The notes under the pieces are model-generated. The model saw nothing but the letters and a program-made list of their open reading frames with translations. It did no database searches and was not told where the DNA came from. Made by a program: the position numbers and the translations under genes. From sequence record NC_110934.1: 64,000 bases of DNA; one strand, 5' to 3'. The stretch is from Klebsiella phage KPP2018. Below, one piece after another: positions 1 through 64,000 of the stretch. How positions within the stretch are numbered: the stretch's first letter is position 1; every line of letters starts with the position of its first letter.

Positions 1-699
1 TTACCGTGCCATATTCCTGAAAGAAGTTTTTGTATCAAATCCATGCGCTGCTAACCTGTCTTTATCTGATACTTTAATCATATCAGGCTCACCAGTTCCT
101 AGTACACCAAAGATATACTGTTCGAGAACTTGGTGTAAACGGTATAAGTTACTTTCAATTTCCTGCCACGGAATACCTGACTGATGGAAACGAATGTTAG
201 TCTGAATCACGAAGTTACGAACATCATCGTTATCGTTCTTTTTAATACCTTTCACATATGCAATCGGTACACGCAGTTCGGATAAGATACGTTCTGCTTT
301 AGGTTTTGCTTCAGCGAGCAAATCACGCATTGTTTCACGAACATCTCCACGACTCTTATCCATTAAGTAAGAGCGAGCATGCAATCCCATCTCTTCCATT
401 TTATCGAACATAGTGTCGAGATTAAACGTTTTGAAGCTAAATGCTGGATGCCAGCAGTACAGCTCGTGTAACCAGTAAACTTCACCTGCAACAAATAGTG
501 GGTTTACAAAATATTCGAAATCACCACGAAAAGATAGCGAGCCATCACGAAATACCTGGCGAGTATGCACAATGTTCTTTTCTGCATCATCGGTTACTTT
601 AACCAGCAACTCTTCAGTTTTACGCTCCCAAACACGATCTGGGTCGAACAAACTGTTTTGCAAATCATACACATCGGCGAACTTAGAAATAATCCTCAT
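1..699 (-). CDS. Hypothetical protein, 232 aa; duplicate at 29465..30163
   Basis: ORF track; T5-type promoter at 705..778; start of the next gene overlaps its 3' end. Confidence 0.7.
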   Translation of the reverse strand: MRIISKFADVYDLQNSLFDPDRVWERKTEELLVKVTDDAEKNIVHTRQVFRDGSLSFRGDFEYFVNPLFVAGEVYWLHELYCWHPAFSFKTFNLDTMFDKMEEMGLHARSYLMDKSRGDVRETMRDLLAEAKPKAERILSELRVPIAYVKGIKKNDNDDVRNFVIQTNIRFHQSGIPWQEIESNLYRLHQVLEQYIFGVLGTGEPDMIKVSDKDRLAAHGFDTKTSFRNMAR

Positions 700-704
700 A
701 TTTA

Positions 705-778
705 ATCCTCTTGCCTCAATCTATAAACATATTATACAAAAGTTTGGGCATCTAAGCAACTAAAATTTTATTATAAAA
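705..778 (-). promoter_or_regulatory. T5-type early promoter (-10 TATAAT at 731..736, -35 TTGCTT at 754..759, A/T UP element, conserved transcribed start)
   Basis: Matches the window-wide motif tcaatttataNaNatattataNNN(17)NagcaaNtNaatttttaa as written on the plus strand. Confidence 0.7.
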
Positions 779-781
779 ATA

Positions 782-818
782 GCCCAGTCGCAAAAGTGCA
801 GGCTGGGCTTTGTCATTA
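782..818 (-). terminator. Rho-independent terminator hairpin (agcccag...ctgggct followed by a T-run), apparently usable in both directions
   Basis: GC-rich stem followed by atttttat on the minus strand, after the stop of CDS 854..1234. Confidence 0.55.
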
Positions 819-853
819 TTTGCTTTTGCTAGTAAGTTGATTTAGTATCAATC

Positions 854-1234
854 TTATGTAATATTAGTTTCTCTAGCTTTGCGTAGTACCCCTGCATTTC
901 TCCACAATTTGATGTCAGCAACTGTTTCTTTATATGGAGCAATGGTAGAACCAATTGGGCCAGCAACTAATAGTCCAAAGAACCCTACAATACGCATGTA
1001 GAACAAGCATTCTTTGGCTGTCATATTATTTACTGCTTTTTTCTGCTTTTCATCTTTAAACTTCTGTTCTTGATCATCAATATGTAGATACTTAACAAAC
1101 CATTCAGCAGAATATTCATCCAAATGTCTAATAATAGCTATCGCATATCCAGCACCGATTAAAAACCAGGTTGTAACAAGAATTAGTAATATAGTCATAT
1201 TATCTCCAGTTAGGGCTAGCAGCCATCTCACCAC
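854..1234 (-). CDS. Small membrane protein, 126 aa (possibly starting at an internal Met)
   Basis: ORF with two hydrophobic helices. Confidence 0.6.
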   Translation of the reverse strand: MVRWLLALTGDNMTILLILVTTWFLIGAGYAIAIIRHLDEYSAEWFVKYLHIDDQEQKFKDEKQKKAVNNMTAKECLFYMRIVGFFGLLVAGPIGSTIAPYKETVADIKLWRNAGVLRKARETNIT

Positions 1235-1308
1235 TTACCGCACTAAGGGGCACGACTCCCTTATCCGTAACAGTTGCAGGTGACGCAACTCGGTCCTACG
1301 CGAGTTCT

Positions 1309-1593
1309 TTAGGTATTCTGCATTTCAGCTTTAAATTTTTTCATATTACGAGTTTTTCTATAAAAGAAAAACACAGATGTTGGGCCTAGAAGAATATCCA
1401 CAATAAATATCATAGATCTAGCACATCTGAGTAATGTTTTATCATCAAGAGGAGGCAGATCTAACGGTCGAGTTTTATGTATAACGTATAATATTACATC
1501 TTTATTCTTAGAAATATACAGATCATCAACCAAGCTGTAAATAGCTACTATAGATCCAATGATGAACCAAAGAGCAAATGGAGAGATAATCAT
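1309..1593 (-). CDS. Small membrane protein, 94 aa
   Basis: ORF with hydrophobic segments; overlaps the next gene by 4 nt. Confidence 0.6.
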   Translation of the reverse strand: MIISPFALWFIIGSIVAIYSLVDDLYISKNKDVILYVIHKTRPLDLPPLDDKTLLRCARSMIFIVDILLGPTSVFFFYRKTRNMKKFKAEMQNT

Positions 1594-1928
1594 TTCAGAT
1601 CCTTTTCATTAATTAGAATATTAGTAAACAGTGGAGTAACTCCTAGACTCATAGTAGGTCCAAACATATTCATGGCTACCCACAATTGCATAGTGATCAT
1701 CCCATCTTTAATCTCTGGATCTTTATATTCTTCGATACGTTTTTTAGCAAAGGCAATTACATCTGGAGTACTACCGTTCTTTACAACATGATCATGCCAA
1801 AACTGGGTATTCTCACTACGTAGGAATGTTAAAACATCCTTAGTTGCTGGAATCTGCACTGTGCTATTGATGTTTAGTCTTTTCACGTTCTTTTCCATGT
1901 TACTCTTCTCCTTCAAAGTCGCAATCAT
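1590..1928 (-). CDS. Hypothetical protein, 112 aa
   Basis: ORF. Confidence 0.6.
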   Translation of the reverse strand: MIATLKEKSNMEKNVKRLNINSTVQIPATKDVLTFLRSENTQFWHDHVVKNGSTPDVIAFAKKRIEEYKDPEIKDGMITMQLWVAMNMFGPTMSLGVTPLFTNILINEKDLK

Positions 1929-2307
1929 AACGACAAGTAAAAGAACTGGAGCTATTAGTACGTTGGGTGGTTATTTCACCGCGTTTGCTAATAGTAACGG
2001 CTGGAGTAGAGAAGTTTTTATTAGTATAGATTTCTACTTTACCATTACGTTCTTTAACATCACGAACTTTACCATACTCGGTAATAATGCCGTTCTGTTG
2101 GACTTTAACACTGCCATTTTTCATAGAAACTTTGGTAGATGCCAGAGAACCGAAACTAACTGCGGAGATCATCAGTGCAATAATAAACTTATTCATCTTC
2201 ATCCTCCCCACTACAATCACGACATACATCATAATCGTTGAAAGAACGTTCGTGAGCTTCACACCACCAAGAACAAGAATCGCAGAGAAACATTTCAGTT
2301 TTCTCAA
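1900..2307 (-). CDS. Secreted or signal-peptide protein (likely true start at 2202, MKMNKFIIALMISAVSFGSLAS...)
   Basis: Signal-peptide-like N-terminus at the internal Met. Confidence 0.5.
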   Translation of the reverse strand: MRKLKCFSAILVLGGVKLTNVLSTIMMYVVIVVGRMKMNKFIIALMISAVSFGSLASTKVSMKNGSVKVQQNGIITEYGKVRDVKERNGKVEIYTNKNFSTPAVTISKRGEITTQRTNSSSSFTCRYDCDFEGEE

Positions 2308-2470
2308 TTGCTTGGCCTAAAAGATCATCAGCTTCCTCAGCAGTAATCTTCAATCCGCACACATCTGCCACACGTTCTTTAATTAAACGACCTGCTTCGT
2401 GGTAAGACATACAGGTTCCCGCAACATCATGTTCAAGAACATGAACAGCACAGTCTAGACGAGTTTTCAT
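2189..2470 (-). CDS. Cys-rich small protein, 93 aa (CxxC motifs)
   Basis: ORF; promoter at 2478..2548. Confidence 0.6.
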   Translation of the reverse strand: MKTRLDCAVHVLEHDVAGTCMSYHEAGRLIKERVADVCGLKITAEEADDLLGQAIEKTEMFLCDSCSWWCEAHERSFNDYDVCRDCSGEDEDE

Positions 2471-2477
2471 TTCAAAC

Positions 2478-2548
2478 CTCTCTCATCAATTTATAAACAT
2501 ATTATAGCAAGAAAAGAGAGGTTTAGCAAATGAATTATTTCAGAATTT
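2478..2548 (-). promoter_or_regulatory. T5-type early promoter (-10 at 2501..2506, -35 at 2524..2529, 17-nt spacer)
   Basis: Motif family. Confidence 0.7.
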
Positions 2549-2894
2549 AGTCATAGCACCACCATAATCCACGCTTACGCATGTCATGGTCGCGATTATA
2601 ATCATAATTTTCTGGATCTTTCATCACGCGGTGGAGTTCTTGACGGTTCCCTTGGCGAACCATTTTATTAGAATGCCACTTAACATTCTTACTAATAGAA
2701 TTCCAGTTATAACCATCCTTTTTCTCATTACGAATGGTTGCTTCCTTCATTTCTTTTTTGATGTCGTCCCAGGATTTGGCATAAATAACACGAATCCAGT
2801 AGCCATTTTCTTTGAGGAAAGAATATTCTTGAGAGAATTGTTCTTTAGACTTCCACCACTGATCACCAGATTGTTTACGATAAGTACGGCTCAT
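2547..2894 (-). CDS. Hypothetical protein, 115 aa
   Basis: ORF. Confidence 0.6.
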   Translation of the reverse strand: MSRTYRKQSGDQWWKSKEQFSQEYSFLKENGYWIRVIYAKSWDDIKKEMKEATIRNEKKDGYNWNSISKNVKWHSNKMVRQGNRQELHRVMKDPENYDYNRDHDMRKRGLWWCYD

Positions 2895-2969
2895 ATTACC
2901 TCCATTAAGTCTTTTAAATTAACCTAATGTGGATGAATTTTATTATACATATATTATGTACCTTTATAC

Positions 2970-3012
2970 AGAAAAACCCCAGACTACTTATTCAATAGCT
3001 GGGGTTTGTTAT
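2970..3012 (-). terminator. Rho-independent terminator (ccccagc...gctgggg plus a T-run) after CDS 3016..3321
   Basis: Hairpin followed by tttttctgtat on the minus strand. Confidence 0.6.
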
Positions 3013-3015
3013 TAA

Positions 3016-3321
3016 TTACAGATCGGGGCGTTCATCTTCGAACGCCACGAAGCCATCAAATTCATCATTTGAAATACCACCAGTATAGGTGATGTCCGCA
3101 ATCATCGCTTCCATTTTCCGGATCTCCGAGGTTTTCATGCCTGCTTTACTATTCTTATAGTATTTGCGAGGGTTCCCACACATCCAACAAGAACAGATGC
3201 AAGGAGTAGTAGTGACAATACCTAACCGCTTAGGGCTTTCTTCATGTGGAAAGATTGTCCAATACTTCTTGCGGTTGTTCTTCACACGTTGCCGGTGATG
3301 ACGTCTTAATGCTCGATCCAC
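3016..3321 (-). CDS. Cys-rich zinc-finger-like protein, 101 aa
   Basis: CICSCWMCGNP motif. Confidence 0.6.
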   Translation of the reverse strand: MDRALRRHHRQRVKNNRKKYWTIFPHEESPKRLGIVTTTPCICSCWMCGNPRKYYKNSKAGMKTSEIRKMEAMIADITYTGGISNDEFDGFVAFEDERPDL

Positions 3322-3402
3322 ACATTTCTCCTAAAACTTGGGAGATAAATGGAGTTTGCTCGACTACCTTGCGTAGTTCGGAGAAACCGTATCCAAACCC
3401 CA

Positions 3403-3771
3403 TTACATCGCCTGAGTAAATGTACGACTAATAACGTCGTTCTGTTGTTCACGAGTCAGTGCATTAAATCGAACAGCGTAGCCAGAGACACGGATGGTCA
3501 ACTGATGATATTTTTCAGGATGTTTCTGCGCATCCAAAAGCTGATCACGGCTTAACACATTGACATTTAGGTGCTGACCACCTTCGATTTGAGGGGCGAC
3601 TTCCACTTTGACTTCACGGAAGGCTTCGGGATCGAATTGTGGTGTGATACCTTCTAGATCTTCAACTAGAACTTTCTGTTTAAGTTCACCATTGTCGGAG
3701 TATAGCTGAATAATCTGATTTTCATGAACAAGGTTAATTACGCCAGATTTAAGATTTTGATATGCTTTCAT
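3403..3771 (-). CDS. Hypothetical protein, 122 aa
   Basis: ORF. Confidence 0.6.
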
Positions 3772-3813
3772 TAGATCTCCCCGATGTTAGAATTTGGCTC
3801 AGCTCTTTATTCT

Positions 3814-4008
3814 TTATACTTTTCCATAGTATACGGAAACTGTCTTACCAGTTTGGTTCATGACGTATGCTACTTCATCTTCTTTTAAAAAGATGGCTTG
3901 ATCTACTCCAACTATAGCCAATCTCTTATTTCTAGGATTAAAGCTTACGCTTTTGCCCGTATGGATATGTTCACCATTCTTGGCTGACATTATTTTAATT
4001 GTTAACAT
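3814..4008 (-). CDS. Hypothetical small protein, 64 aa
   Basis: ORF directly downstream of a tRNA. Confidence 0.45.
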   Translation of the reverse strand: MLTIKIMSAKNGEHIHTGKSVSFNPRNKRLAIVGVDQAIFLKEDEVAYVMNQTGKTVSVYYGKV

Positions 4009-4045
4009 AGCTGCTCCTAAATTTAGCTATCTCTAGCTATTTTAA

Positions 4046-4122
4046 TGGTAGTTAGTAGTGGATTTGAACCACTGTAGTCGCTCCGTATGAGGGAGGTGCA
4101 TAACCACTCTGCCAACTAACTG
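4046..4122 (-). tRNA. tRNA-Met/Ile2 (anticodon CAT); CCA encoded
   Basis: Cloverleaf read by hand; T-arm motif; anticodon loop CTCATAC. Confidence 0.7.
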
Positions 4123-4217
4123 TTATGTTTTACTAGACTAAGTAAGTATTCTTTATACTCTTTAGACCAATTAGCTTTTTTAAACTTTCCTGGACGCATA
4201 GTCTTAATTCCTAAATT

Positions 4218-4294
4218 TGGTACTCCGGGAGGGATTTAAACCCCCGATCTCTCGGTTATCAGCCGAGTGCTTTAGATCGCTAAGCTACCGAAGC
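4218..4294 (-). tRNA. tRNA-Ile (GAT)
   Basis: Hand fold; loop CTGATAA; CCA encoded. Confidence 0.75.
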
Positions 4295-4295
4295 A

Positions 4296-4502
4296 TTAAT
4301 ATTTAATTGCAGAACGTTTACCATTTCTAGGCGCATCTGGAAGTCGTGCACGTTCTGCCATTCTTCGCTTAATCTTTGAGATATTTTCTAGTGTTTGTTC
4401 TTCAGGCTTAATACCTGAAACACTACACCACTGATTACCATCCCATGCGGTAATGATCATAACACCATTACCCATAATCTTTTCTGTGAAAGTAATTCTC
4501 AT
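4296..4502 (-). CDS. Hypothetical protein, 68 aa
   Basis: ORF. Confidence 0.45.
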   Translation of the reverse strand: MRITFTEKIMGNGVMIITAWDGNQWCSVSGIKPEEQTLENISKIKRRMAERARLPDAPRNGKRSAIKY

Positions 4503-4795
4503 TATAGCAACTCATCTAAGCAAGAGGTATATTTAAGTTTACCATCTTTATCTACTTTGATTTCGACTTCCGCTCGTGGTACTTGACGAACTACACCATG
4601 AATCATCTTATAGCGAATGCCTTTAGCTGGTTCACGATCTTTTGGAAATACTTGCTTAACCGTTACTACCTTGAAACCCTCACGCGGTGTTAACACTACT
4701 ACTTGATCACCTTCTTTGATCTTCCAAGAGCTAGGAAATTCATAGGTATAGCGTTGACCACCAGTTTGGAACACAACAGAAAGATAACGTTTCAT
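4502..4795 (-). CDS. Hypothetical protein, 97 aa
   Basis: ORF; promoter at 4803..4873. Confidence 0.55.
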   Translation of the reverse strand: MKRYLSVVFQTGGQRYTYEFPSSWKIKEGDQVVVLTPREGFKVVTVKQVFPKDREPAKGIRYKMIHGVVRQVPRAEVEIKVDKDGKLKYTSCLDELL

Positions 4796-4802
4796 TTGGT
4801 TT

Positions 4803-4873
4803 CCCTCTCATTAATTTATATAAATATTATAACAATAAATAAGAGAGAAAGCAAATGAATTTTTAATAAAGTT
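4803..4873 (-). promoter_or_regulatory. T5-type early promoter (-10 at 4826..4831, -35 at 4849..4854)
   Basis: Motif family. Confidence 0.7.
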
Positions 4874-5057
4874 TAGTCACTTCATAAACTATACTACGAG
4901 ATTCTTTATTACGTTGTATTAAATTAGCATATGCTTCTTCAGCTTCATTTTTAGTATTAAAGTCTATAACGTGAGAGGTATTAGCTCTGTTTGATTGGCT
5001 ATACCAGATAACTACTAGGAGTTTAAACATACTAATCCTTAAATTGGTGCTGGGCAC
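4863..5057 (-). CDS. Hypothetical small protein, 64 aa
   Basis: ORF. Confidence 0.4.
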   Translation of the reverse strand: MPSTNLRISMFKLLVVIWYSQSNRANTSHVIDFNTKNEAEEAYANLIQRNKESRSIVYEVTKLY

Positions 5058-5131
5058 AGGATTCGAACCTGCAACGGGATTACTCCTCCTGATTACAAAT
5101 CAGGTGCATTCAACCATTCTGCCAACCCAGC
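5045..5131 (-). tRNA. Atypical 87-nt type-II-shaped tRNA (15-nt extra arm) with anticodon TGT (Thr) as read
   Basis: Acceptor GCTGGGT/GCCCAGC, A73, CCA encoded; anticodon loop TTTGTAA; extra arm AGGAGTAATCCCGTT. Confidence 0.6.
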
Positions 5132-5296
5132 AGAACCCGTTATTTCAACGGGATTTCTTTTTCAATAACAGGGGACTTGTCAGTCATGACTGTCATTGCC
5201 ATTTGTTGTAGAAATTCAAAGGTGAAGGCTACACGTTCTTCACCAATCTCTACTTCTACACGTTTCTTTTGTTTATCGATCTTGACTTTCAGATTA

Positions 5297-5518
5297 TCAG
5301 CCATCTTCGGGTTCTCGTTGCTGCGCTACTTCTAGCCAGTCTGGTAGAAGAAACTTTGTACGAAATTCTTCGTAAGTTTCTTTGGGATAAAAGCTAAAAC
5401 CTCCTTTCTCGTCATTCAGGATAACAGAGCCGTCAGTTTGTTCGTATGCTCGGTATGTTTCTCCAATAACAATAACTCGTTTATCGGTACTTTTATTACG
5501 AAATTCAAAAACGTGCAT
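5297..5518 (-). CDS. Hypothetical protein, 73 aa
   Basis: ORF. Confidence 0.5.
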   Translation of the reverse strand: MHVFEFRNKSTDKRVIVIGETYRAYEQTDGSVILNDEKGGFSFYPKETYEEFRTKFLLPDWLEVAQQREPEDG

Positions 5519-5534
5519 AACGTTTCCTTAAAGT

Positions 5535-5610
5535 TGGAGCGGCTAGAGGGAATCGAACCCTACTCAGCGAGGCTTGGAAGGCCTGCGACACAACCCGTGT
5601 GCTTAACCGC
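5535..5610 (-). tRNA. tRNA-Gly (TCC)
   Basis: Hand fold; loop CTTCCAA; short D-arm. Confidence 0.7.
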
Positions 5611-5618
5611 TTATTGTT

Positions 5619-5694
5619 TGGCTGGAGAAGGAGGAATCGAACCTACCATTAACGGAGTCAAAGGCCGTTGTGCTAACCGTTACACTACTCTCCA
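5619..5694 (-). tRNA. tRNA-Gln (TTG)
   Basis: U1:A72; loop CTTTGAC. Confidence 0.7.
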
Positions 5695-5700
5695 ATTATT

Positions 5701-5776
5701 TGGCTGGAGTGCCTGGGATCGAACCAGGAACCTTCGGAGTCAGAGGCCGACGATCTGCCAATTGATCTACACTCCA
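5701..5776 (-). tRNA. tRNA-Gln (CTG)
   Basis: U1:A72; loop CTCTGAC. Confidence 0.7.
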
Positions 5777-5784
5777 ATAACCCT

Positions 5785-5985
5785 TTACTCTACAGGAACC
5801 GTGGCGATTGGTTCTGGATCTTCTAAACGTTTGCCTTCATGATCTACTCGAATAACTCCGCATCCTTCGCAAATCACAACAGCACCGTAGCCTTCTTTAA
5901 CTTCAGCTTCTGTAATCAAACCAGAAAGATCACCAGTATCTCTGCCCCACATATCAATGGAGCATTGTTTGCAGAAATCAGCCAT
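5785..5985 (-). CDS. Zinc-ribbon small protein, 66 aa (two CxxC pairs)
   Basis: ORF. Confidence 0.5.
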   Translation of the reverse strand: MADFCKQCSIDMWGRDTGDLSGLITEAEVKEGYGAVVICEGCGVIRVDHEGKRLEDPEPIATVPVE

Positions 5986-6010
5986 ATTTTATTTCCTATT
6001 TAAGTTAATT

Positions 6011-6087
6011 TGGGGTGGCTAGTGGAATTCGAATCCACATAGGCCTGATTCACAATCAGGATCATTAACCAATTATGATATAGCCAC
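6011..6087 (-). tRNA. tRNA-His (GTG)
   Basis: Loop TTGTGAA; CCA encoded. Confidence 0.7.
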
Positions 6088-6300
6088 AATTGAAAACTCG
6101 CAGGGTTAGCGAAACCTTCCTCAATTAGCATGTTCTAGAATACTAATCAAGTTATCTCCTATTGCACGCAGCTCAAGACGAGTACGAATTTTCAATTGTG
6201 GCGGCTCTCCGAAACTCTTCTACTCTAGCCTTAGCAGCTTACTCCCGAACGCATGTCGGGAAAGTCTTACTAAGAGCATCAAATAGCACCGTTACACTTT
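6088..6300 (-). ncRNA. Candidate structured RNA: about 120-nt region closed by a 14-bp stem (ccacaattgaaaa...ttttcaattgtgg) next to tRNA-His
   Basis: Long perfect inverted repeat; no ORF; lies in a transcribed tRNA block. Confidence 0.3.
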
Positions 6301-6321
6301 GAGCCATAGATATATCAAGAA

Positions 6322-6440
6322 GCAGAAGGACTTGAACCTTCACGAGATAGACCATTTATCTCAGCCGCTTTATGAGGTATGTTGCAAGGAGTGGATGTTC
6401 CTTATAAACCTTTTAGGCAGCCCCGTCTACCGATTCCGGC
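6322..6440 (-). other. tRNA-like element with a perfect T-arm (GAAGG TTCAAGT CCTTC) but no acceptor pairing I could find
   Basis: T-arm motif at 6331..6347; the remaining cloverleaf could not be closed by hand. Confidence 0.3.
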
Positions 6441-6471
6441 ATACTTCAAGAATTTTTATAAACCAGCAGAA

Positions 6472-6645
6472 GCCTCATTTAAAGCATCAACAATAGCCTC
6501 ACGTTGGGTCATTCCATACCCGGTGGAATCTAGGTGTGGCAAATAAGCCTTCCATCCCTTATCTGTTTCATGAAGACATGCTTTAAATTTTGTACCATCC
6601 TTCATTGTTACAGTAACTGTTTTGCTCATAAGATTTCCTTATAGT
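6472..6645 (-). CDS. Small protein of about 57 aa (MSKTVTVTMKDGTKFKACLHETDKGW...)
   Basis: Hand-translated; shorter than the ORF-track cutoff. Confidence 0.35.
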
Positions 6646-6649
6646 TAAT

Positions 6650-6739
6650 TGGCAGAAGATAATGGAGTCGAACCATCACCGTATCGCTACAGCGGGCTGG
6701 TTTTCAAGACCAGTTACGTACCACTACGTCCTATCTTCT
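6650..6739 (-). tRNA. tRNA-Ser (TGA), type II
   Basis: Loop CTTGAAA; long extra arm; G73; CCA encoded. Confidence 0.75.
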
Positions 6740-6745
6740 ATTGTT

Positions 6746-6836
6746 TGGCGGAAGAGGAGAGATTTGAACTCTCAAGCCGTTTTACCAGTCAGCCACTTTC
6801 CAAGCGGTTTTCGTCGCCAATTCGATTTGCTCTTCC
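6746..6836 (-). tRNA. tRNA-Ser (GGA), type II
   Basis: Loop TTGGAAA; long extra arm; G73. Confidence 0.65.
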
Positions 6837-6860
6837 AATAATAAGATGATGCCTCTATCA

Positions 6861-6905
6861 CACCAGGCAGTTACGCCTCGCTGGGATTCGAACCCATTAA
6901 AACAG
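6861..6905 (-). other. Orphan T-arm or tRNA 3' fragment (TGGG TTCGAAT CCCA) with no matching 5' half
   Basis: T-loop motif only. Confidence 0.3.
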
Positions 6906-6948
6906 CTCAACCAAGATAGTAGGTTTAATTTACTCTGACCATCAAATT

Positions 6949-7025
6949 TGGTGCGTGACAAGGGATTCGAACCCTCAAAACCCGACTTCTAAGGACGGTA
7001 TGTATGCCAATTCCATCAATCACGC
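6949..7025 (-). tRNA. Atypical type-I tRNA with Leu anticodon TAG, A73 and a 5-nt variable loop
   Basis: Loop CTTAGAA; a T:T mismatch in the anticodon stem; CCA encoded. Confidence 0.55.
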
Positions 7026-7030
7026 ATGTT

Positions 7031-7109
7031 TGGTGGAGAATAACGGAATCGAACCGTTCTGATGTCCTCGGTGCAAGCGAGGTGTCCACTCCATGCAGAC
7101 CCATTCCCC
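7031..7109 (-). tRNA. tRNA-Ala (TGC) with a G3:U70 wobble
   Basis: Loop CTTGCAC; G3:T70 is the Ala identity pair. Confidence 0.75.
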
Positions 7110-7320
7110 AAATTCTTTAGTTTACTAAGGCTATTAGCTCGGCGTAACTACAGCACCTTCGCTTCAAGCGGAAGGAACCGCGTCATCTCGCAAACCCGAT
7201 ACACTATTCAGTTGCCGCTGAATCTAGTGGACTAATCTAGAACTTCTCCCGAATCGTAGGGATCGTGCTTTTTGGCAGCCAGTCCTAGGTCGAGCTAATA
7301 CCTTAGTGAACTATGATGAG
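7110..7320 (-). ncRNA. Candidate small RNA: about 210 nt, no ORF, hairpins, downstream of a T5-type promoter and upstream of the tRNAs
   Basis: Inverted repeats ccttcgc/gcggaagg and ctagtggactaatctag. Confidence 0.3.
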
Positions 7321-7326
7321 GATTTC

Positions 7327-7398
7327 TCCTCATCAATTTATATAAATATTATAACAAGAAATTAAGCATCAAGCAAGTACATTTTTAGCGATTTCTTG
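7327..7398 (-). promoter_or_regulatory. T5-type early promoter firing into the ncRNA/tRNA block
   Basis: Motif family. Confidence 0.7.
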
Positions 7399-7737
7399 TA
7401 GTTCCTTTACATCACGAACGTAAAGGTAATCAGAGCTTCCAGAGTGCATACTTTGCATAACCACACCTTCATCTGGTGCATTATCCTTCAGAGTAATTCC
7501 TAACCAGAACTCGGCAAAACTAGGTGTTATCTCACCTTGACTTGCCTTGAATACATCATATTCTGTAAGTTCTTGACCAGTAGATAATCCCAAATATACA
7601 GAACTAAGATCAATCTCTTTATGAGACTCATAAAACTCCGATAGATCCTTTTCCATATCCCAGCCATGCTGTAGCGCGAACTCCATTGTCACATGACCGA
7701 AATAACCTTGAATCTTGCTTGATAATTGCATTTGCAA
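7369..7737 (-). CDS. Hypothetical protein, 122 aa
   Basis: ORF. Confidence 0.6.
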   Translation of the reverse strand: MQMQLSSKIQGYFGHVTMEFALQHGWDMEKDLSEFYESHKEIDLSSVYLGLSTGQELTEYDVFKASQGEITPSFAEFWLGITLKDNAPDEGVVMQSMHSGSSDYLYVRDVKELQEIAKNVLA

Positions 7738-7756
7738 TTCCTTATTTTGAGTTAAT

Positions 7757-7830
7757 TGGTACTCGGTGATAGAATCGAACTATCGCAACCGCCGTGTAAA
7801 GACGGGGTTCTCCCATTAAACTAACCGAGC
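7757..7830 (-). tRNA. tRNA-Val (TAC)
   Basis: Loop TTTACAC. Confidence 0.7.
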
Positions 7831-7834
7831 AATT

Positions 7835-7913
7835 TGGTAGATCGCCTGGGACTCGAACCCAGAACCTTCCGATTAAAAGTCGGATGCTACTAAACCTATT
7901 GAGCTAGCGATCT
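7835..7913 (-). tRNA. tRNA-Lys (TTT)
   Basis: Loop CTTTTAA. Confidence 0.7.
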
Positions 7914-7916
7914 ATT

Positions 7917-8084
7917 AGTAACCATTGTATACTTCTTTAATAGAGTGAACCTTCAAGTAAGGGTGATTAGTATTAAACTCTGACATTACTTCATCCCAAT
8001 TTTTACCATAATGGGCAAGTAAGGATTTTGATGTATTCTTACCTGAACGTTTGTCGCTTACTACTAATCGAAATACTTTCATTT
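7917..8084 (-). CDS. Small protein of about 55 aa (MKVFRLVVSDKRSGK...)
   Basis: Hand-translated. Confidence 0.35.
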
Positions 8085-8102
8085 CGAAATCCCCTATTAA
8101 AA

Positions 8103-8180
8103 TGGAAGCGGGTGCAGGAATCGAACCTACCTCTTTCTAGCTTATGAGACTAGTGATCTCTACCAGAGATCTAACCCGCA
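8103..8180 (-). tRNA. tRNA-Met/Ile2 (CAT) with a 1:72 mismatch
   Basis: Loop CTCATAA. Confidence 0.65.
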
Positions 8181-8186
8181 ATTGTT

Positions 8187-8262
8187 TGGTCAGTGCGGCA
8201 GGACTCGAACCTGCGACCCGAAGCATCCAAGGCTCCCACGCTACCAACTGCGCTACGCACTG
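8187..8262 (-). tRNA. tRNA-Pro (TGG) with C1:G72
   Basis: Loop CTTGGAT. Confidence 0.75.
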
Positions 8263-8303
8263 TTAATTCTTTTATTGTGGAGGAATATTAATAATTCGTC
8301 CGT

Positions 8304-8471
8304 CTACACAATAAACGGTACTAGGAATTGTACTATATATATGTAGAAATTCTTTATATTACTCTCCCCGCCACAGAAATTTTTAGCAAATTCATACTCT
8401 TTATTAATGGTTGAGTCAAATTTAAAACAACCAGTAAGTAGGAATACAGATAGTAATAAAATTTTCTTCAT
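8304..8471 (-). CDS. Small lipoprotein, 55 aa (lipobox LLTGC)
   Basis: Hand-translated MKKILLLSVFLLTGCFKF...; promoter at 8478..8552. Confidence 0.45.
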   Translation of the reverse strand: MKKILLLSVFLLTGCFKFDSTINKEYEFAKNFCGGESNIKNFYIYIVQFLVPFIV

Positions 8472-8477
8472 TTAGCT

Positions 8478-8552
8478 TTCCTTCTCTTCACTTTATAAAA
8501 TATATTATACAGATAATTAAGCAGAATAGCAAATGAATTTTTAATAAATTTA
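8478..8552 (-). promoter_or_regulatory. T5-type early promoter
   Basis: Motif family. Confidence 0.7.
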
Positions 8553-8559
8553 CTTATTG

Positions 8560-8683
8560 TGTAGGCCACCTGGAGGCTACCAACCCCACGGCTGACAAAG
8601 AAGTTTGCGAGACCTCTCTTAAATGCCAGAATAGATCCGCCGATCTATCGGAACCTACATAATAAGTAAACTTTATAGTGTCA
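8560..8683 (-). ncRNA. Unassigned non-coding stretch with hairpins inside the tRNA block
   Basis: No ORF and no tRNA fold found. Confidence 0.2.
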
Positions 8684-8804
8684 TTCTAGACAGGACTCGA
8701 ACCTGTTATCACTTGTGCGGACTTACGAGAACCATTCTTTCACTCGAATCGAACGAGCTTCTGCCCTCGCCAAGCTGGTTTCCCCGTCAACCACGCTAGA
8801 ATGT
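8684..8804 (-). other. 120-nt tRNA-like element: acceptor-like closing stem ATTCTAG/CTAGAAT enclosing two T-arm hairpins; no CCA
   Basis: Two T-arm motifs (GCTCG TTCGATT CGAGT and ACAGG TTCGAGT CCTGT). Confidence 0.4.
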
Positions 8805-8924
8805 TTAATTGTTTTCAGTGCAAGAGTCCGAGTCTTGGACACGACCGCTTCGCAAGTACATAGGCAGCTTATCATGAATCAGCACTTCCGAATTGCTAGC
8901 TCCGTGTTCTGCACTGAAATTTTA

Positions 8925-9272
8925 TTAGTTTAACCGTAAAGTATTATCTACTTCACCATTAATTGTTCGGCATTCTTCTGGGATTGCCGGGGTGGCCTTG
9001 TATTCCCACCATTCAGAACCGTCATATTCACCACGTTCTAACCAAGTTCCATCAGTAAACCATACGTTACCATAAAGCAATTGTCCACCGAAACCAGAAT
9101 CATATTTAAAGTCTAGATTATTTAGAAAATCTTCAATATCTTTTTCTGTATAACCTACGGGTAATACCCAAACTTCTTTGTCCCCATAATAACCGAATTC
9201 TATCTTAATACACTTAACTTCAGACTTAGTATTCTTTAGGGCAAGTAACAACTCTTCTTTAGCATTAATCAT
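8925..9272 (-). CDS. Hypothetical protein, 115 aa
   Basis: ORF. Confidence 0.6.
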   Translation of the reverse strand: MINAKEELLLALKNTKSEVKCIKIEFGYYGDKEVWVLPVGYTEKDIEDFLNNLDFKYDSGFGGQLLYGNVWFTDGTWLERGEYDGSEWWEYKATPAIPEECRTINGEVDNTLRLN

Positions 9273-9298
9273 AACATATTTCTCGTGCTAGTTTAATT

Positions 9299-9375
9299 TG
9301 GCGCGACCGATGGGATTCGAACCCACATTCTCTCCAGTGACAGGGGAGTACCATTACCAAGCCAGCCCCGGTCGC
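9299..9375 (-). tRNA. tRNA-Asp (GTC); copy 1 carries a C31:U39 mismatch (9336 a), whereas copy 2 has a paired G
   Basis: Loop CTGTCAC; G73; the one SNP found between the copies. Confidence 0.75.
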
Positions 9376-9384
9376 ATAATTCAT

Positions 9385-9570
9385 TTACTCAGCTTTGAGT
9401 TTTTCAATAGCTGCATTAAGTTCCTTAAGAAACTCTTTTCGTACATTAAGACGATTAAGACTTACTAGTATATCATGTTTAAGTTCTTCGATATATTTCT
9501 TCTCAACTTCAATATTGTTGATAGTGCTATCACGATGAACTTCTAGCTGCGCAATTACATTCTTGGACAT
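9385..9570 (-). CDS. Coiled-coil small protein, 61 aa
   Basis: ORF. Confidence 0.45.
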   Translation of the reverse strand: MSKNVIAQLEVHRDSTINNIEVEKKYIEELKHDILVSLNRLNVRKEFLKELNAAIEKLKAE

Positions 9571-9672
9571 GCTTGTTTCCTCAGTTATTAATAAAAATGG
9601 TATCTGTGGCTGAATTCGATATCAGCAATGATAGCTGGTTGGCTACCGGTTTACTTAACTCTACACAGAATT

Positions 9673-9755
9673 TGGCGGGCCGTGTAGGATTCGAACCTAC
9701 GTTGTCTTTCGACATGGATTAACAGTCCACCGCCAAACCGCTTGGCTAACGACCC
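9673..9755 (-). tRNA. tRNA-Asn (GTT) with an unusual 13-nt extra arm
   Basis: Loop CTGTTAA; extra arm GTCGAAAGACAAC. Confidence 0.65.
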
Positions 9756-9907
9756 TAAATTTATATTGCTGACTAGGATTTTCACCTAGACGGAGTTAGC
9801 ACCGTAGCGTGTAGCGGCATACCCCTCCAAACCGTGCCTCATCTTTCAATTACGGAGACAGTGTTCCTACGCGTGCCTGAATTGATTTAACAATTCTTTC
9901 AGCAAAT
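9756..9907 (-). ncRNA. Unassigned structured non-coding stretch between tRNA-Asn and tRNA-Cys
   Basis: Hairpins; no ORF. Confidence 0.2.
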
Positions 9908-9983
9908 TGGACGACCGCATGAGATTTGAACTCACATAAGAAGGATTTGCAATCCTTCTCCTAAGCCATTCAGCCAACGGTCG
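9908..9983 (-). tRNA. tRNA-Cys (GCA), U73
   Basis: Loop TTGCAAA. Confidence 0.75.
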
Positions 9984-10007
9984 ATTTATCTTGTTCTGTC
10001 ATGTTGC

Positions 10008-10075
10008 TCCCCCAGTTCAATTTATGTAATTATTATACAGAACTTTTGGAAACTAAGCAACTACATTTTTTAAGA
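10008..10075 (-). promoter_or_regulatory. T5-type early promoter firing into the tRNA block
   Basis: Motif family. Confidence 0.65.
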
Positions 10076-10340
10076 ATTTGATGCCTTTCTTTCTCTTCTT
10101 ATATTTCCACGTTAATGGATTCTGTCGATTATGAACACTTGAGATCTTTGTCTCATCAAAGTTCTTCAATATCATGTAATCACAAGATAGTTGTTCTAAT
10201 GGAATGTGATCACCGTCAAAAGCGTGTACATAAGGTTGTTGACTAGCACGATAATGATAGACTTTGTTAATTCTACGTTTCAGCGACTTATCCGCGCAGT
10301 AAATAAAGAAGTTTTCAGGATGCATCAGCAGCTCCTTCAA
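10053..10340 (-). CDS. Hypothetical protein, 95 aa
   Basis: ORF. Confidence 0.55.
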   Translation of the reverse strand: MKELLMHPENFFIYCADKSLKRRINKVYHYRASQQPYVHAFDGDHIPLEQLSCDYMILKNFDETKISSVHNRQNPLTWKYKKRKKGIKFLKNVVA

Positions 10341-10417
10341 TTTGGTGCACCCTGTTCGTATCGAACGAACCTCTCAAGCTCTTCAGGCAAGCGCTAATCC
10401 ATCTCAGCTAAAGGTGC
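10341..10417 (-). tRNA. tRNA-Phe (GAA)? The anticodon stem is weak
   Basis: Loop CTGAAGA; two T:T mismatches in the stem. Confidence 0.45.
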
Positions 10418-10424
10418 AAATTTT

Positions 10425-10495
10425 GGCAGGGGTAAAGGTATTCGAAACCTTTTCATGGGTTTTGGAGGCCCATTTGCAACCTATGCGTACCCCAA
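10425..10495 (-). tRNA. tRNA-Trp (CCA), compact 71 nt with a reduced D-arm
   Basis: Loop CUCCAAA, as in E. coli tRNA-Trp. Confidence 0.55.
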
Positions 10496-10504
10496 TTATT
10501 AATT

Positions 10505-10578
10505 GGCACACCCAACGAGGATCGAACTCGTGTTCCCACTGTGAAAGAGTGGTGTCCTAACCGCTAGACGATAGGTGC
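10505..10578 (-). tRNA. tRNA-Glu (TTC)
   Basis: Loop CTTTCAC. Confidence 0.7.
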
Positions 10579-10585
10579 ATTAAAT

Positions 10586-10673
10586 TGGTGGGGAAAGATG
10601 GAGTCGAACCACCCGAGTCGCAATGACAACTGATTTACAGTCAGCTCTGCTACCACTTACAGAATATTTCCCC
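10586..10673 (-). tRNA. tRNA-Tyr (GTA), type II
   Basis: Loop CUGUAAA; A73. Confidence 0.75.
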
Positions 10674-10803
10674 ATATTTAGAAGTATTCAAAAATTCTCA
10701 TTTAAACACTTTTAAATATGTTTCCAAATTAGATAAATATTATATCAAGTTTTATAGTATTGGGCAAGTCAAATTTTAAAGAACTTGCCCAATGCTGTAT
10801 TAG

Positions 10804-11079
10804 TTAGTCGAACTTAGGAGTGACAGTTAAGGAGAACGGAAGTTCAAAAACTTCTTCGCCCTCATCACTAATAGTGATTACACGACCTTTAAGTTCAGAC
10901 ATTGAAATATCAATATCAGCTTTTGCATCTGGAGCCATGCCAGCTTCAATACATTTAGCTTTAATTTCCGGCAGAAGTTCTACATCGTAGAAATAAAGCC
11001 ATTCAATCTCACCTTCCCAGCCTTCCCAGGATTTACAGATTGCACTTTCAATACCAGCAGCTATAACACGATTTTGCAT
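10804..11079 (-). CDS. Acidic hypothetical protein, 91 aa
   Basis: ORF; promoter at 11088..11162. Confidence 0.6.
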   Translation of the reverse strand: MQNRVIAAGIESAICKSWEGWEGEIEWLYFYDVELLPEIKAKCIEAGMAPDAKADIDISMSELKGRVITISDEGEEVFELPFSLTVTPKFD

Positions 11080-11087
11080 TCGTTAAC

Positions 11088-11162
11088 TCCTTCATCAATT
11101 TATATAACTATTATATCAGAAATTTAAAGCAAAAGGCAAGTACATTTTTAAAAATTCTGTTT
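11088..11162 (-). promoter_or_regulatory. T5-type early promoter
   Basis: Motif family. Confidence 0.7.
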
Positions 11163-11169
11163 GGAGGAG

Positions 11170-11376
11170 CTAAACTCCAGATTCTTCAGCCAAGTCTAGA
11201 CTAATAAGAGATATAGCCATAATTGCTGCTCCGTGCTCTTTTTCTCCAGTCTCTTTAGCTAGAGTTATAATATCAAGAAATTGCTTATGAAAATCTGCAA
11301 CCTCTTGAGTTATACCTGCCTCAGCAATCATGCCTTTAAGCATGAAGCGTTGTGCGGTAATTTCAGGATTAGCCAT
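11170..11376 (-). CDS. Hypothetical protein, 68 aa
   Basis: ORF. Confidence 0.5.
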   Translation of the reverse strand: MANPEITAQRFMLKGMIAEAGITQEVADFHKQFLDIITLAKETGEKEHGAAIMAISLISLDLAEESGV

Positions 11377-11551
11377 GTTGTTTCTCCAGTTTCATCTTTA
11401 ATAGTCTACAAATAAAATCAATGTCTTCATCCGTGCCTAGATCTCTATCTTCAAGGGTTGCCTTGAAGTTTTTAGTCAATTCCATGAGAATAACTTCTCT
11501 AGAACGACGTGTTGGCGGAGGTGGATGTCTATACATCTTATTTCCTTAATT

Positions 11552-11628
11552 TGGTAGGGGTGGTGGGATTCGAACCCACAAAACCTGAATTTTAAGTCCA
11601 GTACCTATGCCAATTCGATTACACCCCC
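11552..11628 (-). tRNA. Atypical type-I tRNA with Leu anticodon TAA, A73 and a 5-nt variable loop
   Basis: Loop CTTAAAA. Confidence 0.55.
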
Positions 11629-11635
11629 ATGTAGT

Positions 11636-11824
11636 TTAGTCAATTACTTTTGAGGCTTCAAGGTAGTCGATATAGTGTACGTTTTCTACCGTAATCATAT
11701 AATCCGCCACTTTATCCATAGCTTGGGCTTCAGAGGTAGCTCTGGCTAACCTATATCCTTTTCTATACTCATCCGGGTATTCTCTATCTTGAATAAACAC
11801 AACATAAACTATATATAGATCCAT
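11636..11824 (-). CDS. Hypothetical protein, 62 aa
   Basis: ORF. Confidence 0.45.
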   Translation of the reverse strand: MDLYIVYVVFIQDREYPDEYRKGYRLARATSEAQAMDKVADYMITVENVHYIDYLEASKVID

Positions 11825-11843
11825 TTGTGACCTCTATTTAATT

Positions 11844-11921
11844 TGGTGGCTCCCCGAGGATTCGAACCTACGTACCTTCCGGTTATGAGCCGGGTGCTCA
11901 TACCATATGAGCTTGAGAACC
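11844..11921 (-). tRNA. tRNA-Met/Ile2 (CAT); the third CAT tRNA
   Basis: Loop CTCATAA. Confidence 0.6.
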
Positions 11922-11927
11922 AAAATC

Positions 11928-12016
11928 TGGCGGAAGAAGTGGGAATCGAACCCACAAGGCTATATTTCAAACCGACAGATTAGCAATCTGCTGCAATACC
12001 ATTATGCTATTCTTCC
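11928..12016 (-). tRNA. tRNA-Ser (GCT), type II
   Basis: Loop TTGCTAA; G73. Confidence 0.75.
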
Positions 12017-12037
12017 GAATTTATAAGATATATTATA

Positions 12038-12607
12038 TTAGAAATTTAGCTTCATAGCAAGAAAATTTTTCAAGTTTTCGGTAGACATCTCATCCACATC
12101 TACAGGAGAAACAAATCCATTTAATTGTCTAGCAAACTTTTCACCAGCAGGATCATTGTCCCCAACAGCTACCAATTTAAAAGGTAGTAATTTCAGTTGC
12201 TTTAATAACGCTTTTCCTGGAGAAGAACCCAACATTGCCAGGGCTGGATAACCCGCATTATGTAATGCAACTGCCTTAAATACAGATTCAGCAATCAATA
12301 CTACTTTTTCATCCCCATTGAGAGTTTCTAGTCCCCATACACACTGTGTAGTAGAATAAGTAAAGTATTTAGCTTCAAAGGGGCACTTACCATGACCTTT
12401 TGGAGCAGAAGGATTATAAGTTTGATAGCCCCTCAACATTCCAGAGAAATCATACAACGGGACTGTTAGCCACCCTTCCGGACTTAACCAGCAATGATAT
12501 TTATCTGTATCAAATCCTCTAGATAAGAGGTGCTGTGTTAGCTCATCAACATTCATATTTGGTTCCTCTCTCAAATTTATAGATATATTATACAGAGAAT
12601 TTAGCAT
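12038..12607 (-). CDS. TOPRIM-domain protein (small primase-like), 189 aa
   Basis: VVLIAES...VAVGDNDPAG resembles the Toprim E and DxD motifs. Confidence 0.55.
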   Translation of the reverse strand: MLNSLYNISINLREEPNMNVDELTQHLLSRGFDTDKYHCWLSPEGWLTVPLYDFSGMLRGYQTYNPSAPKGHGKCPFEAKYFTYSTTQCVWGLETLNGDEKVVLIAESVFKAVALHNAGYPALAMLGSSPGKALLKQLKLLPFKLVAVGDNDPAGEKFARQLNGFVSPVDVDEMSTENLKNFLAMKLNF

Positions 12608-12625
12608 TCAAGCAATCAAATTTTT
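12548..12625 (-). promoter_or_regulatory. T5-type early promoter
   Basis: Motif family. Confidence 0.7.
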
Positions 12626-12731
12626 TAACTTTTTAGAGGAAAATCATAGGGCACTTAAGGGTAGCAGATAAGTGGTGAGGACCAAAATTTGTGACCCCAC
12701 TAAAAATCCAGGGGCAATTTTTAAAGACCCC

Positions 12732-12760
12732 TTGACATTTTCGCTGGGGTAGTGTAAAGT
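12732..12760 (+). promoter_or_regulatory. Sigma70 promoter (TTGACA, 17-nt spacer, TG-TAAAGT) for the plus-strand low-complexity operon; copy at 42196..42224
   Basis: Read directly. Confidence 0.6.
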
Positions 12761-12822
12761 ATATGTTATGGATGAGTGATCAAAGAGACACACATTTTCT
12801 ATATACTAGGAGGTGTCAAAAA

Positions 12823-13593
12823 ATGACAGAAGAAGTAGCTAAGAGTCCTGAGACCGTCGCTAGCGTTGCAGCAGAACTGCACCGTCACGAGGAATCAGAT
12901 AAGAAAAAGTGGGAGAAGGTCAGAGCCTACGAAGAGAAACATCGTGAACACGATGAAGATGATGAAGAAGATGACGATGATGAGTATTGTCATAAATATG
13001 GAAAACGTAAAATGCAAGAACCAGTAAACGTATTCACTAGTGGCTTCCCTGGCCTAATGGGTGGTTACCCAGCAAACGCAGGTGCTTTCGGTGGTGAAGG
13101 TATGGGACTATTCGGAGCTATCCTAATCGGTGCTCTATTAACAGGCGGATTCGGTGGTTTTGGTGGATTTGGTGGACGTGGTGTAGTTGGTGAAGGTACC
13201 GCAGTTGATGCAGTACTTCAGAACCAAGATACCGCTAGTATTCTAGCAGCTATTAACACTACTCGTACAGAAGCTAACCAGGGTACTGGAGCTGTTTTAA
13301 GCGCAGTTAACAATGGTTTTAGCCAGACATCCCAAAACCAGAGCCGTGATACTCAGTCTGTACTAACTACGATCTATGGTACGGGTGCTAATCTGTCTAA
13401 TCAAATCTGCCAGGAAACTCGCAACGTTATTCAGGGTCAGTTCGATCTTTCTCGCCAGATTGATCAATCTTTCGCAGCTAACCAGATAGCTCGTGCACAA
13501 GATAAGTTTGATTCTGCACAGATCGCTTTCCAGCAGACTTTACAAACTAATAACCAGTTTGCCGCTGTTCAGGCTCAGATGTGTGCTAACCAG
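12823..13593 (+). pseudogene. 5' 257 codons of the Gly-rich/acidic protein gene (intact copy 42287..43279), cut off by the repeat junction
   Basis: Identical to copy 2 up to 13593, then reads into unrelated sequence. Confidence 0.85.
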
Positions 13594-13699
13594 TTATGAT
13601 AATGATCAAATCGATCAGCAAACGGCGGGCTTTTTGCTGGACACGCTGAAAGCGGAACACTGCACTAAAAAGCAAGCGGCAAAAATTATTTTAATGTAA
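13594..13699 (+). pseudogene. C-terminal fragment (...DNDQIDQQTAGFLLDTLKAEHCTKKQAAKIILM) of a gene whose 5' part is missing
   Basis: In-frame coding-like sequence that starts exactly at the junction. Confidence 0.5.
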
Positions 13700-13747
13700 T
13701 TAATAAAGGGGCGAAAGTAACGCCCCACTAACTAGGGAGTATTACAA

Positions 13748-13897
13748 ATGATTATTTTTCGAGCTATTCTGGCGGGTATCTTGGGCGCTATTTTATCTTT
13801 GTTTGCAATAGCTTTCGATGTTCACGCGGTTATTATCGGCGCGGGTATCGCTGCATTTTCTTATCTGCTGGGCTGCATGACTAGTAAAGGAGAATAA
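13748..13897 (+). CDS. 49-aa membrane peptide
   Basis: Hand-translated MIIFRAILAGILGAILSLFAIAFDVHAVIIGAGIAAFSYLLGCMTSKGE. Confidence 0.45.
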   Translation: MIIFRAILAGILGAILSLFAIAFDVHAVIIGAGIAAFSYLLGCMTSKGE

Positions 13898-13899
13898 AA

Positions 13900-14112
13900 A
13901 TGATCCGCAACGTTTCTCTTGCACGTTCGAAAGGCTTTAAGCTGGTGGATGCTAACACGTTCGAGCGGGAAGATTGTAAAATCGAATATGTAGCACGTAA
14001 CAAAAATGCCTTTCGTGTTACTGAGAAAAAATTTGATAAGCGCGGCAACGTGATCGCTGAAACGGTTAAGCACTTTGCCACCTTTTACGCTGCGTTTCGT
14101 GGGGTACTATGA
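13900..14112 (+). CDS. Hypothetical protein, 70 aa
   Basis: ORF; its stop overlaps the next start (ATGA). Confidence 0.5.
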   Translation: MIRNVSLARSKGFKLVDANTFEREDCKIEYVARNKNAFRVTEKKFDKRGNVIAETVKHFATFYAAFRGVL

Positions 14113-14249
14113 AAAGCGTTATCGTTATTGCCCTTGCAATGGTTGGCGGTTTTACCGCCACCTTATTCAAAAATGACCCCATTTCATTGGGGATCTTTAT
14201 GTTATTATCTGGCTATCTAATTGGGAGGTTGTCAAATGGTTATTTATGA
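14109..14249 (+). CDS. 46-aa membrane peptide
   Basis: MKSVIVIALAMVGGFTATLF... Confidence 0.45.
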   Translation: MKSVIVIALAMVGGFTATLFKNDPISLGIFMLLSGYLIGRLSNGYL

Positions 14250-14580
14250 GGGCAATCGTTTTGTTGCTAATTGCCGTCCTGCATTATTAGCAAACTACTT
14301 AAATCAGCTTTCCCCAGCTTATAAGGGTGTTATTAATATTTATGAGGGCAAGGCGCATTATAAAATCAATGCGGTCGTTGCCCGTGAACTAGCATTTCAA
14401 TTTTTGACCTTTGCATCTTGTGATATTCAGGTCATGGGGGAAGCATTAATTGCAGAAAATGAAGATGATTTTATTAATATTTTCCGCAAGATATGCACCG
14501 AGCGGCTGATAATGAAAGGCGCGTATATTCAATCCACGGCTGATAGTATTGAAACAGCGTTTCGAAAGGTGGCGCAATGA
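14236..14580 (+). CDS. Hypothetical protein of about 114 aa
   Basis: ORF 14221..14580; an SD-like ggaggt sits upstream of the Met at 14236. Confidence 0.5.
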   Translation: MVIYEGNRFVANCRPALLANYLNQLSPAYKGVINIYEGKAHYKINAVVARELAFQFLTFASCDIQVMGEALIAENEDDFINIFRKICTERLIMKGAYIQSTADSIETAFRKVAQ

Positions 14581-14735
14581 AAAAGTTTTTAATAGCTGGC
14601 ATGTTTCCGTTGTTGCCTTATGTAATTTGCTGGGCTTTATACGCTCATGGCGCTAGTGTTCCCGCTGTGGCTTCATTTGGTGTATCGGCGGGCTTTCTAG
14701 CTGGACTATTAGCAAGCGTATACTTACGCAAATAA
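14577..14735 (+). CDS. 52-aa membrane peptide
   Basis: MKKFLIAGMFPLLPYVICWALY...; start overlaps the upstream stop. Confidence 0.45.
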   Translation: MKKFLIAGMFPLLPYVICWALYAHGASVPAVASFGVSAGFLAGLLASVYLRK

Positions 14736-14754
14736 TTAATAATGGGGCGTTATT

Positions 14755-14949
14755 ATGAGCAATAAAATTGTTGTAACCAAAATCAGTACAATGGTTGATG
14801 TTTTTTACGTGCCCGATACGCCGGAAAACCGACAAGCGGTCGAGCGTGGAGAATATGATAAAGTGATTTATGATCACGATGGTTATTATCAGCATTTAGT
14901 GGATTCCTACGGGGAGGAGGAGAAGATCACGCATCGACTACCAGACTAA
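14755..14949 (+). CDS. Hypothetical protein, 64 aa
   Basis: ORF. Confidence 0.5.
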   Translation: MSNKIVVTKISTMVDVFYVPDTPENRQAVERGEYDKVIYDHDGYYQHLVDSYGEEEKITHRLPD

Positions 14950-14983
14950 TAATCACGGGGCGCAACTATCAGGAAGTGCCCCC

Positions 14984-15013
14984 AATTCTCAAATGAGAAT
15001 GATTCTCATTTGA
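14984..15013. repeat. Perfect 23-bp palindrome caaatgagaatgattctcatttg
   Basis: Read directly; the same core recurs in iteron family 1. Confidence 0.8.
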
Positions 15014-15233
15014 CCGCGCCCGCGATGGTTAGCCTGCTAATGGTTAGGGTGTTACGTGTCGCCTTGTGTGATCGTTAGCGTGCTAACTAATTTTCAAGCC
15101 TCCTTCAATTTTGCCCTTGTTTTAGTATCCCCAACAAAATTAAACGCGTTAGAATGCGTTTGAGAGCGTTTTAACGCTATATTAGAATTATTCACTGCGT
15201 AGGAATACTGTATATTTATACAGTAGGATAAGC

Positions 15234-15242
15234 TGTGGATAA
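15234..15242 (-). promoter_or_regulatory. DnaA box (TTATCCACA on the minus strand)
   Basis: Plus strand reads tgtggataa, the exact consensus. Confidence 0.7.
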
Positions 15243-15245
15243 GTC

Positions 15246-15254
15246 TGTTGATAA
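15246..15254 (-). promoter_or_regulatory. DnaA-like box (TTATCAACA, 1 mismatch)
   Basis: Plus strand reads tgttgataa. Confidence 0.5.
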
Positions 15255-15306
15255 CGCTTCAAAACGGCTAGAATTTTGTCAAGTCAAATCGTGCTGTTAG
15301 TAAGTC

Positions 15307-15315
15307 TGTGGATAA
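15307..15315 (-). promoter_or_regulatory. DnaA box (TTATCCACA)
   Basis: tgtggataa; the flanks repeat the first box (aagtctgtKgataac). Confidence 0.7.
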
Positions 15316-15392
15316 CTTAAATAACAGTGTTTCTCACTTCCGTTCTTAAATGAGAATCATTATCATTTGCATTTCACTATCTAACTAATAAT

Positions 15393-15525
15393 CATTCCGC
15401 TTTTTAAATGAGAATCATTCCGCTTTTTAAATGAGATTGATTCTCATTCCGCTTTTTAAATGCGAATTATTATCATTCTCATTCCGCTTTTTAAATGAGA
15501 ATGATTCTTATTATCATTCGTATTT
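15393..15525. repeat. Iteron family 1: 4 direct copies of cattccgctttttaaatgagaat(N)att at 15393, 15416, 15445 and 15480, each with a palindromic aaatgagaat/attctcattt core
   Basis: Read directly. Confidence 0.85.
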
Positions 15526-15551
15526 AGCGCAGGGCAATTGCCCTGCGCTTT

Positions 15552-16153
15552 TGTGCAAATCCGACATTGCTCCACGGGTGTTACGTGCGGGCGTGTATGT
15601 GCGAATCCGACAATCTTTGGTAGTGTGCAAATCCGACCCGAAAAATTTTTATAGTGTGCAAATCCGACAATGAATTTTCCCAAAAACTCCAGCAATCTCG
15701 AACTGCGTTCGAATCCTGTGGGGTATGTGCAAATTCGACACGGTTTTTCTAGGATTAAGATGTGCAAATCCGACAAGATTTTTGTGACTTCGATTGGAGG
15801 GTGTGTGATTGTGTGGGTTTGGGGAGAAGATGAGAGAGCGAGAGAAAATAAGGGAAGAAACTGGAGGAGCAGCATGGGTGGCGTGTAACGCCTGATTTGC
15901 TGCGTTTTTGGGGAAGAGTTGAGAAGATTTGGGTTAATTGGGCTTGGGGCGAGATAAAGTAAAATTTTATTAGCAAAATGGGGCAAAATAGCTTGACAAG
16001 TGAAAATTCCTGTGGCTCTAAAAACTCAGGCAATCATGGGCCTTCGGCCCGAAATAATGCTGCTATTTTCAGGAGATTATATGTGCCTAAAAACTTAGGC
16101 ATTTGTGCAAATCCGACCATAAATTTCTAGAAACACAATGTGCAAATCCGACA
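15552..16153. repeat. Iteron family 2: 8 copies of TGTGCAAATCCGACA (0-1 mismatches) at 15552, 15598, 15624, 15655, 15726, 15761, 16104 and 16139
   Basis: Read directly. Confidence 0.85.
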
Positions 16154-16584
16154 GTAATTTCTGGAAATGTGTTTTCAAAAAATGTCTCCTAGAAATAACC
16201 GCCCTCCCTATAACCGCCCTGTATTAAACCGCCTAGTATATGTTCCTAGAAACTTAGGAGAACCGCCCACTAGAAGCGTGATATCTCGTGGGTATTTCGT
16301 GAGAACTCTGGAGTTTCTAGGAAAGTGTATGTGATCCTAGAGATGGGGAGCGGCAACAGGTGTATCATCTTGAACACAGATATTGCCTTTAAATATATTC
16401 GTATGTTTTAAAAGTAAATGATCCCCCATTTCATGTGAGATTCCTCGTGGGGCGCGTGAGTATTACGGAAGAACTCTAATATTGGCCCGCGCTAAGACTA
16501 GCCGCTATAGCACAGACGCAAATAGAGTTGTAATAATCATCGCCCCTAGAGTTCACAATAAGAGTTATTGTTAATCTATGAGAT

Positions 16585-16614
16585 TATTATAACATACATT
16601 TTTAATAACGTCAA
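16585..16614 (-). promoter_or_regulatory. Sigma70 promoter on the minus strand (TTGACG, 18 nt, TATAAT) firing leftward into the GC-rich block
   Basis: Read directly; overlaps the stop of CDS 16611..17366. Confidence 0.55.
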
Positions 16615-17366
16615 GAAGATTTTGCTAACGTTTTTGGATTCTTCCTGGCTTTGAGATATATCCCTTTAGATGCTAGGTAAATATATGTTGCTAGGAATGA
16701 AGATTCTGATCCCGATTCCTCATAGGTTAACGTACCTCTAGGGTATTTATTTGTTTTAGGAGCATAGTTAAGCACAGCCGCAGTTAATGATCCTAATCCT
16801 AGAACATCCGCAAGACGTCTAAAGGTATTCTCTTCATCATGAATAGCATAAAGAATGTTATCTTCAATATCCGTTAATGGAATCTTACGGATATGAGATA
16901 CTGCAATCCGTGCTATCATAGCTCCAATTGTTTTATTAATATCCTCGAAAGAAACACTCTCCATATATTTTAGAGGGGGAAGATGGTCATATTTACATTT
17001 CTTAGGCGGAATAAGAAGTTGTTCAGGGTAAGCCTCTAGTGCCTGACGAACGTTTGCTTCTGGATATGTTGGCAAAGGTTCATCTATAATAACATGTAAA
17101 AAGTTAGCTCTATGCCCTTTAGCAGTTGGATCTAAAGACTTGAGTACTTTATTCATATCCACATATGAATATGCTAGGTCTGCTTGAGGAGCATTAATAT
17201 CAAACTTAATCTTCTTGCCCTCCCATTTAGCAGGGAACATCTCACAAACAAACATTACTGCATGTTTGACGTCTGGCTCTAGCTCTGATAGACATTTGTG
17301 ATCTGCTGTTACTGCTAAAGCGAGTATATTCTTAAATTTATTAGCTTCTTCAATCATATATCCCAT
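16611..17366 (-). CDS. Hypothetical protein, 251 aa
   Basis: ORF. Confidence 0.7.
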   Translation of the reverse strand: MGYMIEEANKFKNILALAVTADHKCLSELEPDVKHAVMFVCEMFPAKWEGKKIKFDINAPQADLAYSYVDMNKVLKSLDPTAKGHRANFLHVIIDEPLPTYPEANVRQALEAYPEQLLIPPKKCKYDHLPPLKYMESVSFEDINKTIGAMIARIAVSHIRKIPLTDIEDNILYAIHDEENTFRRLADVLGLGSLTAAVLNYAPKTNKYPRGTLTYEESGSESSFLATYIYLASKGIYLKARKNPKTLAKSS

Positions 17367-17695
17367 GCCTGCTGACTAGTATCACTAACTTGTGTCTTTT
17401 TCTCTCTTCGTGGTTTAAAAGTTCCTGTAGTATTACTTTTACTAGGTTCTAATTTATACCACAGCATTCCTAGCTGGTTAACCATATGAGCAACATTTCT
17501 AGGGGTCAATGGAGGTAGGGATTCACAGTTTGATATCTCTATTAATATATTAAATAATTCTGTCTCTTTAGCCTTACTGTTTACTACCACCACGTATTCT
17601 AATGTCTCTACCTCAGAATCCTCGTCTTTATAGTAAAGGCTAAGAGTAATTAAATTTTCCCCAGCAGGAGTTATTTTTGTTTTACCAAATATCAT
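17354..17695 (-). CDS. Hypothetical protein, 113 aa
   Basis: ORF. Confidence 0.6.
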   Translation of the reverse strand: MIFGKTKITPAGENLITLSLYYKDEDSEVETLEYVVVVNSKAKETELFNILIEISNCESLPPLTPRNVAHMVNQLGMLWYKLEPSKSNTTGTFKPRREKKTQVSDTSQQAWDI

Positions 17696-18309
17696 TAATT
17701 ACCTCTCTTATCTTCATTAAGCGCAGCTCCCAACGCCTCCATAATAGCATCTTCTAAACTTCCATGTTTACTAGGATCATTAAAATGAATAGCATAAACA
17801 GAACTCCTAGAAACTCCAGCATCCGCAGGTGCTACGCTTCGCATATCAGATTCAAAAGCTTCTTGAGTATGCTTTAACTGTACAGAAGGGCCGTAATCTT
17901 CACCAAACTTGTATGACTGCGTACTACTTATCACACCCCCACAAGGAACATTGTGCATATCCGACATTAATCTTTTATCGGAGTTATTCAGCATTGCGAT
18001 TGGCCCTGACTGCCACGGATCTCGAATAGTTACTGGAGTACTGGGGCGGTTCACTTCAGCCTTCACAAGTTTGTACCCTGCATCGATTAATGCGTTAATT
18101 AGATTATCAGCTGGGATGCGAGCCTTGCCAAAAATCTTACGAGCATCTTCGAGCTTATCCTCAAGATCTTTACATGCTCTAAGGTCAGTGTGTGCAAATG
18201 TTAGCTTCATAGATTTAAATTGTACAGTAGCAGTTAAATCTTTAAAGCTATAATCCCATGTGTTCAGTTCATGATCCGGTACTACTTGAATAGGTTGTTG
18301 TGCAAACAT
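17695..18309 (-). CDS. Hypothetical protein, 204 aa
   Basis: ORF. Confidence 0.7.
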   Translation of the reverse strand: MFAQQPIQVVPDHELNTWDYSFKDLTATVQFKSMKLTFAHTDLRACKDLEDKLEDARKIFGKARIPADNLINALIDAGYKLVKAEVNRPSTPVTIRDPWQSGPIAMLNNSDKRLMSDMHNVPCGGVISSTQSYKFGEDYGPSVQLKHTQEAFESDMRSVAPADAGVSRSSVYAIHFNDPSKHGSLEDAIMEALGAALNEDKRGN

Positions 18310-18494
18310 TATATATTCTCCAGTTTGTCTAACAGTTTATGAGCTGCGATGTTATATTGAAAGAGTTCATTATTGAGAATTTCATTCTCACAGGTTAACT
18401 CTAGATTCTTAGTATTGAGGCGACTGCAAATCAGTATCAGTCCCAGGATTATTAGGAGTGAGCCTCCTAGTAATACAAGAAGTAATGTTTCCAT
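18309..18494 (-). CDS. Small membrane protein, 61 aa
   Basis: ORF with an N-terminal TM segment. Confidence 0.5.
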   Translation of the reverse strand: METLLLVLLGGSLLIILGLILICSRLNTKNLELTCENEILNNELFQYNIAAHKLLDKLENI

Positions 18495-18727
18495 TATTTA
18501 ATTCCCATGTAACGTTTGAGATATCCGATGAAGTCTTCCGCTGTATGCTCTACGCTACCTTGAGCTACGAATAGCTTGAGAGCTTCACGTTGTAGTTTGA
18601 GAGCAGCTAACTCACCCCGTAATTTTATCAGATCTTCTGCTAGTTCTCTAGCTCTACGCATAATAACAAAAGATACAAGTACTACGATGAATAACATAAC
18701 TACTAAAATAATTGCTATGATTTCCAT
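18494..18727 (-). CDS. Small membrane/coiled-coil protein, 77 aa
   Basis: ORF. Confidence 0.5.
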   Translation of the reverse strand: MEIIAIILVVMLFIVVLVSFVIMRRARELAEDLIKLRGELAALKLQREALKLFVAQGSVEHTAEDFIGYLKRYMGIK

Positions 18728-19005
18728 ATTAACATCCAGCTTTTATCACACATTTGGGCATGGTCTATCAGTTCATTCATTGATGTATTGTTATCATAAA
18801 TGCACTCTAGTATATACCTTCTATCAAATTCGTCAACCAAATATTCTACGTTATTTATTACTACTTTATACAGATCTGGGACTAGAGAGCATGTATTTGG
18901 TACGGGGCGACTGCTTAAGTCTATTTCGTTTTTACCCCATTCTGTTTTAAATAGTTTGTTACTAAGTGCTGCTAATGGGTTTGACCACACAATATAGCTA
19001 CTCAC
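18715..19005 (-). CDS. Hypothetical protein, 96 aa
   Basis: ORF. Confidence 0.55.
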   Translation of the reverse strand: MSSYIVWSNPLAALSNKLFKTEWGKNEIDLSSRPVPNTCSLVPDLYKVVINNVEYLVDEFDRRYILECIYDNNTSMNELIDHAQMCDKSWMLIWKS

Positions 19006-19546
19006 TATTTATCTCCCTTCTTAACTTTGAAAACTTATTATACCAAACTATATGATTATCGTCAATTACAAATTTATGATAACATGCTGGCACGGTATAA
19101 GTTCCATAATCCGTGACACGCTGCACAACCTTGTGTGCACACAGTCGACAACCATGCCCTTCTAAATGAGATCTAGCAGTTTGCCAGTAATACCCTTCAT
19201 GATCTGGGCAATAGATCTCGACTTGCTGTTGCATTGTTTTATAATTTACACGCTCATACCCAAAGAAAGCTCCATGAACTGCAACAGCTTTCTTGATAAA
19301 TATAAGGTTTAGTGCTTCTTGCTGAAAGTCGGGATGTAGCTGCTTAATCTTAGTTCTATTAATAGATCCATCCGATTTGATAAACCTATTTATTGGGAAG
19401 TTGTTAGCTTCCTCGATTAGTAATTCATTTACTTTTTCTCTCATATTAGATATTCTCACACCTAAGGTAGAAACATTCGTAAGCATCACCAGTAAACTCT
19501 TTACCTTGTAGTATACATTTAGCCTGGTCTTCTGGTACTCCGGCAT
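18998..19546 (-). CDS. Hypothetical protein, 182 aa, with a Cys/His cluster (CPDHEG...HGCRLCAH); possibly an HNH-like zinc motif
   Basis: ORF. Confidence 0.6.
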   Translation of the reverse strand: MPEYQKTRLNVYYKVKSLLVMLTNVSTLGVRISNMREKVNELLIEEANNFPINRFIKSDGSINRTKIKQLHPDFQQEALNLIFIKKAVAVHGAFFGYERVNYKTMQQQVEIYCPDHEGYYWQTARSHLEGHGCRLCAHKVVQRVTDYGTYTVPACYHKFVIDDNHIVWYNKFSKLRREINSE

Positions 19547-19670
19547 CTAATAATTGTTGTTTACTTGGCTTTTCAGCGAATACCTTTACAAAATATTCAC
19601 CATCCTGATTATACTCATTTATATCTCTAGTAAGGACATATACTTGCATTTGAAATTCCTTGAAACACAA
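19446..19670 (-). CDS. Hypothetical protein, 74 aa
   Basis: ORF. Confidence 0.5.
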   Translation of the reverse strand: MCFKEFQMQVYVLTRDINEYNQDGEYFVKVFAEKPSKQQLLDAGVPEDQAKCILQGKEFTGDAYECFYLRCENI

Positions 19671-19700
19671 AAGGCCAGAACAATTAAGTCCTGGCCTCTA
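19668..19700 (-). terminator. Rho-independent terminator (aggccag...ctggcct plus a T-run)
   Basis: Hairpin and tttttgtgttt on the minus strand. Confidence 0.55.
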
Positions 19701-19703
19701 GAA

Positions 19704-20141
19704 TTAATGAAGTTGTTTACCACTTCTTAACATAGTGGCCGTTTCCATAAGATTTAACGTTGTATCACGCTTTTTGATTTGTTTGTCGAGTTCATCGGTG
19801 CGTTTGCCAATGTAAGCGTTAATAGCCATATTCATAGCTGAGGCGAGATCTTCTTTGGTTATCTCTTCATCATCTAAGGCTAATTTAGCCAAAGAATCGA
19901 ACGCAATAGAAAGTCCTATAAGATCTGAGGTTTCACTAGCTAAGATGGGATCAATATTATCTATTGTTACTTCTAACATAGAGTTAACAATATCTTCTCC
20001 GTCTACTAGACCAGATTCAATATTACTCTCCCATTCCTTCATCTGCTCCAGCAATGGATTTTTCTTTTCTGTCATGGTAGAGATTTCCTGTGTCAGTTGG
20101 TAAGAAGGACGATTGAGCTTTAGGTGGATGTTGTTTAGCAA
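19704..20141 (-). CDS. Acidic hypothetical protein, 145 aa
   Basis: ORF. Confidence 0.6.
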   Translation of the reverse strand: MLNNIHLKLNRPSYQLTQEISTMTEKKNPLLEQMKEWESNIESGLVDGEDIVNSMLEVTIDNIDPILASETSDLIGLSIAFDSLAKLALDDEEITKEDLASAMNMAINAYIGKRTDELDKQIKKRDTTLNLMETATMLRSGKQLH

Positions 20142-20484
20142 TCCAGTTAAGAATCAGCACACGACTAGGAACAATATCAGTGTTGTACCAGAAATCGTGA
20201 ACCCATTGACGAGCATCCTCAAACTTACCAAATTTATATGCTTTCTTAAACAATTTAAACCCAAAACAATCTGGTGTAAAGTCTACTTCACGATACTGAA
20301 CTACTTTAGAACCGGTTAGGTCTTGGATTGCTGCATTAATTTCTGTATGAGAGAATTTTGTTTCGTGAAACTTATTAAAGAATCGGTAGTTGAAGCGTCC
20401 GTTCGTTTCGACAAACAACTGGATAAAGAGATCGTTAAATTGATTATCAAACCAGTAATTCTGTAGTTGTTGTAGTGCTGTCAT
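20023..20484 (-). CDS. Hypothetical protein, 153 aa (5' end overlaps the previous ORF, so the start is uncertain)
   Basis: ORF. Confidence 0.55.
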   Translation of the reverse strand: MTALQQLQNYWFDNQFNDLFIQLFVETNGRFNYRFFNKFHETKFSHTEINAAIQDLTGSKVVQYREVDFTPDCFGFKLFKKAYKFGKFEDARQWVHDFWYNTDIVPSRVLILNWIAKQHPPKAQSSFLPTDTGNLYHDRKEKSIAGADEGMGE

Positions 20485-20681
20485 TTACGAACTCCGTTAA
20501 TTGCCACGATGATGCCTTCGTACATAAAAGGAAGTAGTTCAGAAGTGTAGAAGATATTTTCCGTTATTCCTAGATGTCGAAAAAGTATATTAAATAATGC
20601 TGTTAGAAATACAATCTGAGGCAGTAATACAAAATACTCAGTTACAATCTTTGGTGCCTGATAAACAAGACGTTTTATCAT
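20481..20681 (-). CDS. Small membrane protein, 66 aa
   Basis: ORF. Confidence 0.45.
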   Translation of the reverse strand: MIKRLVYQAPKIVTEYFVLLPQIVFLTALFNILFRHLGITENIFYTSELLPFMYEGIIVAINGVRK

Positions 20682-20780
20682 TGTTTTTAAGTCTCCTTAT
20701 TACTTTGGCCTGCTCCACAATAATAAAAACTGCAAGCACTAATAGTGCTATTAGCCCCGCAGTAATTGGTACTAAATCAA

Positions 20781-21107
20781 TCATGGGAGACGCCATACGT
20801 AATTAGCTGTCTGTAGGATCTTAGGTGTGTCATTATGATACATTACTACAGACTTTGGTGAATAACTATCAGCTAGTTCTTTACGAATCATCTTACATTC
20901 TTCACCAGTATCGATATTTTTAACTATCACTTTCATATTAAGAGGTGTTAATACAGAAAGTGGTTTCCAAGAGTCCTCAATTTCAATTCCTACCTTTTTC
21001 TCGATTAACATGAGAACTTCTAGTGTATCATCTGGAATACTAATATTATTATTCACAAACTGTAATATCTCATGTAAGGTATTTAATTCATTAAAATTAA
21101 GCTTCAT
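20781..21107 (-). CDS. Hypothetical protein, 108 aa
   Basis: ORF. Confidence 0.6.
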   Translation of the reverse strand: MKLNFNELNTLHEILQFVNNNISIPDDTLEVLMLIEKKVGIEIEDSWKPLSVLTPLNMKVIVKNIDTGEECKMIRKELADSYSPKSVVMYHNDTPKILQTANYVWRLP

Positions 21108-21342
21108 CTTTAAGAATATCCTCTACCATATCACAAGACTGTTGCAATTCATCAGCAATACGTTTAATATCGGTTTTTGTTACTTTACCAACTAACATCA
21201 CCAGTAACATAGAAAAGATAATAAGTGGAACTGGAATAACAAATAAAGCTACTTTAGCTACATTCTTTGGTGCCCATGTGTGGTATTTAGTAACCAGTAC
21301 ACCAACCACAATTAGATAAAACGCTAGAATAAACATCATCAT
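21097..21342 (-). CDS. Small membrane protein, 81 aa
   Basis: ORF. Confidence 0.5.
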   Translation of the reverse strand: MMMFILAFYLIVVGVLVTKYHTWAPKNVAKVALFVIPVPLIIFSMLLVMLVGKVTKTDIKRIADELQQSCDMVEDILKDEA

Positions 21343-21620
21343 TTTTTAATCTCCGTAATTATCTGTGCGCGCATTACTTTATTAGGTAATTTTGTATTCC
21401 CAGCTATTGCTTCAATATTGTTTAGTTTTTCTTTTAGAATATCTGAGCGTCTTTGTGCTAGTTCAATATCTTGTTCTTGTTCTATTAAGCGGCAGTGAAG
21501 TCCACTATTAGTAGTAAGCATACTCTCCATATTTTTTCGCATGCTTACAATACCAATAATCCCACCAATCGCTGCTAGTGTCATAAGAACTAGTAGTCCA
21601 ATGAGAATTTCAGTTAACAT
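21339..21620 (-). CDS. Small membrane/coiled-coil protein, 93 aa
   Basis: ORF. Confidence 0.5.
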   Translation of the reverse strand: MLTEILIGLLVLMTLAAIGGIIGIVSMRKNMESMLTTNSGLHCRLIEQEQDIELAQRRSDILKEKLNNIEAIAGNTKLPNKVMRAQIITEIKK

Positions 21621-21780
21621 TAAATACTCCTACATTTTTCGTTATCTGGGACTAATTTACACATTTCTACTTTCAGTTCTTTTGCTGAGTTTTCTAGTTT
21701 AGAAACTTTATTGTGAATAAGTCCCAAAAATATCGCTTGGAAAACTACCATTATTGCTACTAATGCTAGTTTATTCTCCA

Positions 21781-22050
21781 TTATTTCTTACCTTTCAGTT
21801 GCTTAACTTCACGCTCAAAAGATGCTGCACGACGTTCAGCAGTTGCCTGGTGCTCTTTCGCAAAACGAGCTTCCTGTTTTGCGAGGTTGAATGCCATAGC
21901 ATTCTTATTCAGAGAATCATACATCTTTTTCATTGCCGGAATAGACATCTTCATGAGCTGACCCTCAAAACCCTGCATGTCGAGGAGAATTGCCAGAACG
22001 TTAGCCATTTCGTTTTTAGTCATGTTTTCCATTAGAATTTCCTCTCTCAT
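21781..22050 (-). CDS. Hypothetical protein, 89 aa
   Basis: ORF; promoter at 22045..22112. Confidence 0.55.
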   Translation of the reverse strand: MREEILMENMTKNEMANVLAILLDMQGFEGQLMKMSIPAMKKMYDSLNKNAMAFNLAKQEARFAKEHQATAERRAASFEREVKQLKGKK

Positions 22051-22112
22051 TAATTTATGAACTTATTATACAGAATTTTAAGGCTTAAAGCAACTGAATT
22101 TTTTAATTACTT
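22045..22112 (-). promoter_or_regulatory. T5-type early promoter
   Basis: Motif family. Confidence 0.7.
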
Positions 22113-22542
22113 ACCAATCGTTAACAACGCCGGAGAACTCAGAAGCAAAAACTTTTTCAAATTTCTCTGCAATTTCAGGATGATCTTTGCAGATCAGCTC
22201 AATACAGGCTTCTGGAGTCATTCCTTCATCTTCAGGATCACCATAGTATTTATCCCAAAGATCATCAGGAATGATATGCTCCGCCAAATCTTGGAAAGAG
22301 ATTAACTGATAACGTTCTGCCTCCTCAGCGATAAGAATTTCGCACAGATCTTTATCTATATCGCTACGATAATCAGCAATTAATAGGGCATTGCAAGCAT
22401 GACATTCCCAGACCATCAAACGTTCAGAGATAGGATTAGACTTATCTTGAACGTAAGACTGGAACAAGGTTCGGAAAGTTGCCTTAACTTGTTCAAACTT
22501 ATCTGCTGCTGCGAAAACTAGAGCTTTATCAACTTTGTTCAT
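22111..22542 (-). CDS. Hypothetical protein, 143 aa
   Basis: ORF. Confidence 0.65.
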   Translation of the reverse strand: MNKVDKALVFAAADKFEQVKATFRTLFQSYVQDKSNPISERLMVWECHACNALLIADYRSDIDKDLCEILIAEEAERYQLISFQDLAEHIIPDDLWDKYYGDPEDEGMTPEACIELICKDHPEIAEKFEKVFASEFSGVVNDW

Positions 22543-22552
22543 TTTGATTCCT

Positions 22553-22625
22553 TCTCATCAATTTATAAAGTAATTATATAGAAACTTAAGCATTTTAGCA
22601 AATAAAACTTTTAATTAAAATGCCT
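22553..22625 (-). promoter_or_regulatory. T5-type early promoter
   Basis: Motif family. Confidence 0.7.
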
Positions 22626-22709
22626 AATCCTATGCCAATAGCAATACAAATGATTATAAGTATTGCTATCGCTTGTATGATTCGTTTAATAATAGCCTCA
22701 GCTATATAT

Positions 22710-23231
22710 TCAGACATTTAACATCCAGCTAGTTTTATCATGTGAGGTATACTTACCACTCATGATGTCTTCCAGACGTACTGGTGATTTTGCATACTCG
22801 ACACAAACGTTAATATAACGGGGATCCCCCATTAGCTCAAAGTGAGTATGCCCATGTAAGTTCTTCTTACCTCTCAGCTCCCCATGGTGTATTGGAGCAT
22901 GGGAAAGCCAGAAGTTTTTATACTTAACTAGTGATTGTACATTATCTACAATCCCTATTAAGTCTTTGAAAGATAATCCTTCTCGTTCTAAGTCGTGGTT
23001 TCCCAAAACTAACGTAGTTCTAACATTGCCAAAGAGTTTTTCGAACTTCTCCAAACCATTTCTAGATACAAATGCGTCTCCTAAAATATAGAATACTGTA
23101 CGCTTATCTTTCACGGATGTAATAGTATCCATAATAAATTCGTCATGCTCTTCCATAGTAGAGAAGATTGGTCTGAATTTAGTAATATTTGCATGCCCCA
23201 AGTGGAGGTCACTCCAAAAGCGAACTTTCAT
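22710..23231 (-). CDS. Calcineurin-like metallophosphatase, 173 aa
   Basis: DLHLGH...GDAF...GNHD motifs. Confidence 0.7.
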   Translation of the reverse strand: MKVRFWSDLHLGHANITKFRPIFSTMEEHDEFIMDTITSVKDKRTVFYILGDAFVSRNGLEKFEKLFGNVRTTLVLGNHDLEREGLSFKDLIGIVDNVQSLVKYKNFWLSHAPIHHGELRGKKNLHGHTHFELMGDPRYINVCVEYAKSPVRLEDIMSGKYTSHDKTSWMLNV

Positions 23232-24106
23232 TAAAGAACCCTCTGTACACCACAGCTATCTTCCCGGAGTGTAGTAAATGTGGTGATTTTACCCGTTTCA
23301 TCGTTAACTTGCGCAACCGTCAACTGCCCGTTGAAAACACCGCCAGTATCAAGATAAACACGGTTTTTATAAAGAAGTGGGTAAGGAACCCCAGTATGTC
23401 CGTGAAACACGAAATCTACACCTTTAACTTCTGGCACTTCTACCATGTATTTTTCTTTAAATCCTGCATAACGCTGGAAGTACGGGTGTTCCTCACCATT
23501 TTTGGACAAGTAGAAGCCTATTTCTTGGACTACATCTCGATCCCATAAATATGGTTCAATATGGTATCCAGGATGGTCATGTGGGTCTTCCTTAGCTGCT
23601 TCTACTTGTGCAATAAGATTATCCCATACTGGGGTTTCTACTTCATTACCACATTCTTTGTACGTAAAAGGTACGCCACCGTGAACAACACCATACTTCT
23701 TACCACGATGTCTAACAGTTAAGAATACTGGCATTTTTTCAGCCATATCTTCGGCAATATTTTTAATGGTGTCTGCATCCAGCTCATCCATGGCCCACAT
23801 ACCACCGTTATACATCCAATTAGCCCAATCTCCTGCAATCATAAATTGGTCATGATTACCACGGACACTGATAAAATGTGGATTATACAGGAATTTGGCT
23901 AAAACTTGTAGGTTTTGTGTGCCTCGGTCAATTAAGTCACCAACACATACTAAGCAATCTTTTTTGCCATTATACCTTGCTAATTTCAACGCATCTTCTA
24001 GCAAATCATTGCATCCATGAATATCACCAACGAAAAATAAGTTGGCGTCATCAGGCACTACTAGAGTTTTATGTACATTAAATTCTTTTTTCATAATTAT
24101 TCCCAA
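23231..24106 (-). CDS. Ser/Thr protein phosphatase (PP-lambda-like), 291 aa
   Basis: GDIHGC...GDLIDRG...GNHD motifs. Confidence 0.8.
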   Translation of the reverse strand: MGIIMKKEFNVHKTLVVPDDANLFFVGDIHGCNDLLEDALKLARYNGKKDCLVCVGDLIDRGTQNLQVLAKFLYNPHFISVRGNHDQFMIAGDWANWMYNGGMWAMDELDADTIKNIAEDMAEKMPVFLTVRHRGKKYGVVHGGVPFTYKECGNEVETPVWDNLIAQVEAAKEDPHDHPGYHIEPYLWDRDVVQEIGFYLSKNGEEHPYFQRYAGFKEKYMVEVPEVKGVDFVFHGHTGVPYPLLYKNRVYLDTGGVFNGQLTVAQVNDETGKITTFTTLREDSCGVQRVL

Positions 24107-24342
24107 ATAACAGTTAAAATAGTTGTGCCATAATCATTAGATAGTTGGAGAGTATAACCCTCTTTATAGAGGGCTTTTATAGCTTCATAACTAATTTCAT
24201 CACGATTAAACTGTACAAAAGAACCTCCAATCTCCACGGAAGAAACTATTCTCTTTTTAACGTATTTATATGGTTTCTTTCTACTCTTAAGGAGTGTAGC
24301 TCTATTTATTCTAGCTAAACGTTTTGCTTGTTCCGCTAACAT
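24097..24342 (-). CDS. Hypothetical protein, 81 aa
   Basis: ORF. Confidence 0.5.
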   Translation of the reverse strand: MLAEQAKRLARINRATLLKSRKKPYKYVKKRIVSSVEIGGSFVQFNRDEISYEAIKALYKEGYTLQLSNDYGTTILTVIWE

Positions 24343-24346
24343 TTAA

Positions 24347-24781
24347 TTATCTCCAGTGATTAGTATGCTTCTCAGCTTCCTCATCGTTAGGCTCAAAGAC
24401 AACATGGCAGTCAACTGCTTCCCAAAAAGCCTCACGGATTAAAGAGTTTTTAGCTGAAATGTCTAATTCTCCCCACTCTTCTAAAGTCTCTAGGTCTGTA
24501 TCAACTTCGGTATCACAGCCAACCAACCCCAAAGAAACAACAATAGTAACGCGATCTTCACGTTGTTCGGGATAAACATCAGCATATTCCCAAGCAGCTT
24601 CTTCAACATAATATTGTTGTTCCTTTTCTGGAAGTGACTTATACTTTTCTTCTGTAATACCCATCTCAACGGCGCGAGTACCACATACTACATTATTATT
24701 AATAATTAGATATGCATAGTTCATCGTAATACTCCTATTTCTTGAAGGGCAAAGAAAGCCATTAATATGACTAAAATCCAT
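24347..24781 (-). CDS. Acidic hypothetical protein, 144 aa
   Basis: ORF. Confidence 0.6.
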   Translation of the reverse strand: MDFSHINGFLCPSRNRSITMNYAYLIINNNVVCGTRAVEMGITEEKYKSLPEKEQQYYVEEAAWEYADVYPEQREDRVTIVVSLGLVGCDTEVDTDLETLEEWGELDISAKNSLIREAFWEAVDCHVVFEPNDEEAEKHTNHWR

Positions 24782-24814
24782 ACAAAGATATGTGACATAA
24801 TCATATTAATGTCT

Positions 24815-24885
24815 CTCATCAATTTATATAAGTATTATACCAAAATTTTTAGCAAAAAGCAAGTAAAATAAAAGCCTGATCAGCT
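24815..24885 (-). promoter_or_regulatory. T5-type early promoter
   Basis: Motif family. Confidence 0.7.
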
Positions 24886-24900
24886 AAGATCAGGCTTTGT
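24868..24900 (-). terminator. Rho-independent terminator (agcctgatc...gatcaggct plus a T-run)
   Basis: Hairpin with T-runs on both strands. Confidence 0.55.
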
Positions 24901-24903
24901 TTA

Positions 24904-25194
24904 TTAGTCCTCTGGATTATCATCCAGGAAATTTTTAATAGCTTCGTGCATAGTTTCTTTACGAAGCTGACGTCCAATCAGAATATGATTAGCTTCTATT
25001 CGACCATTAGGTAAGCGATCCGCCAGAACTACTACAGGAACTTGGCGCACACCAAATTTCTGCATTAATTCTGTATTATCAGTCTCTTTATGGATTTCCA
25101 AATTATAGTCATTGACTACTTTATCAAATACTGGCTCAAACATTTTGCAAGGGTTGCAAGTAGAACCTTTCAATAGATATACTAATTTACTCAT
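24904..25194 (-). CDS. Thioredoxin/glutaredoxin-like protein, 96 aa (CNPC motif)
   Basis: CxxC active-site motif near the N-terminus. Confidence 0.6.
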   Translation of the reverse strand: MSKLVYLLKGSTCNPCKMFEPVFDKVVNDYNLEIHKETDNTELMQKFGVRQVPVVVLADRLPNGRIEANHILIGRQLRKETMHEAIKNFLDDNPED

Positions 25195-25618
25195 AGTTAT
25201 TAATGGCCTCTAAGAAGTTTCTCATAGTTTTTACGGTTGCAGTGCTTAGATCAAGATTTACACCCAAACACTCGGTTAATGCCTCCTGATAAGGAGCCTT
25301 CAATCTGCCTTCTGGGACTTCTACCTTTTTATACTCTTTATTTTTGACCTTTTTAATCATAGTCTCTAGTACAAGAAGCGGTAATTTAGCACCTTCAATA
25401 TCAGTACCCAAAAGTTCAGTTAAAATTTTATTAAGATCAAGACGAGTTAACTTTTTGCCCTTAGACATAGATGCACCTACCTTTGTATCAATAGATTTTT
25501 CCGCTTTCTTTTCGAGCTTTTTGTACTCAGGAGAGTCATGATCACGGAGTGCAATGTTTAGCTCGTAATGTGGTATACGAAAATGTTCCGCCATTTGAGT
25601 ATAGAAACGATCAGACAT
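25187..25618 (-). CDS. Hypothetical protein, 143 aa
   Basis: ORF; promoter at 25625..25695. Confidence 0.6.
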   Translation of the reverse strand: MSDRFYTQMAEHFRIPHYELNIALRDHDSPEYKKLEKKAEKSIDTKVGASMSKGKKLTRLDLNKILTELLGTDIEGAKLPLLVLETMIKKVKNKEYKKVEVPEGRLKAPYQEALTECLGVNLDLSTATVKTMRNFLEAINNYE

Positions 25619-25624
25619 AATATA

Positions 25625-25695
25625 TACCTCTCTTAACTAATTTATGTATATATTATATAATAACTAGGGCTAAAAGTCAACTACTTTTTTATCTT
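25625..25695 (-). promoter_or_regulatory. T5-type early promoter
   Basis: Motif family. Confidence 0.65.
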
Positions 25696-26110
25696 AATCT
25701 ACTACATGTATAAATCTTTTCCTAACTAGATACATAGTTATTGGGTAAATTGAGTACATAAGTATCGGGGAGAAAAGGGTGAAATACGCTGTAACTCCCC
25801 CAGCTAACATCAAAGGTATTAATGCTAGAGTAAGGGCCATAAGAATCATACCGAATGAAACAGCCAAAGCTATGGATATAGGATTCTCTAGTTCCATCCA
25901 TAACCAACAATATTTCGTATCTCTATGGCAATTGCATTTACAAACGCCGAATGAACCCATAATTATATACTCTAGTCCGTGAATAACCTTTATTAATAAG
26001 CTATTTCGGGTAGTTAATGCAAGGATAGTAAAGACTATCATTAAAACGAATACTACTAGACTTATTTTCCAGATACCTAGCAGCATCATAGTGAATAGTT
26101 CTGCAAACAT
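25694..26110 (-). CDS. Polytopic membrane protein, 138 aa
   Basis: Several hydrophobic segments. Confidence 0.6.
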   Translation of the reverse strand: MFAELFTMMLLGIWKISLVVFVLMIVFTILALTTRNSLLIKVIHGLEYIIMGSFGVCKCNCHRDTKYCWLWMELENPISIALAVSFGMILMALTLALIPLMLAGGVTAYFTLFSPILMYSIYPITMYLVRKRFIHVVD

Positions 26111-26187
26111 GGCTTTCTCCTATCTTCAAAAATTATTAAAGCCCCCTTTGCCTAAAAAGGCGGGAATACTCCCGCCTCAGTTATTAA

Positions 26188-26601
26188 TTAAACTAGTTCG
26201 ACATGACCGCCATCATAGGTACCACGTTTTATTTCATCGTGATAATCTCCCGAAGCATTCCAATCAGCACCAAAGCGAAGTTTAATGCCTAGTTCTTTAC
26301 CGGCTTGTTCAAAAGCCTTTTTAACTGCCCAAAATGCTTCTAAATCATTCCAATCAATTTTGCCATTAATGTATGGAGCAAAATCAAGGGCATCCCCAGT
26401 AATATGCTTGCTTTTACTAGGATCTTTTAAAAATGAAGTACCATTAGCAATATTCTGGGCACTTTGTGCTACTGTACGAATACCCTGTACGATCGTGAAA
26501 TCATATGGAGATAATTCTAAAGCTCTACGAGCTACTTTTTGTAGCTCTGGCTTAACGGTAGCTAATTGTTTTTCGCTATTTTTACCAAATTTAAAACTCA
26601 T
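26188..26601 (-). CDS. lys: Endolysin, L-alanyl-D-glutamate peptidase (M15-like), 137 aa
   Basis: Size and sequence character of the T5 Lys family; directly downstream of the holin. Confidence 0.75.
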   Translation of the reverse strand: MSFKFGKNSEKQLATVKPELQKVARRALELSPYDFTIVQGIRTVAQSAQNIANGTSFLKDPSKSKHITGDALDFAPYINGKIDWNDLEAFWAVKKAFEQAGKELGIKLRFGADWNASGDYHDEIKRGTYDGGHVELV

Positions 26602-27254
26602 ATTGATCTACCTAAAGATCTCTGTTGTGGGGAACAGAGCTTTGTTAAATACTCGTTAAATTTCTCAGAATCGGCTGCATCTACAGGATTATCTTTCCAA
26701 GCAATACCAATATATCCAGCATAGATATTGTTTAGATTGAAATACGGACAAGTGTATATGTAATTAAAAGTAACGTTCTTAAACGCAGGTATATTTAACC
26801 CCATGTATTTATTTACTTTTACACTTAAATCCGATGCGTAGTTAAAGCCTTCCAAGTGACGTCTATATAGCTCAGACGTTTTATTTACCGCTTTATCGGC
26901 CAAGTCAGCCCTATCTAATTGCGCATTGCTTTCCCATGCAATAATGTTAGAATAATCATTAATGGCATCGGGTTTATACTTGACGACAAAAACAGCATCC
27001 GCACCCGTTTGGGAGAAAAGCACCATGCTCTTCTCTCTAGCTACATTAGGAAAGTTATCTATCCTTTGAGTTTGAACATCCTGTAGAACCGCAGACGTGG
27101 AGAAAGTCTTTAAGAATGACATCACCTCGCTAGTATTACTAACAAATAAGAAAATAATGACAGCAACTAAGATAGTTAGCAGACGTTTAAGAAGCGATGC
27201 TGGATCTTTCGCTTCTTGGAGCAGTACCGTTAATAATTGTAAGAACTTTTCCAA
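26598..27254 (-). CDS. Holin (T5-type, 218 aa) with an N-terminal TM segment
   Basis: Size and position; stop overlaps the endolysin start. Confidence 0.6.
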   Translation of the reverse strand: MEKFLQLLTVLLQEAKDPASLLKRLLTILVAVIIFLFVSNTSEVMSFLKTFSTSAVLQDVQTQRIDNFPNVAREKSMVLFSQTGADAVFVVKYKPDAINDYSNIIAWESNAQLDRADLADKAVNKTSELYRRHLEGFNYASDLSVKVNKYMGLNIPAFKNVTFNYIYTCPYFNLNNIYAGYIGIAWKDNPVDAADSEKFNEYLTKLCSPQQRSLGRSI

Positions 27255-27374
27255 TTGTAACCTCCTCTAACCAGTACCATTATACTAATTTTGGAGGAAA
27301 ATTACAATGTGTTTTTAAAGATCACTTCTGGAGCATAAAATTTTGTCGTTGTCAAGAAGAATTTTAGATAAAAG

Positions 27375-27405
27375 AAAAGCCAGGGTCGTTAAACCCTGGC
27401 TTAAA
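27375..27405 (-). terminator. Rho-independent terminator (agccagggt...accctggct plus a T-run)
   Basis: Hairpin. Confidence 0.55.
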
Positions 27406-27410
27406 ACTAC

Positions 27411-28010
27411 TTACTCTTCGTTGTGCTCCTCGAATTGAGGTAACTGGGCTTTATTATATTGCTCAGATCGATATTTTGCCAAGATTTCAATACGCTTATG
27501 GATTTCTTTGCTATCTAGATAGATATTTTTGTTGTCTTTTACCATCTCGTCGATTTCATCTATTGAGAAGAATGGATAGTAGACATCTAGCATCATATCT
27601 TCTACGAACTTGTTGTAAGATTCATAGGCTTTCTTGATTTCTTGACCTTTCTCACAGAATCCGCCAGAGAACGTGTGTCCCATTAACGTAGCATGTGGAT
27701 GTACTACCCATCCATGACAGGATAGGAAAATTGTGCAGTAAGCAGAAGCACTAGGACCAATCAGATGTCCTATAACTGTTCCACGGCAATTAGCAATTAA
27801 GTTAGATAACTGTGCAGCAGTATCAACATAACCACCCGGGCCATTAATCATCAGATTAATTTCGTCGTCCTCATTTGCCTGCATAAGTACCATTGATAAA
27901 TCACGGTATTCATCCGGCGGGCCTAATTCTTCATCAAAGAAAAAGGTATACTCATTAGATTGGCGAATGGAGTGAAACAGGTTAGTCTTTTCTTCTTTTT
28001 TATTAGTCAT
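27411..28010 (-). CDS. ClpP-like serine peptidase, 199 aa
   Basis: NGPGGYV...GPSAS...HPH resembles the ClpP catalytic motifs. Confidence 0.6.
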   Translation of the reverse strand: MTNKKEEKTNLFHSIRQSNEYTFFFDEELGPPDEYRDLSMVLMQANEDDEINLMINGPGGYVDTAAQLSNLIANCRGTVIGHLIGPSASAYCTIFLSCHGWVVHPHATLMGHTFSGGFCEKGQEIKKAYESYNKFVEDMMLDVYYPFFSIDEIDEMVKDNKNIYLDSKEIHKRIEILAKYRSEQYNKAQLPQFEEHNEE

Positions 28011-28022
28011 AGCGATCCTTGA

Positions 28023-28775
28023 TTATCCAACTAGTGGTTCTAGCTCTAAGTCACAGAAGTTATAAACTTCTAGTTTAAGGTTATTGATACCATCGAATTT
28101 ATTAACTAATTCGTGAGTAATATATTTTGCAGGAATACCACTTTCAGATGGATGATCTGATTTAATAGTGAACTTCTGCTCAGCGGGTACTACATTTACT
28201 ATCAAAGAATCCATATCTAAATGGTTTGTTTCTCTGAGTAGCTCTCCTTCATTGGGGAATCTAACATCTGTTATTACGGCGACGTCTGGGTCGTCTTTAG
28301 CGATGGATTGCTCCAGAATTATGAGCCAAATGCGTTCATGCACCAGCTGCCTTCCTAGCTCTGTTCCTACGAGCTGTAACATTTTTCTCGGAGAAATAAA
28401 TAAACTATAAAGACCATCTTCTTTACTCCCTGAGATAAGTTGTTGAGGATTAAGATATTTTTCCTCAAAAATAGGCCAAACGTACGAGAAGTCTTCAAAC
28501 TTATCGATACCATACTTAAACCACACATCCCTGGCTCGCTCCAATTGAGATTGTGTGACCGTAAACCATTGGTCAATCTCTTTTCCCCTGCGCTCTCCTA
28601 GAAACTCTGGAGTTACACCGAGGATTACGGATGCAAGTTCATAAACGGGCTTAGCAAAACTGTAACGACAGGGTAAACACATTGGATACGTGTCATTACA
28701 CCAATCAATAATTAATTTTGCAACGGTATCTTTTCCCGAACCAGCTTCACCATGTAAACCGACTAATACTGACAT
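28023..28775 (-). CDS. dnk: Deoxynucleoside monophosphate kinase, 250 aa
   Basis: P-loop GEAGSGKDT; same size as T5 Dnk. Confidence 0.75.
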   Translation of the reverse strand: MSVLVGLHGEAGSGKDTVAKLIIDWCNDTYPMCLPCRYSFAKPVYELASVILGVTPEFLGERRGKEIDQWFTVTQSQLERARDVWFKYGIDKFEDFSYVWPIFEEKYLNPQQLISGSKEDGLYSLFISPRKMLQLVGTELGRQLVHERIWLIILEQSIAKDDPDVAVITDVRFPNEGELLRETNHLDMDSLIVNVVPAEQKFTIKSDHPSESGIPAKYITHELVNKFDGINNLKLEVYNFCDLELEPLVG

Positions 28776-29128
28776 TAATCTTTCCTATTTGTAATGGGTG
28801 GATAGTAAACTAAGCAACGTTTTTCTTGTAAATCTTGACGATAGAAGCAAACCATACCAGTCAGTCGTGAAATGTAAGAGTAAACTGCTTCCTCACATTT
28901 TGCTTTTGCATTCCAATCTTTGTATGGTATAACAACTACTACGCCATCTTCTCCATTTGTAGCTAATTTCTTTTCAAACCTAAAGTTAAAGCTACAAGGT
29001 TGAAGTCCTTTAGGCCAGTCTACATGAGCTTGCTTTAACTCATGAGATGGCTCTGGTTTTATTTCTTCTGCACAGCCTGTGATCGTGATTGTGGCTGCGA
29101 GCAGTACTCCAAGTTTCCAGTTAAACAC
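28775..29128 (-). CDS. Outer-membrane lipoprotein, likely o-spanin (lipobox ITGC), 117 aa
   Basis: Signal peptide plus a Cys lipobox; overlaps the i-spanin. Confidence 0.55.
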   Translation of the reverse strand: MFNWKLGVLLAATITITGCAEEIKPEPSHELKQAHVDWPKGLQPCSFNFRFEKKLATNGEDGVVVVIPYKDWNAKAKCEEAVYSYISRLTGMVCFYRQDLQEKRCLVYYPPITNRKD

Positions 29129-29508
29129 GCTAATCTTTCCTCGAACTCTTTATTCTGCTTTTTAGCAATTAATGTTACCAATCCAGGCTTTGCAGCGATA
29201 ACATCTTGACGACTAAGAGCTTTATCTAGCTGCTTAATCTTTTTGTCTAGATCTGCTTGCGAAATATTATTCATTGTGAAATACTGATTCATTCTAGTCT
29301 CACGAAGTTCGCTTTCAGCTTTCACCTTATTAAGGGAAGTCTCTAGAGAGGAAATCTTTTTAGTAGCTACCGCAAGATCTCCCGCTAAAGTCTCCACTTT
29401 ATCTACTAAGTGATAAGCACCGAACCCGATGCCTATCGCTAGACCTGCTCCCAGGATATACCACTTACCGTGCCATATTCCTGAAAGAAGTTTTTGTATC
29501 AAATCCAT
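29059..29508 (-). CDS. i-spanin-like protein (N-terminal TM plus coiled coil), 149 aa; its 5' end lies inside repeat copy 2
   Basis: Architecture; overlaps the lipoprotein gene. Confidence 0.55.
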   Translation of the reverse strand: MDLIQKLLSGIWHGKWYILGAGLAIGIGFGAYHLVDKVETLAGDLAVATKKISSLETSLNKVKAESELRETRMNQYFTMNNISQADLDKKIKQLDKALSRQDVIAAKPGLVTLIAKKQNKEFEERLACLTGNLEYCSQPQSRSQAVQKK

Positions 29509-32500
29509 GCGCTGCTAACCTGTCTTTATCTGATACTTTAATCATATCAGGCTCACCAGTTCCTAGTACACCAAAGATATACTGTTCGAGAACTTGGTGT
29601 AAACGGTATAAGTTACTTTCAATTTCCTGCCACGGAATACCTGACTGATGGAAACGAATGTTAGTCTGAATCACGAAGTTACGAACATCATCGTTATCGT
29701 TCTTTTTAATACCTTTCACATATGCAATCGGTACACGCAGTTCGGATAAGATACGTTCTGCTTTAGGTTTTGCTTCAGCGAGCAAATCACGCATTGTTTC
29801 ACGAACATCTCCACGACTCTTATCCATTAAGTAAGAGCGAGCATGCAATCCCATCTCTTCCATTTTATCGAACATAGTGTCGAGATTAAACGTTTTGAAG
29901 CTAAATGCTGGATGCCAGCAGTACAGCTCGTGTAACCAGTAAACTTCACCTGCAACAAATAGTGGGTTTACAAAATATTCGAAATCACCACGAAAAGATA
30001 GCGAGCCATCACGAAATACCTGGCGAGTATGCACAATGTTCTTTTCTGCATCATCGGTTACTTTAACCAGCAACTCTTCAGTTTTACGCTCCCAAACACG
30101 ATCTGGGTCGAACAAACTGTTTTGCAAATCATACACATCGGCGAACTTAGAAATAATCCTCATATTTAATCCTCTTGCCTCAATCTATAAACATATTATA
30201 CAAAAGTTTGGGCATCTAAGCAACTAAAATTTTATTATAAAAATAGCCCAGTCGCAAAAGTGCAGGCTGGGCTTTGTCATTATTTGCTTTTGCTAGTAAG
30301 TTGATTTAGTATCAATCTTATGTAATATTAGTTTCTCTAGCTTTGCGTAGTACCCCTGCATTTCTCCACAATTTGATGTCAGCAACTGTTTCTTTATATG
30401 GAGCAATGGTAGAACCAATTGGGCCAGCAACTAATAGTCCAAAGAACCCTACAATACGCATGTAGAACAAGCATTCTTTGGCTGTCATATTATTTACTGC
30501 TTTTTTCTGCTTTTCATCTTTAAACTTCTGTTCTTGATCATCAATATGTAGATACTTAACAAACCATTCAGCAGAATATTCATCCAAATGTCTAATAATA
30601 GCTATCGCATATCCAGCACCGATTAAAAACCAGGTTGTAACAAGAATTAGTAATATAGTCATATTATCTCCAGTTAGGGCTAGCAGCCATCTCACCACTT
30701 ACCGCACTAAGGGGCACGACTCCCTTATCCGTAACAGTTGCAGGTGACGCAACTCGGTCCTACGCGAGTTCTTTAGGTATTCTGCATTTCAGCTTTAAAT
30801 TTTTTCATATTACGAGTTTTTCTATAAAAGAAAAACACAGATGTTGGGCCTAGAAGAATATCCACAATAAATATCATAGATCTAGCACATCTGAGTAATG
30901 TTTTATCATCAAGAGGAGGCAGATCTAACGGTCGAGTTTTATGTATAACGTATAATATTACATCTTTATTCTTAGAAATATACAGATCATCAACCAAGCT
31001 GTAAATAGCTACTATAGATCCAATGATGAACCAAAGAGCAAATGGAGAGATAATCATTTCAGATCCTTTTCATTAATTAGAATATTAGTAAACAGTGGAG
31101 TAACTCCTAGACTCATAGTAGGTCCAAACATATTCATGGCTACCCACAATTGCATAGTGATCATCCCATCTTTAATCTCTGGATCTTTATATTCTTCGAT
31201 ACGTTTTTTAGCAAAGGCAATTACATCTGGAGTACTACCGTTCTTTACAACATGATCATGCCAAAACTGGGTATTCTCACTACGTAGGAATGTTAAAACA
31301 TCCTTAGTTGCTGGAATCTGCACTGTGCTATTGATGTTTAGTCTTTTCACGTTCTTTTCCATGTTACTCTTCTCCTTCAAAGTCGCAATCATAACGACAA
31401 GTAAAAGAACTGGAGCTATTAGTACGTTGGGTGGTTATTTCACCGCGTTTGCTAATAGTAACGGCTGGAGTAGAGAAGTTTTTATTAGTATAGATTTCTA
31501 CTTTACCATTACGTTCTTTAACATCACGAACTTTACCATACTCGGTAATAATGCCGTTCTGTTGGACTTTAACACTGCCATTTTTCATAGAAACTTTGGT
31601 AGATGCCAGAGAACCGAAACTAACTGCGGAGATCATCAGTGCAATAATAAACTTATTCATCTTCATCCTCCCCACTACAATCACGACATACATCATAATC
31701 GTTGAAAGAACGTTCGTGAGCTTCACACCACCAAGAACAAGAATCGCAGAGAAACATTTCAGTTTTCTCAATTGCTTGGCCTAAAAGATCATCAGCTTCC
31801 TCAGCAGTAATCTTCAATCCGCACACATCTGCCACACGTTCTTTAATTAAACGACCTGCTTCGTGGTAAGACATACAGGTTCCCGCAACATCATGTTCAA
31901 GAACATGAACAGCACAGTCTAGACGAGTTTTCATTTCAAACCTCTCTCATCAATTTATAAACATATTATAGCAAGAAAAGAGAGGTTTAGCAAATGAATT
32001 ATTTCAGAATTTAGTCATAGCACCACCATAATCCACGCTTACGCATGTCATGGTCGCGATTATAATCATAATTTTCTGGATCTTTCATCACGCGGTGGAG
32101 TTCTTGACGGTTCCCTTGGCGAACCATTTTATTAGAATGCCACTTAACATTCTTACTAATAGAATTCCAGTTATAACCATCCTTTTTCTCATTACGAATG
32201 GTTGCTTCCTTCATTTCTTTTTTGATGTCGTCCCAGGATTTGGCATAAATAACACGAATCCAGTAGCCATTTTCTTTGAGGAAAGAATATTCTTGAGAGA
32301 ATTGTTCTTTAGACTTCCACCACTGATCACCAGATTGTTTACGATAAGTACGGCTCATATTACCTCCATTAAGTCTTTTAAATTAACCTAATGTGGATGA
32401 ATTTTATTATACATATATTATGTACCTTTATACAGAAAAACCCCAGACTACTTATTCAATAGCTGGGGTTTGTTATTAATTACAGATCGGGGCGTTCATC

Positions 32501-33509
32501 TTCGAACGCCACGAAGCCATCAAATTCATCATTTGAAATACCACCAGTATAGGTGATGTCCGCAATCATCGCTTCCATTTTCCGGATCTCCGAGGTTTTC
32601 ATGCCTGCTTTACTATTCTTATAGTATTTGCGAGGGTTCCCACACATCCAACAAGAACAGATGCAAGGAGTAGTAGTGACAATACCTAACCGCTTAGGGC
32701 TTTCTTCATGTGGAAAGATTGTCCAATACTTCTTGCGGTTGTTCTTCACACGTTGCCGGTGATGACGTCTTAATGCTCGATCCACACATTTCTCCTAAAA
32801 CTTGGGAGATAAATGGAGTTTGCTCGACTACCTTGCGTAGTTCGGAGAAACCGTATCCAAACCCCATTACATCGCCTGAGTAAATGTACGACTAATAACG
32901 TCGTTCTGTTGTTCACGAGTCAGTGCATTAAATCGAACAGCGTAGCCAGAGACACGGATGGTCAACTGATGATATTTTTCAGGATGTTTCTGCGCATCCA
33001 AAAGCTGATCACGGCTTAACACATTGACATTTAGGTGCTGACCACCTTCGATTTGAGGGGCGACTTCCACTTTGACTTCACGGAAGGCTTCGGGATCGAA
33101 TTGTGGTGTGATACCTTCTAGATCTTCAACTAGAACTTTCTGTTTAAGTTCACCATTGTCGGAGTATAGCTGAATAATCTGATTTTCATGAACAAGGTTA
33201 ATTACGCCAGATTTAAGATTTTGATATGCTTTCATTAGATCTCCCCGATGTTAGAATTTGGCTCAGCTCTTTATTCTTTATACTTTTCCATAGTATACGG
33301 AAACTGTCTTACCAGTTTGGTTCATGACGTATGCTACTTCATCTTCTTTTAAAAAGATGGCTTGATCTACTCCAACTATAGCCAATCTCTTATTTCTAGG
33401 ATTAAAGCTTACGCTTTTGCCCGTATGGATATGTTCACCATTCTTGGCTGACATTATTTTAATTGTTAACATAGCTGCTCCTAAATTTAGCTATCTCTAG
33501 CTATTTTAA

Positions 33510-36500
33510 TGGTAGTTAGTAGTGGATTTGAACCACTGTAGTCGCTCCGTATGAGGGAGGTGCATAACCACTCTGCCAACTAACTGTTATGTTTTACTAG
33601 ACTAAGTAAGTATTCTTTATACTCTTTAGACCAATTAGCTTTTTTAAACTTTCCTGGACGCATAGTCTTAATTCCTAAATTTGGTACTCCGGGAGGGATT
33701 TAAACCCCCGATCTCTCGGTTATCAGCCGAGTGCTTTAGATCGCTAAGCTACCGAAGCATTAATATTTAATTGCAGAACGTTTACCATTTCTAGGCGCAT
33801 CTGGAAGTCGTGCACGTTCTGCCATTCTTCGCTTAATCTTTGAGATATTTTCTAGTGTTTGTTCTTCAGGCTTAATACCTGAAACACTACACCACTGATT
33901 ACCATCCCATGCGGTAATGATCATAACACCATTACCCATAATCTTTTCTGTGAAAGTAATTCTCATTATAGCAACTCATCTAAGCAAGAGGTATATTTAA
34001 GTTTACCATCTTTATCTACTTTGATTTCGACTTCCGCTCGTGGTACTTGACGAACTACACCATGAATCATCTTATAGCGAATGCCTTTAGCTGGTTCACG
34101 ATCTTTTGGAAATACTTGCTTAACCGTTACTACCTTGAAACCCTCACGCGGTGTTAACACTACTACTTGATCACCTTCTTTGATCTTCCAAGAGCTAGGA
34201 AATTCATAGGTATAGCGTTGACCACCAGTTTGGAACACAACAGAAAGATAACGTTTCATTTGGTTTCCCTCTCATTAATTTATATAAATATTATAACAAT
34301 AAATAAGAGAGAAAGCAAATGAATTTTTAATAAAGTTTAGTCACTTCATAAACTATACTACGAGATTCTTTATTACGTTGTATTAAATTAGCATATGCTT
34401 CTTCAGCTTCATTTTTAGTATTAAAGTCTATAACGTGAGAGGTATTAGCTCTGTTTGATTGGCTATACCAGATAACTACTAGGAGTTTAAACATACTAAT
34501 CCTTAAATTGGTGCTGGGCACAGGATTCGAACCTGCAACGGGATTACTCCTCCTGATTACAAATCAGGTGCATTCAACCATTCTGCCAACCCAGCAGAAC
34601 CCGTTATTTCAACGGGATTTCTTTTTCAATAACAGGGGACTTGTCAGTCATGACTGTCATTGCCATTTGTTGTAGAAATTCAAAGGTGAAGGCTACACGT
34701 TCTTCACCAATCTCTACTTCTACACGTTTCTTTTGTTTATCGATCTTGACTTTCAGATTATCAGCCATCTTCGGGTTCTCGTTGCTGCGCTACTTCTAGC
34801 CAGTCTGGTAGAAGAAACTTTGTACGAAATTCTTCGTAAGTTTCTTTGGGATAAAAGCTAAAACCTCCTTTCTCGTCATTCAGGATAACAGAGCCGTCAG
34901 TTTGTTCGTATGCTCGGTATGTTTCTCCAATAACAATAACTCGTTTATCGGTACTTTTATTACGAAATTCAAAAACGTGCATAACGTTTCCTTAAAGTTG
35001 GAGCGGCTAGAGGGAATCGAACCCTACTCAGCGAGGCTTGGAAGGCCTGCGACACAACCCGTGTGCTTAACCGCTTATTGTTTGGCTGGAGAAGGAGGAA
35101 TCGAACCTACCATTAACGGAGTCAAAGGCCGTTGTGCTAACCGTTACACTACTCTCCAATTATTTGGCTGGAGTGCCTGGGATCGAACCAGGAACCTTCG
35201 GAGTCAGAGGCCGACGATCTGCCAATTGATCTACACTCCAATAACCCTTTACTCTACAGGAACCGTGGCGATTGGTTCTGGATCTTCTAAACGTTTGCCT
35301 TCATGATCTACTCGAATAACTCCGCATCCTTCGCAAATCACAACAGCACCGTAGCCTTCTTTAACTTCAGCTTCTGTAATCAAACCAGAAAGATCACCAG
35401 TATCTCTGCCCCACATATCAATGGAGCATTGTTTGCAGAAATCAGCCATATTTTATTTCCTATTTAAGTTAATTTGGGGTGGCTAGTGGAATTCGAATCC
35501 ACATAGGCCTGATTCACAATCAGGATCATTAACCAATTATGATATAGCCACAATTGAAAACTCGCAGGGTTAGCGAAACCTTCCTCAATTAGCATGTTCT
35601 AGAATACTAATCAAGTTATCTCCTATTGCACGCAGCTCAAGACGAGTACGAATTTTCAATTGTGGCGGCTCTCCGAAACTCTTCTACTCTAGCCTTAGCA
35701 GCTTACTCCCGAACGCATGTCGGGAAAGTCTTACTAAGAGCATCAAATAGCACCGTTACACTTTGAGCCATAGATATATCAAGAAGCAGAAGGACTTGAA
35801 CCTTCACGAGATAGACCATTTATCTCAGCCGCTTTATGAGGTATGTTGCAAGGAGTGGATGTTCCTTATAAACCTTTTAGGCAGCCCCGTCTACCGATTC
35901 CGGCATACTTCAAGAATTTTTATAAACCAGCAGAAGCCTCATTTAAAGCATCAACAATAGCCTCACGTTGGGTCATTCCATACCCGGTGGAATCTAGGTG
36001 TGGCAAATAAGCCTTCCATCCCTTATCTGTTTCATGAAGACATGCTTTAAATTTTGTACCATCCTTCATTGTTACAGTAACTGTTTTGCTCATAAGATTT
36101 CCTTATAGTTAATTGGCAGAAGATAATGGAGTCGAACCATCACCGTATCGCTACAGCGGGCTGGTTTTCAAGACCAGTTACGTACCACTACGTCCTATCT
36201 TCTATTGTTTGGCGGAAGAGGAGAGATTTGAACTCTCAAGCCGTTTTACCAGTCAGCCACTTTCCAAGCGGTTTTCGTCGCCAATTCGATTTGCTCTTCC
36301 AATAATAAGATGATGCCTCTATCACACCAGGCAGTTACGCCTCGCTGGGATTCGAACCCATTAAAACAGCTCAACCAAGATAGTAGGTTTAATTTACTCT
36401 GACCATCAAATTTGGTGCGTGACAAGGGATTCGAACCCTCAAAACCCGACTTCTAAGGACGGTATGTATGCCAATTCCATCAATCACGCATGTTTGGTGG

Positions 36501-39500
36501 AGAATAACGGAATCGAACCGTTCTGATGTCCTCGGTGCAAGCGAGGTGTCCACTCCATGCAGACCCATTCCCCAAATTCTTTAGTTTACTAAGGCTATTA
36601 GCTCGGCGTAACTACAGCACCTTCGCTTCAAGCGGAAGGAACCGCGTCATCTCGCAAACCCGATACACTATTCAGTTGCCGCTGAATCTAGTGGACTAAT
36701 CTAGAACTTCTCCCGAATCGTAGGGATCGTGCTTTTTGGCAGCCAGTCCTAGGTCGAGCTAATACCTTAGTGAACTATGATGAGGATTTCTCCTCATCAA
36801 TTTATATAAATATTATAACAAGAAATTAAGCATCAAGCAAGTACATTTTTAGCGATTTCTTGTAGTTCCTTTACATCACGAACGTAAAGGTAATCAGAGC
36901 TTCCAGAGTGCATACTTTGCATAACCACACCTTCATCTGGTGCATTATCCTTCAGAGTAATTCCTAACCAGAACTCGGCAAAACTAGGTGTTATCTCACC
37001 TTGACTTGCCTTGAATACATCATATTCTGTAAGTTCTTGACCAGTAGATAATCCCAAATATACAGAACTAAGATCAATCTCTTTATGAGACTCATAAAAC
37101 TCCGATAGATCCTTTTCCATATCCCAGCCATGCTGTAGCGCGAACTCCATTGTCACATGACCGAAATAACCTTGAATCTTGCTTGATAATTGCATTTGCA
37201 ATTCCTTATTTTGAGTTAATTGGTACTCGGTGATAGAATCGAACTATCGCAACCGCCGTGTAAAGACGGGGTTCTCCCATTAAACTAACCGAGCAATTTG
37301 GTAGATCGCCTGGGACTCGAACCCAGAACCTTCCGATTAAAAGTCGGATGCTACTAAACCTATTGAGCTAGCGATCTATTAGTAACCATTGTATACTTCT
37401 TTAATAGAGTGAACCTTCAAGTAAGGGTGATTAGTATTAAACTCTGACATTACTTCATCCCAATTTTTACCATAATGGGCAAGTAAGGATTTTGATGTAT
37501 TCTTACCTGAACGTTTGTCGCTTACTACTAATCGAAATACTTTCATTTCGAAATCCCCTATTAAAATGGAAGCGGGTGCAGGAATCGAACCTACCTCTTT
37601 CTAGCTTATGAGACTAGTGATCTCTACCAGAGATCTAACCCGCAATTGTTTGGTCAGTGCGGCAGGACTCGAACCTGCGACCCGAAGCATCCAAGGCTCC
37701 CACGCTACCAACTGCGCTACGCACTGTTAATTCTTTTATTGTGGAGGAATATTAATAATTCGTCCGTCTACACAATAAACGGTACTAGGAATTGTACTAT
37801 ATATATGTAGAAATTCTTTATATTACTCTCCCCGCCACAGAAATTTTTAGCAAATTCATACTCTTTATTAATGGTTGAGTCAAATTTAAAACAACCAGTA
37901 AGTAGGAATACAGATAGTAATAAAATTTTCTTCATTTAGCTTTCCTTCTCTTCACTTTATAAAATATATTATACAGATAATTAAGCAGAATAGCAAATGA
38001 ATTTTTAATAAATTTACTTATTGTGTAGGCCACCTGGAGGCTACCAACCCCACGGCTGACAAAGAAGTTTGCGAGACCTCTCTTAAATGCCAGAATAGAT
38101 CCGCCGATCTATCGGAACCTACATAATAAGTAAACTTTATAGTGTCATTCTAGACAGGACTCGAACCTGTTATCACTTGTGCGGACTTACGAGAACCATT
38201 CTTTCACTCGAATCGAACGAGCTTCTGCCCTCGCCAAGCTGGTTTCCCCGTCAACCACGCTAGAATGTTTAATTGTTTTCAGTGCAAGAGTCCGAGTCTT
38301 GGACACGACCGCTTCGCAAGTACATAGGCAGCTTATCATGAATCAGCACTTCCGAATTGCTAGCTCCGTGTTCTGCACTGAAATTTTATTAGTTTAACCG
38401 TAAAGTATTATCTACTTCACCATTAATTGTTCGGCATTCTTCTGGGATTGCCGGGGTGGCCTTGTATTCCCACCATTCAGAACCGTCATATTCACCACGT
38501 TCTAACCAAGTTCCATCAGTAAACCATACGTTACCATAAAGCAATTGTCCACCGAAACCAGAATCATATTTAAAGTCTAGATTATTTAGAAAATCTTCAA
38601 TATCTTTTTCTGTATAACCTACGGGTAATACCCAAACTTCTTTGTCCCCATAATAACCGAATTCTATCTTAATACACTTAACTTCAGACTTAGTATTCTT
38701 TAGGGCAAGTAACAACTCTTCTTTAGCATTAATCATAACATATTTCTCGTGCTAGTTTAATTTGGCGCGACCGATGGGATTCGAACCCACATTCTCTCCC
38801 GTGACAGGGGAGTACCATTACCAAGCCAGCCCCGGTCGCATAATTCATTTACTCAGCTTTGAGTTTTTCAATAGCTGCATTAAGTTCCTTAAGAAACTCT
38901 TTTCGTACATTAAGACGATTAAGACTTACTAGTATATCATGTTTAAGTTCTTCGATATATTTCTTCTCAACTTCAATATTGTTGATAGTGCTATCACGAT
39001 GAACTTCTAGCTGCGCAATTACATTCTTGGACATGCTTGTTTCCTCAGTTATTAATAAAAATGGTATCTGTGGCTGAATTCGATATCAGCAATGATAGCT
39101 GGTTGGCTACCGGTTTACTTAACTCTACACAGAATTTGGCGGGCCGTGTAGGATTCGAACCTACGTTGTCTTTCGACATGGATTAACAGTCCACCGCCAA
39201 ACCGCTTGGCTAACGACCCTAAATTTATATTGCTGACTAGGATTTTCACCTAGACGGAGTTAGCACCGTAGCGTGTAGCGGCATACCCCTCCAAACCGTG
39301 CCTCATCTTTCAATTACGGAGACAGTGTTCCTACGCGTGCCTGAATTGATTTAACAATTCTTTCAGCAAATTGGACGACCGCATGAGATTTGAACTCACA
39401 TAAGAAGGATTTGCAATCCTTCTCCTAAGCCATTCAGCCAACGGTCGATTTATCTTGTTCTGTCATGTTGCTCCCCCAGTTCAATTTATGTAATTATTAT

Positions 39501-48790: not shown

Positions 48791-49476
48791 TCGATCATAG
48801 CTGCAACACAATAGCTTTCAACTAAGGCATCAAATGCAGGATCATGCTTAACCGGATAGATCCCATAACGAATAGTGTCCATCTTCTCCATTTTAGCTAT
48901 TGCCCAGCTAATACCTTCGGTCTCTAGAGCTTTATAACTGTATCCAGCTTGCATCCAGAGATTACGAAGAGATCGAACATTACCCAAATTCCAGAATTTC
49001 CACGGAACTACCTCTTCATTGGTTCCAGCATGGAACGTGTTTGCAGAGTAGATAGTCATATCAAACTCTGGGCCATTGCCATAATACAAAGCGTTTTCGC
49101 CTAGAGCCAACTCCATAATATTTTGGGCCATAGAGAAGGCAGCATAGTTTGAGCCTAATTTATTAGTGCAATGATGTTTACCATTTTGGAAGGCAATCAG
49201 TTTTGGATTACGTTCCTTCATAGCTTCCATAATGTGGATAGCAGACGGGCTATTTTTAGCTTGATCCATCCAGAATGCTAGAGTAGATGCTGTAACTTTA
49301 GCACCAGAATTAAGCTGATCTTGTACATCCAAAGTAACAAATACTAGATCAGGGTCTTTATCAATTCCATGCATAGCCACAAAAGCGAAAGAAGGCATTG
49401 CGATATGAGTAGTACCACAATCTCCTGGAGTTCCTAGAGATTCAATATCTAGCATACCAAATGGTTTTACTTTCAT
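48775..49476 (-). CDS. DEDDh 3'-5' exonuclease (DnaQ-like), 233 aa
   Basis: Exo I LDIESLG, Exo II YGNGPEFD, Exo III HDPAFDA. Confidence 0.65.
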   Translation of the reverse strand: MKVKPFGMLDIESLGTPGDCGTTHIAMPSFAFVAMHGIDKDPDLVFVTLDVQDQLNSGAKVTASTLAFWMDQAKNSPSAIHIMEAMKERNPKLIAFQNGKHHCTNKLGSNYAAFSMAQNIMELALGENALYYGNGPEFDMTIYSANTFHAGTNEEVVPWKFWNLGNVRSLRNLWMQAGYSYKALETEGISWAIAKMEKMDTIRYGIYPVKHDPAFDALVESYCVAAMIEKMKI

Positions 49477-49504
49477 AACTTATCCTTTATTGTGTAGAAA
49501 ACTA

Positions 49505-49741
49505 TTAAAGAGCTGTCTCTTTAATAGACTCCCACTTCTTGGGGTCTTTAAAACCAGGAAGCATATCCTCACTGACATCCCAGTTCTCTTCCATAGAGAA
49601 GTCGGGCCATTCATTCCAGCTACCTTCCAGCTCTTCATAACAGCTGTCCATTACCTCATGACTAGAAAGTCGTGTATAATCTCTAGCGGACTTATGAGTG
49701 CTAGCACGGTTAAAATCATTCTTTACTACAAAATTACGCAT
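49505..49741 (-). CDS. Acidic small protein, 78 aa
   Basis: ORF. Confidence 0.5.
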   Translation of the reverse strand: MRNFVVKNDFNRASTHKSARDYTRLSSHEVMDSCYEELEGSWNEWPDFSMEENWDVSEDMLPGFKDPKKWESIKETAL

Positions 49742-49782
49742 AGTTTCTCCAAATAAGAGGGGCTTTCGCCCCCTGATTTAAA

Positions 49783-49998
49783 TCACTTGCCCAGCAGTTT
49801 AAGGATATTTTCCATAATAGTTTGGGCAGATTTTTCACTCTTGTTGGTTTCAGCCAACTTTAAAGCGAGTTCTTCCTGCTGTTTCTGAATATCCGCAGCA
49901 ATTTTTTGATCAGCCTCAATACGAGCTTGAAGCTCATCAGTGATAGTGGTAAAGGAAGCAACGATTTCAGTAACAGAACGTGGTTTCTTAGAAAACAT
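49783..49998 (-). CDS. Coiled-coil small protein, 71 aa, flanked by two copies of the hairpin aggggctttcgccccct (49761..49780 and 50034..50050)
   Basis: ORF; repeated GC hairpins read directly. Confidence 0.5.
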   Translation of the reverse strand: MFSKKPRSVTEIVASFTTITDELQARIEADQKIAADIQKQQEELALKLAETNKSEKSAQTIMENILKLLGK

Positions 49999-50062
49999 AA
50001 AAATATCCTTGATTAGTTAGAGAATTAGTAGATTGTAGGGGCTTTCGCCCCCTATTTATCTA

Positions 50063-50578
50063 TTACTTCGCTTTACGCTTGCGAGCTGGTTTAGCAGATT
50101 TACGAGCGGAATCACCCGTGAACTTAATGCCTACACCGTAACACAGAGCACGAACATTATCTTTACTATACTCTACGCCAAAGATATTTGGTTTAACAGA
50201 ACCAAACTGTCCACGAGTATCACGCAATACATCTGCTGTTGGTTTACGCTTCTGGTTAACTGCCTTCTCATAGTCTTTCATAGACATACCATTACGAGAG
50301 AACAATTCAGCCCCAGCGTTGAAGCTCAGGGAAACTGGGACAGATTTGTGGCCGTAATTTTCTACATACATAACCATTTTGTAGGATTTACGGGTCGCAT
50401 TTTTAGCCTTAGGCTTCTGACGAATCGGAGCCGGATTATTCAGTGCTTGAGCAGCCTGAGCATCGGTAGGATGCTTACGCAGATGGCGTTCCAGACGAGC
50501 TTTGCGATTAGCCTCGGTCTGCGGGAAAGTTTTAACTGCCGGAGCTGCTTGAGTTTTTGCGTTTTTCTGCTTAGCCAT
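50063..50578 (-). CDS. Basic (Lys/Arg/Ala-rich termini) putative DNA-binding protein, 171 aa
   Basis: ORF. Confidence 0.6.
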   Translation of the reverse strand: MAKQKNAKTQAAPAVKTFPQTEANRKARLERHLRKHPTDAQAAQALNNPAPIRQKPKAKNATRKSYKMVMYVENYGHKSVPVSLSFNAGAELFSRNGMSMKDYEKAVNQKRKPTADVLRDTRGQFGSVKPNIFGVEYSKDNVRALCYGVGIKFTGDSARKSAKPARKRKAK

Positions 50579-50587
50579 TATTTGTTT

Positions 50588-50665
50588 TCCTTTTTGTTTA
50601 TCAATTTATGAAGTATATTATACGAGAATTTGAAGCGTTTAGCAAATGAATTTTTAATTTATTAA
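50588..50665 (-). promoter_or_regulatory. T5-type early promoter
   Basis: Motif family. Confidence 0.7.
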
Positions 50666-51103
50666 CTGTAAGCTTCTTTTAATTTCAGACCTTACCTGCA
50701 TCAAAAGAACTCCTAAAGTATTATCCCCGATGCCTCGGCAAACACCCCAATATGTATCTCCCCAGGTATTTCCTTCGATCAAAGTTGCATTTTTTGTTGC
50801 TAACAGTTTGTCTCTCAAATCAGGAATTGCAAACTTTAACCGTAAAAGCTCTAGCATTACATCATCTTTTACCTTATCCCAGTCATGGCGCAGAGTTAAT
50901 TTACGTCCTCTACGTTTGGCAACTCCTGCGTTTAGAGAGCGTAGTACATGAGCTACATCATCTTTTTGGTCTGATTTCATAGCCTGAAAAGCATGTTCTA
51001 CAGTATCAGCATGCCATATTTCATTTAGATATTCGAAAGTAATTGGTGATAAATAAAAGTTTGATAAGAAACTATAAGTACCTTTAAATTCAGTAATCTT
51101 CAT
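50654..51103 (-). CDS. NADAR (YbiA-like, DUF1768) domain protein, 149 aa
   Basis: FLSNFY...EHAFQA...GNTWGDTYWG motifs. Confidence 0.65.
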   Translation of the reverse strand: MKITEFKGTYSFLSNFYLSPITFEYLNEIWHADTVEHAFQAMKSDQKDDVAHVLRSLNAGVAKRRGRKLTLRHDWDKVKDDVMLELLRLKFAIPDLRDKLLATKNATLIEGNTWGDTYWGVCRGIGDNTLGVLLMQVRSEIKRSLQLIN

Positions 51104-51384
51104 TTTTTACGCCCCGCATCTTTAGCCTCCTCGGCTGTATAGATATACTGATAAGCCCCTTTGGAGTAGGCTGGAGCAGTACACATTTTCTTACGCTCAA
51201 TCTCTTCTTGAGCTTTTCTTTCGCGTTCAGCTAATTCTTCGTCCAGATAAACTAAACGTTGTTCTGGAGGAGGTGGAAGTCGTGTCTCTGGCTCACCAAT
51301 ATTAGCCTTTCTTATTTGACGAGGTGATTGTGCACGTTTTCTCAATGGTTTAAATCCTAATGAATTTGAGTTATAAATCCACAT
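51100..51384 (-). CDS. Hypothetical protein, 94 aa
   Basis: ORF. Confidence 0.5.
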   Translation of the reverse strand: MWIYNSNSLGFKPLRKRAQSPRQIRKANIGEPETRLPPPPEQRLVYLDEELAERERKAQEEIERKKMCTAPAYSKGAYQYIYTAEEAKDAGRKK

Positions 51385-51391
51385 AAAGCCC

Positions 51392-51462
51392 TCCTCACTT
51401 TCAATACGAATATTATACTAAATTAGAGGGCTTTAAGCAAGAAAATTTTTAATTTATTTATT
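51392..51462 (-). promoter_or_regulatory. T5-type early promoter
   Basis: Motif family. Confidence 0.65.
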
Positions 51463-51949
51463 ACATCTCAGCCATTTCAGCTTCAGTAATAACAGTATTA
51501 CACAATGCATCTACAGCTTCATTACCACTAATACCAGAATGTCCTTTAACCTTAATAAAGGTAGGATTAGTATTATGAAAGTTGATATACTGCTGTGTTA
51601 ATTTAAATGCTTCCTGCCAAAGTTCTAGATTAAGAGGAACTTCACCATCTGCTTTCTTCCAGCCTTTCCTTTGCCAAGAAAACATCCAACTTTCCATGCC
51701 GTTTTTGCAATAAGCAGAGTCAGTATAGATAGCAATTGGTCTATTATCTTTTTTAACGGACCAACGTAGAGCTTCTACAATAGCTGTGAGTTCCATCTCA
51801 TTATTTGTAGTTTTAGGATTATAACCAGATTTAGAACCTAAACGATCGTCGTTATCATCATAGACAATAAAACCCCAAGCACCTGGACCTGGGTTAGACT
51901 TACAAGCACCATCTGTGTAAATGTGGAAAACCGATATTATACCTCCCAA
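51461..51949 (-). CDS. rnh: Ribonuclease H, 162 aa
   Basis: IYTDGACKSNPGPGAWG...E...D motifs. Confidence 0.8.
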   Translation of the reverse strand: MGGIISVFHIYTDGACKSNPGPGAWGFIVYDDNDDRLGSKSGYNPKTTNNEMELTAIVEALRWSVKKDNRPIAIYTDSAYCKNGMESWMFSWQRKGWKKADGEVPLNLELWQEAFKLTQQYINFHNTNPTFIKVKGHSGISGNEAVDALCNTVITEAEMAEM

Positions 51950-52218
51950 CTAATTTTAAGACCCATGTCTACAAAGGCAGCTTCTCGGTAGTATTGAGAG
52001 ATATGATACCCCTTATCCGATAAGGTTTTTAGTACCGATTTAGCTGCTCCTGGCATTTCTCTAGGATTATATAGCCACCTAGCGTAAGGATTATCTCGAA
52101 TAATTACTTCTGTATTTCCAGACTTAGCAGCTTCTACAATCTTTTCTTCTATAAACTTTAGAAGTGCGGGTACTTCTGTTAATCCTGCAAGTTCTTGAGC
52201 TTCTTTGGCTGAAATCAT
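51937..52218 (-). CDS. Hypothetical protein, 93 aa
   Basis: ORF; promoter at 52225..52290. Confidence 0.55.
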   Translation of the reverse strand: MISAKEAQELAGLTEVPALLKFIEEKIVEAAKSGNTEVIIRDNPYARWLYNPREMPGAAKSVLKTLSDKGYHISQYYREAAFVDMGLKISWEV

Positions 52219-52311
52219 TATATACCTCCAATTTATAAAATATATTATATTTAAATTTCACTAAATAAGCAAATGAAATTTGAATATAATAGCCCCGAAG
52301 GGCTATTTAAA

Positions 52312-53165
52312 TTACACAGTGAATGGATATGCAATAGCAGGGTGGTGTTCGTAACCACGAACAGTAAAATCATCCTTACTTACCCAGGTCAATACATCCT
52401 CCAGAGTTTGGATATTTGGATTGATTTCTAGAGTAGGAGGTGCAAAAGGTTCACGATCGAATTGCTTATGCTCCATCAAAACATTATACTGATCCTCATA
52501 GATATGAAGATTGATAATCTTCTGGCGTGCAATTCCTGGTTTAAGGCCTGTAATCTGTGCCATTAATGCTAGAAGCGTATAGCACTGAACCATGTTAAAT
52601 ACTTGGCCTAACAGGAAGTCATTAGATCTCTGGAAAGAGTTCAGGTATAATGTATCTCCCAAAATAGAGAACTGATGGGTGTGCATACATGGACGTAAGC
52701 AACCCTTTGAGAACTCTCCCGGATTCCAGAAGGTTAGAATTTCCCCCGATCATCAATGCCCTTCTTCAGATTATGATAAATCTTGGCTAGTTGGTCAAAC
52801 ATAAGACCATCGGAATTAGTCCACTGACGTCCTTGAACACCATAGACTCGTCCCATATCATCCTCACCTTTACGGTATGGATTGTCTAGCCAAGCTAAGT
52901 TTTCATTTGCATTAGCATTCCATGTGTTAACACCAATAGCGCGGAATTGTGCTGCTGAGTCATACCCACGTAGATACCCAATCATTTCCATTATTGCTTG
53001 TTTTGCAAACGCCTTACGGGTAGTAATAAGGGGAAATTCACCTGCACCTACGTTAAAAGTAAAATCTGCGTCAATAATAGTGAGGCAACGAACCCCTGTT
53101 CTAGGATTCGTTACCCACTGACCCTCTGATAGAATACGTTTTCCAACTTCGATATACTGATCCAT
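52312..53165 (-). CDS. thyA: Thymidylate synthase (ThyA-type), split by a 1-nt frameshift in a G5 run (plus strand ccccc at 52743..52747); parts 53165..52734 and about 52746..52312
   Basis: The N-terminal ORF ends ...GIDDRGKF*. The frame shifted by one continues ...[25 protein letters not shown]..., which aligns with the ThyA active-site region (WNP...PCH...QFYV). Confidence 0.75.
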
Positions 53166-53698
53166 TAATAAGTAACCAATTCCTGTACAAATCGCAGGCT
53201 GTTATCACTGTTTGCGCCGGTTGCGTAAACTAAACGAGTAGATTCATAGTTGTAATCTAGAATCGTATTATCCAGATGTACATCTGCCTCTAGTTTTTGA
53301 TCACTAAAGATTGTGGATACGAAAGCACTTTCAATATGACCATGAATATACATTTCGTACAGTAATGTTGCGCCACCTAAAACCACTGTCTGTTGATCTT
53401 TTAAGAATGTAGGTAATGTATCCCCAATCTTTGAAATTGGGGTATAGATACCATGTTTAATATCATCAGGCAGAGGACGATCTGCACGAATAAAGAGGTC
53501 AGATTCTCCAATCATACGTTGCCGAACAACTTCTGGAAGTGCTAAATAAGTACCAGCACCAATGATGATGTTATCTGGATTCAACATGTCCAGTTGAGAA
53601 TAGAAAGCATCTAGTTCTTCTTTGAAGGAACCCCATGGAAGTTTACCACGGAGGCCGAACTCCCCATTCGGCCCAACTGCATACATTGCTGTAATCAT
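53165..53698 (-). CDS. frd: Dihydrofolate reductase, 177 aa
   Basis: Short DHFR-sized ORF directly between thyA and nrdB and overlapping both; family call made by eye from position and composition. Confidence 0.8.
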
Positions 53699-54840
53699 AA
53701 GAAATCTCCAAATTCATTACCCAGATCTTTCAGAGTATCAGTAGAGGTCTCAGTTACCTGACCTACACGATATGCTGCACCAATCTGGATTTCTTGTGGA
53801 GCAGGCTGTAGAGAAGTAGTATCCAACCAGTTCATGATCCATGGAATGGGGTTCTTGGTGATTACCGGCAGATTACTTGGCCATTCTACACCGATGTGCA
53901 TAAATGCATTACGTCCCACAAAGTACAAATACTCTTCTAGAAGTTCTGCGTTCAAACCAATCAGGCTACGACCTTTGAAAATGAAATGACCCCATTCAAT
54001 TTCAGTTTTCAGAGTTTTCAGGAGCTGTGCTGGTGCTTTAGCCACTGCTTCATCCACCAGGTCTTTGTCAAACTGCTGGAACATAATCTGGATGATTGCT
54101 TTGGACATCTGAGTGTGCAGAGCTTCATCTTTAGCGATTAATTGCAGATTTTTAGCAATACCTTGCAGAATATCGTTCTCTGCTAATGCAAAGGTACATG
54201 CAAAGGATGCGTAAAACTGCATTGCTTCCAGACCATAGATCGCAAAGTAAGCGTCTAATAGTTTAGCCTGAGTTTCACGTTTAACTTCAGGGAACTCAGT
54301 TTCTGGGTATGTATTGTCGCCACGATGATCGCGTACTGCAATGAAATACTGACCTAACTGGTACAGTTCATCGAATAGTTCAACAGAATCAGCGATGCGT
54401 GCGAATGCTTCTTGGTTTTTGGTTACAGAATCAATAAATTCTGCTGGATCAGTTAACACATTACGAATAATATTGCTATAAGCACGACTATGCAGATCTT
54501 CAAAATAGCTCCACTGCTTGAGCATACCTTCCAATTCTGGACGACTTACAAGCGGCATAATAGCTGCTTCAGGAGCGCGACTGATAAAGGAATCAGTTTG
54601 AGTCTGCCATGCTAAGTTCAGGAGTGTAATTTCCTGAATTTCACGCGGGAGATTAGGCCATTGTTTCTTATCTGCTTCCAGACTGATTTCAGTTTCAGTC
54701 CAAAATTGAGAGCGTTGCAGAAGTGCCAGACGTTCTAGTTCTGGATGTGCTACACGTACATAATCTGCGATACCGAGAGAATCTCCCAGGAAAAGGTCAG
54801 CGTTAGTATGATCCCAATTCAGGTTTAGTAAAGTAGTCAT
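53695..54840 (-). CDS. nrdB: Ribonucleotide reductase, small subunit, 381 aa
   Basis: Di-iron/tyrosyl-radical family. Confidence 0.85.
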   Translation of the reverse strand: MTTLLNLNWDHTNADLFLGDSLGIADYVRVAHPELERLALLQRSQFWTETEISLEADKKQWPNLPREIQEITLLNLAWQTQTDSFISRAPEAAIMPLVSRPELEGMLKQWSYFEDLHSRAYSNIIRNVLTDPAEFIDSVTKNQEAFARIADSVELFDELYQLGQYFIAVRDHRGDNTYPETEFPEVKRETQAKLLDAYFAIYGLEAMQFYASFACTFALAENDILQGIAKNLQLIAKDEALHTQMSKAIIQIMFQQFDKDLVDEAVAKAPAQLLKTLKTEIEWGHFIFKGRSLIGLNAELLEEYLYFVGRNAFMHIGVEWPSNLPVITKNPIPWIMNWLDTTSLQPAPQEIQIGAAYRVGQVTETSTDTLKDLGNEFGDFL

Positions 54841-54851
54841 TGATTTTCCTC

Positions 54852-54925
54852 TTTCTCACTATTTCAGGAATATTATAGCAAATCTGGTAGCGATTAGCAA
54901 GTAAAATTTCAAAGAAAAAGGAGAC
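54852..54925 (-). promoter_or_regulatory. T5-type early promoter (variant)
   Basis: Motif family. Confidence 0.55.
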
Positions 54926-54946
54926 CCGAAGATCTCCTTGTTTTTA

Positions 54947-57277
54947 TTAAATAGTACAACCACCGGATGCACAACCGGCTGCTTCTTCTCCAGCACCTCC
55001 ACCATTTGCGGTATTGAAGTTAGCATAATACCAAGTTTTCCACCCATACTTAACAGCAGTCATGAAATCACGAACTACTACTGGGCCAGGAATGATTTCA
55101 TTCTCAAACTTGGTGTAGTCATAGTACATATTCGTACTGATAGACTGACTGAAGAATTTCTGCATAGTTGCTACCCACTTGATCCACTCGATACGATCTA
55201 CATCATAAGCCAGTTTATAGCTCATTAACGTTTCCCAATCGGTTGCACCTGGAGCAATTGCAATTACTTTATTAACTGCACTACCCTTGATAGATACAAT
55301 CTTACGAGGTGGTTCGATAGAGTTAGTAACACCTAACAGAACAGAAGAACTTTCTCCCGGCATCTGAGCAGTCAGAACAGAGTTACGCATACCATATTTC
55401 AGAATATCTGCACGTAGAGACTCCCAATCCATTTCTAGACCTACGGATACCAGTTCATCAACAGTTTTCTTGTACGTGTCGATTACCAGAATTCCTTTAG
55501 ATGGTTTAGTACGATCAAACCACTCACATGCGCCCTGTTCTTTAGCTAGGCGTACAGAGGCTTTATGCAGGAAGTAAGACAGTTTTTCAGCCTCACGGTG
55601 AATCCAGTTACGAGCTTCAATACCTTCATAAGCCAGACCTTCTGCTGCCATTGCACCTGCTGCGTTCATCAGGCCAATACCCACATTACGACGTTTCTTA
55701 GCCGTATATTCCATAGTTGGGAACGGATAATCCTGAATTTCAATAATTGTATCAACGAATTTCAGGAGGATGTAGCAAGTTTTTTCCCACTCGGCCAGAG
55801 ATTCCATGCGTCCAAGTACAACACCACCTAAGTTACACAGAGATACTTCACCAATATCCTCCGGCTTCATTTGATCAAGTTGTTCTTTTGTCTTATACAG
55901 TTCCGTGATATGATGGAATGGGCGTGTAGGCTGAGTAATTTCAACACAAAGGTTTGTCATACGGATCGGATCAAGGAAGTTACCGTGACGATTAGATTCC
56001 CCGATGTGATGAGCATACATACGTCCTGTTTCCATTCGGATACGTAGCCAAGTATCTAGGATTTCTTTTGCAGAGACTTTAGGGGCTGCAGGAACTGTTT
56101 TTCCTTCGTGGTCGATCTTTGTAAGAGATGCCACACGTTTCTCCGCTGCCACGTAGATTTCTTCAAATTTAGCCTCGTCATCACTATAAAACGCTTCATG
56201 AACTTCTGGAGCATAGAAGTATGACATTAGCGTAATATCTTCGTTTTTAAGATAACGTTTTAACAAAAGATTGTTAAAGCTCAGAGAATAATCCATCTTA
56301 TCGATTTTATTCTCATCTGTAGCACGTTGTTGCTTAACCTGCATCAATTGAATGATTTCAGGGTCGAAGTATGGATAAGACACTGTAGCAGAACCACCAC
56401 GAGTTTGCTGAGTATTGGCCTTTACTGAGCGGTCAATGTGTCGATAATATGGCAGTTTTCCGGAATGCGGGAATGCCCCATTTCGCACCGGATCAGCAAT
56501 TGATCGGCTTTCAAGATGATACCCGATTCCCGCTCTGGCTGCGACCATTTTGAAGACGATGTGCTCGGCGGTGTCGATTGAATCCAGCGTGTCAGTGGAA
56601 TCCACGAGGCAGCAACTAGCAAATCCACGGTCACTAGAGCGCAGACCAACCAGTGGCGGCGTAGGAACGTTGATTTTGTGGAGCGACATTGCGTTGTAGA
56701 GATCGATTGCATCTAAAATTGTCCAGTTAGGTTGAGATAGCATCGCCATTGCCATACCCATGTAGGCAAACTGCGGAGTTTCATAAATTTCACCAGTGGC
56801 TATGTTACGACGGGAATACTTATCAAAGAACTGCTTCAGCCCACCACTAGTAAAAAGACGGTCACGATCATGGTCGATAACCTGATTCAGAGCTTCAAAT
56901 TGCTCATCGGTAATCCATGCACTCATGTCTTCCCATGCACCTACGCTAACCATGTGGTCATGGAAGAAGCGTAGAGAAGGTGGTTCGAAGGAATCATAAA
57001 GGCGTTTACGCATTTGCGCAAGACGTAATTCCTTTGCTGGCACATCATATGCTGGATTATCTTTAATAAGACTTTCAGCAGCTTTAATTAATGCATCCAT
57101 CAGAGTGTCGGAATCTACAACCCCTTTAGGCAGAGTTTTTTGAGCAGTCATAGTAATGGCTGACCAACTTACATCAACTGTTTTGCAACCATACTCTGCC
57201 CAACCATTGATTTTTTCAGGAGCAAAATCTTCTACAGTACCGTCACGTTTAATTACTTTTTCAATGCGATGGCTCAT
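54947..57277 (-). CDS. nrdA: Ribonucleotide reductase, large subunit, with ATP cone, 776 aa (start MSHRIEKVIKRDG at 57277; the ORF-track N-terminal extension is not coding)
   Basis: Class Ia motifs; an SD-like aagga sits before the ATG at 57275..57277. Confidence 0.85.
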   Translation of the reverse strand: MSHRIEKVIKRDGTVEDFAPEKINGWAEYGCKTVDVSWSAITMTAQKTLPKGVVDSDTLMDALIKAAESLIKDNPAYDVPAKELRLAQMRKRLYDSFEPPSLRFFHDHMVSVGAWEDMSAWITDEQFEALNQVIDHDRDRLFTSGGLKQFFDKYSRRNIATGEIYETPQFAYMGMAMAMLSQPNWTILDAIDLYNAMSLHKINVPTPPLVGLRSSDRGFASCCLVDSTDTLDSIDTAEHIVFKMVAARAGIGYHLESRSIADPVRNGAFPHSGKLPYYRHIDRSVKANTQQTRGGSATVSYPYFDPEIIQLMQVKQQRATDENKIDKMDYSLSFNNLLLKRYLKNEDITLMSYFYAPEVHEAFYSDDEAKFEEIYVAAEKRVASLTKIDHEGKTVPAAPKVSAKEILDTWLRIRMETGRMYAHHIGESNRHGNFLDPIRMTNLCVEITQPTRPFHHITELYKTKEQLDQMKPEDIGEVSLCNLGGVVLGRMESLAEWEKTCYILLKFVDTIIEIQDYPFPTMEYTAKKRRNVGIGLMNAAGAMAAEGLAYEGIEARNWIHREAEKLSYFLHKASVRLAKEQGACEWFDRTKPSKGILVIDTYKKTVDELVSVGLEMDWESLRADILKYGMRNSVLTAQMPGESSSVLLGVTNSIEPPRKIVSIKGSAVNKVIAIAPGATDWETLMSYKLAYDVDRIEWIKWVATMQKFFSQSISTNMYYDYTKFENEIIPGPVVVRDFMTAVKYGWKTWYYANFNTANGGGAGEEAAGCASGGCTI

Positions 57278-57642
57278 TTGGCTTTCCTTTTTATAGTTAT
57301 CAGGATTTAAGGAATATTCTACTTTATTATCGGTCATTAGGCAAATAAAATTTTCTGATAGAAAAGGCCCGAGTATTTTCATACCCAGGCCCTGTATATT
57401 ACCAGTCTAGCTTTTTAGCTTATTCAATTACTTTAGCTCTAGCTACTTCTTTTAATAGAATATCTATGGAGGTGCTCAGCTCGTTATAATTGAATGGTTT
57501 ATTTGGATTTGAGGTTACAATTTTCCACGCTAGGGTTGTCTTAGGACTTTCTTCCCCTTCCTTACGTGTAATCATATTAGCAGCACTCAGTGAAGTACGA
57601 TGTATTTTAGTTTTACGGCTCAGATGAACGACGTTTCCCATA

Positions 57643-58404
57643 TTACACCTTCCCCATGTCTTTAAAAATATCATAGAATGCTTTAGACTCAACAGAACGA
57701 ACGTTATCAATCAATTCGATCATTGAGAATGGGGCATTTTCGTATTTCTCATAGACTTCCATAAGGAGTGCTAGACCTGAGTCACCTTTAATGTCTTTCT
57801 GAGCTATATCTCCGCAGATAATTAAACGGCAGTCTTGTCCTACACGAGTTAGGAGACAAATCATTGCCTCAACGGAAATATTCTGAGCTTCATCGACAAT
57901 TACATAGGAGTTGTTGAAAGTTCTGCCACGAGCATGTTCGATAGCCAAAAATTTAATTTTCTGACGTTCGACATATCCTTTATATGCATGATCGCCGATG
58001 GCCCATTTCATACCATCAGCTATTGGCTCCAACCAAGGTTCTAGCTTTTCCGCTAGATCACCAGGAAGCATACCAAGAGACTTACCTAGAGGTTCATTAG
58101 GACGTACGAGAATCACTTGCTCAATATCTGAGTGAATGTCTACGAGTTCCTGAGCTGCAAGAACGGACGGAATAAAGGTTTTACCAGTACCTGGCTCACC
58201 AATACCCACAGTCACTGTGTTGTTCTTGATCATATTGATGTATGATTTTTGCTCGCGGTTTTTACCTACTAGGGATTTAGCAACTGGGTTAGCGTAATCA
58301 TTAGAAAAATCAGCCTGAATTACGTTATTCTCATACTTGTTGCCACGCTTTCTTGAACCATTGCGGTTCTCTCTTTTTTGACGTGCTTTTCCCATAAATA
58401 ACAC
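57643..58404 (-). CDS. phoH: PhoH-like ATPase, 253 aa
   Basis: Walker A GEPGTGKT. Confidence 0.8.
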   Translation of the reverse strand: MLFMGKARQKRENRNGSRKRGNKYENNVIQADFSNDYANPVAKSLVGKNREQKSYINMIKNNTVTVGIGEPGTGKTFIPSVLAAQELVDIHSDIEQVILVRPNEPLGKSLGMLPGDLAEKLEPWLEPIADGMKWAIGDHAYKGYVERQKIKFLAIEHARGRTFNNSYVIVDEAQNISVEAMICLLTRVGQDCRLIICGDIAQKDIKGDSGLALLMEVYEKYENAPFSMIELIDNVRSVESKAFYDIFKDMGKV

Positions 58405-58447
58405 TCCTATAGTGTACTTCGCTAACAGAGGATCAACAAAAAGATCT

Positions 58448-58520
58448 TGTTTATCAACTTACAAATATATTATACCAATATATACAGTAAAAAGCAACTA
58501 CAATTTTAAATAAGCCTATG
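58448..58520 (-). promoter_or_regulatory. T5-type early promoter for phoH
   Basis: Motif family. Confidence 0.65.
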
Positions 58521-58689
58521 ATATTGCATTTAAATAAAAAATTTGCTTGCTTTTAACGTGAGATGTGTGATACTAGATAATCATTTTATATCGCGTGCAC
58601 GAGTGCGTGATTATACAATTTTTAATAGAGATTGGCAAATAAAATTTTTTGACTCAGATCATGTTACAGAACTTTATAGTAAAATATTG

Positions 58690-58718
58690 TTGACATCCGC
58701 CCTCGAATGAGTTATAAT
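58690..58718 (+). promoter_or_regulatory. Consensus sigma70 promoter (TTGACA, 17 nt, TATAAT) for nrdD
   Basis: Read directly. Confidence 0.7.
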
Positions 58719-58747
58719 AGTAGTCTTAGTTAGAGAAGGAGAGTATA

Positions 58748-60622
58748 ATGAATCGCAATGAAGAACTAAAGTATAAAGAAATGCAGGCGTTAATTAGAAA
58801 CTGCAAAGAGATTATCGAAGGGTCAGCAGATGAAGAGCTGCTGTTTAATAATGCTAATAAACCCTCAGAACGTTTCCCTACACAAAGGGATATGCTTGCA
58901 GGTGAATTGAGTAAGTATCTGATTCTAGAAGAAATGCCAATTCAGATTCGAAATGCTCATATGATTGGGGATATTCATTTCCATGATGCTGATTATGCTG
59001 CATTAGGCATGACTAATTGTTGTCTGGTAGCTCTGGAAGATATGTTGAAGAATGGTATGAAGGTTGGTAATGCTGAAATTAGCACTCCAAACTCTATCAC
59101 TACTGCGGCGGCTATTACTGCTCAGATTATCACTCAGGTTAGCTCCCATCAGTATGGTGGTACTTCTGTAGATCGCCTTGATGAAGTATTAGCCCCTTAT
59201 GTTCGTAAATCCTATGACAAAAATCATGCGTTTGCAAAACGTTGGACTAAGGATGAAGCCAAAGCATCCGTAATGGCTACGGAGATGACTGAAAAAGAAG
59301 TCTATGATGCCTGTCAAGGTCTGGAGTATGAAATCAATACGATGTTCAACTCTAATGGTCAGAGTCCATTTATTACCTTTGGTTTTGGTCTAGGAACTTC
59401 TTGGGAAGCACGTCTAGTACAGAAAGCAATACTGAAAGTACGCATGGATGGTTTAGGTATCAATAAACGTACAGCTATCTTCCCGAAACTGGTATTTGTA
59501 CTTCGTGATGGTGTTAATATGAAACCAGGAGATGTTAATTATGACATCAAGAAGTTAGCTATGAAATGTACTGCTGAACGTATGTATCCAGACTATATCA
59601 GCTATGATAAGGTTGTGGAAGTTACTGGGGACTACAAAGTTTCTATGGGCTGCCGTTCATTCTTAGCTGCTACAGAAGATGGTGAAACTGCCGGTCGTAA
59701 TAACTTAGGTGTTGTTTCTGTAAACTTGCCTAGAATTGCTATCGAAGCTGAAGGAAATATTGACCTATTCTTTGATTTGCTTGAGCTACGTGTAGATACA
59801 GCATTAAAAGCGTTGGAGTGGAGAGTTGATCGCTTAAAATACATTCAAGCTAAAGCTGCGCCCATCCTCTATATGTCAGGAGCCTTTGGGTTACGCTTGG
59901 AGCCTGATGAATACGTATTCGATCATTTCTATAACCGTGCTTCTGTATCTCTAGGGTATATTGGTTGCCATGAAATGCTACAGTTCATGTTTGGCAAAGA
60001 TGTAGACACAATGTCCGAGACCTGCATCAAGTTTGTTCAGCGTGTATTGCAGTACATGCGGGATAGAGTCGATCAGAAGAAGGAAGAAACTAAGTTAGGT
60101 TATAGCCTGTATGCTACACCATCAGAATCCCTATGTGACCGTTTTTGTCGTCTAGACCGTGAATATTTCCCGGAACATGAAGATATTCTGTCCAAAGGAT
60201 ACTACACTAACTCTCACCACCTTGATGTAGAACGTAAAGTTGCTCCCAATGTGAAATTTGATTATGAATCTAACTTTACTCCGATTGCTTCTGGTGGGTG
60301 CATTTCCTATGTAGAACTACCGGATATGAAACGATTCCCAGATGCACTGGAATGGGTTATTAATTATGCTGCTAGTAAGGTTCATTACTTCGGTATTAAT
60401 ACCCCAGTGGATTCTTGTGGTAAATGTGGATTCTTAGGTGAAACAATAGCATCCGAAGATGGATTTAAGTGCCCTATCTGTGGTAATCATGACCCCGAAA
60501 CTCTTGAAGTAACTCGTCGAGTTTGTGGGTATCTTGGAAATCCGGGTGCTCGTCCATTTAACCCAGGCAAACAGCACGAGGTGATGGGCAGAGTGAAACA
60601 TCAGGATATTCGAGCTAAATAA
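58748..60622 (+). CDS. nrdD: Anaerobic ribonucleoside-triphosphate reductase, 624 aa
   Basis: C-terminal Zn ribbon CxxC...CxxC and glycyl-radical motif RVCGYLG. Confidence 0.85.
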   Translation: MNRNEELKYKEMQALIRNCKEIIEGSADEELLFNNANKPSERFPTQRDMLAGELSKYLILEEMPIQIRNAHMIGDIHFHDADYAALGMTNCCLVALEDMLKNGMKVGNAEISTPNSITTAAAITAQIITQVSSHQYGGTSVDRLDEVLAPYVRKSYDKNHAFAKRWTKDEAKASVMATEMTEKEVYDACQGLEYEINTMFNSNGQSPFITFGFGLGTSWEARLVQKAILKVRMDGLGINKRTAIFPKLVFVLRDGVNMKPGDVNYDIKKLAMKCTAERMYPDYISYDKVVEVTGDYKVSMGCRSFLAATEDGETAGRNNLGVVSVNLPRIAIEAEGNIDLFFDLLELRVDTALKALEWRVDRLKYIQAKAAPILYMSGAFGLRLEPDEYVFDHFYNRASVSLGYIGCHEMLQFMFGKDVDTMSETCIKFVQRVLQYMRDRVDQKKEETKLGYSLYATPSESLCDRFCRLDREYFPEHEDILSKGYYTNSHHLDVERKVAPNVKFDYESNFTPIASGGCISYVELPDMKRFPDALEWVINYAASKVHYFGINTPVDSCGKCGFLGETIASEDGFKCPICGNHDPETLEVTRRVCGYLGNPGARPFNPGKQHEVMGRVKHQDIRAK

Positions 60623-60624
60623 GC

Positions 60625-60660
60625 TAATCAGCCGGGTTGCTAGTCGACCTGGCTTTTATT
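60625..60660 (+). terminator. Rho-independent terminator after nrdD
   Basis: Hairpin followed by ttttatttta. Confidence 0.55.
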
Positions 60661-60664
60661 TTAT

Positions 60665-60720
60665 TTGCTTTCAGCCAAAAATTTATATATAATAGATTTA
60701 TAAATTTGAGAGGAGAAAGA
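60665..60720 (+). promoter_or_regulatory. T5 P25-like early promoter (TTTGCTT...TATAAT...ATAAATTTGAGAGGAG)
   Basis: Near-identical in architecture to the classic T5 early promoters. Confidence 0.75.
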
Positions 60721-60721
60721 T

Positions 60722-61102
60722 ATGGAATTAAAGCCCTATATAGTTGAATCTACATGTGGTAGTTTCCATCTGGGTGTGGATGATATTGCTGAGGCTGTCT
60801 TTGCTGCTACAGGTGATTACTCGCATATAGAGGGTGTTGCATACCCTACCATTATTGGCGATTGGGTGGGAACAAATCTAGATGTATCACCTTATAACCC
60901 ATATTGCTTGTTTGATGAAGACAGAGATGAAGTAAAATGTAATCTTGAATTTGTGTATAATAGAGTGTTAAAAGTGTACCAACGTAGCCCCAATGGGTAC
61001 GAAGATATTACTTGGAGTATTAAACAGTATCTTAAAGATATATACTCTAGTTTTTCTGACGAAGACCTAGAAACAGTTGCAGTGGAGTTTAATAATGACT
61101 AA
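60722..61102 (+). CDS. Hypothetical protein, 126 aa
   Basis: ORF with an SD. Confidence 0.6.
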   Translation: MELKPYIVESTCGSFHLGVDDIAEAVFAATGDYSHIEGVAYPTIIGDWVGTNLDVSPYNPYCLFDEDRDEVKCNLEFVYNRVLKVYQRSPNGYEDITWSIKQYLKDIYSSFSDEDLETVAVEFNND

Positions 61103-61301
61103 GAATGTGAAACACCTTAAATATCGCTTAATTTACAACGGACGTATGGAAACAGAAGATCTGGCCCAATTAGCTATTAATTCTAATGAGGTTACTGTGC
61201 GTGCACTGGCAATTGAAAAGTTGCGTGCCTCTTATGAAAATCGTGTTATGGAATTAGAGGAGAAACTTTATGGCATTCTCGAAGCCGATGCTACCAGATA
61301 A
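61077..61301 (+). CDS. Hypothetical protein, 74 aa
   Basis: ORF. Confidence 0.5.
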   Translation: MQWSLIMTKNVKHLKYRLIYNGRMETEDLAQLAINSNEVTVRALAIEKLRASYENRVMELEEKLYGILEADATR

Positions 61302-61491
61302 GGGTTTAAACGCCGCTTTGGAAAACGCATTAATGCAGCACTGGGAAACTGGCTATAGGGATGGTGTTGAATCTTGCGCTACTATGCTAGAAGTTATTGC
61401 TAATACCTTAATGGAGAAAGGTAATAAAGAATTAGCTGAGCTGTTAGATAGTATTGTGCAAAACTTTAGAGAACAGGTGAAAAATGCGTAG
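61270..61491 (+). CDS. Hypothetical protein, 73 aa
   Basis: ORF. Confidence 0.5.
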   Translation: MAFSKPMLPDKGLNAALENALMQHWETGYRDGVESCATMLEVIANTLMEKGNKELAELLDSIVQNFREQVKNA

Positions 61492-62299
61492 ATTAATTAT
61501 TATTAGCGGTGCAGGTTTGAGTGTTGAAAGTGGTGTACGAGCTTTTCGTACTGATACTGCTAGTGGTAAAGCATTGTGGGATGATTATGATCTAGAAGAA
61601 GTATGTAATATTCATGCCTTTCGTGGTAATTTTTATCATAAAACCCATATGTTTTACAACAAGCGTCGTGAAGAGCTAAAAACTGTTGAACCCAATCTTG
61701 CGCATTTGCGTATTGGTGAATGGTATAAACAATATCCAGGTCAAATAGTAAACTTGACTACCAATGTTGATGACCTTATTGAGCGTGCTGGCGTTCCACA
61801 TAGTGACATTCTGCACATTCACGGATATTTAAAAGAGGTTGTTGTAGCTGATAGCTACAATAGTAGCAATAAACGGATTATTGATGTAGGATACAATTCT
61901 ATTGATCCAGATGATTATAAATGGGTTAAACCTAATGTAATCTTCTTTGGAGAGCATGCTCCAGCATATGCGGAGATGTACAATGTTTTTGATGGTATTA
62001 CCAGTCAAGATATGATCATTGTGGTTGGTTGCTCTAACCAAGTAATTAACTTCTACTGGGAATTATTTCCTGTTCTTAATTTGACTGCTGCCAAGCTAAT
62101 GGTTGTTAACTACTATGATAGTGCCCTAGCGGTGGAACCGGGCTATCAAGGTATGACTCGTAGTGAGATGTACCAGCTGGAAGAACGCGGTATCCCTTAC
62201 TGGAGTAAAGGTGCGGTAGATGCTTTCAGTGATCCTGATTTTATTGCTCGTGTAGAAGCTCATTTAGGGGGTAGACCTTATGTATCAGGAAATAAGTAA
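61484..62299 (+). CDS. Sir2-family (sirtuin-like) NAD-dependent deacylase/ADP-ribosyltransferase, 271 aa
   Basis: GAGLSVESGVRAFR matches the sirtuin NAD-binding motif GAG(I/L)SxxSG(I/V)xxFR. Confidence 0.65.
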   Translation: MRRLIIISGAGLSVESGVRAFRTDTASGKALWDDYDLEEVCNIHAFRGNFYHKTHMFYNKRREELKTVEPNLAHLRIGEWYKQYPGQIVNLTTNVDDLIERAGVPHSDILHIHGYLKEVVVADSYNSSNKRIIDVGYNSIDPDDYKWVKPNVIFFGEHAPAYAEMYNVFDGITSQDMIIVVGCSNQVINFYWELFPVLNLTAAKLMVVNYYDSALAVEPGYQGMTRSEMYQLEERGIPYWSKGAVDAFSDPDFIARVEAHLGGRPYVSGNK

Positions 62300-62792
62300 T
62301 ACTCCAATTATTTTTCTAGACATTGATGGGGTGCTCAATTCGAGCATCTCCCACCATCATGCACCCGATGATGAAAAGATTTTCTTTGGAAGTGACTGGG
62401 TTTTCAAACCGCTTCTCAAAGCTTTTCAGGACTTTATTCGCCCTTCTCCGATAATGATTGTTGGAGTATCATCTTGGTTCTCTGTTAGAAATGAGATGGA
62501 GAACGTTCAGATTATGACCGGATTAGGTCTTATCGATCGCTTTCTTGGTACAACGGATTTTACTGGGGGTGGATTATCTAGGGGTAATTCTGTTCTTCGC
62601 TTCGTTGAAAAGCATAGGCTCAAACATTGGTGTGTGCTTGATGATGCGGGTGCTATGATGTATCAGTATCCAACGGTTATAGTCAACGGTAGGACTGGGA
62701 TAAATCTTCAAGATTTAAAAGCTGTTAGCTATATGCTAGAATTTAGCCCAGATCTTGAAATGTGTAAGTCCTTACAACAATTTAAGGTGTAA
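62280..62792 (+). CDS. HAD-superfamily phosphatase or 5'-nucleotidase-like protein, 170 aa
   Basis: Motif I FLDIDGVLN. Confidence 0.55.
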   Translation: MYQEISNTPIIFLDIDGVLNSSISHHHAPDDEKIFFGSDWVFKPLLKAFQDFIRPSPIMIVGVSSWFSVRNEMENVQIMTGLGLIDRFLGTTDFTGGGLSRGNSVLRFVEKHRLKHWCVLDDAGAMMYQYPTVIVNGRTGINLQDLKAVSYMLEFSPDLEMCKSLQQFKV

Positions 62793-62794
62793 AT

Positions 62795-63223
62795 ATGTTT
62801 AATAATGTATTCTCTAAAGAAGCTAACCCAATTTTGGTTAACTTTTGGCGTACTCTCCCAGCTAGCCTGTATAATGAGGCTATTAACTCTTTGAAAATAT
62901 GGTGTGAGAATAACGAAATCTCCTTTGCTTTTAAAGATGATATTGATGAGGCTCCCTGTATTGGTTTAATTGTTCAGGTAGAGGATGGTCTTGAAGAGAT
63001 TGTGGGCTGGAAAGAGTTAGACGAAATGGGCTTAGTTTTTGCGTTAAACTATAAGCTGTTTATGCCTGCTAAGCATCGCCTCGTTGTTAACTATAAAACT
63101 AGTGAATCTCCTGGTTTTCAGGTTAATGAACGTTATGGTTGGTCTTACTCACCGGAAGAAGTAAATGAGGGGATTCAGAAACTTCGACGTTTCGGGTATA
63201 TGATCCCAGGTTTAACTGCCTAA
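62795..63223 (+). CDS. Hypothetical protein, 142 aa; paralogue of the next gene
   Basis: Shares PCIG...W.ELD.MGL..ALN..LF...PG with 63233..63625. Confidence 0.6.
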   Translation: MFNNVFSKEANPILVNFWRTLPASLYNEAINSLKIWCENNEISFAFKDDIDEAPCIGLIVQVEDGLEEIVGWKELDEMGLVFALNYKLFMPAKHRLVVNYKTSESPGFQVNERYGWSYSPEEVNEGIQKLRRFGYMIPGLTA

Positions 63224-63232
63224 GGGGGTATA

Positions 63233-63625
63233 ATGGAACAAGTATATTGGCGTCAGATTGACCCTAGTTTGGTGAAACGTGCGGAGAAGCTGCTACAACG
63301 TTGGTTGGGGGTAGGACAAGCCTCCTTCACTTTTCCTGAGCAGCAAATAGATGACCCCTGTATTGGTGTTTTTCTATCCGGCTACGCGGGGGAATGGGAA
63401 TTGGATTGGAATGAATTGTCTGCTATGGGCTTGATTGTTGCCCTAAACTTCTCTTTGTTCCACCCACGTGGTTTGGCCATATGTCGTGTGCCGGATGATG
63501 GTTGTTCGCCCCATCTTTTACAGGTGGAAGATGATATTTGGGAGTACACTCCAGGTATTCTCAAAGAAGCTAAAGAACAATTAAATCGTGTTGGGATTTA
63601 TGTTCCAGGCCTAAATGATGAATGA
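63233..63625 (+). CDS. Hypothetical protein, 130 aa; tandem paralogue
   Basis: See previous. Confidence 0.6.
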   Translation: MEQVYWRQIDPSLVKRAEKLLQRWLGVGQASFTFPEQQIDDPCIGVFLSGYAGEWELDWNELSAMGLIVALNFSLFHPRGLAICRVPDDGCSPHLLQVEDDIWEYTPGILKEAKEQLNRVGIYVPGLNDE

Positions 63626-63716
63626 CTTTTATTAGCTGAACTCTGATTACCGAGTCATTTTGGCTCGGTTTTATCCGTACTCAAGACCAATGCTAGCACC
63701 ATCCGGAAAATTTTAC

Positions 63717-63775
63717 TTGCAGGATGCCCAAAATCTTGATATAATATTTATATTGAATTGAGAGACATTAGTAAA
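63717..63775 (+). promoter_or_regulatory. T5-type promoter (TTGCAG, 17 nt, TATAAT, then ttatattgaattgagagaca)
   Basis: Read directly. Confidence 0.55.
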
Positions 63776-64000
63776 AATTGATTTTGCTAATTTTTCTTGT
63801 TTACAATCCGCGATACGGAACAGTTAGGCTGCCCCATTAAGGGTTGTTTTAACTATTACTAGTGTTTATATTGCATTAGTTAATCTTCAATTAAGTGATC
63901 TGTGTACCCTGAATTCGGAAAGGTAAATCCAAACCGTGCATATTTAGCTCGTTATATAGGCAGAGTTTTATATGGGGGTGCGAACGAAAAGAGCAGCGAA

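What the first reader, a model, noticed from the sequence alone, without database searches (positions are those of the whole stretch)
15393..15525. Iteron family 1: four copies of cattccgctttttaaatgagaat with a palindromic core
The unit is 23-35 bp with spacing 23, 29 and 35 nt. Each unit contains aaatgagaat/attctcattt half-sites, which also form the isolated perfect palindrome at 14990..15012 and a variant at 15343..15366. This looks like a binding array for a dimeric initiator or repressor protein, and no such protein is obviously encoded nearby.
Basis: seen in the sequence. Interest (0 to 1): 0.6.

Follow-up and report, generated by a model that had tools for sequence, protein, structure and literature searches.

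The report
Fur-box array in T5 injection-stop region
The repeats are the already-catalogued but unexplained "direct repeat C" array at the end of the first-injected DNA of a T5-like phage, and their palindromic cores look like binding sites for the host iron repressor Fur, which gives a testable idea of how this phage pauses DNA injection.

Summary
There are four copies of CATTCCGCTTTTTAAATGAGAAT at 15393-15502 (0-1 mismatch, spacing 23/29/35; none expected by chance), plus related palindromes at 14989-15013 and 15346-15370. The window is a T5-like phage (Demerecviridae). The array is collinear with T5 "direct repeat C copies 1-4 / palindromes E-I" in Repeat Region 3, the untranslated end of the left terminal repeat annotated as the injection stop signal. 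The repeats are therefore known, but the papers I could read give them no function. My new result is that the palindromic core is a Fur box. A matrix built from 14 footprinted or gel-shifted E. coli Fur sites puts the five best hits of the 64 kb window in this region, at 16.7-20.5 bits (true sites 9.7-22.3), often in pairs 6 bp apart. The core is nearly identical to the iucA, mntH and gpmA Fur operators. In bacteria the exact palindrome sits next to iron or metal uptake genes. Fur-like arrays lie beside a LexA box and DnaA boxes in phages of Escherichia, Salmonella, Klebsiella, Erwinia, Pectobacterium and Vibrio, while the spacers diverge. It is not a replication iteron array. Fur binding and its role in the injection pause are inferred, not shown.

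The parts
14989..15013 (.). Isolated perfect 25-bp palindrome TCAAATGAGAAT-G-ATTCTCATTTGA, a Fur-box-like 7-1-7 site
   Evidence: I15; 0 mismatches. Fur matrix hits at 14989 (14.0 bits) and 14995 (16.7 bits), 6 bp apart. Present in most close relatives but not in T5 itself. Two similar sites lie at the same relative place in Vibrio phage valsw3.
15206..15225 (.). LexA (SOS) box-like palindrome TACTGTATATTTATACAGTA, equivalent to T5 palindrome D
   Evidence: Read. It matches 19 of 20 positions of the SOS-box consensus TACTGTATATATATACAGTA (consensus from my own knowledge). CTGT-N8-ACAG is kept in 17 of 22 T5-like segments and in Erwinia KEY, Klebsiella Sugarland and Vibrio valsw3. T5 annotates it only as 'palindrome D'.
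15234..15254 (-). First DnaA-box pair: TGTGGATAA, gtc, TGTTGATAA (consensus box plus variant, 3 bp apart)
   Evidence: Sequence. The organisation is as Davison describes for IRD'.
15295..15315 (-). Second DnaA-box pair: TGTTAGTAA, gtc, TGTGGATAA
   Evidence: Sequence. Corresponds to IRC' of T5.
15346..15370 (.). Fur-like block 1 (TTAAATGAGAATCATTATCATTTGC), equivalent to T5 DRC copy 1 / palindrome E
   Evidence: Fur matrix hits at 15346 (19.2 bits) and 15352 (18.6 bits). It shares AATGAGAATCATTAT exactly with the iucA operator. It shares the 19-mer AATGAGAATCATTATCATT with the gpmA promoter of an E. coli strain.
15393..15415 (+). DRC unit 1 (23 bp): spacer CATTCCGCTTTTT plus half palindrome AAATGAGAAT
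   Evidence: Weak Fur hit at 15404 (12.1 bits).
15416..15444 (+). DRC unit 2 (29 bp) with palindrome AAATGAGATTGATTCTCATTC
   Evidence: Fur hits at 15427 (12.0 bits) and 15433 (12.2 bits).
15445..15479 (+). DRC unit 3 (35 bp) with extended palindrome AAATGCGAATTATTATCATTCTCATTC
   Evidence: Fur hits at 15456 (14.7 bits) and 15462 (17.3 bits).
15480..15525 (+). DRC unit 4 with AAATGAGAATGATTCTTATTATCATTCG. The T5 shear point (end of first-step DNA) maps to the equivalent unit
   Evidence: Fur hits at 15491 (12.3 bits), 15497 (20.5 bits, the best of the whole window) and 15503 (10.2 bits). The T5 shear point at about 9618 lies in DRC copy 4, 9607-9637.
15526..15553 (+). GC-rich hairpin AGCGCAGGGCAA/TTGCCCTGCGCT followed by TTTTG, equivalent to T5 palindrome J. 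In T5 this is the site of the major 7.9% nick
   Evidence: I17; stable hairpin. T5 annotation. Below the threshold of the terminator scan.
15553..15776 (+). DRD repeats (GTGCAAATCCGACA, at least 6 copies) to the right of the array. A separate repeat family of unknown function
   Evidence: D3, D5. T5 'direct repeat D'. Used as the anchor for extracting homologous segments.

Best explanation
The array is the 'direct repeat C / palindromes E-I' block of the T5-type injection-stop region (homology shown). Each unit is a short stretch of Fur-type hexamers (GAGAAT / ATTATC / ATTCTC) forming a 7-1-7 palindrome, followed by an 8-9 bp spacer. Units of 23, 29 and 35 bp differ by whole hexamers. I infer that pre-existing host Fe(II)-Fur dimers load onto about six blocks (some 10-12 overlapping sites over about 180 bp, plus the isolated palindrome 350 bp upstream). 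Fur would do this next to a LexA box and two pairs of DnaA boxes. The last DNA of the first-step transfer would then be coated by host proteins as soon as it enters the cell. The most likely role is that this host-protein complex belongs to the cis-acting signal that holds DNA transfer at about 8% until the phage A1/A2 proteins release it. It could act by anchoring or condensing the DNA end, or by blocking RNA polymerase from reading and pulling through the boundary. Homology, sequence equivalence to Fur operators and conservation are shown. Fur occupancy and any effect on injection are inferred.
For: 1. Homology. The 1.2 kb region matches 566 phage records, all T5-like among those inspected, and no plasmid. 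It is collinear with T5 9468-9637, annotated there as DRC 1-4 and palindromes E-I inside the 'injection stop signal'.
2. Fur matrix. The matrix came from 14 footprinted or gel-shifted E. coli regions (coordinates from PMC2189734; sequences). True sites score 9.7-22.3 bits leave-one-out, median 16.4. The five best hits in the 64 kb window are all here, at 20.5, 19.2, 18.6, 17.3 and 16.7 bits. Ten of the 18 hits of at least 12 bits lie in 550 bp. Hits come in pairs 6 bp apart, as in native Fur clusters.
3. Controls. None of 5000 dinucleotide shuffles reaches the observed counts. The other 49.8 kb of unique sequence has no hit of at least 16 bits. None of 1000 column-permuted matrices does as well.
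4. Native operators. The cores are near-identical to iucA, mntH (TTAAATGAGAATGATTATC) and gpmA (exact 19-mer; gpmA was gel-shifted by Fur).
5. Matrix comparison. The frequency matrix of 72 distinct phage sites correlates with the E. coli Fur matrix at r=0.89. For the flanks, which were not used for seeding, r=0.85.
6. Bacterial context. The exact palindrome occurs in at least 120 bacterial genome stretches. Adjacent genes are mainly FUR-family regulators, metal and Fe(III) binding proteins, TonB-dependent receptors, ferritin and FeoAB.
7. Conservation. 21 of 22 distinct T5-like segments keep 4-10 hits of at least 12 bits. So do Erwinia KEY, Klebsiella Sugarland, Pectobacterium My1 and Vibrio valsw3, where spacers and flanking repeats have diverged.
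8. Arm variation. The two arms vary independently (198 one-arm changes against 13 compensating ones), as expected for an operator and not a hairpin.
9. Biology. The stop needs no phage protein synthesis and is absent in FhuA proteoliposomes, which points to a cellular factor.
Against: There is no binding data of any kind. The array does not overlap a convincing promoter and regulates no obvious gene, so it lacks the usual context of a Fur operator. Phage sites prefer G at position +/-4 where E. coli sites mostly have T. Native sites with G exist, but another protein with a similar specificity is not excluded. Serratia phage Slocum keeps the DnaA boxes and DRD repeats but has no Fur-like sites, so the array is not indispensable to the architecture. 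In T5 the array lies on the already-injected side of the shear point, so proteins bound there cannot plug the channel from outside. How binding would stop transfer is therefore unclear. T5's receptor FhuA is derepressed when Fur is inactive (my own knowledge), so Fur occupancy would be lowest in iron-starved hosts. The four units arose by duplication, so hits within one genome are not independent.
Confidence: 0.6

Rival explanations
1. The palindromes are binding sites for a phage-encoded protein. The most obvious candidate is the dimeric DNA-binding pre-early protein A2, alone or with A1, which is needed to restart DNA transfer. On this view the resemblance to Fur boxes is coincidental or mimicry.
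For: A1 and A2 are required for second-step transfer and must act on or near this region. The array is conserved together with the two-step lifestyle. The systematic G at position +/-4 differs from the commonest E. coli Fur base.
Against: The same palindromes, in arrays, occur in unrelated phages with no T5-like region in the stretches read. Examples are Phapecoctavirus anhysbys and several IMG/VR contigs. They also occur at iron-regulon promoters in bacteria. The stop itself needs no phage protein synthesis. These points do not exclude that A2 also binds here.
Confidence: 0.15
2. The array is part of a packaging or terminal-repeat processing signal. It would be a recognition or architectural site near the right boundary of the terminal repeat, used when concatemers are cut and the repeat is duplicated. 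Fur might serve as a host accessory factor, as IHF does at lambda cos.
For: The array lies about 500 bp inside the right end of the terminal repeat in T5 and Spc35. It sits next to the site of the major 7.9% nick. In two unrelated viral contigs (L040, L079) comparable arrays lie directly upstream of terminase genes, where cos/pac sites usually lie.
Against: No evidence links T5 terminase to this region. Repeat boundaries differ between records (9749 against 10139 in two T5 records). Only two supporting contigs were found, and their arrays could equally be promoter operators of the packaging operon.
Confidence: 0.1
3. The palindromes act as DNA structure: hairpins or cruciforms that physically stall passage of DNA through the tail and envelope channel. 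This is the classical idea for the injection stop signal.
For: As single-stranded DNA, 15334-15556 folds far better than shuffles (-37.1 against -16.8 kcal/mol, z = -7.1). The literature repeatedly invokes secondary structure.
Against: Most of the stability comes from the GC-rich palJ hairpin and from pairing between different repeat units. The individual palindromes are short and AT-rich. Their arms vary independently, with no excess of complementarity at the free position +/-4 (35 of 72 observed, about 37 expected) and 198 one-arm against 13 compensating changes. Complete ejection occurs in vitro through FhuA proteoliposomes, so the DNA alone does not stop transfer.
Confidence: 0.1
4. These are iterons of a replication origin bound by an initiator, with the neighbouring DnaA boxes.
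For: Direct repeats next to four DnaA boxes and a second repeat family (DRD) look superficially like a plasmid-type oriV.
Against: No initiator gene is adjacent. There is no match to any plasmid. Spacing is irregular at 23/29/35. T5 origins are reported near the genome centre, and replication genes are not expressed while only this DNA is in the cell. The motif is explained by a known operator family.
Confidence: 0.03

Closest known systems
Phage T5 Repeat Region 3: direct repeat C copies 1-4 with palindromes E-I, inside the injection stop signal (Heusterspreute 1987; Wang 2005 annotation AY587007; Davison 2020 preprint 10.1101/866236)
   Same: The order of elements is collinear: palD, DnaA-box pairs, DRC/palindromes, palJ with the nick, DRD repeats. 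Identity is about 85%. The position is the same, between the pre-early and early genes at the end of the terminal repeat.
   Different: The window has an extra isolated palindrome upstream that T5 lacks. The number and length of units differ. In the window the left part of the repeat (dmp, A1, A2) is missing because of an odd junction at 13593/13594.
Clustered Fur operators of enterobacterial iron genes, such as aerobactin iucA P1, mntH, gpmA and fhuF (Chen et al. 2007, PMC2189734)
   Same: The 19-bp matrix scores are in the same range. The 6-bp register between overlapping sites is the same. The GAGAAT-N-ATTATC core is the same as in iucA, mntH and gpmA. The cluster size (about 12 sites over about 180 bp) is at the upper end of native clusters (1-14 sites, 19-142 bp).
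   Different: It does not overlap a recognisable promoter and no gene lies downstream. It sits in a virulent phage, between convergent transcription units. The blocks are separated by conserved-length 8-9 bp spacers, giving a regular array rather than one continuous footprint.
Davison's DnaA-box model of the T5 injection stop (membrane-bound DnaA holds the incoming DNA)
   Same: The logic is the same: pre-existing host DNA-binding proteins recognise conserved boxes in the iss region. The DnaA boxes lie 30-110 bp to the left of the array.
   Different: That model does not use the DRC array, and says the function of these repeats is impossible to guess. Fur is cytoplasmic and not known to be membrane-bound, so the anchoring argument does not carry over.
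Intergenic palindrome triplet of Escherichia phage anhysbys (Phapecoctavirus) and similar arrays in IMG/VR contigs
   Same: Near-identical palindromes AAATGA(G/T)AAT-N-ATT(C/A)TCATTT, 3-6 per array, with Fur matrix scores up to 21.4 bits.
   Different: These are unrelated phages with different flanks and no LexA or DnaA boxes nearby. Some lie upstream of terminase genes. Their function is equally unknown.

Membership tests
T5-type injection-stop region, DRC repeat array (Demerecviridae Repeat Region 3) | Sequence homology and collinearity with T5 DRC copies 1-4 / palindromes E-I | tested here: met
   Three-way alignment with T5 and Spc35. 433 of 567 matching phage records cover at least 80% of 15120-15600.
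T5-type injection-stop region, DRC repeat array (Demerecviridae Repeat Region 3) | Flanked on the left by palD and two DnaA-box pairs, and on the right by palJ and DRD repeats | tested here: met
   Sequence, T5 annotation, description.
T5-type injection-stop region, DRC repeat array (Demerecviridae Repeat Region 3) | Lies in the untranslated end of the left terminal repeat, between pre-early (+) and early (-) genes | tested here: inconclusive
   The convergent gene arrangement is present. The terminal repeat cannot be delimited in the window, because its left part is replaced at 13593/13594 by a duplicate of the tRNA region.
T5-type injection-stop region, DRC repeat array (Demerecviridae Repeat Region 3) | Acts in cis to stop DNA transfer at about 8% of the genome | not testable with these tools
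   This has been mapped only by position in T5 and BF23. Experimental studies of the repeats are said to be lacking.
Fur box / Fur operator cluster | Match to the Fur recognition matrix at the level of experimentally footprinted sites | tested here: met
   Scores of 16.7-20.5 bits against 9.7-22.3 for true sites. Controls.
Fur box / Fur operator cluster | Overlapping sites in a 6-bp (or 3-bp) register | tested here: met
   Pairs 14989/14995, 15346/15352, 15427/15433, 15456/15462 and the triplet 15491/15497/15503. The rule comes from the abstract of Chen et al..
Fur box / Fur operator cluster | The same sequence marks iron or metal homeostasis promoters in bacteria | tested here: met
   (FUR, TonB receptors, Fe binding proteins, ferritin, FeoAB). 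(mntH, gpmA). Some hits next to ZnuA-type genes may be operators of other Fur-family regulators.
Fur box / Fur operator cluster | Overlaps the promoter of a regulated gene | tested here: not met
   Only 9-of-12 promoter-like matches were found inside the array, and no gene lies downstream on either strand before the hairpin or the pre-early genes.
Fur box / Fur operator cluster | Bound by metal-loaded Fur dimers in vitro or in vivo | not testable with these tools
   Needs EMSA or footprinting, a Fur titration assay, or ChIP.
Replication-origin iterons | Adjacent gene for a cognate initiator (Rep) protein | tested here: not met
   The neighbours are small conserved hypothetical phage proteins (PHROG families of unknown function) and a small pre-early endonuclease family.
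Replication-origin iterons | Regularly phased direct repeats, and origin activity at this locus | tested here: not met
   Spacing is 23/29/35. T5 origins are reported near the genome centre (literature). Origin activity itself is not testable here.

The most novel reading that the evidence does not exclude
Demerecviridae have assembled, at the exact boundary of the first-injected DNA, a landing pad made only of operators for pre-existing host regulators: a LexA box, four DnaA boxes, and an array of Fur boxes. Occupancy of this pad would set whether and for how long genome entry pauses, so the two-step injection would be gated by the host's iron and SOS state. Similar Fur-box arrays in unrelated phages would then point to a wider, unrecognised use of host Fur as an architectural or sensing factor by virulent phages.
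Probability: 0.2. Interest if true: 0.85.

Novelty: new variant of a known kind. Interest (0 to 1): 0.66.

Why it matters
Why T5 DNA transfer stops at 8% has been an open question since Lanni's work in the 1960s. Davison's 2020 preprint calls the classical model purely descriptive and says the function of these repeats is impossible to guess. Work from 2023 and 2026 still reports no functional data. Reading the array as Fur boxes, and palindrome D as a LexA box, turns that question into simple experiments with existing mutants and reagents. If Fur does bind, this would be a case of a virulent phage using a host metal-sensing repressor outside promoter control. The similar arrays in other phage groups suggest the case may not be unique. 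If Fur does not bind, the array remains a well-conserved operator-like element that still needs a protein partner.

Tried and rejected
1. Plasmids. The 1.2 kb region has no match in 72,556 plasmids, so a plasmid-origin reading was dropped.
2. Collecting relatives. The search for related loci with the neighbouring 251-aa protein gave only 3 loci. A T5-specific DNA pattern gave 9 stretches in IMG/VR. Diversity had to be gathered record by record from the phage collection.
3. Rfam. Nothing reached a gathering score in 14700-16700; there were only weak hits driven by the AT-rich sequence and hairpin.
4. Terminator and promoter scan. palJ falls below the terminator rule, and only weak promoter-like matches lie inside the array. 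A Fur-controlled promoter therefore could not be supported.
5. Literature. Davison 2015 could not be opened, and Wang 2005 and Heusterspreute 1987 were not read. An earlier mention of Fur or LexA there cannot be excluded. Two full-text searches joining Fur terms with T5-like terms found nothing, and one broad search was uninformative.
6. Yersinia phage phiR2-01 could not be fetched under the accession I recalled.
7. Zur as an alternative. I compared the consensus I recall (GAAATGTTATAATATAACATTTC) by eye only. It shares the AAATG/CATTT flanks but only about 10 of 19 core positions. No matrix test was run.
8. Hairpin selection. This was tested and not supported, although the single strand does fold well.

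Full report
**Observation**

The reported unit CATTCCGCTTTTTAAATGAGAAT occurs four times, at 15393, 15416, 15445 and 15480, with 0-1 mismatch. No further copy exists in 64 kb, and none is expected in shuffles. The spacing is 23, 29 and 35 bp. The repeat finder adds two weaker upstream copies and shows that every unit carries part of an AAATGAGAAT / ATTCTCATTT palindrome. The isolated palindrome is perfect over 12+1+12 bases (14989-15013). The variant at 15348-15368 differs from it by one base.

**What the locus is**

The 1.2 kb around the array matches 566 phage records and no plasmid. All the matching records I inspected are T5-like phages of Salmonella, Escherichia, Klebsiella and others.

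- Aligned with T5, the window is collinear with T5 9194-9900.
- GenBank AY587007 annotates exactly this stretch as palindrome D, inverted repeats D'/C', direct repeat C copies 1-4, palindromes E-J, the major 7.9% nick, and direct repeat D copies.
- AY692264 labels 9140-10144 as 'injection stop signal'.
- Davison's preprint calls it Repeat Region 3 of the left terminal repeat. [quoted passage not shown]
- A 2023 paper says experimental studies of the region are lacking, and a 2026 preprint says the mechanism of second-step transfer remains poorly understood.

The repeat array is therefore known and named, but unexplained.

**Anatomy in the window**

| Coordinates | Element |
|---|---|
| 14989-15013 | isolated palindrome |
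| 15206-15225 | TACTGTATATTTATACAGTA |
| 15234-15254, 15295-15315 | two DnaA-box pairs |
| 15321-15341 | conserved element AAATAACAGTGTTTCTCACTT |
| 15346-15370 | palindrome block |
| 15393-15525 | the four units |
| 15526-15553 | GC-rich hairpin followed by TTTTG |
| 15553-15776 | GTGCAAATCCGACA repeats |

Pre-early-type small genes end at 14949 on the + strand. Early genes end at 16611 on the - strand. The region therefore lies between convergent transcription units.

**The palindromic core is a Fur box**

- **Building the matrix.** I took the coordinates of footprinted E. coli Fur regions from Chen et al. 2007 and fetched the sequences from MG1655 and an iucA plasmid. I built a symmetrised 19-bp matrix from the best site in each of 14 regions. 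Leave-one-out scores of the true sites are 9.7-22.3 bits, with a median of 16.4.
- **Window scan.** The five best sites of the whole window are 15497 (20.5), 15346 (19.2), 15352 (18.6), 15462 (17.3) and 14995 (16.7). Ten of the 18 sites of at least 12 bits lie in 14980-15530. Hits occur in pairs exactly 6 bp apart, the register Chen et al. describe for native clusters.
- **Controls.** No dinucleotide shuffle out of 5000 reaches the observed counts. The other 49.8 kb of unique sequence has no site of at least 16 bits. No column-permuted matrix out of 1000 does as well.
- **Native operators.** The aerobactin operator GATAATGAGAATCATTATT, verified upstream of iucA, shares 15 consecutive bases with 15349-15363. 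The best E. coli chromosomal matches to 15341-15374 are two promoters. One is the mntH promoter (TTAAATGAGAATGATTATC, next to the MntR-type palindrome, in about 1000 genomes). The other is the gpmA promoter, an exact 19-mer in one strain. The gpmA site was gel-shifted by Fur in Chen et al.. That mntH is Fur-repressed is from my own knowledge.
- **Matrix comparison.** A frequency matrix of 72 distinct phage sites correlates with the E. coli matrix at r = 0.89. For flanking positions that were not used to seed the E. coli alignment, r = 0.85. The only systematic difference is G rather than T at position +/-4.

**Independent context test**

The exact palindrome AAATGAGAATNATTCTCATTT occurs in at least 120 bacterial genome stretches from many phyla. 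I scanned 150 ORFs that start within 300 bp of it. The commonest families are:

- FUR regulators (12)
- ZnuA-type metal-binding proteins (11)
- Fe(III)-type binding proteins (7)
- TonB-dependent receptors (6-7)
- AhpC (5)
- ferritin (5)
- FeoA/FeoB (3)
- siderophore monooxygenases (3)

In gamma- and beta-proteobacteria the neighbours are TonB-dependent receptors, iron-binding proteins and an Fe(II) transport protein. Some of the ZnuA and FUR cases may belong to other Fur-family regulators.

**Conservation**

In 21 of 22 distinct T5-like segments (650 bp left of the first DRD repeat) there are 4-10 sites of at least 12 bits, with maxima of 17.6-23.9. More distant relatives keep the same order of LexA-like box, DnaA boxes and Fur-like palindromes. 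These are Erwinia phage KEY, Klebsiella Sugarland and a relative, Pectobacterium My1 and Vibrio valsw3. In them the spacers (CCGCTTTTT, CAACTTCCT, CAGCTTATC) have changed, and in the Vibrio phage even the downstream repeats have. Serratia phage Slocum is the exception and has no Fur-like site.

The two arms of the palindromes vary independently. There are 198 one-arm changes against 13 compensating ones, and no excess of complementarity at the unconstrained position. This fits a protein operator rather than a selected hairpin. The single strand does fold well, mostly through the GC hairpin and pairing between repeat units.

**Mechanism**

Three things are shown: homology to the T5 iss block, equivalence to Fur operators, and conservation of the Fur-like core. 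The rest is inferred.

I infer that metal-loaded host Fur, which already exists in the cell, binds the blocks as the DNA enters, next to LexA and DnaA sites. The stop needs no phage protein synthesis and does not occur in FhuA proteoliposomes. A cellular factor acting on a cis site is therefore expected.

How binding would hold the DNA is not clear. In T5 the array is on the already-injected side of the shear point. The role could be anchoring, condensation, or a roadblock to RNA polymerase reading out of the pre-early operon. It could also be unrelated to the stop.

I rate Fur binding as likely, and a role in the pause as possible.

**Rivals**

- **A phage protein such as A2.** This is made less likely by the same arrays in unrelated phages and by the bacterial context.
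- **A packaging or terminal-repeat signal.** It is supported weakly by the position near the repeat end and by two foreign arrays just upstream of terminase genes.
- **DNA structure.** See the arm-variation result above.
- **Replication iterons.** No Rep gene is adjacent, spacing is irregular, and the origins map elsewhere.

**Novelty**

The array itself is another member of a named T5 feature. In the papers I could open or search, its reading as a Fur-box cluster, and of palindrome D as a LexA box, is absent. The Davison preprint has no occurrence of LexA and no Fur-box sense of 'fur'. No paper in the library joins Fur terms with T5-like terms. Wang 2005, Heusterspreute 1987 and Davison 2015 were not read, so I cannot rule out priority there.

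**Caveat on the window**

Positions 1-13593 duplicate 29465-43057 with one mismatch. The left part of the terminal repeat is missing. The junction 13593/13594 is found in none of 348 related records. This looks like an assembly or construction artefact. It lies 1.8 kb from the array and does not affect the analysis.

Noticed in passing
window 1-13593 and 29465-43057; junction at 13593/13594: A 13.6 kb stretch (early genes plus 21 tRNA genes) is present twice, 29,464 bp apart, with a single mismatch at 9336. The first copy abuts the end part of the terminal repeat, so dmp, A1 and A2 are absent from the window. None of 348 related phage records contains this junction. It is probably a mis-assembly or a rearranged record.
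   Followed up: partly
window 15206-15225: TACTGTATATTTATACAGTA is a near-consensus LexA (SOS) box, equivalent to T5 'palindrome D'. It is kept in most T5-like phages, including Erwinia, Klebsiella and Vibrio members. The Davison preprint does not mention LexA.
   Followed up: partly
window 15160-15188 (+): The best promoter-like match of the region on the + strand (TTGAGA-17-TAGAAT, 10 of 12) lies just upstream of the LexA-like box and points through the DnaA boxes and the array toward the palJ hairpin. The -35 part is not conserved in T5, so it may not be functional.
   Followed up: no
L016 2499-2590 (Escherichia phage anhysbys, NC_052656 about 43383-43474); also L133 and L054: An unrelated 149 kb myovirus group (Phapecoctavirus) carries 3-5 near-identical Fur-like palindromes in an intergenic region, with Fur matrix scores up to 21.4 bits.
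   Followed up: partly
L040 about 5780-5910; L079 about 1950-2230; L120 about 5000-5230; L111 about 11400-11650: Other IMG/VR viral contigs carry dense arrays of 4-6 Fur-like palindromes. In L040 and L079 the array lies directly upstream of the terminase genes. Fur-box arrays may be a wider feature of phage genomes.
   Followed up: partly
L140 (Serratia phage Slocum) 5700-6600; L137 (Erwinia KEY) 6480-6560; window 15025-15085: Slocum has no Fur-like sites. In their place it carries repeats of AATAACGTAAGGTGA(C/T)TAATGATT. KEY has both kinds. The window has a possibly related repeat family (ATGGTTAGCCTGCTA, three copies) between the isolated palindrome and the LexA-like box.
   Followed up: no
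window 15321-15341: AAATAACAGTGTTTCTCACTT, an imperfect palindrome between the DnaA boxes and the first Fur-like block, is kept in every T5-like segment examined, including Slocum (AAATGAGAGTGTTTCTCACTT). It scores poorly with the Fur matrix, and its partner is unknown.
   Followed up: no
L270 (Vibrio phage valsw3) 1850-1915 and 2260-2300: In the Vibrio relative, the DRD repeats (GTGCAAATCCGACA) to the right of the array are replaced by a different repeat, GAGTGCGGATTCTATGT. The right-hand repeat family is therefore lineage-specific, while the LexA/DnaA/Fur-like part is shared.
   Followed up: no
window 13900-14112 (+): A 70-aa ORF matches PHROG 4227 (E = 1e-49). That family is described as an endonuclease nicking abasic sites generated by host uracil glycosylase, a small pre-early host-takeover gene just left of the untranslated region.
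   Followed up: no
L274 2490-2560 (E. coli 95-3322 chromosome, about 424430-424470): A strong Fur-like cluster (21.9 bits; CTAAATGATAATGAAAATCATTTGCATTT) lies among small hypothetical genes in what looks like a prophage or island of an E. coli chromosome.
   Followed up: no

What the first reader, a model, noticed from the sequence alone, without database searches (positions are those of the whole stretch)
15552..16153. Iteron family 2: eight copies of TGTGCAAATCCGACA at irregular spacing
The 15-mer recurs eight times with 0-1 mismatches at 15552, 15598, 15624, 15655, 15726, 15761, 16104 and 16139, all in the same orientation, with 26-71 nt spacing and a 330-nt gap. The spacing is irregular and there is no leader or repeat-spacer structure, so this is not a CRISPR array. 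It looks like an incompatibility, centromere or initiator-binding array. The (aaccgcc)x4 run and the cctagaaacttagg palindromes at 16200-16260 add further candidate sites.
Basis: seen in the sequence. Interest (0 to 1): 0.6.

Follow-up and report, generated by a model that had tools for sequence, protein, structure and literature searches.

The report
T5 phage terminal-repeat boundary repeats
The repeated 15-mer is real, but it is the already catalogued "direct repeat D" of T5-like phages, a conserved array of likely protein-binding sites that straddles the right end of the phage's long terminal repeat next to the DNA-injection stop region, and it is not a plasmid iteron or centromere.

Summary
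TGTGCAAATCCGACA occurs eight times at the stated coordinates, all on the + strand, and a ninth time at 17952; chance predicts 0.1.

The window is a T5-like phage (Demerecviridae). The array is orthologous to "direct repeat D" (DRD copies 1-8 and 10) annotated in the T5 GenBank record. It lies in the untranslated "Repeat Region 3", which holds the injection stop signal. It is absent from plasmids, from 5,426 E. coli genomes and from host genomes in general.

New here:
- The terminal-repeat right end (about 16018|16019) falls in the 330-nt gap: six copies inside, two or three outside.
- This split layout and the core GTGC-RR-AT-Y-C-K-A persist across genera infecting Klebsiella, Pectobacterium and Vibrio.
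- Orientation is never mixed, and spacing is held to within 1 nt despite a compensated 10-nt shift of copy 5.

The function is unknown in the literature. My ranking:
- Recognition sites for a phage protein acting at the repeat boundary, a terminase pac-like site: about 0.38.
- Second-step DNA transfer through A2: about 0.25.
- Initiator iterons of a DnaA-assisted origin: about 0.2.

The element is already known, so interest is modest.

The parts
15552..15566 (+). DRD copy 1 (TGTGCAAATCCGACA). It starts 4 nt right of the nick-1 consensus and sits inside the nick site's spacer.
15598..15612 (+). DRD copy 2 (TGTGCGAATCCGACA)
15624..15638 (+). DRD copy 3 (TGTGCAAATCCGACC)
15655..15669 (+). DRD copy 4
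15726..15740 (+). DRD copy 5 (TGTGCAAATTCGACA), in the '71/35' position; T5 has it 10 nt further right ('81/25')
15761..15775 (+). DRD copy 6, the last copy inside the terminal repeat
16104..16118 (+). DRD copy 7, the first copy outside the terminal repeat (86 nt beyond its end)
16139..16153 (+). DRD copy 8
17952..17966 (+). Ninth copy (TGTGCATATCCGACA), orthologous to T5 DRD copy 10. It lies inside the minus-strand ORF 17695-18309, the homologue of T5 ORF019.
15526..15549 (+). Palindrome AGCGCAGGGCAATTGCCCTGCGCT (T5 palindrome J). It carries CCCTGCGC (15541-15548), the equivalent of T5's major nick 1 at 7.9%. The partner element GTTACGTG is at 15580-15587.
15980..16018 (+). Conserved block GGGGCAAAATAGCTTGACAAGTGAAAA...CTGTGGCTC, ending at the inferred right end of the long terminal repeat (16018|16019)
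   Evidence: the annotated repeat ends of T5, MM-1 and My1 fall 19-21 nt after the conserved TTGACAA; one search shows the same block in PG07
16197..16267 (+). AACCGCC(C) repeats at 16197, 16212, 16227 and 16261. They are conserved right of the repeat end in T5 and My1. The same motif lies about 36 nt inside the left genome terminus.
15334..15520 (+).
15206..15315 (+). LexA-like box TACTGTATATTTATACAGTA (15206-15225) followed by paired DnaA and DnaA-like boxes: TGTGGATAA 15234-15242, TGTTGATAA 15246-15254, TGTTAGTAA 15295-15303, TGTGGATAA 15307-15315. This equals T5 IRD'-spacer-IRC', the candidate injection stop signal.

Best explanation
Identity (shown, about 0.97 sure): the copies are the 'direct repeat D' (DRD) family of T5-like phages. 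They lie in the roughly 1.2-kb untranslated Repeat Region 3 at the right end of the long terminal repeat, the region that contains the injection stop signal. Six copies lie inside the repeat, starting 4 nt right of the 7.9% nick consensus. The repeat ends at about 16018|16019, in the 330-nt gap. Two copies follow just outside, and one more lies 1.8 kb on, inside the ORF019 homologue.

Function (inferred): the copies are binding sites for a phage-encoded sequence-specific DNA-binding protein. That protein builds a fixed-geometry complex on both sides of the repeat's right boundary. The most likely job is to mark that boundary for the terminase, as a pac-like site. T5's left end enters the cell first, so it should be packaged last, which makes the right repeat end the place where packaging should start. 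The small terminase subunit (SciB in T5) would bind the left cluster on the packaged side and the right cluster beyond the cut. This would present the conserved TTGACAA...TGAAAA block between them to the nuclease.

The array is not a plasmid iteron, incompatibility or partition array.
For: Identity:
- The region is 97% identical to Salmonella phage Th1, and there are hundreds of Demerecviridae hits.
- T5 GenBank AY587007 annotates the same 15-mer as direct repeat D copies 1-10, with spacing 46/26/31/81/25/344/35.
- Davison's preprint lists nine DRD repeats in Repeat Region 3.

Functional site:
- The core GTGC-RR-AT-Y-C-K-A is kept in Sugarlandvirus, Myunavirus and Pogseptimavirus, although the flanks share little or no nucleotide identity.
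- 181 distinct copies in 45 loci are all in one orientation, and the flanks carry no information.
- Spacing is held: copy 1 to 6 is 209 +/- 1 nt, and copy 4 to 6 is 106 +/- 1 nt despite a compensated 10-nt shift of copy 5.

Boundary link:
- The annotated repeat ends of T5, MM-1 and My1 all fall 19-21 nt after a conserved TTGACAA block, between the left and right clusters. PG07 has the same layout.
- The left repeat boundary has no such array.
- Apart from one T5-specific pair inside D13, the motif occurs nowhere else in the T5 sequence scanned, in PG07, or in the parts of My1 that were fetched.

Precedent and candidate binder:
- SPP1's small terminase binds pacL and pacR, which flank the cut site pacC.
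- The gene upstream of T5's large terminase, sciB, is in the PHROG 'terminase small subunit' family.

Not a host or plasmid element.
Against: - No experiment links DRD to any protein, and the literature leaves its function open.
- The split layout could simply be inherited as part of a conserved block, without the cut site depending on it.
- The array spans about 600 nt here and about 740 nt in T5, which is large for a pac site.
- The lone copy 1.8 kb away in ORF019 and T5's pair inside D13 have no role in a packaging model.
- SciB diverges at the average rate between phages with the same and with changed motifs (ratio 1.31, median about 1.37). That gives it no special support.
- The packaging direction is inferred from the last-in, first-out rule, not measured for T5.
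- The AACCGCC motif, which is present near both termini, may be the real terminase signal.
Confidence: 0.38

Rival explanations
1. Second-step transfer sites. The copies are binding sites for the pre-early DNA-binding protein A2 (with A1). As the first bases beyond the injection stop reach the cytoplasm, A2 binds successive sites. It acts as a ratchet or handle that restarts DNA entry.
For: - Copy 1 starts 4 nt right of the 7.9% nick consensus, at about the estimated shear point of first-step DNA (T5 9618 against DRD1 at 9672).
- All sites point in the direction of DNA entry, and their density falls in that direction: 6, then 2-3, then 1.
- A2 is an essential DNA-binding dimer required for second-step transfer, with no known target or mechanism.
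- A2 and the array are both conserved across the family.
Against: - At the pause the sites would still be outside the cytoplasm.
- The model gives no reason for the repeat boundary to sit between the clusters in every genus examined.
- A2's divergence pattern is average (ratio 1.38).
- Early work, as cited, described A2 only as a DNA-binding dimer, without sequence specificity.
Confidence: 0.25
2. Initiator iterons. Repeat Region 3 is a replication origin with DnaA boxes, an AT-rich unwinding region (the DRC repeats) and DRD iterons. The iterons would be bound by the phage initiator helicase D2 (the 'origin binding protein'). The origin might be used to re-copy the terminal repeat in concatemers.
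For: - The order of elements is that of classical iteron origins.
- Perfect DnaA boxes are kept even in the Vibrio phage.
- T5 D2 is a UL9-like helicase with a predicted HTH, was proposed as an initiator, and has no known site.
- D2 is the protein best conserved where the motif is unchanged (79% T5-My1) and the most diverged where it changed (33% T5-PG07; ratio 2.4 against a median of about 1.37).
- UL9 Box I, CGTTCGCACT, shares GTGCGAA in reverse complement with DRD variants.
- T5 has a DRD pair inside the replication gene cluster.
Against: - The co-variation rests on one lineage, and intermediate arrays show that the motif drifts rather than switches.
- The D13 pair is absent from My1 and PG07.
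- D2's similarity to UL9 is confined to the helicase motifs.
- Electron-microscopy studies placed T5 origins near the middle of the genome, as cited.
- There is no adjacent conserved initiator gene.
Confidence: 0.2
3. Host-factor sites. The 15-mers bind a host protein (weak DnaA boxes, or CRP-like TGTGc-N6-gACA) that helps hold the DNA at the membrane during the pause.
For: - The first 9 nt (the reverse complement is ATTTGCACA) match the DnaA box consensus TTWTNCACA at 8 of 9 positions. The 15-mer also loosely fits TGTGA-N6-TCACA (from the sequence; the consensus is quoted).
- Davison proposes DnaA-mediated anchoring of this region.
Against: - My1 (AGTGC...) and PG07 (GAGTGCGGATTCTA) break the DnaA and CRP fit. 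The true DnaA boxes nearby stay perfect in the same phages.
- The strongly conserved part is the centre, AATCCGA, which neither protein reads.
Confidence: 0.05
4. Plasmid-type incompatibility or partition (centromere) array.
For: Only the general look of an irregular direct-repeat array.
Against: - No plasmid match.
- The virulent phage context is collinear with T5.
- There are no Rep, ParA or ParB genes nearby.
- The array sits at a terminal-repeat boundary.
Confidence: 0.02

Closest known systems
[quoted passage not shown]
   Same: The 15-mer, orientation and order of copies are identical, and the spacing is the same (46/26/31, then 106 across copies 4-6, about 343, 35). The neighbours also match: the palindrome J nick site on the left, the repeat end in the gap, AACCGCC repeats on the right, and the copy in ORF019.
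   Different: This window lacks T5's copy 9; the segment after 16230 is replaced. Copy 5 sits 10 nt further left. The gene to the right (a 251-aa ORF) is unrelated to T5 ORF018.
SPP1 pac site (pacL - pacC - pacR)
   Same: Two clusters of small-terminase binding sites flank the cleavage site. That matches the left cluster, conserved cut block, right cluster layout seen here.
   Different: SPP1 is a headful packager with a pac site of about 270 bp (size from memory). T5 makes exact 10-kb terminal repeats, and the array spans 600-740 nt. No binding has been shown for T5.
P1 pac and lambda cosB (from established knowledge, not tested here)
   Same: P1 pac has short hexamer repeats, four on one side and three on the other side of the cut. 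Lambda cosB has three gpNu1-binding R sites on the packaged side of the nick site. Both are arrays of short terminase-recognition repeats beside a cut.
   Different: The motifs and sizes differ. P1's elements work through Dam methylation, and lambda's R sites are not all in one orientation.
T7 SRL/SRR short-repeat arrays next to the terminal repeat (recalled from Dunn and Studier 1983; a lead only)
   Same: Irregularly spaced short direct repeats flank a direct terminal repeat, and their function is unresolved.
   Different: The T7 unit is a heptamer, the arrays lie on both sides of a 160-bp repeat, and the phage family is unrelated.
Iteron origins of theta plasmids (pSC101, P1 oriR, F oriS, RK2 oriV)
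   Same: The order is DnaA boxes, then an AT-rich region, then same-orientation direct repeats of about 15-22 nt.
   Different: There is no adjacent rep gene, no plasmid homology, irregular non-phased spacing, and a lytic phage context at a terminal-repeat boundary.

Membership tests
T5-type direct repeat D (DRD) array of Demerecviridae Repeat Region 3 | Consensus TGTGCAAATCCGACA in multiple copies on one strand | tested here: met
   the same 15-mer as T5's annotated copies; 181 distinct copies in 45 loci, never in mixed orientation.
T5-type direct repeat D (DRD) array of Demerecviridae Repeat Region 3 | Copy order and spacing orthologous to T5 (46/26/31, 106 across copies 4-6, about 343, 35, plus a distal copy in ORF019) | tested here: met
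T5-type direct repeat D (DRD) array of Demerecviridae Repeat Region 3 | Lies in the untranslated region between the pre-early and early genes, right of the DnaA-box inverted repeats, the DRC repeats and the 7.9% nick site | tested here: met
   the region is 83% identical to the T5 region in a multiple alignment.
T5-type direct repeat D (DRD) array of Demerecviridae Repeat Region 3 | Straddles the right end of the long terminal repeat | tested here: inconclusive
   The end is inferred at 16018|16019 from homology to the annotated ends of T5, MM-1 and My1. The physical ends of this genome cannot be read from the window.
Terminase recognition (pac/cos-type) site | Repeated sites adjacent to or flanking the terminase cut | tested here: met
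   the clusters flank the annotated repeat end in T5, MM-1 and My1, and PG07 has the same layout.
Terminase recognition (pac/cos-type) site | Bound by the small terminase subunit and required for packaging | not testable with these tools
   This needs binding and packaging assays. SciB is only assigned to a TerS family by PHROGs.
Plasmid iteron replicon / incompatibility determinant | Cognate Rep initiator gene adjacent to the array; homology to known replicons | tested here: not met
   No plasmid match. Flanking ORFs have no Rep domains and are not conserved between phages.
Partition centromere (parS/parC-type) | Array next to a parA/parB-type operon | tested here: not met
   No such genes among the neighbouring ORFs tested. 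The T5 region collinear with the window carries no gene annotated as ParA/ParB.
CRISPR array | Regular repeat-spacer units of constant period | tested here: not met
   Irregular spacing of 26-343 nt. The same 'spacers' are conserved in related phages.
Host REP/BIME-like dispersed element | Many copies in host chromosomes | tested here: not met
   No match in 5,426 E. coli genomes. Only 17 two-copy hits occur in 185,579 species, none in Enterobacterales or Vibrio, and the only homologous one is a phage fragment.
DnaA box cluster | Match to TTWTNCACA retained across relatives | tested here: not met
   8 of 9 positions match in T5-type copies, but the match is broken in My1 and PG07, while genuine DnaA boxes nearby stay perfect.

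The most novel reading that the evidence does not exclude
Three elements together would form the long-sought cis-acting maturation site of the T5 family: the DRD clusters, the conserved TTGACAA...TGAAAA block at the repeat end, and the AACCGCC repeats (which also lie about 36 nt inside the left terminus). At this site a phage protein (SciB/TerS, or the D2 initiator) would define and regenerate the 10-kb terminal repeat. The window's odd tandem 29,464-bp unit contains this region, and four units make about 117.9 kb, roughly one capsid-full. It could then be a defective, amplicon-like genome that kept only the needed cis sites, rather than an assembly error.
Probability: 0.25. Interest if true: 0.6.

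Novelty: already known. Interest (0 to 1): 0.3.

Why it matters
The element is already catalogued, so the finding adds no new kind of system. It does sit in the stretch of T5 DNA tied to two old unsolved problems. One is how injection stops after 8% of the genome and then restarts. The other is how exact 10-kb terminal repeats are cut and regenerated.

Three results turn a descriptive 'repeat-rich region' into a short list of testable protein-DNA interactions (SciB, A2/D3, D2):
- The array always straddles the repeat's right end.
- It keeps a fixed geometry.
- A 12-nt core persists from coliphages to Vibrio phages.

The result also warns annotators that origin-like repeat arrays in phage contigs need not be plasmid replicons.

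Tried and rejected
- Plasmid homology: none.
- Host element: none in E. coli or in representative bacterial genomes.
- Known RNA family: nothing above threshold.
- Promoter or terminator role: no consensus sites within the array.
- Adjacent conserved Rep-like gene: the neighbours are unknown proteins and differ even between T5 and this window.
- Footprinting among close relatives: uninformative, because the spacers are conserved too.
- Co-variation of candidate binders with the Vibrio-phage motif variant: D2 stands out and SciB and A2 do not. But this is a single lineage, and intermediate arrays show drift rather than a switch, so I treat it as weak.
- T5's internal DRD pair in D13 as a second conserved site: absent in My1 and PG07.
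- Annotated repeat_regions in phages atrejo and vaffelhjerte as extra evidence on termini: they are small internal repeats.
- Solved structures for A2 and SciB: none. D2 matches herpesvirus origin-binding proteins only in the helicase motifs.
- Papers I could not read: Davison 2015 and Bourguignon 1976 are not held.
- My first motif logo was contaminated by chance coding repeats, so I redid it.

Full report
**Observation.** A search for TGTGCAAATCCGACA with up to two mismatches finds the eight reported copies at 15552, 15598, 15624, 15655, 15726, 15761, 16104 and 16139. All are on the + strand with 0 or 1 mismatch. There is also a ninth copy at 17952. Shuffled sequence gives 0.10 matches on average, and none of 100 shuffles reached nine. 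Spacings are 46, 26, 31, 71, 35, 343 and 35 nt. The AACCGCC run (16197, 16212, 16227, 16261) and the cctagaaacttagg palindrome are also present.

**What the sequence is.** The region has no match among 72,556 plasmids. It matches 455 phage records, nearly all T5-like (Demerecviridae), with Salmonella phage Th1 best at 97%. The window carries the T5-type tRNA cluster and, from 13594 onward, is collinear with T5 from about 7 kb to 59 kb.

The T5 GenBank record AY587007 annotates 'direct repeat D' copies 1-10 at 9672, 9718, 9744, 9775, 9856, 9881, 10225, 10260, 10397 and 12073. The sequence is the same 15-mer, and the spacing matches the window. So the window's copies are orthologues of DRD 1-8, and the copy at 17952 is DRD 10, inside the homologue of T5 ORF019 (73% amino-acid identity). 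T5's copy 9 is missing here.

Davison's preprint calls this stretch Repeat Region 3 of the left terminal repeat. He lists 'nine DRD repeats' among its elements and places the injection stop signal there, and he assigns no function to DRD.

**Anatomy around the array.**
- To the left lie a LexA-like box (15206-15225), two pairs of DnaA and DnaA-like boxes (15234-15315), and the AT-rich DRC repeats (15334-15520).
- Next comes a palindrome carrying CCCTGCGC (15541-15548). This is the equivalent of T5's major nick at 7.9%, 4 nt before DRD copy 1.
- T5's four major nick sites share CCC(T)GCGC followed about 30 nt later by (G/A)TTACGYG. At nick 1 the first DRD copy occupies that spacer.
- The annotated terminal-repeat ends of T5 (10139), phage MM-1 and Pectobacterium phage My1 all fall 19-21 nt after a conserved TTGACAA(G/A)TGAAAA block. 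This places the window's repeat end at 16018|16019.
- So six copies are inside the repeat (243-467 nt from its end), and copies 7 and 8 are 86-135 nt outside it.
- The flanks are transcribed convergently, and the region has no convincing ORFs, promoters or RNA family matches.

**Conservation.** Among close relatives the whole region is conserved, so footprinting there is uninformative. Distant relatives are decisive.
- Klebsiella Sugarlandvirus has the identical 15-mer.
- Pectobacterium phage My1 (another subfamily) has six copies of (A/T)GTGCAAATCCGA(C/T) inside its 12.85-kb repeat and three beyond its end. Little other nucleotide identity remains, but the order of elements is the same.
- Vibrio phage PG07 keeps the LexA-like box, perfect DnaA boxes, DRC-like repeats and the GGCAAAA...CTTGACAA block, with a left cluster and a right cluster. 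Its repeat is GAGTGCGGATTCTA, and this variant is confined to that region of its genome.
- Two further contigs mix ...TCCGA...TTCGA and ...TTCTA copies. The family core is therefore GTGC-RR-AT-Y-C-K-A, with a few drifting positions.
- Across 45 T5-like loci, 181 distinct copies are always in one orientation, and the flanks carry almost no information apart from a T-rich patch 6-8 nt downstream.
- In 23 distinct arrays the geometry is held. Copy 1 to 6 is 209 +/- 1 nt, and copy 6 to 7 is 342-344 nt. Copy 4 to 6 is 106 +/- 1 nt even though copy 5 sits in two alternative positions 10 nt apart, which is a compensated shift of one helical turn.

**Distribution.** In T5 the core occurs only at DRD 1-10 (copies 1-6 lie within the terminal repeat, which the record annotates as identical at the right end) and as a tandem in-frame pair inside gene D13. 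My1 and PG07 lack that pair. There is no array at the left repeat boundary.

The array is absent from 5,426 complete E. coli genomes. A scan of 185,579 species' genomes for two adjacent cores gave 17 hits. None is in Enterobacterales or Vibrio. Only one is homologous, and it is a 2.6-kb T5-like fragment binned into a MAG.

**Mechanism.** What is shown is that this is a conserved, oriented, geometry-constrained array specific to this phage family, split by the right end of the terminal repeat. What follows is inference.

I favour a boundary-marking role for the terminase (about 0.38).
- T5's left end is injected first, so by the last-in, first-out rule it should be packaged last. Packaging should then begin with a cut at the right repeat end.
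- Elaborate recognition sites are expected at an initiation cut and are absent from the left boundary.
- Clusters of small-terminase sites flanking the cut are the architecture of SPP1 pac and, from established knowledge, of P1 pac.
- The gene upstream of T5's large terminase, sciB, belongs to a PHROG small-terminase family.

Against this, nothing experimental links SciB to DRD, the array is long for a pac site, and the distal copies are unexplained. The AACCGCC motif lies about 36 nt inside the left terminus in T5, My1 and PG07 and just right of the right boundary in T5 and My1. It may be the true shared terminus signal.

**Rivals.**
1. Second-step transfer (about 0.25). The array begins exactly where first-step DNA ends and points in the direction of entry. 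A2 is an essential DNA-binding protein with no known target. The sites would not yet be in the cytoplasm at the pause, however, and the model does not explain the split at the repeat end.
2. Origin iterons (about 0.2). The order of DnaA boxes, AT-rich repeats and direct repeats is canonical. T5's UL9-like D2 helicase is a proposed initiator without a known site. D2 shows the strongest contrast between T5-My1 (79%) and T5-PG07 (33%) of 25 proteins compared. UL9's Box I shares GTGCGAA with DRD variants. But this rests on one lineage, the motif drifts rather than switches, and D2 resembles UL9 only in the helicase motifs. No initiator gene is adjacent, and older mapping, as cited, placed origins mid-genome.
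3. Host DnaA or CRP binding (about 0.05). This fails because the fit breaks in My1 and PG07 while the genuine DnaA boxes persist.
4. Plasmid incompatibility or partition (about 0.02). This is excluded by the context.

**Verdict.** The feature is real and functional-looking, and it is already known and annotated in the type phage. The plasmid-style interpretation is wrong in context, although 'array of binding sites for a specific protein' is right. The function remains open. The comparative results here narrow it to a few testable protein-DNA pairs.

Noticed in passing
window 1-13593 and 29465-43057; junction at 13593|13594: A 13,593-bp segment (tRNA cluster, primase fragment) is duplicated at 99.99% identity with a period of 29,464 bp. 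The junction truncates an ORF (12763-13599) and joins mid-genome sequence to the inner part of the terminal repeat. None of 278 matching phage records spans it. Four units total about 117.9 kb, roughly one T5 capsid-full. It is either an assembly chimera or a private rearrangement or defective genome.
   Followed up: partly
window 15206-15225 (promoter-like site at 15160-15188): A near-perfect LexA-type box, TACTGTATATTTATACAGTA, sits just downstream of a promoter-like TTGAGA-17-TAGAAT. It is conserved in T5, My1 and the Vibrio phage PG07, which hints at an SOS-controlled rightward transcript into the repeat region.
   Followed up: partly
window 14989-15013 and 15334-15520: The DRC repeats (AATGAGAATCATTATCATT and similar) resemble Fur boxes (GATAATGATAATCATTATC, recalled from memory). 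T5 uses the Fur-regulated receptor FhuA. This segment also gave weak hits to unrelated 149-kb coliphages.
   Followed up: no
window 15541-15587 and about 15017-15065; T5 nick sites: T5's four major nick sites share a bipartite signature: CCC(T)GCGC, then about 30 nt, then (G/A)TTACGYG. The window has the nick-1 equivalent and a second site of this type (GACCGCGCCC...GGTGTTACGTG), which is also present in PG07.
   Followed up: partly
window 16197-16267; T5 positions 36 and 10318-10354; My1 position 36; PG07 about 103085: The (A/T)ACCGCC motif lies about 36 nt inside the left genome terminus in three genera, preceded by AAGTCT. It is repeated just right of the right repeat boundary in T5, My1 and this window. 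It is a candidate shared terminus signal.
   Followed up: partly
window 16086-16099, 16245-16258, 16301-16324: The CCTAGAAAC/CTGGAG motifs resemble the spacers of T5 nick sites 2 and 3 (TCTCCTAGAAACTCTGGAG). They may mark minor nick sites.
   Followed up: no
T5 AY587007 79019-79048 (L128 29019-29048): A tandem in-frame DRD pair inside the D13 (SbcC-like) gene encodes VQILQ-VQIRQ, 370 nt right of major nick 4. It is absent from My1 and PG07, so it is lineage-specific and unexplained.
   Followed up: yes
T5 A2 (3726-4133) and D3/ORF104 (64245-64655): The pre-early protein A2 and the early protein D3 fall in the same PHROG DNA-binding family (phrog_1725), so they are probably paralogues.
   Followed up: no
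L227 (SABI01000336.1, 'Spirochaetia bacterium' MAG): A 2.6-kb contig 86-90% identical to window 16104-18307 sits in a Spirochaetia MAG. It is evidently T5-like phage DNA mis-binned into that genome.
   Followed up: partly
window 15655-15775 compared with T5 9775-9895: DRD copy 5 occupies two alternative positions 10 nt apart in different phages, while the distance from copy 4 to copy 6 stays at 106 nt. This is a compensated indel of one helical turn.
   Followed up: yes

Follow-up and report, generated by a model that had tools for sequence, protein, structure and literature searches.

A Bas32-type NADAR gene, probably directed against DarT1, as a single-gene insertion in the T5-like backbone of Klebsiella phage KPP2018

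The NADAR proteins are guanine-ADP-ribose glycohydrolases (Schuller et al. 2023; Cihlova et al. 2024, PMC11125620). In the solved members of the family, a Glu/Lys pair contacts ADP-ribose and is needed for activity (E88/K95 in the NADAR of E. coli C7 and E36/K43 in T4 AdfN), and a further catalytic residue on the last strand is Glu in the YbiA subfamily, Asp in the antitoxins linked to DarT1 and His in the T4-type phage NADARs (PMC11125620; Schuller et al. 2023). The closest described relatives of the gene considered here were reported by Johannesman, Carlson and LeRoux (Nat Commun 2025), who found that Bas32 and Bas33, two T5-related phages of the Markadamsvirinae, encode identical NADARs, which were named AdfN^Bas32 (PMC11825919). 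When expressed ectopically in E. coli, AdfN^Bas32 neutralised the DarT1 toxin without any phage factor, and on DarTG1 hosts it brought the titres of T5 (a DarTG1-sensitive phage), RB69 and Bas25 back to their full level, with zero effect on the plaquing of T5 on DarTG2, a thymidine modifier (PMC11825919). The Bas32 type differs in this from AdfN^T4, the product of T4 gene 30.3, which did not neutralise DarT1 outside T-even infection (PMC11825919). E. coli YbiA, for its part, gave no protection against DarT1 in vivo (PMC11125620).

The stretch of DNA analysed here, referred to as the window, comprises 64,000 nucleotides of Klebsiella phage KPP2018 (NC_110934.1) and corresponds to the region of early genes in a T5-like phage, a Tequintavirus of the Markadamsvirinae. 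A preliminary description of it had proposed that a NADAR encoded in this region reverses DarT-type guanine ADP-ribosylation and so serves as a counter-defence. That core idea is backed by the experiments on AdfN^Bas32, an orthologue that is 98% identical (PMC11825919). The finding of the NADAR is correct but already known: its mechanism and its role in counter-defence both appeared in print between 2023 and 2025.

The NADAR protein and its closest relatives

The gene itself can be described in one line.

50654..51103, minus strand: adfN-type NADAR gene, 149 aa (assigned from the ORF and its motifs, Pfam, an AF2 model and 146/149 identity to bas32_0066)

The NADAR signatures that had been picked out by eye are all present in its translation, as YSFLSNFY, VEHAFQAMK and EGNTWGDTYWG. 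The product matches the Pfam NADAR family PF08719 with E=7e-22 and 78.9 bits (cutoff 35.1) over nearly its full length, residues 9-142 aligning with profile positions 9-163 of 163; the match lies far beyond chance and the protein is a genuine NADAR. An AlphaFold (AF2) model built on an alignment of 47 sequences reached a pLDDT of 97.4 and a pTM of 0.91, and it has the YbiA fold, with core helices flanked by small beta-sheets. A Foldseek search of the PDB with this model returned E. coli YbiA (2b3w) with a TM-score of 0.82 and the complex of the Phytophthora NADAR (PnNADAR) with ADP-ribose (8bau) with a TM-score of 0.75, and besides these two there were zero matches at E<0.9.

The catalytic residues could be read from the same alignment of 47 homologues, all of them stand-alone NADARs of about 140-150 aa, in which E36, K43, E110, D116, W119 and G120 are invariant. 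E36 and K43 lie seven residues apart, the spacing of E88 and K95 in the NADAR of E. coli C7, and they align with the EHYFQAQK stretch of YbiA. Together with E110 they align with the catalytic Glu, Lys and Glu described for NADARs. E110, in the motif LIEGN, is the acidic residue of the last strand and corresponds to the Glu of the YbiA type. Since the window protein has this YbiA-type Glu and YbiA itself is not protective, the family features alone are insufficient to predict an activity against DarT1.

The gene occurs in 94 phage records. One of them is Escherichia phage IrisVonRoten (MZ501075), whose locus tags take the form bas32_xxxx, which identifies it as the BASEL phage Bas32. Its gene bas32_0066 encodes a protein identical to the window NADAR at 146 of 149 residues (98%). 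The three differences (T9A, H73S and K104E, at positions 9, 73 and 104) lie away from the catalytic residues and are conservative or on the surface, so that no functional difference is expected. As bas32_0066 is the sole NADAR-like ORF that a profile search found in the 6.45-kb Bas32 locus, and also the sole match to the window gene reported in the Bas32 record, it is very probably the AdfN^Bas32 tested by Johannesman et al. The locus order (rnh, T5.090-like ORF, NADAR, DUF7022), the length and the catalytic residues are the same in both phages; the surrounding mosaic is different, Bas32 having for example a T5-type allele of thyA.

The DarTG sensitivity check put forward in the preliminary description has in essence already been performed for the orthologue, by ectopic expression (PMC11825919). 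By analogy with this 98%-identical protein, the window NADAR would be expected to neutralise DarT1 and to rescue phages on DarTG1 but not DarTG2 hosts (PMC11825919), and it probably has a protective role in KPP2018. The literature examined holds no report of a NADAR knockout in Bas32 or in any other native T5-like phage. The HIDEN-SEQ and NARP3 papers give no data on T5-like NADARs and deal with T4 adfN only.

Several other known systems resemble the window gene in part. With DarG1, the BC4488-family NADAR found for example in E. coli C7, it shares the fold and the Glu/Lys pair and would by analogy share the reaction, the hydrolysis of ADP-ribose from guanine N2 in single-stranded DNA. In contrast to DarG1, it is a minimal domain of 149 aa without extensions, and it is an orphan in a lytic phage: no DarT or other ART gene lies beside it, the neighbours being the T5.090-like ORF, RNase H and DUF7022, so that the protein is an AdfN in the sense of a phage NADAR with no adjacent cognate ART toxin. 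Membership of the DarG1 antitoxins was rejected on the absence of an adjacent darT1 and on Glu110 in place of Asp (D171 of the E. coli C7 NADAR). AdfN^T4 is likewise an orphan phage NADAR that counters DarTG1 and has E36/K43 as catalytic residues, but it belongs to another NADAR clade, undetectable by BLAST, in which the third catalytic residue is His and the proteins are 208 aa long. Assignment to the T4 type was rejected because of Glu110 rather than His and because the Bas32 protein has been placed outside the T4 cluster in the literature. The DS-32 NADAR anti-phage protein (NCBIfam NF053876) was also rejected, with 44.7 bits against a cutoff of 240.

A single gene inserted between T5 backbone genes

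Over the 2.3 kb around the NADAR gene, identity to dozens of phages of Escherichia and Salmonella (Demerecviridae, Markadamsvirinae) is 95-98%. In the annotated relative BB1, the early genes follow the T5 order, with the tRNA cluster, homologues of T5.080-T5.088, the NADAR region and then RNase H; after these come thymidylate synthase, DHFR, nrdAB and PhoH, and then, on the opposite strand, nrdD, the Sir2-like gene and further genes. The features of the window that bound the NADAR gene are as follows.

51461..51949, minus strand: RNase H, homologue of T5 rnh, a flanking backbone gene outside the insertion (PF00075, E=3e-32)
51412..51440, minus strand: promoter of early type (TTGCTT, 17-nt spacer, TATAAT), preceding the T5.090-like ORF
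51100..51384, minus strand: T5.090-like ORF, 94 aa, PHROG 4593, its stop codon overlapping the NADAR start codon (ATGA)
50617..50645, minus strand: promoter homologous to P-H207 (TTGCTA, 17-nt spacer, TATAAT), just downstream of the NADAR stop codon
50063..50578, minus strand: DUF7022 gene, homologue of T5.089, with a basic product (pI 10.6), a flanking backbone gene outside the insertion

The order in T5 is rnh (T5.091), a promoter, T5.090, promoter P-H207 and T5.089, without a NADAR. In a three-way alignment of the window, T5 and Bas32, T5 and the window are collinear until the final 60 nt or so of the T5.090-like ORF. Past this point the window and Bas32 have a different ORF tail and the 450-bp NADAR gene, and homology to T5 restarts a little upstream of P-H207. 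On its left side the insertion is thus delimited by the last 20 or so codons of the T5.090-like ORF, which diverge from T5.090, and on its right side by the promoter at 50617..50645, which drives the DUF7022 gene. A larger cassette was sought in the alignment with T5, and what was found was a clean indel of about 0.5 kb holding only the NADAR and the last 60 nt or so of the upstream ORF. The NADAR is a stand-alone, single-gene accessory insertion in a T5-like backbone.

When the complete T5 genome was searched with a profile, the best hit had E=1.6 and no NADAR came to light, with the window, Bas32 and UTK0009 as controls scoring 199-216 bits (the window 216). T5 therefore lacks a NADAR genome-wide, which fits its published sensitivity to DarTG1 and makes it a natural control.

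The promoter at 51412..51440 was read by eye against the annotation of T5, where a promoter is marked in the homologous intergenic gap; a consensus scan missed it (the -35 hexamer TTGCTT matches at 3/6 positions). Neither a promoter nor a terminator lies at the boundary between the T5.090-like ORF and the NADAR gene. The conserved promoter and the ATGA overlap, with no promoter or terminator intervening, point to an early bicistronic orf94-NADAR transcript from 51412..51440.

It is highly probable, taking the explanation as a whole, that the product of 50654..51103 is an antitoxin-like orphan NADAR, of the same type as AdfN^Bas32, that counters DarT1/DarTG1. The gene would be expressed early, under the promoter of the T5.090-like ORF that precedes it and to which it would be translationally coupled. 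During infection of a DarTG1 host, the DarT1-type ADP-ribosyltransferase of the defence system would add ADP-ribose to guanine N2 of single-stranded phage DNA, and the NADAR would hydrolyse the N-glycosidic bond between the ADP-ribose and guanine N2 in that DNA. Removal of the ADP-ribose would then restore DNA replication and, with it, phage production. In all of this the NADAR would act independently of RNase H, the exonuclease, DUF7022, Sir2 and HAD.

Some irregularities were seen elsewhere in the window. Positions 1..13593 and 29465..43057 are copies that differ by a single mismatch (at 9336), and 13594..43057 is exactly 29,464 bp long, so that the window carries a tandem duplication of 29,464 bp, which spans the entire tRNA cluster. 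Its junction, at 13593|13594, interrupts a T5.077-like ORF and, among 246 matching phage records, is contiguous in none; an assembly artefact is the likeliest cause. The thyA gene is split into two ORFs by a 1-nt deletion relative to BB1, the frameshift lying near 52747, and the canonical ATG start codon that relatives have for rnh, at 51937..51935, is ATA in the window. As such apparent errors or defects lie nearby (the thyA frameshift and the rnh ATA start), the window sequence is of uncertain quality, but the ORF of the NADAR is intact.

Alternative roles for the enzyme and its neighbours

The surroundings of the NADAR gene had been read as part of its function, in that the preliminary description placed it in a nucleic-acid-processing neighbourhood and, with more distant genes, in a toolkit centred on NAD and ADP-ribose. 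Besides RNase H and the DUF7022 gene, the genes concerned are these.

48775..49476: DEDD-type exonuclease homologue (Pfam Rv2179c-like 3'-5' exoribonuclease, 33.8 bits against a cutoff of 27; PHROG 255 'exonuclease', E=1e-52)
61484..62299, opposite strand to the NADAR gene: Sir2 family gene (PF02146, E=1e-24)
62280..62792, opposite strand to the NADAR gene: HAD gene (HAD_SAK_2, E=7.5e-20)

The RNase H, exonuclease, Sir2 and HAD assignments were all borne out, the last two genes lying about 10.4 kb from the NADAR gene. The 'basic DNA-binding protein' at 50063..50578 is indeed basic, but its binding to DNA found no support in the analysis. That these genes form a coordinated toolkit with the NADAR, or that RNase H and the exonuclease form a functional unit with it, would draw on the fact that all of them are real and lie inside about 12 kb, and on the insertion of a NADAR next to rnh on two occasions. 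Against this, RNase H, the exonuclease, DUF7022, Sir2 (T5.102 in T5) and HAD (T5.105) are T5 backbone genes that occur without a NADAR, T5 itself having every one of them, and co-inheritance with Sir2 and HAD was rejected on the counts, which stand at 94 phage records for the NADAR and 418 for Sir2 and HAD. The Sir2 and HAD genes also belong to a separate operon on the other strand, and AdfN^Bas32 needs no phage factor to be effective in E. coli (PMC11825919). The toolkit is largely refuted by this gene distribution and is very improbable; the neighbourhood is simply the T5 early and replication backbone with one inserted anti-defence gene.

Other proposals concern what the enzyme acts on. The most substantial is that its main natural target is some other ADP-ribosylated nucleic acid, such as RNA carrying ADP-ribosylated guanosine, ADP-ribosylated cytidine or DNA modified by YarT-like or pierisin-like ARTs, with the activity against DarT1 as one facet of a broader eraser. 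NADARs, including those of the YbiA type, strip ADP-ribose from RNA guanosine (PMC11833690) and NADARs also strip it from cytidine (PMC12945103), a YbiA-type NADAR is the antitoxin of YarT, a toxin unrelated to DarT (PMC11125620), and E110 of the window protein is a Glu of the YbiA type; that other ADP-ribosylating defences may be countered is also a suggestion of Johannesman et al. (PMC11825919). By analogy with this recent biochemistry a broader eraser role is plausible, but the sole in vivo phenotype demonstrated for the orthologue concerns DarT1/DarTG1 (PMC11825919), and a main target of another kind seems unlikely. Much further removed is a metabolic role as a YbiA/COG3236-type N-glycosidase that destroys reactive intermediates of the riboflavin pathway, a reading from which the public labels 'riboflavin biosynthesis protein' and 'GTP cyclohydrolase II' derive. 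Among solved proteins the best match is indeed E. coli YbiA (E=3.6e-15, 37% identity, TM 0.82), which is likewise a 'naked' YbiA domain with Glu on the last strand, and TIGR02464 is matched with E=3e-18. Its 66.4 bits fall, however, under the curated equivalog cutoff of 73.7, and membership of the YbiA/COG3236 equivalog was rejected on this and on the lack of either a fusion or a neighbourhood with RibA/RibD, the protein standing alone at 149 aa with no rib genes nearby in the annotated neighbourhood of its relatives. YbiA also differs from the Bas32 type in not protecting against DarT1, an activity demonstrated for the orthologue (PMC11825919). With a sub-threshold TIGR02464 score, no rib genes and nearest homologues on phage-like contigs only, a role as a riboflavin-metabolite glycosidase is unlikely, to the point of being barely credible. 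Iyer et al. 2022 proposed from comparative genomics that most phage NADARs degrade soluble immune signals or by-products derived from ADP-ribose rather than macromolecular adducts (PMC9503650), and a homologue with 61% identity to the window protein does adjoin a YAcAr gene. No assay supports this proposal, whereas the removal of ADP-ribose from DNA by NADARs has direct evidence (Schuller et al. 2023) and expression of the orthologue saves cells from a toxin that modifies DNA (PMC11825919), which makes it the least probable of the roles considered for this gene.

Annotation, distribution and origin

Read as an enzyme that counters DarT1, the gene is of use mainly for annotation. Its current public labels, among them 'swarming motility protein', 'GTP cyclohydrolase II', 'riboflavin biosynthesis protein' and 'hypothetical protein', mismatch the published activity of the orthologue, and the records should read anti-DarT1 NADAR (AdfN). 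Carriage of the gene should also predict which of the T5-like phages used in therapy or biocontrol will plate on DarTG1-positive E. coli and Salmonella. The result opens no new question.

A search of a large protein collection placed the product in a single tight cluster at 98% identity, with 235 member sequences, below which there is a gap in identity, the next homologues being about 60% identical or less. In all 94 phage records with the gene its identity is 95-99%, and about 440 records share the flanking region, which makes it an accessory gene in roughly a fifth of the sequenced T5-like phages. In the Epseptimavirus UTK0009, a second NADAR allele, 60% identical to the first, was found in the adjoining intergenic slot. 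The genes of that phage run rnh, NADAR, T5.090-like ORF and DUF7022, as compared with rnh, T5.090-like ORF, NADAR and DUF7022 in the window, so that two alleles with 60% identity occupy adjacent intergenic slots in different genera. From its sequence and position, this arrangement indicates that a NADAR was probably acquired independently in the same small interval, and independent acquisition in turn suggests that the function may have been selected for repeatedly.

A further step would be to see the short interval downstream of rnh in T5-like phages as a recurrent landing pad for independent NADAR alleles and, jointly with this, to credit the enzyme, with its YbiA-type Glu110, with a range beyond DarT1; the two together make a doubtful but possible proposition. 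Were it true, the candidate substrates would include ADP-ribosylated guanosine in RNA, ADP-ribosylated cytidine and DNA modified by toxins unrelated to DarT, whether YarT-like or pierisin-like ARTs, and the enzyme could in this way counter defence systems as yet unlinked to it. As to the origin of these genes, an archaeal ancestor has been suggested for the clade (PMC11825919), and the nearest homologues outside the T5-like phages, which are 55-61% identical to the window protein, lie on phage-like contigs in both of the contexts examined.

NADAR alleles beside rnh and on a Logan contig

Another NADAR gene was found in the Salmonella phage vB_SenS_UTK0009 (locus L005, 2989..3438), where it is inserted immediately 3' of rnh. 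Its product is 60% identical to the window allele and its slot is the intergenic gap next to the one that the window gene occupies. This divergence and placement indicate that the two T5-like lineages acquired NADAR independently inside the same ~0.5-kb interval. A further homologue, 61% identical, lies in region 6001..6826 of a phage-like contig of 57.8 kb from the Logan assembly of SRR12876859 (L006), directly upstream of a YAcAr-domain gene. A 7-deazaguanine gene set (QueC/QueD/FolE/QueE-like) is present within a few kb, which suggests that the contig may derive from a phage having both a modified guanine and a guanine-ADPr eraser.

Public labels conflict among the records matching window 50063..51103 and 48775..49476. 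NADAR itself is called a 'swarming motility protein', 'GTP cyclohydrolase II', 'DUF1768' or 'hypothetical protein', and the unrelated DUF7022 gene is also labelled 'swarming motility protein' or 'virion structural protein'. Records of the exonuclease homologue name it 'metallopeptidase', and the 94-aa T5.090-like ORF is given as 'DksA C4-type domain-containing protein'.

Reading frames of thyA and rnh

Bas32 has the NADAR locus in common with the window at ~97% identity, but its thymidylate synthase gene (L002 953..1792) is an 840-bp T5-type allele very different from the window thyA (52312..53165), which is of the 855-bp type also carried by the annotated T5-like relative BB1. The pairing of a nearly identical NADAR locus with divergent thyA alleles is a case of mosaicism.

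Relative to the intact BB1 gene of 855 bp, the window thyA lacks one nucleotide of a G run near 52747, which breaks it into two ORFs (52734..53165 and 52312..52686, both on the minus strand). It is either a pseudogene or the product of a sequencing error. For RNase H, the start codon position (51935..51937, minus strand) reads ATA in the window versus ATG in BB1, where it is preceded by the Shine-Dalgarno sequence GGGAGG. The sole in-frame start upstream, a TTG at 51949, falls within the Shine-Dalgarno sequence, and the ATA reflects either impaired translation of rnh or, again, an error in sequencing.

The Sir2/HAD operon

The Sir2 and HAD genes belong to a conserved operon of the T5 backbone:

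61484..63625, plus strand: Sir2-family protein, HAD_SAK_2 and two paralogous DUF7415 proteins

HAD_SAK_2 is the 'Swiss Army Knife RNA repair' HAD, and its gene overlaps the end of the Sir2 gene in the window, whereas in T5 and BB1 two small ORFs (T5.103 and T5.104) separate them.

A tandem duplication

The window also contains a tandem duplication of 29,464 bp. Positions 1..13593 and 29465..43057 are identical except for a single mismatch at 9336, one exact repeat unit spans 13594..43057, and the tRNA cluster is duplicated whole, with each of its 21 tRNAs present twice.

13593/13594: duplication junction, cutting off the T5.077-like ORF 12763..13599 (plus strand)

The truncated ORF is joined to sequence that is matched, in relatives, by the left terminal repeat at its inner end, and the uninterrupted junction was found in 0 of 246 public phage records with a match to it. 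A genome of ~110 kb would be about 29 kb longer with the duplication, which is therefore probably an assembly artefact.
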